28,368 bases of DNA from a virus (taxonomy: Duplodnaviria; Caudoviricetes): positions 1 through 28,368 of IMG/VR virus record IMGVR_UViG_3300015050_000788. The stretch is one strand, 5' to 3'. The translations under genes were made by a program, and so were the position numbers. This document shows, in pieces, positions 1 through 28,368 of the stretch; within the stretch, counting starts at the first letter, position 1; each line of letters begins with the position of its first letter. Below the pieces are notes generated by a model that was given only the letters and a program-made list of their open reading frames with translations, searched no databases and was not told where the DNA came from.

Positions 1-1247
1 GGATAAGTGGCCTGCGTATAGACACCCTCTGATCCGTCAGAGCCAACAAGCAGGATCGGGATTGCTGAGGCTTGAGTTGTTTCAGCCCCAACGTGATCCA
101 GAGTCAACTGTCCATTGGCGATAGGACCAAGCCCGGACGCCCAGAAGGTAGCTACTGCCCCCGTCTCACGTGTTCCATAGAAACCACCGATGAAGTGAAG
201 GTCTCGATACCAATGAAGAGCCGCAGATGCGTAGAGCTGCCCCGTCATGGTGCACGCTATGATGTCCACGCCTGACACGTCCCCGCCGTTGCCGGTGTTG
301 TCGTAGTCAGTCCAGAGCCCGTAAGCGCCAGTTAAGCACCAGGAGTTGATGATGGCGCTTTCCGAGAGCGATTCCAGCTTGATGCCAATGTACCCGCGCC
401 GTGTTCGAATCCGTTCGATGGTTGCGAATCCGGCGTTGCGAATAGAAACGCCTCCTGAACCGATATCCCGTCCAATGTTGAAAATATCTAGGTCCTTGAT
501 GTTGACGTTCTGGATTCGATTTGAAGTGTAATCGCCGTAAGTGGCCTTTCCTTCAACAGTGATTCCAAAGTGAGTGGCGTTGGTCTTGATAATCAATGTC
601 GTTCCCAGTCCGTCACCAGTCAGCATTAACCGCGCATAGGGAGCCCAGTAATTGGAAACTGCTGGGTTGGTATTGGTGTATCCAAGTCTGGCCTGTGCTT
701 CGTCTAGTCGCTGAATCAACAGCGTCGACTCGAGAATGTACCCGCCTTCAGGAATGTAGACTTTCCCTCCCGGCCAATCGCGAGTGTAGCAGTAGTCAAT
801 CGCCGCCTGAATGGACGGTTGATCATCGCCGGCGTCATTAACCACGTCATTACTGTCCACCCAACTGGTTCCACGGGCGCCGAACTGCTTGACATTGACC
901 GCTCCATCGGTGACAAGATCCCAACTCTTAGCCCCACCGCTCGCCAAAATCCTTCCGCCATACGCATTTGTCCCAGCGATGGTGTTAGTCAAAACATACG
1001 TCCCTCCACCGCCATCGCCCGGCGAGTAATATCCAAGCACATCAACACCACTTCCATCCGGAACAAGCGCAATAGGCAACGCGCGTAACGCGGCCATGTT
1101 CGCAAGCTTACGATACTGTAAGTTCACGTTAAAGAACGTAGTGCCTTTGCCCTGTGTCACCATATTGGTGTTCACAGGAACGGTCGTAGACGTGACCGTT
1201 TGAGCGGCGGCGCTAAACGTTAACAGCAAAAACAGCAAAGTCTTCAT
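1..1247 (-). CDS. Tailspike / beta-helix depolymerase (runs off the window; 3' end missing), with N-terminal signal-peptide-like segment
   Basis: Not in the ORF track because there is no stop in the window. ATG at 1247 overlaps the upstream stop (ATGA). My translation reads MKTLLFLLLTFSAAAQTV...LGYYSPGDGGGGTY...VNVKQFGARG...DDQPSIQAAIDY...GGKVYIPEGGY, motifs typical of tailspike N-domains and pectate-lyase-like beta-helix caps. Confidence 0.85.
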   Translation of the reverse strand, partial: MKTLLFLLLTFSAAAQTVTSTTVPVNTNMVTQGKGTTFFNVNLQYRKLANMAALRALPIALVPDGSGVDVLGYYSPGDGGGGTYVLTNTIAGTNAYGGRILASGGAKSWDLVTDGAVNVKQFGARGTSWVDSNDVVNDAGDDQPSIQAAIDYCYTRDWPGGKVYIPEGGYILESTLLIQRLDEAQARLGYTNTNPAVSNYWAPYARLMLTGDGLGTTLIIKTNATHFGITVEGKATYGDYTSNRIQNVNIKDLDIFNIGRDIGSGGVSIRNAGFATIERIRTRRGYIGIKLESLSESAIINSWCLTGAYGLWTDYDNTGNGGDVSGVDIIACTMTGQLYASAALHWYRDLHFIGGFYGTRETGAVATFWASGLGPIANGQLTLDHVGAETTQASAIPILLVGSDGSEGVYTQATY

Positions 1248-1867
1248 GAGAAAGTTAGTGAAAGTCCAACGATGTTGAGAGCGGGAATGGAAGAAGGATT
1301 TCGATAACCCCAACGGACATAGTATGGAGGCCCACCAGACAGGCCGGAGATGGCTACGGTCGTTGTACGCGTACCGAACGTAGTTCCAAGGGCAAGATAT
1401 CCCGTTGAAAGCGGCGAGGCGAACGTAGCCGCCGCGGCAATCTCAAAGCCCACGTCGCAATCATTCGAGGTGTTGGTTTCTTGTTGAGTGTACGTAATGC
1501 GACAAATTGTCGGCGCGAAATCTAGAACAAAGATCGCGTAAGTGTTATTGACTACGTCTAGCGCGTAAGGAGTGAAAGAGGCGTTAAATGTCCCAAATGT
1601 AATTCCGACCGCGTAGTTTGACGGAACGGGTTGAAAGCTGACGTAATTGGTTGTTGCCGCCGCGGGTGTTACAGGCACCCACGCTGCACCGTTCCAACTC
1701 GGCACTTGTCCGGACGCGGCGGAGGACTGCGTTAGTTGTGATAAAGCGACAGGCAAGCCGGCGTAAAGTTCCGTGAAGTTCAGATTACACTTATCGAACG
1801 CGTCGCGGAGCGGATCTCCGGTGCTGTCGTTCGGAACTGTGCCGATGTTAATGGTTTGTTGGGGCAT
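1244..1867 (-). CDS. Short tail fibre / baseplate-attached protein with T4 gp9/gp10-like N-terminal domain
   Basis: N-terminus MPQQTINIGTVPNDSTGDPLRDAFDKCNLNFTELY resembles the gp9/gp10 N-terminal motif (INIG..DGTGD.LR....N.NF.ELY); GQVPSWNGAAWVP fibre motif follows. Confidence 0.7.
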   Translation of the reverse strand: MPQQTINIGTVPNDSTGDPLRDAFDKCNLNFTELYAGLPVALSQLTQSSAASGQVPSWNGAAWVPVTPAAATTNYVSFQPVPSNYAVGITFGTFNASFTPYALDVVNNTYAIFVLDFAPTICRITYTQQETNTSNDCDVGFEIAAAATFASPLSTGYLALGTTFGTRTTTVAISGLSGGPPYYVRWGYRNPSSIPALNIVGLSLTFS

Positions 1868-1870
1868 AAA

Positions 1871-2182
1871 TTAAAGATTTTTTGCCATCTCCGCTTTGAT
1901 CTTCGTGTAAACTGGATCTGATTTAGTAAAAGTCGAAACGTGGGTGAAGTAGAAAAGCTCGCCCGCTGTAAGCGTCGAGATAGCTGCTCTAAGTTCTGCG
2001 AGTCGTCCTTTGGCGATAGCACCGTGAATTAAATCCTCTTTGAAAATAGGCGGGTCAGGATCAACGACCGGAGCTGGCGGCGTGTAGGTCTCCCAAAGAT
2101 TACGCTTAGGATGATTAGCAAATACGACATCGTTAAATTCTCGAATGTCGCTATGATCTGCAATGCGGCGATAAAGTCCCAT
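1871..2182 (-). CDS. Hypothetical protein in the tail-fibre cluster
   Basis: ATG at 2182 (MGLYRR) lies just after the upstream stop and is preferred over the track start at 2209; tight gene packing. Confidence 0.6.
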   Translation of the reverse strand: MGLYRRIADHSDIREFNDVVFANHPKRNLWETYTPPAPVVDPDPPIFKEDLIHGAIAKGRLAELRAAISTLTAGELFYFTHVSTFTKSDPVYTKIKAEMAKNL

Positions 2183-2183
2183 A

Positions 2184-2816
2184 TCAGTAAATGCGTGGAT
2201 GAGTGGCAACTGTAATTCCAGCTGTGGTTAACGCAAGCCCGCCGCGCACGTCGATAATCTCGCGGACGAGTGGAGTGTAAAATCGAAGTGACTGCGGTCG
2301 GATTTGATCAGGACGGAATCCCTTAGCGAGTGCGGCGATTTCGTCTGCGTTTAGAGCGACGTTCCAAATTCCCACCTCTGCAATTATGACTGTCGCCGTT
2401 GACCCCCACGCTCCTCCGGTTCGGTTGTTTCCAACGATAACTGTATCAACCCCTGTCGGTGATCTTGAAGTCGTGTTTGACGCTGCGCTTCCTCCGTTTA
2501 TGTACGCAGTCCTGCTTGTGGTGGTAGTAAATACTCCGCACGCATGGGTCCATGTATTTGCGCTGTATCCAGTGGACGATGAGGCGAATGCGTAAGACGC
2601 GCCCGCTGAAGCACCCGCTCTAACTGGGTCTCCAGCGGTTGCCCCGGCTGCCATCATTAGGAATCCATTGGTTCCACTGAACTGGTTAAGCGCCATTAGA
2701 ACAAAATCTCCAGTGATATTAGGTGCATTAAACCAACACGCCATAGTCAATGGAACAGCGGTAGCAGGCGCTGTACTTGTGTTGTAGATCTGTCCGCTAG
2801 CAATTGTCTGTGCCAT
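2184..2816 (-). CDS. LamG / concanavalin A-like lectin domain virion protein
   Basis: TMACWFN...WTHACGVF...YINGG...IAEVGIWNVALNADEIAALA matches the Laminin_G_3 pattern. Confidence 0.8.
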   Translation of the reverse strand: MAQTIASGQIYNTSTAPATAVPLTMACWFNAPNITGDFVLMALNQFSGTNGFLMMAAGATAGDPVRAGASAGASYAFASSSTGYSANTWTHACGVFTTTTSRTAYINGGSAASNTTSRSPTGVDTVIVGNNRTGGAWGSTATVIIAEVGIWNVALNADEIAALAKGFRPDQIRPQSLRFYTPLVREIIDVRGGLALTTAGITVATHPRIY

Positions 2817-2817
2817 A

Positions 2818-4641
2818 TTACGCTGCGCTCCTTATTTCGACTGCAATCAATTCAGCATCACCAGTCATTGTGTCAGCTCCATCGCTGGTGTCTCGATATA
2901 CTTTCAACCGGTAAGCATCACCGGCAGCCATGCTGTCAATCGTGGTGATAGTAATAGAAGTCATCGCCGTCTCTCCACTTGTTCCCTCGGTGGTTGTTGT
3001 GGCTTCGGCAGCAGTATCGAAAGAATCAGAGTCGTTGTCCGTTGTAGCATTCATCACCATGAATGCAACACCCCAGCGACAATCACCAGATGTAGCAGTG
3101 GTTGCCATCCAATGAAGCCTAACAATCAGACCAGACCCAAGAGAAGCGGCTTCAACCATAATGCCGTTGAAGATTGCGGCTTCTTCTGTGGTGTCGTCGA
3201 AATCAAGAACAGCAATGCTGTTGCGGGTGTCTAGCGTTGCAAAGGCAGAAGCGGGAGGTTGATTTTCCAGAGGCGTAAATACCGCATACGTCTTTGTGCC
3301 ACCACCTCCGCCGCCGGCCGCCTGAAACGTCGGCAAAGCTCCAGCGCCGTTGGATGTCAGGACTTGTCCAGCTGTGCCTACGCTAGCGATTGATTGAACG
3401 GCACCGGTTGATGTTGTTCCGCCACAGATCACCGCGTAGGCAGTAAGACTTGCAGCACCAGTTCCTCCTCCTGCAACAGGAAGACCTGTGGCGTTAGTAA
3501 GTGTCAGTGCTGACGGAGTTCCAAGATTGGGTGTGGTTAGCGTAGGAGATGTAGCAAATACTAATGCTCCAGAACCTGTTTCGTCGGTTACTGCCGCGGC
3601 AAGGTTAGCGGACGACGGCGTTGCTAGAAAGGTTGCAACGTTAGTTCCAAGTCCGGTGATCGAACTAACGGCCGGGGTTATGGTTGTGTTTCCTGCCGCA
3701 GTCAACAGACCCTTAGCATTAACAGTGAAAGTTCCAACTTGTGTAGCGGAACCAAACGAACCAACGTTGGCGTTGACGGTTGCAAGCGTTACAGCAAAAG
3801 AACCAGTACCACTTCCTGTTGCATCGCCTGTGAGGGTTATTGTTTGATCACCGGTGTTTGTCCCACTTACAGTAGCGTTCGCGGCGGCAGTCAACGTAAA
3901 AGTTGACAAGCTCAACGTACCGCTTCCGGACGAGATAGTCTGTCCGTTAACCGTTGTTGGAGTAATCGCCCCGAGCGTAAGAGTAATTGCCGGCGTCGTG
4001 GTTGCGTTTGCAACTGAACCACTGACGCCATTGGCTGTGACTACGGAGACGGTTGTGACAGAACCTCCACCAGAAGGCGTTGCCCACGTTCCATCACCGC
4101 GCCAGAAGGTTGAGGCTGAGGCGGATGTTCCTGAGTTTAGATTGCCGACAGGAAGATTTCCGCTTACTTGACTTGCCAACGCTACATTCTGTAATGCCCA
4201 AGTATTAACGCCTGTCCGTTGAAGAACACCCGTTCCAGTTAACGCGCCGATCGCAGTAAGGTCTGCGTCTAGCGGTTGTGAAGCGGCCTGGGCCGCGGCC
4301 GCGGAACCAGCGACATCATAGAGAGAAGAAAGCGAAGGAATGTCTGCGAGGACAAGAGTACGAAAAGCCGCAGTTGCTGCTGCACCAGTCGTCGGACCGG
4401 CCCAAACTGTGTTGGCGTTTTGAACGGCGACGGTAAACGTCAGCGTTCCGGTTGTAGTTACTGGAGAACCACTGACATTGAAAATGTTGGGCGCGGCCAG
4501 TCCAACCGATAATACAGTTCCGAGTCCTCCGGACGAGTAAAGCTCGGTAAAGTTGTCATTACACTTAATGAACGAGTCACGAAGTGTATCGCCCGTACCG
4601 TCGTTTGGCGCTGCGCCTACGTTGATGATCTCTTGTGGCAT
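2818..4641 (-). CDS. Long tail fibre protein with T4 gp9/gp10-like N-terminus
   Basis: [35 protein letters not shown] start; T/G/A/S-rich fibre motifs ([38 protein letters not shown]); Gly linker before a C-terminal domain. Confidence 0.8.
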
Positions 4642-5198
4642 TAGAAGTCGTAGTCAGCGGTGTAAGTCGTAAGATCGGCGGTCAGGATTGTAGTATCTGC
4701 GCGGTAAATAACAGTCGGATTATCACAAACAAGGGCCACACTAAGGCCGCCAGCTTCATCATCGAAAATCCACGGCGCACAATAGTCAGACGTTGTGACA
4801 TTGATGATGCGATAAGTCGGCGGGGTTGTGGAAGTATCGCTGTCGTTGTTATTGTTGTACGTCTGGCCGACCGACAAGAAGCCCGGAACGGGCGGATCGA
4901 ATATTCCAACGACTGTGAAGAACGTTCCAGTGTCGAAGTTCTTAAGTTGCAGACAATTCGTTGCAACGACTTGATAGTTTCCATCCAGTGCAGGTTCGCC
5001 CGCGGGCCCGATTGCCATTTGCGGATTGGTGTCATCGCCGATGATGAACACTGTGTACCAGACACCCTGGAAAGACTTAACCTGGAACTGATCTCCGCTA
5101 ATGCGGACGTTTTGCCATACAGCTTGATCAATAGGAACGACAGCGATGACCGTGTAAGGGGCATTCGCTCGTCGCCATTTGAGATTGTATGTAGGCAT
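4641..5198 (-). CDS. Putative structural protein
   Basis: Beta-rich ORF coupled to the fibre gene (TAATG overlap); C-terminal [17 protein letters not shown] repeat. Confidence 0.6.
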
Positions 5199-5203
5199 AT
5201 GCT

Positions 5204-5233
5204 AAAAGGAACATTCGGCTGAACCGAATGTTC
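5204..5233 (-). terminator. Intrinsic terminator after the capsid gene and its partner
   Basis: Perfect 10-bp inverted repeat GAACATTCGG (5209-5218) / CCGAATGTTC (5224-5233), followed on the minus strand by CTTTT. Confidence 0.7.
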
Positions 5234-5248
5234 GTGTTTAGAACACGC

Positions 5249-5749
5249 TTACAACTGAGGAACGTAGGTAATGCTGTAAGAAGCAGTACCAACCGTGCGA
5301 ACAGTCAAGCCGCGCGACACGCCGAGCGGCATCGAAGCGTCGTCAGGAGTGACGATGCCGGACGCAGGAACGATCGTGTAGAACACGCGGTTCGCTTCGT
5401 TCGTGGCCGCGGCGACAGTGTAGGTGTAAGGATACAAGACCGTGTTAGTTAAGCTCACAGACACACCAGTCGACGCGGTGTACGTAGAAACGCGGTTAGT
5501 TAGATAAGAACCCGCCGCGGTATAAGACGGACGGACGATGTTAGTCGAGGACGCGGAGTTGTTGTCGTAGAAGACAACAGCGTTCGCGGCGCCAGACGTA
5601 TCATAGACCGTCAGCGAAACAATGCTCGCAGGCGTGGAGAGAAGCAAGGTCGTAGTCGCGGCGCTGATAGTGCCAGACTTAGTGACCTGCCCGAAGACTG
5701 CGCTCAGTGAAAGAAACGCAGCCGCAAACAGTACGAATAGTTTATTCAT
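5249..5749 (-). CDS. Capsid-operon protein (possible decoration protein) with signal-peptide-like N-terminus
   Basis: ATG at 5749, 4 nt after the MCP stop; MNKLFVLFAAAFLSLSAVFG|QVTK followed by an S/T-rich beta-type sequence. Confidence 0.7.
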   Translation of the reverse strand: MNKLFVLFAAAFLSLSAVFGQVTKSGTISAATTTLLLSTPASIVSLTVYDTSGAANAVVFYDNNSASSTNIVRPSYTAAGSYLTNRVSTYTASTGVSVSLTNTVLYPYTYTVAAATNEANRVFYTIVPASGIVTPDDASMPLGVSRGLTVRTVGTASYSITYVPQL

Positions 5750-5753
5750 GTGA

Positions 5754-7055
5754 TTAGACAGTTGCAGCCAACGAAGGAGCGAGCAAGCGACGATACACGA
5801 CAGGAATGGCGTTACGAGCCGTCTTAGGCAAGTAGCCAACCGTCACGTGAGAGATAAGCTGAACGTATTCAGCGTATTTGTTGGAGTCGTAAACTCCGCT
5901 GCCATAGTTAACCAGAACGTCGTCCGTGAGGATGACTTCGCCATTCCAGCGCATCTTGTTGAACTTCGACGTGGAGATGGACGCCTGGTTAAAAGGTGCG
6001 GGCGGCGGGCCGACGGGCAAGTCTTGACCGGCTTCATCACCTTCAAACACAGCGACGGCGTAAGGAGCCTGCGTGTAGGAAGGATTCGGCTGGGTCTCGT
6101 AATTGTACGTGGTGCCGTAGGTGATGTCAGCGAGTTCGACTTCGATTTCAGGCTGAGGAAACACGCCATCAACATCGAAGCGAAGCGCAGAGCCTTGCCA
6201 TTCTTGAAGGAACGTCACGTTGTCGCTGATGACGCCGGCAAAACCGGAGTTCAACAGGTTCATCGCGAGCGGCTTAACGTTCAACACATGAGTGTCGAAC
6301 TGAAGCGCATTGTAAACGCCAGACTCCGCAGTAAGCATGAACTTACCGCGTTGAATTGCGTTTTCGCCGGGCTTACCAGGCATTCCACCCCAAGGAATAA
6401 TACCAGCAACGGTTTCGGCGTAGTCACGGACTGCGCAGATGTTGCGGAAGTCAAGGAATCCCGCGCGGTCAGGTCCGACTTTAGCGCCCATTGCGGCCCA
6501 GAACGCAGCATCCTTCGGAGAAGAAGCAGCAGTCGGTTCGCCGGCAACGCAAGGAATGTAAGGACTTTCGCCCGCGGTGTTATTGCCAACGATGTAGATG
6601 TTCGGAGCGTAGTTGACCACATTCCAACGAGTAAAGTCGTCGTAGAAGAATGCGATCTGCCGCGTGAGATCTTTGTTCGCGAAGTTGATCTGACCGGTCC
6701 GGAAGTCAGCGAAACTCGGAACCCAGTTGAACTGGAACGATTCGAAGTATTCGTGTTTCGGACGGCCGGAATTATTACGCTCGTAATTGCTTACGACGTT
6801 GCGATTGCCCTGCGCCGTCAAGTTCTGCGGCGTAGCATACTGCCGAGACTTCGGCGAGTACTGAGGCACGATGCCAACAAGGGTGTCGCCCATGTTGGGT
6901 TTCCAATCCATTTTCGGGTACTTGTTCTTCCACCGAGAATAGTGTTCGTAATACTTGACCTGCTGCGTTGCCATCCAAACGGGCATACGAGTGTATAGCC
7001 CGTTATCCTGAACGGTCTGCAACAAGGTCGTACCAACATTAAATGATACTGGCAT
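5754..7055 (-). CDS. Major capsid protein (putative)
   Basis: 433 aa, downstream of portal and scaffold, strong codon bias, structured leader. The call rests on synteny and size, not on a recognised motif. Confidence 0.7.
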   Translation of the reverse strand: MPVSFNVGTTLLQTVQDNGLYTRMPVWMATQQVKYYEHYSRWKNKYPKMDWKPNMGDTLVGIVPQYSPKSRQYATPQNLTAQGNRNVVSNYERNNSGRPKHEYFESFQFNWVPSFADFRTGQINFANKDLTRQIAFFYDDFTRWNVVNYAPNIYIVGNNTAGESPYIPCVAGEPTAASSPKDAAFWAAMGAKVGPDRAGFLDFRNICAVRDYAETVAGIIPWGGMPGKPGENAIQRGKFMLTAESGVYNALQFDTHVLNVKPLAMNLLNSGFAGVISDNVTFLQEWQGSALRFDVDGVFPQPEIEVELADITYGTTYNYETQPNPSYTQAPYAVAVFEGDEAGQDLPVGPPPAPFNQASISTSKFNKMRWNGEVILTDDVLVNYGSGVYDSNKYAEYVQLISHVTVGYLPKTARNAIPVVYRRLLAPSLAATV

Positions 7056-7083
7056 GTTTTAGTGTGAGTTGAGGTTAACTACC

Positions 7084-7162
7084 AAAAAAAGCAAAAACGC
7101 CAACGACTGTTCAAAGAAAACGAGGACTGTGATTCCCGGTTTGCCTTGAGCGCCGTTGGCGT
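7084..7162 (-). promoter_or_regulatory. Long stem-loop plus U-tract in the capsid gene leader
   Basis: Minus strand ACGCCAACGGC / GTCGTTGGCGT (11 bp, one G-U) and TCAAGG / CTTTGA, followed by TTTTGCTTTTTTT. Confidence 0.6.
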
Positions 7163-7215
7163 CTCGTAGCACAGCGAGGCGTTGCCTGCTGGATATGGTC
7201 GTTAGCGAAGTTCGC

Positions 7216-7476
7216 TTACGGTTTTTGTGACGCAGGATTCATGCCAGACGGCACGGCCGAGGCTCGGATCAAGTCGCTGGCTTCGGCCTGAATTGCGCGG
7301 ATCTTATCTTTGAAGTTTTCTAGCTGCGGAGCTTGAATTCCTTCTAAGGCCTTTTCGAGATCTTGTCGGAATGCTTCGCCGCCGCGAATTACTACGTTTA
7401 GGCGCGACGGGACGTTAACTGTCGCGCGGCCTTTCAGTGCGCCTACATGTCCTTGGTAATTGAATTCAATTGGCAT
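7216..7476 (-). CDS. Hypothetical protein
   Basis: 86-aa ORF starting 4 nt after the scaffold stop. Confidence 0.65.
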   Translation of the reverse strand: MPIEFNYQGHVGALKGRATVNVPSRLNVVIRGGEAFRQDLEKALEGIQAPQLENFKDKIRAIQAEASDLIRASAVPSGMNPASQKP

Positions 7477-7480
7477 ATGC

Positions 7481-8830
7481 TTATTCGTGTTCGATAGGGA
7501 TCATGTCGTCAGCTTGTCCGTCACGTTCGCCCGCGGCAGGAATTCGAGTGTTCTGAGAGCGTGACTTTCCGGCCGCATTTGACTTAGCGCGGTCGAGTTC
7601 TTTCTTCCACTTAATTCCTTGACGGGCGATTCGCTGCGTAACGACATATAACCGTTTTGTAAACTCGGTCGCAGGGTGTTTTGCAAACGATGGATCAATC
7701 TCCGCAACCATATCTCCCGCGAGTTTGTAGTTTTCTGCGTCTTCGCCTTCGAGTTTCGCCGGATCGACGTTCGGAAACATTTTCTTTTGATGTTCCTCAA
7801 CGGCCTGAAGCGACTGTTTGCGCTTCGCCTGATAAGTTGTAATGAGTTCGTGCGCTTTTGACTGCACGGAATCGAGTTGGGCTTGGGCGCGATTAAGAGC
7901 CTTTTGGACGGCTATCTTGGATTGAATGTCTACGCGTCCATTTTCCGGCGCGGGAACGACTTTGTACTGCGGCGCACCTTTGTCATCGTAACCCATGAAT
8001 TCTTTCCACGGTTCTCCGTTCTCGATCGCAGCAAGTTGGCGTTCGTGGTGTGAGACTTCGTGTTCGTACGCGTGGAAGGCGTCGGTGACTTTGGGCCACT
8101 CAGGCGAGAGCAAGTAGCCATCGGGGTGTTCGTAATGGAACGAAGGGATTTTGCTGGCCGCTTCACGCAATTTGGGAAGTTCTTCCATCGCGGCCTGGTA
8201 CTTAGGCGCAAGCTGTTCGAACTTAGCGAACAAGTGGTTCGGGAGCGCGCGGGCAATCTCTAGCATCTCGGGATCACGGAACTTGCTGTAGTCTCGCGAA
8301 CCTTTTTTGGCCGGCGCCACGGCGGCGGGCAGGGTTTCATCTTCGTCGGCGGAGTCGTCGCCGGGCTCGCCGAGGTCGTCCTCTAACGTGCGTTTCTTGT
8401 CGGCCGGAGGTGCTTCACCATTTAGATCTCCGTCGTCTGTGTCGTTATCGGACTGTTGTGCCAAGTCTCCACCGCCTTCGGCGGGGTCATCTTTAGGAGC
8501 CTTCTTGTCTCCCTTAAGACTGTCAGCGTCCAGCGTTGGAAACTTGACGCCGTCAATTGGAATCTCTTTACTCCGCCGCGAACCTTGCTCTGTGCGTGTC
8601 GGCGCCGAGGGCTCGGAGTATCCAAGATCTCCGTCGTCAAGAGAGATCTGTTCGTCTGGAACGTTCGCGGGCTGTTTGCTTTGAATGCGTTCGAACTTCG
8701 CCTGCGCGTTTGGTGCTCGCGCGGGACCGCGCGAAGTAAAGCTACGCGCTGGTGTTGAGGGTGCGGGAGCCTGTTGAGGCGCCGGCGGCGCCATTGGCGT
8801 CGGTGCGGCGGTTGGAGCGTTAACTTTCAT
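7481..8830 (-). CDS. Capsid scaffolding-like protein
   Basis: Pro/acidic disordered N-terminal half and helical coiled-coil C-terminal half; located between portal and MCP. Confidence 0.65.
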   Translation of the reverse strand: MKVNAPTAAPTPMAPPAPQQAPAPSTPARSFTSRGPARAPNAQAKFERIQSKQPANVPDEQISLDDGDLGYSEPSAPTRTEQGSRRSKEIPIDGVKFPTLDADSLKGDKKAPKDDPAEGGGDLAQQSDNDTDDGDLNGEAPPADKKRTLEDDLGEPGDDSADEDETLPAAVAPAKKGSRDYSKFRDPEMLEIARALPNHLFAKFEQLAPKYQAAMEELPKLREAASKIPSFHYEHPDGYLLSPEWPKVTDAFHAYEHEVSHHERQLAAIENGEPWKEFMGYDDKGAPQYKVVPAPENGRVDIQSKIAVQKALNRAQAQLDSVQSKAHELITTYQAKRKQSLQAVEEHQKKMFPNVDPAKLEGEDAENYKLAGDMVAEIDPSFAKHPATEFTKRLYVVTQRIARQGIKWKKELDRAKSNAAGKSRSQNTRIPAAGERDGQADDMIPIEHE

Positions 8831-9011
8831 GGATTTGGTCGAGTACTTGTTTTAGTGTTGATGTTACTGCAAGGCAATATGCCACATGAGACATGTCACC
8901 TTTTGCGCACGCCGCTTCGGCGTTCTCGTGAAAAGAACTACGCAGATTTCGCAGTTCTTCGGCAAAGATTTGGGTTTCAGGATGCCTGCGCCACAGTTCC
9001 CGCTGCGTCAT
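8820..9011 (-). CDS. Small hypothetical protein after portal
   Basis: Likely start MTQRELWRRHP at 9011; bridges the portal end and the scaffold start. Confidence 0.5.
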   Translation of the reverse strand: MTQRELWRRHPETQIFAEELRNLRSSFHENAEAACAKGDMSHVAYCLAVTSTLKQVLDQIHES

Positions 9012-10827
9012 TTCCTTGGATGAGGGGTAGGACCTGGGCGGAGTATGGCGCGAATTCTGGGGTGAGGTTGCCGGATTCATCGGTTACTGCTTCCTTGAGG
9101 AGTGCTGTTTTCTGCTGGTTAATCGCTTCGTTGTTTGCTTGTCCTTGTTGGAACGCAGCGATATAGGCGTTCGCGGCGCTGGGATAACGAAGGCGTAGAT
9201 AATCAGCTAAGAAGATTGGCGCGACTGGAGTGTTTTGAATGATTGGCCAATCTTGCTGCATGTTGGCGATTGTCTGCTGTTTCTCAACGAAGTCAGTGTC
9301 GCCCGCGGACTTGATGTTGAACGGGATTGAGATTAAGGCTACATCGTTTGTGCCTTCTTGTGTCGGACAGAATGTAATAAGTCCGCGGATTGCTTGCGAC
9401 TGAACGATACGCCACGCCGCGGAAAACACCGCGCGGAAGGAGATCGACATCATGAGCGTTTCAGACGAGTTGATCTGAGATTGCTGCTGCGTTGAGGCGT
9501 TAATCTCAGTCGCGGTCTTGCGCGAGTCTTCTCGATTCTGAACGGCCCAGGCAATTGAATTGTTCTGGACTGCGTTGAGTGTTTGCAGGTCTTGGACAAC
9601 GCGCGAGAGCGATGCGTCTGGCGCGGGCGGATGAAAGAACTCCATCTTTCGATCCCAGATCTGACCGCGCTGAACTTTAAACGCAAGTTGCTTAGGCGCA
9701 CCGGACTTGTCGAACGCGTCGCCCGCGGGGCTTGCCATGACCTGAGAGGTCAGCTGAGACTGATTGACGATCGAAGAGAAGATCGTACAAGCTGCTTCTT
9801 GAATCGCGAGGTCCGCTGAGGCCGCGCCGACTGTGCGCGAGATGCGTTGATCTTCTGTGATTGTCCGACGGAGCGGATAGAACGGATAGTTTGTTTCCTC
9901 TGACGGAATCCACGACTCGACCATCTGCGGCTCGAAGCTGCCCGGCGGCGTCACTAGCTCTTCTTTCTTCTCATCTACGCCGTTGTAGAATAGCGTCGGC
10001 GTGGTAAGATAGTGGTCGATGTCCGTTGCGTACCAAGTTGTCCAGACAACGCCGTCTTCCTTAAAGAAGATCCGATAGATGCACGCGTCCTGTGTGTACT
10101 CGTTTACGTCCGCGGAGTCTGAGAAGGTGTACGCGGACGAGGACTGGAGCGTTGCGATCTTTTCGCGTAGTTGTAGAACGTCGCGTTTGTTGAACTTGAA
10201 CTCTTTCGCGAGGCGCGTAAGAGAGACTAGTGTTAAGGGGATTCGTTTGGCTACGAGCTTGGAGTCCTGGATTGTGTGAACTGAAAGATCAAAGAGCAAG
10301 TTTGCGCGGCCGACGTGATTGACGCTGACGTGTCCGGGCCGATCTTCTTCGGGCGTGTAAAGAACTTCGAACCAATCGTATCCTACGAACTCCGCGCCGT
10401 CCATGCACTCGATGTAAGGAATTTCCCAGTCGGTGTAAGTCATTACGCGCCAGAATTCACTCTCGACGCGCGCGGTGTCGGGCGGCGGCGCGCCAGGTAA
10501 CATCAACTTCGGTTCGAAGACTGCGAGCCGATTAGCCGACTTAAGATATTGCATCTTAGTCGGTAGCTTTTGGTTAATGTTTGTATCAATGATGCGAACA
10601 GGAATGTACGTCTCGTTCGCTTCAAGCTGCCCGGACTGACGCATTGTCTCCACGTCAATCTCAAGTCGGCGAAGCTGACGCGCGGAGATTTGGTCGAGTT
10701 GAACGTCAGTGCTGAATCCGGTGTTCAGCTGTGCAAAGGTCTCTTGAAAGACTTTGAAATCCTTCAGAGATTTTGTCACCTGAGAGTTCTCGACTTCTGC
10801 CGTTGTGACTGGCTGTGGAGTATCCAT
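8977..10827 (-). CDS. Portal protein
   Basis: 616 aa, follows terL; RKTATEINA motif resembles the TATE motif of podoviral portals; Gln-rich helical C-terminus. Confidence 0.8.
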   Translation of the reverse strand: MDTPQPVTTAEVENSQVTKSLKDFKVFQETFAQLNTGFSTDVQLDQISARQLRRLEIDVETMRQSGQLEANETYIPVRIIDTNINQKLPTKMQYLKSANRLAVFEPKLMLPGAPPPDTARVESEFWRVMTYTDWEIPYIECMDGAEFVGYDWFEVLYTPEEDRPGHVSVNHVGRANLLFDLSVHTIQDSKLVAKRIPLTLVSLTRLAKEFKFNKRDVLQLREKIATLQSSSAYTFSDSADVNEYTQDACIYRIFFKEDGVVWTTWYATDIDHYLTTPTLFYNGVDEKKEELVTPPGSFEPQMVESWIPSEETNYPFYPLRRTITEDQRISRTVGAASADLAIQEAACTIFSSIVNQSQLTSQVMASPAGDAFDKSGAPKQLAFKVQRGQIWDRKMEFFHPPAPDASLSRVVQDLQTLNAVQNNSIAWAVQNREDSRKTATEINASTQQQSQINSSETLMMSISFRAVFSAAWRIVQSQAIRGLITFCPTQEGTNDVALISIPFNIKSAGDTDFVEKQQTIANMQQDWPIIQNTPVAPIFLADYLRLRYPSAANAYIAAFQQGQANNEAINQQKTALLKEAVTDESGNLTPEFAPYSAQVLPLIQGNDAAGTVAQAS

Positions 10828-11081
10828 TAGAGTTCCTCGGAATCTTCGCGATCGCCGTATCCGCCGCCGAGCATGGACTTCTTCGGTTCGATTTCGATCT
10901 CGATCTCGGGACCTTCATCCATTTCGCCGGGCTCGGTTGGAACGGAGTCATCTAGCTTGGTGCGCAGATAGGAACATTCTTCAGGAGATAGTTTCTCGCA
11001 GAAGTTATCCAGCCACGACATATCGGACTTTTCCGACATTTCAGGTTTCGTCATTTTATCTTCACGTTTAGGAGGGAACAT
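10827..11081 (-). CDS. Small acidic hypothetical protein
   Basis: 84-aa Glu-rich ORF, TAATG-coupled to portal. Confidence 0.6.
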   Translation of the reverse strand: MFPPKREDKMTKPEMSEKSDMSWLDNFCEKLSPEECSYLRTKLDDSVPTEPGEMDEGPEIEIEIEPKKSMLGGGYGDREDSEEL

Positions 11082-12841
11082 AGTAATCCTGCTACGCGGC
11101 CTGGTTGTCCGATGTTAGCGCGGCCGCGACGCTGCTCGGGATTGAATTGTCGGTTGTGGATTATGGACTGGGCCGCTTCATAGGAAAGCGGGGAAAGTTT
11201 GGTTTGTCGGTTTTCTTTTTCTTGTTCGGCTTCGAGGCCGGCATAGAAGTCATCGAAGTCGATCATGCTCCACGCCATGACTGCGGCATCGACGCGGTCG
11301 GGAGATTCGCCGCCGCGCGCGCGGACTTCTGACTTGGATTCGAGTTTCATCTTGCCGTTCGTGTAAGTGAAACGGCGATCAGTTAGCTGATCAATGAAAC
11401 GCTCGTCTTCGCGCGGCAAGACTAAGAGTTTATCTTCGACTAGACGTTTAAGCTTCTGCCAGAGCTCTGCGCCGCGATTAAGAAAGTAACGCTTGTCCTT
11501 CGCACCGCCGCCGAAATTGAACGCGTTGACTGGCCAGCCTGCATCGTGCAGGCGATGGATTATCGGTTTGCCCAACCCACCAGCGTCCGCTGCGATGAAC
11601 TCAGCTTGAAGCCCGTACTTGACAAAGATATCAATGAGGCGGAGATGGAGATTAGGTTCGTAGGTTTCTCGGAAAGGTTCTTGGGCGACTCTGTAGTTGC
11701 CTTGCCAGATCGAGACGACTGTTTCGTCTCCGCCGAGCGCGAGGTCGACGCCTGCGACGAGTGGGAGATCATAGGTTTTTCGCGGCGGATCGGTGTATTC
11801 AATGGATGATGGTTTGATTAGGATTTCGTCAGAGTCGTCGGAGGAGAACTCTGAGTTGACTACTGAGCGATAGATCGCGGAGTTTACTCCGAAGTCGCGG
11901 ATGATTTCCTTAACGCGAATGTCGTTCTCAATTAGATGCGGACAATCTTTGAGTTTGATTACGCGCGTATAGTTGACGCCAAGTCGCATTGCGTTCGGAT
12001 AACGAATGCCGTCGGGGGAGTTTGCGCGCCGATAGAAATGCCCCGAGCGAGTTCCTGACGAAGAGACTTCAATCCAATGTGTCCAGCTAGAGTAACGACT
12101 AAAGCCTGAGAACAGATCATCGTCAATGTTCTTGGCCTCGTTGATGATTACCGCGAAAAAGCGGCCGGGATTGGCGTGGAAACCTTCGGCGCGCCCGGCG
12201 GTGTTTGTTACGCGGAGTTTGAGAACTGAGTCTGTTTCAAGGCACGTAATGTGAAGATCTTTGACTTCGAAGATCTTCTTGCCCATTTTCTCGTTAATGA
12301 GTTCGGCGAGATTTCGGCAATGCTTAAAAGTTTGATCGCGGACCTGATCTTCTGTGAACGAAGTTCCGATGATTGTCGCGCGAATGTGGCAGGCTAAGCC
12401 CCAGAGAATAAACCCCGCGAGAATCGTTGCGTCTTTGCCTGAGCCATTCGTGGCGACTAGATTGTAAAGAACAGGTTCTTTTGAAGTCGGAACTGTCTGA
12501 ACGTCGTCAGGATACAACGGATGACTGTGTCCTGACAACCGCATGAGTTCTTCGATCTGCCACGGATAGAGATCGAAGTCTTCGTGAAAGAACAACATGA
12601 AATCCGCTGCGTTCTTGAATGGGAGCGGATTGTAAGTTTTGGAATAACCACTGGCAGTTCTTTCGACTACTTGAACAGTCTCGTCGTGTCCTCCCACGGG
12701 CGTCTCGCTCACCCGCTGTTCAAGAAGCAATCGCTCGTCGTCGCTGAGTTCTGCCAGTGGAATTTCTGTCTTCGTGGCGTTAACTCCTAACAGCCACGAA
12801 GAAAGCTCTGAGCCGCTGATGTTTCGCACGCCGGATTTCAT
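11051..12841 (-). CDS. terL: Terminase large subunit
   Basis: LYPWQ adenine-binding motif, Walker A-like ATNGSGKD, Walker B-like AVIINEAK, RNase H-fold nuclease motifs VAGVDLALGGDETV and ESPDRVDA. Confidence 0.9.
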   Translation of the reverse strand: MKSGVRNISGSELSSWLLGVNATKTEIPLAELSDDERLLLEQRVSETPVGGHDETVQVVERTASGYSKTYNPLPFKNAADFMLFFHEDFDLYPWQIEELMRLSGHSHPLYPDDVQTVPTSKEPVLYNLVATNGSGKDATILAGFILWGLACHIRATIIGTSFTEDQVRDQTFKHCRNLAELINEKMGKKIFEVKDLHITCLETDSVLKLRVTNTAGRAEGFHANPGRFFAVIINEAKNIDDDLFSGFSRYSSWTHWIEVSSSGTRSGHFYRRANSPDGIRYPNAMRLGVNYTRVIKLKDCPHLIENDIRVKEIIRDFGVNSAIYRSVVNSEFSSDDSDEILIKPSSIEYTDPPRKTYDLPLVAGVDLALGGDETVVSIWQGNYRVAQEPFRETYEPNLHLRLIDIFVKYGLQAEFIAADAGGLGKPIIHRLHDAGWPVNAFNFGGGAKDKRYFLNRGAELWQKLKRLVEDKLLVLPREDERFIDQLTDRRFTYTNGKMKLESKSEVRARGGESPDRVDAAVMAWSMIDFDDFYAGLEAEQEKENRQTKLSPLSYEAAQSIIHNRQFNPEQRRGRANIGQPGRVAGLLCSLLNVKIK

Positions 12842-13359
12842 GCGATAACGGGCGGCGCGGACAAGGTGGAAAGGGCCCCGGGGTTTTGGGCCGGGGTTTG
12901 GGAACGGGCCGGGGAGTTTTGGGCGGCGGGGCCGGGCCCGCTGGATGCTTCAATAATCTTTTCGGAAGCCTTACGCTTTTTCGCTTCAATGTCAACCATC
13001 GCTTGCTGAAGCATCATGATGTTGAAGCTAACGCCCGGCGGAGTTTTGGACTTTTCGTTCCGACCTTTTCCTTCTTCGATCAGGTAACGCAGCCCGCGCT
13101 CGCGAACGGACGGCGGGGTTTTCTCGGCGTTAAGGACTACTTCTTTGTAAGCTTGTACGAATATGTCCATCTCGTCCGCGCGGACGACTTCGTAGGCTTC
13201 AAGATTTCCGGCGGCCGCTTCTTTCAACCGATAGTTATGGTCTCCGCTCAACACGGTCTTAACTAGCGCAAGTTCTAACTCGTAGCCCTCAGCGATCTCT
13301 TCCGCAGACAACCCTTCGTTATAGGCTTGCTTGATTGAGCTGACGAGATTGGTTTGCAC
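12838..13359 (-). CDS. terS: Terminase small subunit (putative)
   Basis: Directly upstream of terL (ATGA overlap); N-terminal HTH-like GLSAEEIAEGYELELALVKTVL. Start moved to GTG 13359 because the track start (TTG 13389) lies inside a -24/-12 promoter motif. Confidence 0.6.
   Translation of the reverse strand: MQTNLVSSIKQAYNEGLSAEEIAEGYELELALVKTVLSGDHNYRLKEAAAGNLEAYEVVRADEMDIFVQAYKEVVLNAEKTPPSVRERGLRYLIEEGKGRNEKSKTPPGVSFNIMMLQQAMVDIEAKKRKASEKIIEASSGPGPAAQNSPARSQTPAQNPGALSTLSAPPVIA
12873..12936 (+). repeat. G-tract array (ten runs of 3-4 G), G-quadruplex-type motif
   Basis: GGGCCCCGGGGTTTTGGGCCGGGGTTTGGGAACGGGCCGGGGAGTTTTGGGCGGCGGGGCCGGG. Confidence 0.75.
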
Positions 13360-13372
13360 GACAAGGTCACCA

Positions 13373-13388
13373 AGCTTATGTCGTGCCA
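13373..13388 (-). promoter_or_regulatory. sigma54-type promoter of the virion operon
   Basis: Minus strand TGGCACGACATAAGCT, GG-N10-GC spacing; predicted +1 near 13362. Confidence 0.7.
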
Positions 13389-13426
13389 ACCGTCGGCGTT
13401 AAGGTTTGTGCCAAGTCGGCGTTAAG
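13383..13426. repeat. Tandem duplication GTGCCAA(CC)GTCGGCGTTAAG
   Basis: GTCGGCGTTAAG at 13392 and 13415, each preceded by GTGCCAA; degenerate third copy at 13430. Confidence 0.8.
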
Positions 13427-13735
13427 ATTGTTGGCGTGAATTGTAACTGAGTACAAAATTGTGAAAAAATTTTCTGGGGACTGTTGTTAGTCCCCGTTTC
13501 CGTTTCTGGGGAGGTCAGTCGAGAACCCTCCGTTTACGAGTGCGAATGTACGAATGTGAACTTGTTTACATGTGAGAAGGTGTTCTCAGAAGTAAGCGTT
13601 CACGGCGGAAAGGTGTTAGCTGTTGGACGCGGAGAAGTCTAGTATGTCTATCGGGATTGTCGATTAAGGTTCGCCGGGCGAAGTCGAATAGTGGCAAGAC
13701 CTTAATGCCTAAGAGTTTCCGGAAATTGTTCGGAC

Positions 13736-14016
13736 TATAAATAAAATATGTAATGGCTTCTAACTATCAAAATATAGTATATATATATATATATATAAGA
13801 TATATATAAAAAGTTACAGTTTTAGACCCTAAAACACCTCATTTTGGCTCTTTTTGGGTATAATTGAGGGTAAAACGAGGCTGAATAAGAGGGTTTTCTT
13901 GTTTAGAGTGTAACTAGTTACAGCCTGAAGGAGCGAAAAGAGGAAAAGTATATATGGATGGTCTTTAAAAACGTGCTTTTGCTTTATATACTGTAATAGA
14001 TTTAGTTACACTCCTA
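13736..14016. other. AT-rich intergenic tract with (TA)10 and AGTTACA boxes; candidate origin or genome-end region
   Basis: (TA)10 at 13778-13797; palindrome TGTAACTAGTTACA at 13909-13922; sits between the divergent arms. Confidence 0.45.
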
Positions 14017-14043
14017 GCCCAAACGGTGCGTGGAGACGCTAGA

Positions 14044-14112
14044 TGTCGGAAAAGCTTACAGTCTGTCGGAAAACTTTACGGCAAATTGCAAGAAAGCGTC
14101 GGTTTACTTTAC
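14044..14112 (+). repeat. Three direct repeats, candidate upstream activating sequence
   Basis: TGTCGGAAAAGCTTAC (14044), TGTCGGAAAACTTTAC (14064), CGTCGGTTTACTTTAC (14097). Confidence 0.7.
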
Positions 14113-14135
14113 ATGCGTTTTGCACGGGCGTTGAT

Positions 14136-14148
14136 CATCAAGGAGTTA
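14136..14148 (+). promoter_or_regulatory. IHF-like binding site
   Basis: CATCAAGGAGTTA versus consensus WATCARNNNNTTR (one mismatch), immediately upstream of a -24 box. Confidence 0.5.
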
Positions 14149-14153
14149 CAGCT

Positions 14154-14169
14154 TGGCATTGACGGTGCT
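14154..14169 (+). promoter_or_regulatory. sigma54-type promoter P1
   Basis: TGGCATTGACGGTGCT, GG-N10-GC; predicted +1 near 14180. Confidence 0.7.
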
Positions 14170-14179
14170 AGTTCTCAAT

Positions 14180-14508
14180 CGTTCATTACAAGCCGAGAAA
14201 GCTCGGACATGAGCCGCGCCAATCGCGGAAGGTTGCTAGCATGGCAGATGACTAGTGACGTATGGGATTTAAGCTTGACCCGCCCCGAAAGGGCGCACGA
14301 AGAACGGTAGGGTAATCGGAACCTGAACCTTGGGACCGGATCGTTGCAGAAGGTCAGCAAACATACGGCTACACTCCCGCAACGGTCTGAGCATACAGAA
14401 CGAGCCGAAAGGCTGGATAACGGTAGCCCGTTAGAACACAAGACGGAGGACAGAAGGCGTCTAATTAGCGCCCGGCAGAATTCACTGCCGGAACTATAGG
14501 AAACCTAT
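14180..14508 (+). ncRNA. Candidate large structured RNA or leader (about 330 nt)
   Basis: Near-continuous helices, two with GAAA-containing loops (CGCCC-CGAAA-GGGCG, AGCC-GAAA-GGCT), and a nested multibranch domain at 14212-14370. Confidence 0.65.
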
Positions 14509-14929
14509 GTATTCAATCGTCACTCCTGAAGTCTGTATTGCTGCGCTCGCCACACTCGCCCCAGAAGGCTGGTCTTTTGAAGACGTGCAACGGAAGACGC
14601 ACAACGTCATCCGCGACAGTCTCCGCGAAATTCAGTTCGCACAAAAGGCACGCAAGGACGGAGCGAAGCTTGTTCGGTTGAAAGTCAACCGCACCAAGTT
14701 CACCGCGAGCTACAGCACGGCGATGCAAGGCGACATCAAAAACGTCAAAGTGAAGATGTTAGACTTGCATGACTGGCTTTGGGATATTCATGAACTGACG
14801 GAGACTTGGGGTGAAGACTCCATCGAATCCGTCACTGTTCCCGATAGGTTGGCAGACTTCGCGAAGGCTATGTTTGTAGCCAAGGAAGCCAAAAACAAGG
14901 CTCCCGATGCGGAGACTGTCAACGCCTAA
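14507..14929 (+). CDS. Hypothetical early protein
   Basis: 140-aa ORF, ATG preceded by AGGA. Confidence 0.75.
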   Translation: MYSIVTPEVCIAALATLAPEGWSFEDVQRKTHNVIRDSLREIQFAQKARKDGAKLVRLKVNRTKFTASYSTAMQGDIKNVKVKMLDLHDWLWDIHELTETWGEDSIESVTVPDRLADFAKAMFVAKEAKNKAPDAETVNA

Positions 14930-14937
14930 GTAATCGC

Positions 14938-15239
14938 GCACTAGCGAGTTAAGTCTCGTTAGATGCCTTATGTCCTCAGTTACGTGTTCTCCGCGCCAAT
15001 CAAAGCGCGGTCTGCCATATAGTTAATCACAAATTGCAATCTCTTTGATTAGAGCCTTAGCAACGCTCTGAGATGTTATTTGTGTAGGGCTTAGGACGCT
15101 CTGTTAGCAAACCGATGGAACGCGATGAAGGGTGTATTACCCATTAGCGAAGTCTACCGGATAACAGTAACAGAACCGTATCCCTCTTTTGCGCAGTCGG
15201 CTAAGGACAGACGTGTTCTGTCTTTTTTGACTGCGTAAA
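14938..15239 (+). ncRNA. Candidate structured RNA (about 300 nt)
   Basis: Helices CTAGCGAG/CTCGTTAG, GTCCT/AGGAC, CCGCGC/GCGCGG, CACAAAT/ATTTGTG, ATCTC/GAGAT, AGAGC/GCTCT, TCTGTTA/TAACAGA and a long closing hairpin at 15188-15239; no ORF in the track. Confidence 0.6.
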
Positions 15240-15342
15240 CAAGCTAGTGGAAACGATACCGTTCGAAGTGTAATAGCCGCCGCGCGCAGCGCGGTGGAGA
15301 CTAAGCTCCTCAATTCGTTACCATAAGTGAAAGGTAATTACT

Positions 15343-15573
15343 ATGTCCAAAACCTACGGTAAATACGCATTCTATGCGACGCCCACCGCGCAAACAGTCA
15401 CCGCGCAGACGGCCCATGCCGCGAGGGCGCACGTAAACATTGTCCGTCCATTGAGCAAAAGGACCGCGAAGCACGACAAGCTAGCAGTACGAGCGGCGCG
15501 AGACGGAATTAAACCATTTAAGGCTCCTGATTACGCCGCGCGGAATGCTGGATTGGTTGGGACGATACATTAA
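15343..15573 (+). CDS. Small basic hypothetical protein
   Basis: 76-aa ORF with AAAGGT upstream. Confidence 0.6.
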   Translation: MSKTYGKYAFYATPTAQTVTAQTAHAARAHVNIVRPLSKRTAKHDKLAVRAARDGIKPFKAPDYAARNAGLVGTIH

Positions 15574-15579
15574 GGTCTT

Positions 15580-15654
15580 ATGAAGAACGTAGTTGAGTGT
15601 ATTGGTGTTATCGTTACCTTTGGAATGGCCTTGTTCTTGTTGTTCTTTGTTTGA
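15580..15654 (+). CDS. 24-aa hydrophobic peptide
   Basis: MKNVVECIGVIVTFGMALFLLFFV fills the gap between the previous stop and promoter P2. Confidence 0.4.
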   Translation: MKNVVECIGVIVTFGMALFLLFFV

Positions 15655-15669
15655 GGCACAAAGGTTGCT
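15654..15669 (+). promoter_or_regulatory. sigma54-type promoter P2
   Basis: AGGCACAAAGGTTGCT. Confidence 0.75.
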
Positions 15670-15743
15670 ACTGGCTTGTTGGCTAACGGGATCATGGACA
15701 AGGCCGCGGATGCGGCCTGGCTAGTGATGCCCCGCGCCATTCT

Positions 15744-16046
15744 ATGAACGCACAACAAGCTATTCAACACATCCAATCAAAACTCATGTCAAACGATCCA
15801 TTAGCTAGTTTGACCTGTCGCCACTGGGCAATTGTCTTTTATTGTCACAAAGATAAGCTAATCAAAACGTATGACGCCTCCGACCCGTTGCGCGGTGTTA
15901 AAGCCTTGCAAAAGGCACATCCGGATTTGGAGTATTTGGAACTATTGCCTTGTTCTAACTCCGCCGCCGCAAACGAATATGTTAAAGCTTGTACACTTTA
16001 TGGGAAGATTTACAACGCGTGCATTGATAAGCTAGAAACTAAATGA
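15744..16046 (+). CDS. Hypothetical protein, probable paralogue of 17623-17937
   Basis: Gapless alignment by eye sharing FY...D.....YD.........A.....P. Confidence 0.7.
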   Translation: MNAQQAIQHIQSKLMSNDPLASLTCRHWAIVFYCHKDKLIKTYDASDPLRGVKALQKAHPDLEYLELLPCSNSAAANEYVKACTLYGKIYNACIDKLETK

Positions 16047-16102
16047 CGCGTGCCAGCCGGGCGGCATCCGCCGCCCAAACCAATTAGCCATGTAGCCACG
16101 TA

Positions 16103-16126
16103 GCCACTCTCCGGAGTGGCCTTTTT
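16103..16126 (+). terminator. Intrinsic terminator-like hairpin
   Basis: GCCACTC-TCCG-GAGTGGC followed by CTTTTT. Confidence 0.6.
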
Positions 16127-16546
16127 ATGCAAACCTTCCTCCCGTTCGCGAACTTTACCAACTCCGCGCGAGTCCTAGATACCCAGCGACTCGGTAAACA
16201 GCGCGTCGAAAACTTACAGATACTATCCGCCCTAATCTTCCCGTCCTACGGCTGGCAAGCACATCCGGCGGTCAACATCTGGCGCGGACACGGACAGGCA
16301 CTACTCGATTACCACGAAGCCATCTGTGCCGAATGGACTCGGCGCGGTTACAAGGACACTTGTTTAACCAAGTTCAAAGCTCTTCTCGCCGGACGGACAT
16401 TCCTTTCCGACAAACTTCCGTCCATTATCGGCCATGAACCATTTCACGCGTCGCACCGCGCGGCCTTACTACACAAAAACTTCAAACATTACTCCACCTT
16501 TGGTTGGACTGAAATCCCTCAACTTAACTACGTTTGGAAATTATGA
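16127..16546 (+). CDS. Pyrimidine-dimer DNA glycosylase-like protein (MSMEG_6728 / Pyr_excise family)
   Basis: MQTFLP...SARVLD..RLGKQRVE..QIL...W..HPAV..WRGH...H.SHRA.LL.K...Y signature. Confidence 0.85.
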   Translation: MQTFLPFANFTNSARVLDTQRLGKQRVENLQILSALIFPSYGWQAHPAVNIWRGHGQALLDYHEAICAEWTRRGYKDTCLTKFKALLAGRTFLSDKLPSIIGHEPFHASHRAALLHKNFKHYSTFGWTEIPQLNYVWKL

Positions 16547-16737
16547 ACATCCTCAACCAACAAAACACGCCCGGGATTGTGGCGTTGATACCGCTCGGAC
16601 GAAACCTCATTAAGCTCGCCACTCAGTGCCGCTTAGTTCTATGCAAAGGTGCCGGGCGCGTTGACTACTGGCCCGTGTACGAAAAGGTAACCGTCTTGAC
16701 TCGTGAAGAAGTCGGACAAGAACTTGGTGGTAACTAG
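16543..16737 (+). CDS. Hypothetical protein
   Basis: ATGA-coupled start at 16543. Confidence 0.55.
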   Translation: MNILNQQNTPGIVALIPLGRNLIKLATQCRLVLCKGAGRVDYWPVYEKVTVLTREEVGQELGGN

Positions 16738-16751
16738 GCACAGAGCCTGCT
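16736..16751 (+). promoter_or_regulatory. sigma54-type promoter P3 (upstream of the RNA cluster)
   Basis: AGGCACAGAGCCTGCT. Confidence 0.75.
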
Positions 16752-16782
16752 AATCAAACCTCGCCGCGCGGGTTAATGCGCA

Positions 16783-16890
16783 GATGTTCAATAGAGACGG
16801 TGAGAACTAGCGAGACGCGAGCCTAGATCAAGGTGGTCGCGATATACCTCGAAAAGGATCCTTACTAGCTCACCGTTTCTATTGAGCATC
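16783..16890 (+). ncRNA. Long rod-like hairpin RNA
   Basis: 22-bp stem 16783-16804 / 16869-16890 (two G-U pairs) plus inner CTAG/CTAG, CGAG/CTCG and GCGA/TCGC. Confidence 0.65.
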
Positions 16891-17042
16891 GTGGCTGAGA
16901 GGTTTAAGGCAAAGGTCGCTCCTGTCCGCTAAAATAGTTCTCGGTAAAGTGGTGACATTCCGATGTTGGTTGGAATCGAGCTGGTTTATACGAGTAACGA
17001 ACCCAATCGGACCGCAGGTTCAAATCCTGCCGATGCTCTTCA
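16884..17042 (+). tRNA. tRNA-like RNA with a 103-nt insert in place of the anticodon and variable arms; no assignable anticodon
   Basis: Acceptor GAGCATCG/CGATGCTC, D-arm TGGCTGAGAGGTTTAAGGC, T-arm GCAGG-TTCAAAT-CCTGC. Confidence 0.7.
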
Positions 17043-17055
17043 ACTCCCGGGAACA

Positions 17056-17170
17056 TTTGAAAGAGTGCGTGATATAACTCCCGGACATCGAGTGTGCTGA
17101 TGTACCTATAAGTATCCCGTCCAGATCCCAATGACGTTAAAGTAGGGCGGGTGATTCCAGCACTTTCAAA
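17056..17170 (+). ncRNA. Three-way structured RNA element
   Basis: Closing helix TTTGAAA(GA)GTGC / GCACTTTCAAA; inner ACATCG/TGATGT and CCCGTCC/GGGCGGG. Confidence 0.5.
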
Positions 17171-17177
17171 AATTGGA

Positions 17178-17348
17178 GGCCTTTCGGTGTAGGTTAACCG
17201 TTCAACTTTTGACCACAAGGTCACGGAAAAAAGGCCGGTTCGATTCCGGCTCGGTGGCTGAGTTCTGGTGAGAAGGGAGTCAGGTTCAAATCCTGATGAT
17301 TGTCTTCGCGCTTGACAACGCGGAGTAACTCTGGTGAGACAAAAGCCA
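17178..17348 (+). ncRNA. Two further T-loop-containing tRNA-like elements
   Basis: GCCGG-TTCGATT-CCGGC (17234-17250) and TCAGG-TTCAAAT-CCTGA (17280-17296), without complete cloverleaves. Confidence 0.55.
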
Positions 17349-17389
17349 ACTAGCTAACATACCTAGGTCAATGTATGTCAAACTTTCCG

Positions 17390-17489
17390 ACCCACCAACA
17401 CGGCTAAGAATACCGAGAGTTAGACAGGCACATCTGGGAGCCGTTTAGCGTGCAAAATCTCGGTACCTTGTGTTGGTGGGTTTCTCTTT
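17390..17489 (+). ncRNA. Long bulged hairpin ending the RNA cluster, with U-rich tail
   Basis: ACCCACCAACAC/GTGTTGGTGGGT, TACCGAGA/TCTCGGTA, GTTAGAC(A)GGC/GCCGTTTAGC, then TTCTCTTT. Confidence 0.6.
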
Positions 17490-17539
17490 GTAGATAAGGC
17501 CGGGCGCGGCAGCGCCAACGGCAGGGAGGCAGTCCACCG

Positions 17540-17555
17540 TGGCATAGAGCCTGCT
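17540..17555 (+). promoter_or_regulatory. sigma54-type promoter P4
   Basis: TGGCATAGAGCCTGCT; 14 of 16 positions identical to P3. Confidence 0.75.
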
Positions 17556-17622
17556 TGTTCTTGTTGTTCGCTCTGGAATGTTTCCACGGCAAACACTTTA
17601 ACAAGCAGGTTTTGTTTTTGTT

Positions 17623-17937
17623 ATGAAGACTATTCACTTCCGTGCAGACCAAATCATCGAACAAGCAACTAAAGACAACGCAAAGCGTATGATCGGAAAT
17701 CGTTATTTTGTCTTGTTCTACTACGACACCGATTTAAGACTTCACGTGTACGACACGCGCGAAATCGCTAAATGCAACGACGCTGTGATTGCCAAGAATC
17801 CCAGCTACGTTTTGATTGCTGTTGAAAGCTTTCCTGACGAGCGCAGTTGCCGTGATTGCTGTGCGTCTGTGCGACTTACTGAGCGCATTCATGAATCCTT
17901 CCAAAAGCTTGCAAAAGAGCAACTGGGTTTAAGTTAA
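17623..17937 (+). CDS. Hypothetical protein, probable paralogue of 15744-16046
   Basis: Gapless alignment by eye; first gene after P4. Confidence 0.7.
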   Translation: MKTIHFRADQIIEQATKDNAKRMIGNRYFVLFYYDTDLRLHVYDTREIAKCNDAVIAKNPSYVLIAVESFPDERSCRDCCASVRLTERIHESFQKLAKEQLGLS

Positions 17938-17977
17938 GCTCCGCGGGGCCGCTGCCGCGGCCAGCCCAACAACCCAG

Positions 17978-17993
17978 CGGCCTTGGACTTGCT
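17978..17993 (+). promoter_or_regulatory. sigma54-type promoter P5 (weaker -24 box)
   Basis: CGGCCTTGGACTTGCT; predicted +1 coincides with the ATG at 18004. Confidence 0.5.
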
Positions 17994-18003
17994 CTAACAT
18001 CTC

Positions 18004-18156
18004 ATGTTACGCAAGTTACTACTTCCAATCCTCGCCGCCCTACTTGTCCCCATTACGTTAACCGCTGCCGGTTTACTAATGGGGATTTTTCTTGCCTCCA
18101 CGCTAACTGGCCTGATTGGTTGGCTAAAACTACTCAATCGCATCCTGGACCTATGA
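18004..18156 (+). CDS. 50-aa membrane protein
   Basis: MLRKLLLPILAALLVPITLTAAGLLMGIFLASTLTGLIGWLKLLNRILDL; stop overlaps the next ATG (ATGA). Confidence 0.65.
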   Translation: MLRKLLLPILAALLVPITLTAAGLLMGIFLASTLTGLIGWLKLLNRILDL

Positions 18157-18317
18157 CCAAAGTTGACCTCAAAATCTTAACGGACTCCGCCGAGATTCGC
18201 GCCGCGCTGACTAAGCTCTCCGAGCGACAACTTCAGAAATACAATAGTCACCGAGATTCGATGTTAGCGGCGCGTCCCGACGGCACCGTTATTGTCTATC
18301 GACCCACACAGAAATGA
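18153..18317 (+). CDS. Hypothetical protein
   Basis: ATGA-coupled on both sides; start MTKVDLK. Confidence 0.6.
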   Translation: MTKVDLKILTDSAEIRAALTKLSERQLQKYNSHRDSMLAARPDGTVIVYRPTQK

Positions 18318-18538
18318 ACAAACCGCCATCCGTCGCCGTGATAATGTTTCAAACCCCGCGCCGCTTCTATCGTCTCGACGTTGACCGCGTGACATTCAAT
18401 AACCTCCTTGCTAAAGGCGCCGAACTAACCGCGCTTGTCATTGGAACCGAACTTTATCGCCGCAAGACACTTACGTCTAAACAACGCTTCGTGTCTGCGG
18501 GGATTGTTGGACAATTAATTGACACCTTCGAACTATGA
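18314..18538 (+). CDS. Hypothetical protein
   Basis: Part of the ATGA-coupled chain. Confidence 0.65.
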   Translation: MNKPPSVAVIMFQTPRRFYRLDVDRVTFNNLLAKGAELTALVIGTELYRRKTLTSKQRFVSAGIVGQLIDTFEL

Positions 18539-18789
18539 GTGACACACCAAGAACGGATGCGGCCCGATGGGACGATAACGATCCGTACGAAGCAATGGCC
18601 CACGAGTGCAGTAAAATGGAGCGCGAACTCACCGCAGCCCGCGCCGAGATTGAGCGGCTGCGCGGGGAGATTGAGCAAGCCTATTTGGAGGGTTGCATCG
18701 ACGGGCACAACGCGGCCCATCCAGAAAGCAATGGTAAGGACAAGTGGGAATATTCCCGCGCCAAGCGCATCTCGGAGGGTAAGGAATGA
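18535..18789 (+). CDS. Phage protein with MSDTPRTDA start and short coiled coil
   Basis: MSDTPRTDA...ERELTAARAEIERLR is a recurrent small-phage-protein pattern. Confidence 0.7.
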   Translation: MSDTPRTDAARWDDNDPYEAMAHECSKMERELTAARAEIERLRGEIEQAYLEGCIDGHNAAHPESNGKDKWEYSRAKRISEGKE

Positions 18790-18935
18790 CAACCCAACAA
18801 CTCTACGCAACCATTATTCTCACACTGTTGGCTCTGACAATCGGCGCAGTTGAAGCGATCTATGGTCTATGGTCCGCACTGGCTGTCTGTGTGATGATTG
18901 CGGGCGGTGGACTTTTTCTCATTAGAAAGTTATGA
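18786..18935 (+). CDS. 49-aa two-helix membrane protein
   Basis: MTTQQLYATIILTLLALTIGAVEAIYGLWSALAVCVMIAGGGLFLIRKL; ATGA overlaps at both ends. Confidence 0.65.
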   Translation: MTTQQLYATIILTLLALTIGAVEAIYGLWSALAVCVMIAGGGLFLIRKL

Positions 18936-19342
18936 AACTCAAGTATGATACAAGCACCTTAAACGGCAAAATTGCTGTTATGCAAGAATATGAACGTACA
19001 GGAAAACGTCCTATGTGCAGAGGAGGACTCGATAAGAACTTCCGCCCGTTAAGTACATCACCCTTCTGGCAATGGAATGATCTTGACTACAACTATCCCG
19101 TCGAACCTACGCTCAAGCCGTGGACGTTTGAAACGACGCCCAAATCTTATATGTTGCTCAAACGTAAAGCGCAAGAACCACTGATTGTTGTTGTTGCAGT
19201 CGCTTGGACAAAATCTGCCATACGCACATTACATCCTAATTTCGACGCCGCGACGTATACGTTTGATTATCTGCTCGAACATTTTGAACACTCTCTCGAC
19301 GCTGGCAAAACCTGGCAACCTTGTGGAACTTATGAATCCTAA
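18932..19342 (+). CDS. Hypothetical phage protein
   Basis: 136 aa; PFWQWNDLDY and DAGKTWQPCG motifs. Confidence 0.7.
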   Translation: MKLKYDTSTLNGKIAVMQEYERTGKRPMCRGGLDKNFRPLSTSPFWQWNDLDYNYPVEPTLKPWTFETTPKSYMLLKRKAQEPLIVVVAVAWTKSAIRTLHPNFDAATYTFDYLLEHFEHSLDAGKTWQPCGTYES

Positions 19343-19544
19343 AGATCTCAAACGACTAGAACGATTCACCGCCGCGGCTCTGTCGGGCTTGTGCGCGAAT
19401 CATGAGACGCTCAAAATAGCATTGTCCATAGACAGAGACTCCAATGTTACTGAAGGCAGTACAATCGGAGCCTTGTCTGTACAGATGGCAACACTCACAC
19501 TCAAGTCATTAGACCAATATGCCTCAAATCAATCCACCACCTAA
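19332..19544 (+). CDS. Hypothetical phage protein
   Basis: Likely start MNPKDLKR; ERFTAAALSGLCAN resembles the common phage 'FA..A.QGL.A' motif. Confidence 0.65.
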   Translation: MNPKDLKRLERFTAAALSGLCANHETLKIALSIDRDSNVTEGSTIGALSVQMATLTLKSLDQYASNQSTT

Positions 19545-19776
19545 AATTAATCCCTACGGCGGTTTCGGCGACGAGGTCGGCCCGACGCGCGGAACGTTGT
19601 CACCAAACCCTGACGCCGTAATCAACAATCTCTCAGCGCAACTAGATAACGCTCTCGCGCTAGTCGTTAAGAAGCAGAAGTCTCTTGACGAACTACGCGC
19701 CGCGCTGCGAGAACGATTGAACAAAGAACCTCTTACTTTCCTTAAGATTGATCTACTCAACATCATTGATCTATGA
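19519..19776 (+). CDS. Hypothetical protein
   Basis: 85 aa with a coiled-coil C-terminal half. Confidence 0.6.
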   Translation: MPQINPPPKINPYGGFGDEVGPTRGTLSPNPDAVINNLSAQLDNALALVVKKQKSLDELRAALRERLNKEPLTFLKIDLLNIIDL

Positions 19777-19979
19777 AAGACAACTCCTACAAAATCTCTC
19801 GTTCATACGCGCGCGGCTGCGCGGTCACAAGTCTAGACGCACTTCCTAAACATGACGGTTGTGCTAAACCATTTGACATGCGTGCCTGGGAACGGCGCCG
19901 AGCGGAACAGGGACGACCACTTACTACTGTTTCTAACCACAAACCTCGTGGCAAACAAAAGATAGGAGCTTTAATGTGA
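19773..19979 (+). CDS. Hypothetical protein
   Basis: Coupled overlaps on both sides. Confidence 0.55.
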   Translation: MKDNSYKISRSYARGCAVTSLDALPKHDGCAKPFDMRAWERRRAEQGRPLTTVSNHKPRGKQKIGALM

Positions 19980-20230
19980 AACCCCTAACCTTCCACGAAC
20001 TTCGCGTCCGGCTTGGGCGGCGCGAGTTGACACCCGAAGAACATAACATCGAGACTATTCTCGACACAGCAACAAAGCGCATCTGGCGCCTATCACCGCA
20101 AGAAAAACGAGTAATGCGAGCGGTGAACGACTGGCCCCGCGAATCCCAGCGCAACATCGCTTGGAGTCTCGGACTCAAACTCAAAACCTTCAAAGCGCAT
20201 TTGCTTAATGCGAGGAAGAAATTAAAATGA
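19976..20230 (+). CDS. Stand-alone LuxR / sigma70 region 4-type HTH protein
   Basis: LSPQEKRV...SQRNIAWSLGLKLKTFKAHLLNARKKL. Confidence 0.75.
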   Translation: MKPLTFHELRVRLGRRELTPEEHNIETILDTATKRIWRLSPQEKRVMRAVNDWPRESQRNIAWSLGLKLKTFKAHLLNARKKLK

Positions 20231-20448
20231 AACCAATCTTCATTTCAACCCATCTCCTCGCCGTCGGGCTCGGACTTGGACTCGGCGCGGTGTTAAGTAA
20301 CACCGACTCCAAACGCATATTTGCCGCGGGCGCAATAGCTGGTATTAACATTTCAGTAATTGATAATGGTCTTCGCCGGCAAGGCGTAACACTGTCACAA
20401 GATGAGATCAAGAAACTAATCAATAACGAATGGCTTAAGTTTAAATGA
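20227..20448 (+). CDS. Small hydrophobic protein
   Basis: Two hydrophobic Gly-rich segments; ATGA-coupled. Confidence 0.6.
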   Translation: MKPIFISTHLLAVGLGLGLGAVLSNTDSKRIFAAGAIAGINISVIDNGLRRQGVTLSQDEIKKLINNEWLKFK

Positions 20449-20699
20449 ACTCCCCGCGTTGTCCCCGCTGTCTCAAGTCAATGCCCGCCGAACGTAAGTC
20501 CGCCGGGTTCGCAATGTGTGTCTCATGTTCTCCACAAATCGCGCTCAAAGGCGCCAACATCTACGGCCATAAGACCGCCGGTGCGGTCGAGATTATGCAT
20601 CCTGACACGTATCGTAACTATAAACGGGTTAGCTCGCGGAAGGCTAAGGGTACGCATGGGCCGAGTTTTCAGCGCGGTACAACCGCTGTCTACCGATGA
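20445..20699 (+). CDS. C4 zinc-finger protein, DksA/TraR-finger-like
   Basis: CPRC...MPAER......CVSC. Confidence 0.6.
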   Translation: MNSPRCPRCLKSMPAERKSAGFAMCVSCSPQIALKGANIYGHKTAGAVEIMHPDTYRNYKRVSSRKAKGTHGPSFQRGTTAVYR

Positions 20700-21625
20700 T
20701 CTCTATAATAATTCCAACTCGTAACCGCCCCGCGCTCTTGCGGCGCGCGATGGAATCCGTCCTCAGTCAAAGTCACGGAAACTTTGAACTAATCGTCGTG
20801 GATAACTCAGACGGCTATGATCCGCGAATCGCTGATCTTGATCGTATCGAAGACGACCCCGGCAGAATTCGTTATCTTCCGCCCGGCGACCGTTTACCGA
20901 TGTGGGATAACTGGCGTCGCGGCTTTAACGCTGCGCGCGGCGACTGGATTATGTTCCTTCCTGATAAGTGCATTCTCGTGCCGGGCGCCTTACACGCGCT
21001 TATCTCTCAACAGCTTTCTCCCGAGTGGATTTATACGTGGGAGATCAGTTACGGCGTAAAGCCCCGCGCCGCGCGGACTGAACGTAACTATCAAGAGTTC
21101 AGCGTAGAACAAACCTTCTCTCATACACGCACACACGCCGAACTTTCTAACGTCTTTCCGCACGGCATGAACGCGCTCTATCCGCTCGGACTACTACACG
21201 ACTGGTTCTTCCAATCTTCATGCCCTGACTACTACGCAGGCTGTTGTGCTCTCTATAAGTCAAAGGGCGTCCGACATCTACCACAACCGCTAACTTATGT
21301 CCCGCGCAATAATCCATTGCTTGCTTCGACAGGCGCAATGGTCGCGCTCAGTCATCCCGGCGCGACCGAATATCTAAAAGACGTTCATCTTCCGGGCGGC
21401 GAGCTAGTTGATCCAACGTATTGCTGGGGTTACGTCGAGAAGATCCTTTATCTTCCGTTTAATTTCGCGGCGTATCTGCGCCATACGCTTAATCGCGCCC
21501 GCGCAGGCTGTTCGACGGACAAGCAAGTCAAATTCATCTTAGCTAACTGGAAAGACTTTCTTGCCGCCGCGCCGAGCACGTTCATTTCAATCCTATCCCA
21601 ACTCGTCAAGCGTGCGCGGGAATAA
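20696..21625 (+). CDS. Glycosyltransferase family 2
   Basis: ISIIIPTRNR..LLRRAMESVLSQ...NFELIVVDNS...GFNAARGDWIMFL. Confidence 0.9.
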   Translation: MISIIIPTRNRPALLRRAMESVLSQSHGNFELIVVDNSDGYDPRIADLDRIEDDPGRIRYLPPGDRLPMWDNWRRGFNAARGDWIMFLPDKCILVPGALHALISQQLSPEWIYTWEISYGVKPRAARTERNYQEFSVEQTFSHTRTHAELSNVFPHGMNALYPLGLLHDWFFQSSCPDYYAGCCALYKSKGVRHLPQPLTYVPRNNPLLASTGAMVALSHPGATEYLKDVHLPGGELVDPTYCWGYVEKILYLPFNFAAYLRHTLNRARAGCSTDKQVKFILANWKDFLAAAPSTFISILSQLVKRARE

Positions 21626-21629
21626 TCCT

Positions 21630-21645
21630 TGGCACGCCACAAGCT
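21630..21645 (+). promoter_or_regulatory. sigma54-type promoter P6 (AAGCT class)
   Basis: TGGCACGCCACAAGCT; 14 of 16 positions identical to the virion-operon promoter. Confidence 0.7.
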
Positions 21646-21717
21646 TAGTCCTAATTCCTAATTTCTAACGCCTCCGCTGCACAGCGTTAAATGTGTGGCA
21701 AAACAAAGTAACATAAC

Positions 21718-22344
21718 ATGTCTGATAATACCCCTGTAGAAGTTCCCACCGAAAACGTGACCATTGGCGGAACGGTCTTTCCGTTCACCGAGATCACTGA
21801 ACCCGGACGTAAGTCCAAGAAGAATCCCACGCCGGCGCCGACGATCTACGTCCGTCCGGTTCTCAACGGCCTGGACGAACACGTTGAGTTCGTGAAGTCC
21901 ATGCTTGTCTCCGCCGGGGACAAAGCCGTCGATCTGTTCGACAAGTTGTTCGTCCCGCACTTCAAGACCGTGTCTGATAATGGTCTGTACAACAAGGACG
22001 GCTCCGTCAGTCTTGAGAAGTTGCCCTCGTTGCTGGTCGCCCTCCGCCACAGCAAGTCCGGACCGTCGCTCGAAGACCTCGAACGCCTCAAGGACGAACT
22101 CAACGCCGAGTGTTTGGAGATTCTCGCGCTGGTGTCGTTGCAGCGCCGCGACTCGGCCGCGTACGTCGCCGAGCTCGAAAAACAGGGTCTCACCGAAGAC
22201 CAGTACGTTGTCAAGTGTTTGTCCGTTCAGCAACGGCTCCAAGATGTGCAGCGCGCTCATCTCGAAGCGCAGCAGGCTAAGGCCGCTCGCGCCGCGAACC
22301 GTGCCGCGAAGCAGGCTAAGGATGCTGGCAACGCGGCGGTGTAA
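21718..22344 (+). CDS. Hypothetical protein in its own transcription unit
   Basis: 208 aa with a helical Ala/Lys-rich tail; flanked by P6 and a terminator. Confidence 0.8.
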   Translation: MSDNTPVEVPTENVTIGGTVFPFTEITEPGRKSKKNPTPAPTIYVRPVLNGLDEHVEFVKSMLVSAGDKAVDLFDKLFVPHFKTVSDNGLYNKDGSVSLEKLPSLLVALRHSKSGPSLEDLERLKDELNAECLEILALVSLQRRDSAAYVAELEKQGLTEDQYVVKCLSVQQRLQDVQRAHLEAQQAKAARAANRAAKQAKDAGNAAV

Positions 22345-22364
22345 GTAACGTTCCACCCAAACAG

Positions 22365-22404
22365 GACTCCCAGGATGTAAAAGTCCTGGGAGTTTTTTCT
22401 TTTT
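22365..22404 (+). terminator. Intrinsic terminator
   Basis: GACTCCCAGGA / TCCTGGGAGTT followed by TTTTCTTTTT. Confidence 0.85.
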
Positions 22405-22405
22405 A

Positions 22406-22421
22406 TGGCATACCGTTTGCT
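22406..22421 (+). promoter_or_regulatory. sigma54-type promoter P7 (helicase / activator operon)
   Basis: TGGCATACCGTTTGCT, directly after a terminator. Confidence 0.8.
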
Positions 22422-22441
22422 GACCCAGTTACACTCCTATC

Positions 22442-22651
22442 ATGAAAACCTTTGTATGCACTCAGTTCACAGGGCACTATCCTGTCGGTGTTGCTGCTGT
22501 TGTCATTGCTCCAGATAGAGTAACAGCGACGCTCATTCTTAATGAACAGCTGAAACAACGATTTCTTCCGGGCGATGCTGCTATTGTAAACATGATTGAA
22601 ATACCCACAGACTTACCGTCTTGTGTTATTCTAGCAGACGGAAACTATTAA
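22442..22651 (+). CDS. Hypothetical phage protein
   Basis: FTGHYPVGVAAVVIA...ILADGNY; first ORF after P7. Confidence 0.7.
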   Translation: MKTFVCTQFTGHYPVGVAAVVIAPDRVTATLILNEQLKQRFLPGDAAIVNMIEIPTDLPSCVILADGNY

Positions 22652-22652
22652 C

Positions 22653-23315
22653 ATGCCCATCTCCCTCTCCTTAAACCAAATCATCGCCCTGCTCGACGGC
22701 GACGACGAACTCTCCGCCGAGCGCGGCTGGCTGATTCGTAACACGTTCGCCGCCGCGGAATGCACAGTAATTCGCGCCGAACTCGCGGCAAAGATACGCG
22801 CTGAAGATCCCGCCGGGCAGATCATCCACATTCAGTCTTACGTCATGGCCGAGTCCGGCGTGACAGTACATACCGCGTGGACTCCAATTACGTGGCACGA
22901 ATCATCCGAACGGCGCCGCTTACACCAGTTGAACAACTCAACCTGGCGTAAAGAACAGAACGAAAAACACCAGTGCTACGCCGCGGCGGAAGAACTTGGC
23001 CGGCGCATCACCGCCGCATTTGGAATCCCCGCGAAGACATACGTCAGTATGTTTATCGTACAAGCAGAAAAATTCAAATTTAATCCCGAAGAATTCAAAG
23101 CCTATCTCGAAGAAGCAGACAAGAAATTCAATATCTCGCAAGCATATGAACTCATCACAAGAAAAACCGAAACAGAAGAAAGTCCCCGCGGATCTCAAGA
23201 AGTTCCTATCGAGTCAGAAGAAGGTAATACGTTCTCTCGACAGACAGATTCGCTTGGCAACATTGCAATCGGAGAAGATTACAGACAAGATTCAAACGCT
23301 AATGGAAATCAATGA
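22653..23315 (+). CDS. Hypothetical protein
   Basis: 220-aa ORF starting 1 nt after the previous stop. Confidence 0.65.
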   Translation: MPISLSLNQIIALLDGDDELSAERGWLIRNTFAAAECTVIRAELAAKIRAEDPAGQIIHIQSYVMAESGVTVHTAWTPITWHESSERRRLHQLNNSTWRKEQNEKHQCYAAAEELGRRITAAFGIPAKTYVSMFIVQAEKFKFNPEEFKAYLEEADKKFNISQAYELITRKTETEESPRGSQEVPIESEEGNTFSRQTDSLGNIAIGEDYRQDSNANGNQ

Positions 23316-23454
23316 CAAGATCTTGAAGTCCAAGCTTACGTCTATGACGTATCGCGAACGCGAACTCAAAGCCATCCAACTCGAAGCCGTTAAGCTTCGC
23401 GGCGACCTCGATCCGATTGAACTGGGTGAAGTTCTGTCCACGTACCTAAAATGA
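23146..23454 (+). CDS. Coiled-coil protein overlapping the upstream ORF
   Basis: MNSSQEKPK...; stop is ATGA-coupled to the helicase; start position uncertain. Confidence 0.55.
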   Translation: MNSSQEKPKQKKVPADLKKFLSSQKKVIRSLDRQIRLATLQSEKITDKIQTLMEINDKILKSKLTSMTYRERELKAIQLEAVKLRGDLDPIELGEVLSTYLK

Positions 23455-25529
23455 AAGTCGCCCCGCCGCGCTCAACCATTGAGCTACCGTCAGTCTTCAC
23501 CGGCGCAAAGCCTCCGGTCACATCAACCTCGAACGCCGCGCTCGTTAGTGCCGCCCGGGCGCGCGCTAAACAAGTCGTAGAATTCGCAAAGACCTCGCGC
23601 TTCTCTGGCTGGGAAGACATGCAGTTGAAGTTCAACGTCTATGTTCCACCGAACTTCACCGCTCAGCCATATAGCTATATGGCCGTGCTCGGCTGGGCCG
23701 CGTGGTATGAGAAGAACGCCGCGAAACAAGTCCTCGAACCAGACGAAGTAACGTCCAAAATTCACTATCCAAAAGACCTCGCCGAGGTCGTCTGCGGCGC
23801 ATATACACTCCGCCCGCGCCAACGTAAGGCGCGCTGGCAAATCCTCGACGAGCTAATCGTCCGCGGTCATCATGACGCAGTGCTGTGTCCGATGAATACC
23901 GGCTCGGGTAAGACCATCGTCGCGGCGAGTATCATTCAAGAGTTCCAAAGGAGTTCATACTTTAACTTGGGTAATAAGTTCAAACTCTGGAACATCATCT
24001 ACATCGTACCAAAAGCAGTCCAAATCAAAACTATTAGAGCGCTAATCAAAGCGGGCATCACCGGGATTGGCTCCGACGTACACGTCATACCATACACCGG
24101 TCTGCGGAGCAAAGAGTTCAAGAACCTGTTCTCCGAGCGACAAGTAACTAACCCGTACAACGGAGAACTTCAGACAGTCTATGACTTCAAGATGGGCGAG
24201 CCCGCGCTAGTCATTCTGGACGAGTGTCACCGCGCGTCTAATCCCGAGGCACTAACCTCGCGCTACATCAAAGCCTTTATCTCCCCGCGGACTAAGTTCT
24301 TGTTCATGTCCGCGACTCCGGCAATTGTGCCCGAGGACTTGCGTCTATTTGCCCTCGCGTCCGGTCATAAGTTCAACGGCGAACGCATTGACGATGTGAA
24401 CTGGGGCGCGTTCGTCTCAGTCCGCGCGAACGCTAATCGTTTCGCAGTCAATCACGCCGCAATCACGCGTGTCTTTGACACGTTTGGCACGGCCATCGTT
24501 GATCCGCCCGCAGACCCGCGCAAGGTCAAGTCATACAACGGCGTCAAGCTAATCAACTTCCGCAGCGAGCGTGACAAACGGATGTATGAGAACGCACAGC
24601 AAGCATGGCTTGAGAAGTGTGAAAAGTTCGGACAATCACCGTCCGAGCGTGGCCAGATCCTCGTTGCGTTCACTAACTTCCGGCGCGCCGCGGAACTAAT
24701 CGCCGTGGACCAAGTCGTCGAAGCATGTCTCGTTGAGCACGCCGCCGGACGCGCACCGATTATGGCCGTGTGTTACAAGCAGACAGTTCGCGCCGCCGTC
24801 GCGGAGTTCGCCAAGCGTGGCATTCCGCGCAGCAAGATCTCAATCATCTGGGGCGGCGACCCCGAAATTAAGGAATCCGATGTCATACCATTGCTCGACT
24901 GGGTAACGTTACGGTCGGAGGTTGAACAACCAGGTTATGTTTGGTCCGACAGAAAACTCCGCGCGAAGTATAACAAGTCCACGCGCTACCATCAGTCGCG
25001 CCTGACCAACGAGCGCACAGTCGATGAACAGCGCGAGCTTGACCGCTGGACTTCGACCATGAAACTCCACGATCAGACACCGGAGCAACGTCAAGACGAG
25101 ATCGACAACTTCCAAGAAGGCCGCACCGAATTTTGCATATTCACCTTGTCGGCGGGCGGAACGGGCATTGATCTCGACCAACAGATCGAGCGCGCCCGGC
25201 CGCGGACTATGTTCGCCATGCCGTGCTATTATGCCGAGGAATTTGTTCAAGCGTTCGGCCGCGCTTATCGCGAGTTCACACTCACGGACGTGTATCAGTG
25301 GGTCGTACTGTTTAACGGAACTATTGTCACCAATCATGTCGCGCCGCGGCTCGCGAAGAAGATTGCGTGCATTAACAAAACCACTAGGAGTGGATTGGAG
25401 TTAGAGAACGAACTGTTCGAAGCGGCCAAGCGCGGTAAGCTTGTGAACGAACCGATCGCCGCCGCGCCGGAAGTTGAAGTGTCGGAAGATACTGTTGTTG
25501 AAGATGATGAAGATGAAGACGAAGAGTAA
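23451..25529 (+). CDS. Superfamily 2 (DExH) helicase
   Basis: MNTGSGKT (motif I), VILDECH (II), MSATP (III), SAGGTGIDL (V), QAFGRAYR (VI); acidic tail. Confidence 0.9.
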   Translation: MKVAPPRSTIELPSVFTGAKPPVTSTSNAALVSAARARAKQVVEFAKTSRFSGWEDMQLKFNVYVPPNFTAQPYSYMAVLGWAAWYEKNAAKQVLEPDEVTSKIHYPKDLAEVVCGAYTLRPRQRKARWQILDELIVRGHHDAVLCPMNTGSGKTIVAASIIQEFQRSSYFNLGNKFKLWNIIYIVPKAVQIKTIRALIKAGITGIGSDVHVIPYTGLRSKEFKNLFSERQVTNPYNGELQTVYDFKMGEPALVILDECHRASNPEALTSRYIKAFISPRTKFLFMSATPAIVPEDLRLFALASGHKFNGERIDDVNWGAFVSVRANANRFAVNHAAITRVFDTFGTAIVDPPADPRKVKSYNGVKLINFRSERDKRMYENAQQAWLEKCEKFGQSPSERGQILVAFTNFRRAAELIAVDQVVEACLVEHAAGRAPIMAVCYKQTVRAAVAEFAKRGIPRSKISIIWGGDPEIKESDVIPLLDWVTLRSEVEQPGYVWSDRKLRAKYNKSTRYHQSRLTNERTVDEQRELDRWTSTMKLHDQTPEQRQDEIDNFQEGRTEFCIFTLSAGGTGIDLDQQIERARPRTMFAMPCYYAEEFVQAFGRAYREFTLTDVYQWVVLFNGTIVTNHVAPRLAKKIACINKTTRSGLELENELFEAAKRGKLVNEPIAAAPEVEVSEDTVVEDDEDEDEE

Positions 25530-25531
25530 TT

Positions 25532-26374
25532 ATGAAAATCGCCCCACCATCTCCCGCCGCAATTACCGCGGGCATAACTGAAATCTCTGCGCGCCGCGGC
25601 TTCGTTGTCGCAGCCACGGAGAAACAAACCTCCGCGCAGGAGTTCGTCACATACGACTCCGACATGCTAGCGGTCCTGCGCAATGCCGAACTTCTCGCCG
25701 AGTATAAGTTTCCCGTCCTTATCCTCGGAGAGTCAGGCACCGGTAAGGAACTCCTCGCGCGTGTCCTTCATGGCAACCGTAACACTATCGCAAGTATCTC
25801 GGCGCGGATGAAGCTCGACTTGTTCTACGCAATCAACTGCTCCGGCATACCAGAAACCCTATTCGAGAGTCTCCTTTTTGGTCACAAGTCCGGCTCGTTT
25901 ACCGGCGCCGAGGGAGACGAACTAGGGCTACTCCGCGCGGCACATAACGGCACCGCCTTTCTCGATGAGGTCGGTGACCTCCCGCCATCTCAACAAACCA
26001 AACTCCTCCGCGTGATCCAGACCGGACGAGTCCGCCCAGTCGGTGACACGACTGAGTATCCTATCAATTGTCGGTTCGTATTCGCTACGAACAAAGACCT
26101 TAAGGCCATGTCTCTTAAAGGTACGTTCCGAGAGGATCTCTACTATCGTATCTCCACCTTTGTTCTCCGCACCAAACCGTTGCGCGACCGAGAGTGCGAT
26201 GTTAAACCAATCGCCGCGCGGATTGCACAGCGGCATAAACTAACACCTTTGGACGACTCGATGTCCATTCCCCCGGCGGCGTATAACCGTGGCAATGTCC
26301 GCTCGTTAGAGAACTGGATGTTGCGGCGAGAACTACTTGGATTATCTGATGATGAAGCTTTAATTGATCTATGA
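25532..26374 (+). CDS. sigma54-dependent activator (bEBP) AAA+ domain-only protein
   Basis: PVLILGESGTGKELLAR, INC, ESLLFGHKSGSFTGA, GTAFLDEVG, QTKLLRVIQ, ATNKDL, FREDLYYRI, PLRDR, GNVRSLEN; no receiver domain and no C-terminal HTH. Confidence 0.95.
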   Translation: MKIAPPSPAAITAGITEISARRGFVVAATEKQTSAQEFVTYDSDMLAVLRNAELLAEYKFPVLILGESGTGKELLARVLHGNRNTIASISARMKLDLFYAINCSGIPETLFESLLFGHKSGSFTGAEGDELGLLRAAHNGTAFLDEVGDLPPSQQTKLLRVIQTGRVRPVGDTTEYPINCRFVFATNKDLKAMSLKGTFREDLYYRISTFVLRTKPLRDRECDVKPIAARIAQRHKLTPLDDSMSIPPAAYNRGNVRSLENWMLRRELLGLSDDEALIDL

Positions 26375-27006
26375 AAATCGCCCCACCCGGCAGTAACGTT
26401 CCGCCGCGCAAACCAATCTTGCGCGCGCCAATCCCATACTATAACGCGCGCGCCGCCGCAGAGTTCTGGTCGATGTTAGAGACATGGCGCGCGGGCGGCT
26501 GCCAAAGACTAAGCTTCTCACCAGAAGCCACAGGAGATCCCGAGAATACGTTAAGGTCAAAGTTGTATAACCCCTTGCGTTGGCTCAAAGAGAACGGCGC
26601 GCCAGAACAACAAAACCTCGCCAACACCTTGTCGTGGACCAAGATTGGATTTGAGTTTGTCCTCACCGTCAAGCGCCCAAAGATAGCCGGCACGTATGAC
26701 CAAGCCATATTCCGCGCGGAAAGTACGCCAGCTGAGATGAACATACCAAGCAACACAAGCTCGGCCTATCGTGAGGTCGAGCGCGACGTGATTAAGTTCA
26801 TGGAATCTAATCCGTATGATGGTACCACCGCGACGCGGCCAGTCTTCGAGGTCACCGGCGTATTCCTAACTGAAACTATGGCAAAAGAACTAGAGGATCT
26901 CGTCAAAGAATATGGCGGTTTCATTCCGCTCGTTCGCGCCGGGCACCGCGGATCGGTGCGAGTGATACCTTGCAGTGAAGATGAGATGAAAGGATTGAAA
27001 GTATGA
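26371..27006 (+). CDS. Hypothetical protein with MKIAPP N-terminus
   Basis: 211 aa, ATGA-coupled to the activator. Confidence 0.75.
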   Translation: MKIAPPGSNVPPRKPILRAPIPYYNARAAAEFWSMLETWRAGGCQRLSFSPEATGDPENTLRSKLYNPLRWLKENGAPEQQNLANTLSWTKIGFEFVLTVKRPKIAGTYDQAIFRAESTPAEMNIPSNTSSAYREVERDVIKFMESNPYDGTTATRPVFEVTGVFLTETMAKELEDLVKEYGGFIPLVRAGHRGSVRVIPCSEDEMKGLKV

Positions 27007-27227
27007 CCCCCGCAGAAATCCTCGGCTGGCCCACAGCCGACATCGAGAAACTATCTGACGTAGACATCGAGCGCATACTCGCTCCGATGTTTCCGCACAC
27101 TCGCCCCGCGACGCCCGCGCCGGCGTTGACTATGCTCGGCGACAAGATCTTTGGCGACATGTCGCCTGAGATGCTCGCTAAGATTGAAGCTTTGAAACCT
27201 AAACCTGTTAAGTTTGGAAAGAAATAA
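27003..27227 (+). CDS. Hypothetical protein
   Basis: ATGA-coupled, 74 aa. Confidence 0.65.
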   Translation: MTPAEILGWPTADIEKLSDVDIERILAPMFPHTRPATPAPALTMLGDKIFGDMSPEMLAKIEALKPKPVKFGKK

Positions 27228-27228
27228 T

Positions 27229-28122
27229 ATGGAACTTACGTTTACAGAAGAACTCCCGCCCGGCGCAATCCCAATCTACGTTGACGCCTCGCTAATGAAA
27301 AAGAGCGGGTGTCAACTAGCCTTCAGCCTGACACTCAAAGGACTACGCAAAATCATAGACGATCCCATTCTCACCCTCGGCAAAGCGGTCCATAAGTTCG
27401 CCGAAGTCGCTTGGGAAAATGACCTTCAAGCTCTCGCCGCGGGGCGAGATGTTATGGTCGATGCCAAGCTAGACGCCGCGGAGTTCATTAGCGTAGCAAG
27501 CACGCGCCCGGCCGGTGTAATTCCTAAACCTCTCGTCGTTAATGGCCGCGCGGGCACGGAGTTCTACTTCGAGACGCCGTGGTTAACCTTCGTCTATAAA
27601 GGCCTTACCTATGTAATCATCATTTGCGGAACGATAGACCATGTCTCGTTTGTCAACGGCGTCATGCGCCTGTACGACTACAAGACCACGCGCTACTACA
27701 AAATTCAAGACGCTCTATCCAAGTACAAGTACGAGATGCAGTTTACCTTCTACGCCTGGGCGCTCTGGAAGTTCGGACACAAATTTTTCCCACTTGAAAT
27801 TCATAACGCAATCCGTGACCTCAAGTTAACCTTTAGTGTCGTTGTTATCCAGATCAAAACCAAGCCGCCGAAGTGGACTATCAGTTCGCCGCAGGGATTC
27901 ATTCAGTCAGACCTGGAGAACTTCGAGAACGAACTAAAGAAATCCCTGCTCTCCAACTTGTTGCCATACTTAGATGGAGAGTCCGCCTCCAACGGTCGTA
28001 TCTCTAACGCCTGCGCACAGTGCAACTTCGCCGAGCTATGTTATTGCTCGCCGGGTATGGAAGATGCTCTCATTGCTAGCCTCTATACACAGAAACAATA
28101 CACACCTAAATCGCACACTTAA
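27229..28122 (+). CDS. PD-(D/E)XK nuclease, Cas4/AddB-like
   Basis: G..VH, GTIDHV...LYDYKT, QFTFY; one N-terminal Cys plus C-terminal CAQC.....C (Fe-S staple pattern). ATG at 27229 preferred. Confidence 0.85.
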   Translation: MELTFTEELPPGAIPIYVDASLMKKSGCQLAFSLTLKGLRKIIDDPILTLGKAVHKFAEVAWENDLQALAAGRDVMVDAKLDAAEFISVASTRPAGVIPKPLVVNGRAGTEFYFETPWLTFVYKGLTYVIIICGTIDHVSFVNGVMRLYDYKTTRYYKIQDALSKYKYEMQFTFYAWALWKFGHKFFPLEIHNAIRDLKLTFSVVVIQIKTKPPKWTISSPQGFIQSDLENFENELKKSLLSNLLPYLDGESASNGRISNACAQCNFAELCYCSPGMEDALIASLYTQKQYTPKSHT

Positions 28123-28368
28123 ATGGAACCTCCCAAAATAGAATTCCCCAAACCAATCATCTGTATCATCGGCGACTCCGGCACAGGCAAGTCAACCTCG
28201 CTGCGCAACATGCCGTGGAACGACACTAAATTTATAGATGTCGAGCGGAAGGGACTTCCGTTTGACAGTAAGCCCATCGTTGACTATTCCGCGCCGGACT
28301 CTAGCGCGAAGGTCATTCAGGCAATGATCGCCGCCAAGAGCGCGAAGAAACGCTACTGCGTCATCGAC
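28123..28368 (+). CDS. AAA-family P-loop ATPase (AAA_24 / Sak4-like), runs off the window
   Basis: MEPPKIEFPKPIICIIGDSGTGKSTSLRNM...FIDVERKGLPF...YCVID. Confidence 0.8.
   Translation, partial: MEPPKIEFPKPIICIIGDSGTGKSTSLRNMPWNDTKFIDVERKGLPFDSKPIVDYSAPDSSAKVIQAMIAAKSAKKRYCVID

Follow-up and report, generated by a model that had tools for sequence, protein, structure and literature searches.

The sigma-54 holoenzyme binds the sequence TGGCAC-N5-TTGC and cannot open DNA without a bEBP. Known phage strategies for transcription include a polymerase of their own, sigma-70-like factors, sigma-70 activators and antitermination. Among cellular bEBPs of reduced architecture, FlgR retains its receiver domain. 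FlgR and CtcC are described as lacking the DNA-binding domain (PMC3162934), and FleT of Rhodobacter sphaeroides, which is without both regulatory and DNA-binding domains, has been termed the only known bEBP of that kind (PMC7175178). DctD250, an engineered AAA+-only fragment of DctD, was reported to be constitutive, promiscuous and enhancer-independent, activating many sigma-54 promoters (PMC3844500). On the phage side, start-site mapping in Pseudomonas phage YuA gave one sigma-54-like promoter (PMC10914365), and Htm (Gp204) of E. coli phage AV110, an AAA+ protein likened to bEBPs, was hypothesised to act on the sigma-54 polymerase (bioRxiv 10.64898/2026.10.06.757011).

Predicted promoters and genes in the window

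The window, i.e., the whole stretch of 28,368 nucleotides that was analysed, represents about 55% of its genome and belongs to a phage family with genomes of 43-59 kb. The initial annotation had listed eight GG-N10-GC motifs, each at the start of a transcription unit, and the coordinates and spacing of all eight were correct; that these positions are the starts of transcription units is something we infer. A ninth site, at 7231-7247 on the minus strand, was absent from that list. This site falls within the 3'-terminal part of a small ORF and precedes the major capsid gene by 192 nt. The features are as follows.

5754..7055, minus strand: likely major capsid protein (size, position after portal and scaffold, conserved in 20/20 relatives)
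7231..7247, minus strand: predicted sigma-54 promoter for the gene of the major capsid protein, scoring 17.4 bits; +1 expected at 7220
11051..12841, minus strand: terminase large subunit
12838..13359, minus strand: likely terminase small subunit, named by position; probable start GTG 13359
13373..13389, minus strand: predicted sigma-54 promoter for the terminase-portal-scaffold unit, scoring 18.6 bits; +1 expected at 13362
14153..14169, plus strand: predicted sigma-54 promoter, the first of the right arm; 11.0 bits, followed by a structured non-coding stretch of about 330 nt
15653..15669, plus strand: predicted weak sigma-54 promoter before ORF 15744; 8.0 bits
16735..16751, plus strand: predicted sigma-54 promoter heading a structured non-coding region; 13.1 bits
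17539..17555, plus strand: predicted sigma-54 promoter before ORF 17623; 12.6 bits, near-copy of the 16735 site
17977..17993, plus strand: doubtful site, GGCC variant; 2.2 bits, rank 52
21629..21645, plus strand: strongest predicted sigma-54 promoter, heading the replication block that includes the activator gene; 19.7 bits
22363..22396, plus strand: terminator-like hairpin with a T run, immediately before the 22405 site
22405..22421, plus strand: predicted sigma-54 promoter, the last one before helicase and activator; 13.0 bits
23451..25529, plus strand: superfamily 2 helicase
25532..26374, plus strand: sigma-54 activator (bEBP) gene, by PF00158 profile, motifs and predicted fold

For the plus-strand sites at 14153, 15653, 16735, 17539, 21629 and 22405, the predicted +1 positions are 14180, 15680, 16762, 17566, 21656 and 22432, respectively. 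The site at 13388 overlaps the TTG start of the terminase-small-subunit ORF as mechanically called, and homologues favour the GTG at 13359. The likely major capsid protein had no Pfam or PHROG match, and Rfam and ARAGORN returned nothing credible for the window. A perfect 14-bp palindrome occupies 13909-13922; the +1 predicted for the first right-arm site is 271 nt further on.

The bare GG-N10-GC pattern is uninformative, with 240 matches in the window. The window was scanned with the consensus TGGCAC-N5-TTGC, holding GG and GC fixed and allowing up to two mismatches. Under a hand-made gene model, this gave 14 matches, of which seven were intergenic in the sense orientation, none intergenic antisense, five coding sense and two coding antisense. 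With that gene model, match densities were 2.0 and 0.2 per kb, respectively, for intergenic-sense sequence and the rest (binomial p = 7.6e-6). We also scored the window with a matrix built from 54 sites in its relatives, from which the window itself was excluded. Six sites reached 12 bits at the true spacing, compared to 0, 0, 1 and 0 when the spacer was shifted. The comparison of -24/-12 motifs in intergenic and coding sequence that the initial annotation had suggested gave an intergenic-sense enrichment that was specific to the spacing.

Seven of the eight motifs stand as sigma-54 sites, being intergenic, in the sense orientation and enriched; the exception is the weak one at 17978 (2.2 bits). 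All window sites but this one share the TTGGCACG-N4-TTGC consensus with the fixed GG-N10-GC spacing. It has GGCC instead of GGCA, a variant that is unenriched in the relatives (four intergenic-sense occurrences against 0-4 at other spacers), and the +1 predicted for it coincides exactly with the ATG at 18004.

The activator and its sites across the phage family

The protein encoded at 25532-26374 matched PF00158 with E = 1.5e-55 and 187.8 bits (cut-off 20.2), and Foldseek returned the AAA+ domains of FleQ, NtrC4 and FlrC as top matches, in agreement with the earlier assignment of a bEBP AAA+ protein to this gene. It has a Walker A motif (GESGTGKE), a loop 1 of sequence GSFTGA (residues 121-126), a Walker B motif (FLDEV), an arginine-finger segment (FREDLYYR) and a sensor II motif (GNVRSL). 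The AAA+ core is preceded by about 37 residues in which two helices are predicted confidently, and the chain ends 21 residues past sensor II. Receiver, PAS, GAF and HTH domains were searched for in the protein and none was found, leaving the AAA+ core only. Likewise, no HTH or sensor-domain match was obtained for the activators of 20 relatives (0/20), so that the hallmark of the canonical classes Ia and Ib, an N-terminal sensor combined with a C-terminal HTH, is absent from the window protein and from 20/20 relatives. Judged by its sequence, the gene product comprises an intact bEBP core of the AAA+ type and has the architecture of class Ic (FleT-like).

These traits extend through the family. 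The catalytic motifs are intact throughout, loop 1 reads GSFTGA or GAFTGA in 49/70 phage rows, and a C-terminal tail of less than 25 residues is found in 69/70 phage rows against 1/80 cellular rows. A serine at loop position 2 also occurs in LevR, a validated activator (PMC3162934). In a tree built without FleT, the phage activators occupy one side of a single branch (support 100), forming a clade apart from the cellular bEBPs.

The helicase gene (23451-25529) lies immediately 5' of the activator gene, and the first seven residues of the two proteins co-vary within genomes (8/5000 shuffles), a signal driven by 4/20 genomes. A shared N-terminal tag acting as a capsid-targeting signal was considered and is unsupported: the activator/scaffold pair gave 134/5000 shuffles, and capsid, portal and terminase were not significant.

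The initial annotation had suggested looking for co-occurrence of motif and activator in related phages, and the two do occur together. The activator was present in 35/35 near-complete genomes retrieved through capsid or terminase. No complete family member without it was found, and the sole activator-less contig among 41 is 69% complete. By its distribution in these genomes, the activator is a core gene of the family. In a held-out test, 20/23 clusters had a site scoring 12 bits or more in the 400 nt upstream of the capsid gene, compared to 0/23 for each of the controls (antisense, four spacer shifts and coding sequence). The capsid-gene site of the window has a counterpart in 19/20 relatives. 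For the large terminase, 16/20 relatives have a site in the 3.5 kb upstream, and the other 4/20 have no 12-bit site there.

In 35 relatives with activator identity below 70%, TGGCAY-N6-TGC was counted 63 times on the strand that carries the activator, compared to 2-8 times for eight other spacers; 30 of its occurrences were intergenic and in the sense orientation, against 0-2 at other spacers. The columns outside the seed returned the sigma-54 consensus (n = 54: T at -27 in 39, T at -26 in 48, G at -20 in 33, T at -14 in 39 and T at -11 in 49). Two further counts, 176 against 24 to 42 and 19/20 for the helicase, are partly circular, because the training sites came from the same genomes. The out-of-family controls, an Akkermansia phage and YuA, had no activator and 0 sites at 12 bits. 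Two promoter classes, ending in AAGCT and TGCT, were considered as an early/late code and rejected, since both are present on both arms in the relatives.

No conserved position was found between -87 and -28 of 128 strong sites, and no palindrome or dyad shared upstream of the sites stood out, in a comparison with a weak control that could miss enhancers at variable distance. A single-protein scan with the terminase found nothing, and the capsid had no match among isolated phages. In INPHARED, 65 records matched the activator; among the 60 matches listed, all were below 45% identity, and many resemble, by appearance only, host DNA within phage records.

Other promoter types and polymerases were also sought. 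Sigma-70-type sites were not enriched in a search with an E. coli matrix that may miss the host's promoter type (135 sites with the true spacing, 106-139 in the controls), and there was no enrichment suggesting a sigma-70-type start-up promoter. Bacteroidetes-type and extended -10 patterns showed no strand asymmetry. The RNA polymerase beta subunit and sigma-70 region 2 were found in 0/61 genomes, as was a T7-type polymerase, the latter in a search without a positive control. Full-length sigma-54 is encoded by 4/61 genomes, in one case directly behind a -24/-12 site. Its nearest relatives are from Verrucomicrobiota, and the host of the family is probably a member of this phylum. A prophage search with the capsid profile, run without a positive control, gave 0 hits in 401 genomes of the phylum of G072 and 0 in 401 of that of G073, and the activator profile, run against genomes in 1/64 parts, returned cellular bEBPs.

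Proposed mechanism and alternative readings

From the sequence evidence, the reading that we favour, and consider likely, is that the AAA+-core activator opens at least eight consensus sites, serving early, replication, terminase and capsid genes, through the host sigma-54 RNA polymerase and independently of enhancers. The host holoenzyme would form closed complexes at the -24/-12 sites observed on both arms, as expected from established sigma-54 biology; some relatives carry a sigma-54 gene and could supply the factor themselves. Given its motifs and fold, a ring of the activator would then touch region I of sigma-54 by the GSFTGA loop and use ATP to open the DNA. With neither sensor nor HTH, it would work from solution and be on whenever it is made, like the engineered DctD250. 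Both the 21629 and the 22405 site precede the activator gene, an order that would lead to positive feedback. Timing might be set by the accumulation of activator, by how strong each promoter is and by the number of template copies, with a possible contribution from attenuation in the capsid leader. The first round would require a trigger, for example a host bEBP, an activator carried in the virion or an undetected promoter type.

The initial annotation had the phage driving both arms, including the virion operon, from host sigma-54 polymerase with its own activator. Most of this is upheld by the co-occurrence of sites and activator, the sites before capsid, terminase and replication genes, and the lack of a phage polymerase and of sigma-70-type enrichment in our searches; however, the sigma-54 need not be the host's in every member, as 4/61 genomes encode their own.

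The sites could be true sigma-54 promoters and the activator still need a partner for targeting or timing, either a host bEBP that joins it in a mixed ring or a phage protein that binds the N-terminal helices as an adaptor or inhibitor. We regard this as unlikely, but the two helices ahead of the core and the seven-residue co-variation with the helicase are consistent with it. FleT reportedly works together with FleQ. DctD250 was about 10-fold below enhancer-bound NtrC at one promoter, suggesting that a partner may be needed (PMC3844500). However, the L024 group, with an activator of 235 aa, has practically no N-terminal extension, and the 128 strong sites share neither an upstream position nor, against the weak control, a palindrome. 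It is still less probable that host bEBPs fire the phage promoters and that the activator chiefly reprograms host sigma-54 genes or merely boosts output. Such an arrangement would explain how the first round begins. In YuA, -24/-12 promoters are annotated although the phage has no activator of its own, the palindrome at 13909-13922 precedes the first right-arm site, and a promiscuous activator would fire host promoters too (PMC3844500). Against it, the activator is retained in 35/35 near-complete genomes, no family-wide enhancer was seen, and scattered host activators would be unlikely to give capsid-level output.

A reading in which the activator acts on host bEBPs as a decoy or inhibitor, and in which the sites serve for repression or as sinks for sigma-54 and not as promoters, is in our view very improbable. 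The missing HTH would fit a dominant-negative subunit, and sigma-54 occupies its sites even without activation. However, the catalytic motifs are intact family-wide, no other promoter class was found, and some members carry an extra sigma-54, once directly behind such a site; the placement of the sites before genes and in the same orientation also counts against this reading. That the motifs are chance matches is scarcely credible: GG-N10-GC alone occurs 240 times and the 17978 site may well be chance, but the enrichment is specific to spacing, strand and position, in window and relatives alike, and the held-out capsid test (20/23 against 0/23) contradicts it.

Beyond the favoured reading, it is possible, though we lean against it, that this is a widespread family of Verrucomicrobiota phages and runs nearly its whole programme on sigma-54, as a self-amplifying loop without a sigma-70 phase. 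Ignition by a virion-borne activator or by the sigma-54 state of the host would gate infection on physiology, and at least two lineages would have captured sigma-54 independently, giving a complete switch that needs only the host core polymerase.

Comparison with known systems

We found a gene programme run through sigma-54 with the phage's own activator described for no phage in the literature. The initial annotation knew of no characterised phage with such a design, which our search bears out for the own-activator strategy but not for -24/-12 promoters in the virion region, for which YuA is a precedent. If true, an ATP-driven sigma-54 switch would be an additional phage strategy, across a whole uncultured family. 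It would offer a direct handle on Verrucomicrobiota phages and on sigma-54 within Verrucomicrobiota, in an activator/promoter system amenable to study without the phage itself, and cognate phage sigma-54/activator pairs would be candidate orthogonal expression tools.

Like the window, YuA has promoters in the virion region, three of them annotated "-24/-12 consensus". It differs in that we found neither a bEBP nor a sigma-54 gene in it, the family matrix gives these three regions 4.6, -6.1 and -5.8 bits, and sigma-70-type and phage-specific promoters are in use as well. Htm differs in being described as without a GAFTGA loop, with an altered Walker B and a NusG-like domain, and was studied for its effects on host genes (bioRxiv 10.64898/2026.10.06.757011). 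The likeness to bacterial bEBPs (NtrC, NifA, PspF, FleQ; PF00158) lies in the AAA+ core, loop 1, Walker motifs, arginine-finger segment and fold, and in the -24/-12 consensus; the phage protein differs in having neither sensor nor HTH and no conserved enhancer that we could find, in being phage-encoded and in forming a separate clade. FleT, FlgR and CtcC (class Ic) are cellular regulators, unlike the phage activator, and FleT, being outside the tree, is likened by architecture. The family adds dozens of natural AAA+-only bEBPs to an architecture credited to FleT alone in a 2020 review (PMC7175178). DctD250 has this AAA+-only architecture as well (PMC3844500), but it is a laboratory construct, whereas the phage activator would be its natural and conserved counterpart, with a putative activity.

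Predicted sigma-54 promoters in the window

The window, an entire viral contig of 28,368 bases that is ~55% complete, has two arms diverging at a gap at ~13,400–14,500, with virion genes leftward and early and replication genes rightward. The capsid, portal, scaffold and small terminase genes were named from position, size and conservation, and had no Pfam or PHROG match. The early arm includes:

16127–16546, pyrimidine-dimer glycosylase
19976–20230, LuxR-type HTH protein (weak match)
20696–21625, family 2 glycosyltransferase

The divergent gap contains a TA-repeat tract (13761–13816), present in ~10 of 21 genomes and possibly an origin or genome end. A perfect 14-bp palindrome lies at 13909–13922, and its half-site recurs in intergenic DNA. 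Shine-Dalgarno-like words precede only 28 of 150 starts of the family core genes. G001, the closest complete relative, has a gene for an Acb2/Tad1-like hairpin domain (L083:199–522) between the scaffold and capsid genes; the equivalent position in the window holds an unassigned 86-aa ORF (7216–7476).

The eight GG-N10-GC motifs reported in the initial annotation are all present, among 240 matches to this bare pattern in the window. The sigma-54 consensus, applied with a hand-made gene model and ≤2 mismatches, gave 14 matches, of which seven were intergenic and sense and none intergenic and antisense (p = 7.6e-6). The suggested −24/−12 matrix scan was done with a matrix trained on 54 intergenic sites from relatives, leaving out the window; the top seven sites were 21629, 13389(−), 7247(−), 16735, 22405, 17539 and 14153. 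These include six of the eight proposed sites, and 15653 ranked eleventh, but 17977 was only fifty-second. The latter is doubtful: it carries a GGCC variant that is not enriched in 20 relatives, yet its predicted +1 falls on the ATG at 18004. The additional site, 7247(−), lies upstream of the capsid gene. Site 13389(−) overlaps a mechanically called TTG start; homologues point to a GTG start at 13359 instead, four bases inside the predicted transcript.

Structured sequences were found behind some of the sites. The capsid leader (7050–7222, −) has a strong fold (z −5.3): an attenuator-like arrangement in which a U run comes after a long hairpin. The outer stem of this hairpin is common to the window and G001, while many other relatives have a repeated GCTTCT...stem-loop motif instead. 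The non-coding region behind 16735 (16760–17310, +) is also structured (z −4.68 for 16760–17050), with a 22-bp inverted repeat and, by eye, tRNA-like arms in two near-copies at 17015 and 17281; ARAGORN and Rfam gave no match. A second structured non-coding stretch (14180–14500, +; z −3.35) follows 14153.

The putative activator and predicted promoters across the family

The bEBP AAA+ gene claimed at 25532–26374 (+) was borne out by a PF00158 match (E = 1.5e-55), and all remaining domain matches were to AAA-type families. An alignment of 35 homologues shows conserved Walker A and Walker B motifs, loop 1 (GSFTGA), sensor II and the arginine-finger segment. The structure model (pLDDT 92.5) resembles the AAA+ domains of FleQ, NtrC4 and FlrC (TM 0.70) and predicts two N-terminal helices beyond the matched fold. 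None of the best 34 homologues (258–335 aa, a near-copy aside) has an HTH or receiver annotation, and no sensor or HTH match was found in the activators of 20 relatives at E 0.1. In IMG/VR, 268 stretches encode activator relatives; the 80 retained are all short and, with the window set aside, fall into 35 clusters at 70%. Of the 70 phage rows, 69 have a tail of <25 residues beyond the AAA+ domain, as does 1 of 80 cellular rows. A tree of 178 rows was built with FastTree, with one truncated cellular row left out. A branch with support of 100 sets the 70 phage rows apart in it, together with three rank-labelled "cellular" rows, which are 205–235 aa near-relatives of one phage clade. By the features that can be checked from sequence the protein is a bEBP, but not one of the canonical three-domain classes.

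The helicase, the activator and the next protein (23451, 25532 and 26371) share an MK(V/I)APP start, possibly a docking or degradation tag; similar within-genome N-terminal matches occur in G002, G003 and G006 (8 of 5000 shuffles).

The same terminase is present in 29 of 30 activator-bearing contigs (25 of 25 near-complete ones), and gene order is common to the 20 relatives compared over their full sequence. In the opposite direction, contigs were found by capsid or terminase profiles (42 long contigs chosen, 41 used). Of the 41, 40 had the activator, among them all 35 of the 35 that are near-complete; the profiles, derived from activator-bearing phages, bias this set towards the family.

TGGCAY-N6-TGC occurred 63 times on the activator strand versus 2–8 times with other spacers (35 clusters), and matrix columns outside the seed restored the rest of the sigma-54 consensus. 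Sites of ≥12 bits numbered 176 with the true spacing versus 24, 26, 41 and 42 with shifted spacings (21 sequences), a partly circular comparison; the independent tests are those on the virion strand. There, 19 of 20 genomes have a site ≤400 nt upstream of the capsid gene, and none has one on the opposite strand; 2 of 20 have a site upstream of the portal, and 16 of 20 have one within 3.5 kb upstream of the terminase. Across 76 of 79 capsid loci (three partial loci were left out), 20 of 23 clusters had an upstream site, versus 0 of 23 in each of six controls. Neither activator nor 12-bit site was present in phage YuA or in an Akkermansia phage whose terminase is related. The combination of sigma-54 sites and phage activator is a real, family-wide feature. 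An extra site lies ≤1.2 kb 3' of the activator gene in 16 of 20 relatives (partly training sites) and is absent from the window.

Phage sigma-54 and the likely host

Sigma-70-type sites were not enriched (135 versus 121, 139 and 106, using E. coli weights, which may miss the host's promoter type). Among 61 genomes, none encoded a beta subunit or sigma-70 region 2, nor a T7-type polymerase in a search without positive control. Four encode sigma-54 (G006, G021, G031 and G033); three of these probably belong to a single close cluster. The two examined are full length:

G006, C1:2730–4196 (L096), phage sigma-54
G021, C1:13905–15194 (L132), phage sigma-54, directly behind a sigma-54 site

Both have the activator-interacting, core-binding and DNA-binding domains. 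Since the two types are only about 33–37% identical, they probably represent two captures. No sigma-54 gene was found in the ~55% complete window or in G001.

For both proteins the best matches are in Verrucomicrobiota: in searches of 34 genomes, 10 of them from this phylum, it supplied the top four each time (290–334 versus 227.5 bits for the best outsider; 200–217 versus 173). Three of five taxon-named homologues are also from this phylum. Among annotated phages, an Akkermansia phage gave the best match to the terminase. By these similarities the host is likely to belong to Verrucomicrobiota. The capsid profile found no prophage in 401 + 401 genomes of two phyla (no positive control).

Proposed mechanism and comparison with known systems

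It is established that −24/−12 sites are bound by sigma-54 holoenzyme and need a bEBP for opening (PMC7175178). The AAA+-only fragment DctD250 opens many promoters from solution, though an activator bound to an enhancer is stronger (PMC3844500). The phage protein is likewise AAA+-only, and the predicted family promoters showed no conserved upstream element, although enhancers at variable distance could be missed; constitutive, enhancer-independent activation is therefore likely. The activator would act from solution on holoenzyme at the phage sites. Since its gene lies downstream of 21629 and 22405, and a site lies ≤5 kb upstream of the helicase in 19 of 20 relatives (a partly circular count), it would also raise its own expression by positive feedback. 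G011 had no helicase match and no site in that range upstream of its activator.

The literature searched, which covered few subscription titles and included PMC4611503 and PMC7824862, turned up no phage that carries both a bEBP gene and promoters to match, nor one that encodes a sigma-54. YuA has three promoters annotated as −24/−12 in its virion region, with one sigma-54-like start mapped (PMC10914365). Htm of phage AV110 differs in having no GAFTGA loop (bioRxiv 10.64898/2026.10.06.757011). The natural parallel named for the phage activator is FleT of Rhodobacter sphaeroides (PMC7175178). The sigma-54 and bEBP parts are known, but their arrangement was not found described in the literature searched, and it is probably a new phage transcription strategy.

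Follow-up and report, generated by a model that had tools for sequence, protein, structure and literature searches.

The early genes of the window, by which we mean the whole stretch of 28,368 nt that was analysed, are preceded by an RNA leader that is real and structured, with a specific fold that is unproven. Because many relatives carry a boxA at this position, the leader plausibly aids read-through of the early genes by host RNA polymerase, and our first choice among the possible explanations, held tentatively and with somewhat less than even confidence, is that it is a cis-acting antitermination signal of the nut/put kind that acts on that polymerase. This reading rests on the promoter motif and its conservation, the boxA sequences of relatives at +2/+3, the terminator-like hairpins downstream and a core shared with the closest relative, L001.

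The 28 kb of the window come from a tailed phage that belongs to an uncultured family. Structural genes occupy the minus strand up to ~13390, and the early genes, which include those for a helicase, a PD-(D/E)XK nuclease and a sigma-54 activator, occupy the plus strand from 14507. The phage-encoded activator (25532–26374, +) contains an AAA+ domain (PF00158, E 1.5e-55) and has a G001 homologue that is 53% identical. A pyrimidine-dimer DNA glycosylase (PF03013; 16127–16546, +) and a family-2 glycosyltransferase (PF00535; 20696–21625, +) are also encoded among the early genes. An AT-rich palindromic stretch in the divergent region (13761–13816), with similar stretches in L001 and other relatives, is a candidate origin or packaging site. 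Relatives were fetched by terminase alignment, which yielded 159 loci, the window itself among them. The closest, L001 (51% identity), is represented by a complete genome of 52 kb and encodes the same activator. The nearest cultured match is the terminase of an Akkermansia phage at 32%, and a Verrucomicrobia host is, on that basis, only a guess. Contigs with near-identical pieces of the window are present in four freshwater/aquatic metagenome runs from four studies.

Promoters recognized by sigma-54 have GG and GC dinucleotides 10 nt apart in a TGGCA-N7-TGC frame, start transcription 12 nt after the GC, and depend on RpoN together with an activator. The site that we call P1 (14154–14169, +), a motif match to a sigma-54-type -24/-12 element with the sequence TGGCA-N7-TGCT, has this spacing and frame (GG at 14155–14156, GC at 14167–14168) and a predicted +1 at 14180. 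Between P1 and the first early gene lie ~330 gene-free nt; two overlapping ORFs, one at 14026–14310 (+) that spans the promoter and one at 14175–14441 (-), were set aside. The strict motif occurs four times in the window compared with 0.9 expected, and in 19 of 28 relatives a relaxed version precedes the first early gene by no more than 450 nt, compared with 0.37 expected; a putative sigma-54 site ahead of the first early gene is, on these matches, a trait of the family. Sigma-54-type motifs are present in both arms of the window, at 14154, 15654, 16736, 17540 and 22406 (+) and at 7232–7246 (-), and a layout of several such motifs plus a phage-encoded activator recurs in many terminase-related loci. 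No sigma-54 motif lies ahead of the L001 leader. Two TTGACA-17-TAnnnT motifs were seen by eye in that leader and in the intergenic region 3' of the first gene of L001, suggesting that early promoters there may be of the sigma-70 type.

boxA-like sequences recur immediately downstream of these promoters. Of 549 distinct sigma-54-type sites, 9 have GYTCTTTRA behind them, compared with 0.6 expected, and in six of these the distance is 27–28 nt, corresponding to +2/+3. Eleven of 28 first-gene leaders contain a boxA with at most one mismatch, and the other 17 are without one in the stretch examined. In a comparison of 26 leaders, no 7-mer family other than boxA was enriched, a result that is partly circular because the leader starts were set in part by boxA. 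At least 119 loci were recovered by a pattern scan; among the matches listed, eight have the first gene of this family, representing six distinct loci, two of them new, and all have a canonical boxA at 28 nt. In the window, the degenerate boxA-like 11-mer GTTCATTACAA (14181–14191, +), which has two mismatches to GYTCTTTRANA, lies 27 nt after the promoter start, in the register of the relatives' canonical boxA (27–28 nt); the background for two or fewer mismatches is 0.11–0.19% per position. The A-for-T variant of the window occurs in none of the eight family loci among the matches listed, and the L001 leader has no boxA with one mismatch or fewer. PMC5725501 gives the rrn boxA consensus as GYTCTTTAANA, and PMC13753749 gives boxA as UGCUCUUUAACA in E. 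coli and AUGAUCUUUGAAA in B. subtilis; the boxA of the relatives fits the published consensus and ends in TTTGA, as the B. subtilis form does. PMC13753749 also describes boxA as loading NusB:S10 and as all that the rRNA antitermination complex requires.

The first early gene (14507–14929, +) encodes a protein of 140 aa with one homologue, at 58%. This product has no Pfam or PHROG match and no RNA-binding family was found for it, and its structure model has a pLDDT of 45. No N-like protein was identified, and ORF 14507 has no arginine-rich N-terminal motif by eye. An unannotated family of first early genes with an FGxGRYS motif is present at L039 (7090–7500, -) and 15 other loci; it has no Pfam, PHROG or Foldseek match (helical model with pLDDT 71, best Z 6.1 over 46 residues), and the first protein of the window could not be linked to it. 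Beyond the first gene, a terminator scan identified a terminator-like hairpin with a T run (15203–15228, +) between that gene and ORF 15343, upstream of the sigma-54-type site at 15654, and another (16103–16128, +) directly 5' of the pyrimidine-dimer glycosylase gene. ORF 15343 and the glycosylase gene sit behind terminator-like hairpins, with no sigma-54 motif between. Across the family, 12 of 27 loci, including 5 of the 11 with boxA, have a terminator-like hairpin no more than 80 nt beyond the first gene, compared with 0 of 27 at leader ends and 7 of 27 on the antisense strand. In the window and in L001, the 80 nt next to the first-gene stop contain no sense terminator.

As a whole, the leader folds better than shuffled sequences (z -2.84, 0 of 100 as good; z -3.15, 1 of 300); we relied on these larger runs rather than on a 20-shuffle run that gave z -5.86. 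Folding is strand-biased, with z -3.15 for the transcribed strand and -1.19 for the other. The signal sits in the 3' hairpins (14396–14509, z -3.81), and the neighbouring ORF (z -3.45) and the next intergenic region (z -3.99) are as structured as the leader. That region (14930–15342, +) is a second long structured intergenic stretch in which the leader 11-mer CCGCGCCAATC is repeated, at 14991. Leaders of the family are ~130–450 nt long and structured; their last 170 nt have a median z of -3.08 (19 of 25 at -2 or below), compared with -2.14 (14 of 25) for coding controls.

Six hairpins of the window leader, at 14193, 14232, 14403, 14418, 14472 and 14496, have predicted pair probabilities of at least 0.89. 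From 5' to 3' on the plus strand, these are CCGAG-AAAG-CUCGG (14193–14206, p 0.99); GUUGCUAG/CUAGUGAC (14232–14259, p 1.00), a helix that is also found at the matching place in L001; the GNRA hairpin AGCC-GAAA-GGCU (14403–14414, p 0.99); UAACGG/CCGUUA (14418–14433, p 0.95); CCGGCAG/CUGCCGG (14472–14491, p 0.89), which has no U-tract behind it; and a hairpin over AGGA and the start codon (14495–14509, p 0.98). Less firmly predicted are CCGCG/CGCGG (14214–14228, +, p 0.78) and CGCCC/GGGCG with GAAA in its loop (14281–14295, +, p 0.37–0.52). The strongest predicted helix in the leader is an 11-bp pairing of CGGATCGTTGC with GCAACGGTCTG (14337–14347/14379–14389, +; p 0.77–0.82), partly kept in L001.

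These results bear on an original prediction, made from the letters of the window, of a multibranched RNA with a nested, pseudoknotted domain. All 13 helices that it named, and the pair GGACCG/CGGTCT, are present as complementary strands where it placed them, and its picture of a structured, untranslated, promoter-proximal RNA outside all Rfam families is supported, with some natural conservation. The particular nested fold is not supported. The multibranch domain at 14212–14395 scores z -0.69, which 42 of 200 shuffles equal or better, its helices AGCC/GGCT (14212/14370, in competition with the CCGCG/CGCGG hairpin), GTATG/CATAC, GCTTGACC/GGTCAGC and AACGGT/ATCGTT have pair probabilities of 0.02 or less, as does AGACG/CGTCT farther downstream, and forcing the domain costs 10.1 kcal/mol in a model that leaves pseudoknot energy out. 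The 11-bp helix, overlooked in that prediction as was the boxA link visible in relatives, excludes both AACGGT/ATCGTT and the pseudoknot GGACCG/CGGTCT; the pseudoknot is also absent from L001, the only homologue, where its analogue pairs at 3 of 6 positions. Purine-rich linkers had been taken as a sign of tertiary structure, which is not supported: the unpaired bases are 72% purine, compared with 71% in shuffles. The hairpin proposed to bury the AGGA and ATG is indeed predicted, in a form that is weak (-4.6 kcal/mol, z -0.82) and at shuffle level (37 of 200 as good); a regulated switch at the ribosome-binding site (RBS) finds no backing, as this hairpin is common to the two alternative folds and does not recur as a feature of the family.

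The claim that the RNA belongs to no known family stood. Rfam 15, whose families include riboswitches, ribozymes, GOLLD, ROOL and OLE, gave no match in the window at gathering score and only noise, at E up to 10, in 13300–15500, with no ribozyme or riboswitch match at that E. No riboswitch expression platform was found, the RBS hairpin being present in both constrained folds and no terminator-like site appearing in the scan of the leader or of its last 80 nt. Possible likenesses to TPP, cobalamin, c-di-AMP, SAM-I, RNase P, group I/II intron and HDV motifs had no Rfam backing and were rejected. For 10 relatives' loci, Rfam returned only tRNA-type matches and noise. A term search of the main text and six supplements of PMC10690425 gave no match; three further files of that paper could list the leader RNA.

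Elsewhere in the window, a tRNA-like RNA at 16885–17040 (+) keeps the acceptor stem and T arm (GAGC...GCAGGTTCAAATCCTG...GCTC), with a long variable insert replacing the anticodon arm. Similar RNAs are present in L001 (4479–4636, -), L028 (4771–4885, -), L039 (3977–4099, -) and L034 (near 4774, -), and two further T-loop motifs lie near 17237 and 17283. ARAGORN found nothing in the window, missing the RNA at 16885–17040; in relatives there are weak tRNA matches. The tRNA-like RNAs are possibly a family of tRNA mimics. Directly 5' of the one in the window is a 22-bp inverted repeat enclosing 64 nt (16783–16890, +), a possible processing stem.

Conservation of the leader is visible in L001 alone, as the other family leaders do not align with that of the window. 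Local matches define a core of ~170 nt (14225–14395, +) in which three blocks, 14225–14239, 14318–14338 and 14379–14395, are collinear with the L001 leader. The three best matches lie on one diagonal with a spread of 13 nt, which was seen in 1 of 1000 shuffles, and none of 27 other leaders has a block spread below 70 nt; this statistic was picked after the L001 match had been seen. The first proteins of the two phages are 23% identical. Smith-Waterman alignment of the two leaders is at shuffle level (71 vs a mean of 68; p 0.79 and 0.145), and a shared three-helix fold was not significant (two further position-matched helices, P 0.16). In register, 6 of 11 pairs of the 11-bp helix hold in L001 with no double-sided change, and a shifted 5-bp analogue there has a chance level of 18%. 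A conserved global fold for the window and L001 is not established. The GCAA tetraloop hairpin AGACTTGGCAACAAGG was seen by eye twice in L001, in the leader and in the intergenic region after the first gene. A 151-nt contig (depth 2) matches 14270–14402 and then, by eye, has GUCCG-GUAA-CGGAU in place of AGCC-GAAA-GGCU; the predicted GNRA hairpin at 14403 is thus compensated in one natural variant, with a different 5-bp stem and a GUAA loop.

A blastn search with the leader as query gave no match among 50,697 phage records, and blastn and nhmmer against the 159 terminase-anchored loci found only the leader itself. Covariance models built from the window sequence only, one for the originally predicted fold and one for the minimum-energy fold, had no match in L001 with filters off and no homologue among 87 and 90 loci. 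Pattern scans of viral contigs with the L001-shared blocks recovered the L001 contig; their other matches were put down to chance after inspection by eye and frame checks (25, 4 and 63 loci). Anchoring on the first and second genes gave no new loci. A search of a genome collection returned one short contig.

Several observations count against antitermination: the boxA of the window is degenerate, L001 lacks both boxA and a sigma-54 motif, there is no N-like protein and no shared fold, the terminator scan fires on the antisense strand too, and the coding DNA of the family is also structured. A close rival is a plain stabilising 5' UTR, fast-evolving and hairpin-rich, that affects only mRNA stability or translation level; boxA would then be the relic of a decayed site, and no particular fold would be needed. 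This explanation, which we consider possible if rather unlikely, fits family leaders that are 130–450 nt long, structured and unalignable, a core at shuffle level beside coding DNA that is equally structured, covariance models of either fold that match no homologue, L001 included, and alignment scores against L001 at shuffle level. It is harder to reconcile with three unrelated blocks that are collinear with L001 over 170 nt when the first proteins are just 23% identical, with a GNRA hairpin that was rewritten with its pairing kept, and with a boxA-like 11-mer in the family register. The same core is the part common to L001 that would speak for the ornate pseudoknotted domain of the original prediction (14212–14395), a ligand sensor, ribozyme or scaffold for which the nested and 11-bp-helix folds would be two states. 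The nested helices can all form together and adjoin one another with no linker between, unmodelled pseudoknot or tertiary energy could offset part of the 10 kcal/mol, and neither of two substitutions listed for contig X5 hits a paired base, a weak point in its favour. We nevertheless regard this domain as quite improbable, given four nested helices at p 0.02 or less, an L001 pseudoknot analogue that pairs at 3 of 6 positions, a noise-level score of L001 with the model of the nested fold, an RBS hairpin found in both folds of a leader without a terminator, and no ribozyme or riboswitch match at E up to 10.

Control could also be translational, with the first-gene product (autoregulation) or another phage or host protein binding the leader as an operator and controlling the RBS hairpin. 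The hairpin over AGGA and ATG (p 0.98) and the long leader ahead of a small protein without assigned function would suit such an operator, but the hairpin is weak and at shuffle level, accessibility of the start region is between 0.07 and 0.88 in the 27 loci compared (the window being the 7th most occluded), and the first-gene product has no RNA-binding family match, making this possibility a distinctly doubtful one. Least probable is a role of the sequence as DNA, in which proteins would bind sites near the divergent promoter and an AT-rich origin or packaging region and the inverted repeats would be incidental. The leader adjoins a divergent control region with the AT-rich palindrome at 13761–13816, and sigma-54 activators bind DNA sites, both of which we counted in favour of this role; the strand bias (z -3.15 vs -1.19) and the presence of G-U pairs and GNRA loops that are meaningful only on the plus strand argue against it.

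If the leader is an antitermination signal, transcription would start at 14180 from the sigma-54-type promoter, NusB/NusE would load on the degenerate boxA, and the hairpins or the core would contribute, by analogy with put or boxB. Polymerase would then pass the terminator-like hairpins into the long early arm, for which read-through would be needed. A more specific version, which we think unlikely, is that a new RNA has replaced boxA in this sub-clade, such that the 170-nt core shared with L001 is a folded, two-state, put-like antiterminator that engages host RNA polymerase with no phage protein. RNA-based antitermination is known from few systems, and this version, if true, would place a put-like RNA in a phage family with sigma-54 early promoters and its own activator. 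With its combination of sigma-54 promoters, its own activator and boxA at +3, the family would show directly if Nus complexes can form on a polymerase that started with sigma-54, and the sub-clade with a longer structured leader and a decayed boxA offers a test of whether RNA structure can replace boxA.

The literature search, which left most subscription and older papers outside its reach, found no account of phage leaders that combine sigma-54 and boxA, and the closest known systems each share part of the arrangement. GOLLD and ROOL are large ornate phage RNAs, about twice the size of the window leader, and resemble it as long structured RNAs in phage non-coding regions. The window leader differs from them in having no Rfam match and no demonstrated conserved fold and in being joined to coding sequence rather than free-standing. 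The rrn boxA signal (NusB/NusE/NusA/NusG/SuhB) has parallels too: relatives of the window open a transcript that contains much non-coding sequence with GYTCTTTGANA, and the window has a two-mismatch copy at the same register. Here, however, the operon is a phage early operon with a sigma-54-type promoter, boxA comes first (+2/+3), and the copy in the window is degenerate.

In lambda, the boxB loop is a GNRA-like pentaloop, whereas the first hairpin of the window (14193–14206) has an AAAG loop and follows directly after the boxA-like 11-mer. Put and nut systems, according to the available text of PMC8632103, head lambdoid early operons, and the window resembles the nut/N arrangement described there in its promoter, boxA-like sequence, hairpin, long leader and small first gene, as well as in the terminator-like hairpin behind the first gene in 12 of 27 loci. 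Its first protein is longer than the small, unstructured N proteins of ~110 residues and, by eye, has no arginine-rich N-terminal motif. The put RNA of HK022, which modifies RNA polymerase without help from a phage protein, is a double hairpin of ~65 nt (PMC8632103). Like the window leader, it is a promoter-proximal structured nascent RNA of an early phage operon for which no antiterminator protein of the phage has been identified; the leader is five times longer and has another class of promoter, and any likeness would be one of layout. The leader is a member of no catalogued family and works, if at all, in the manner of a boxA, nut or put leader.
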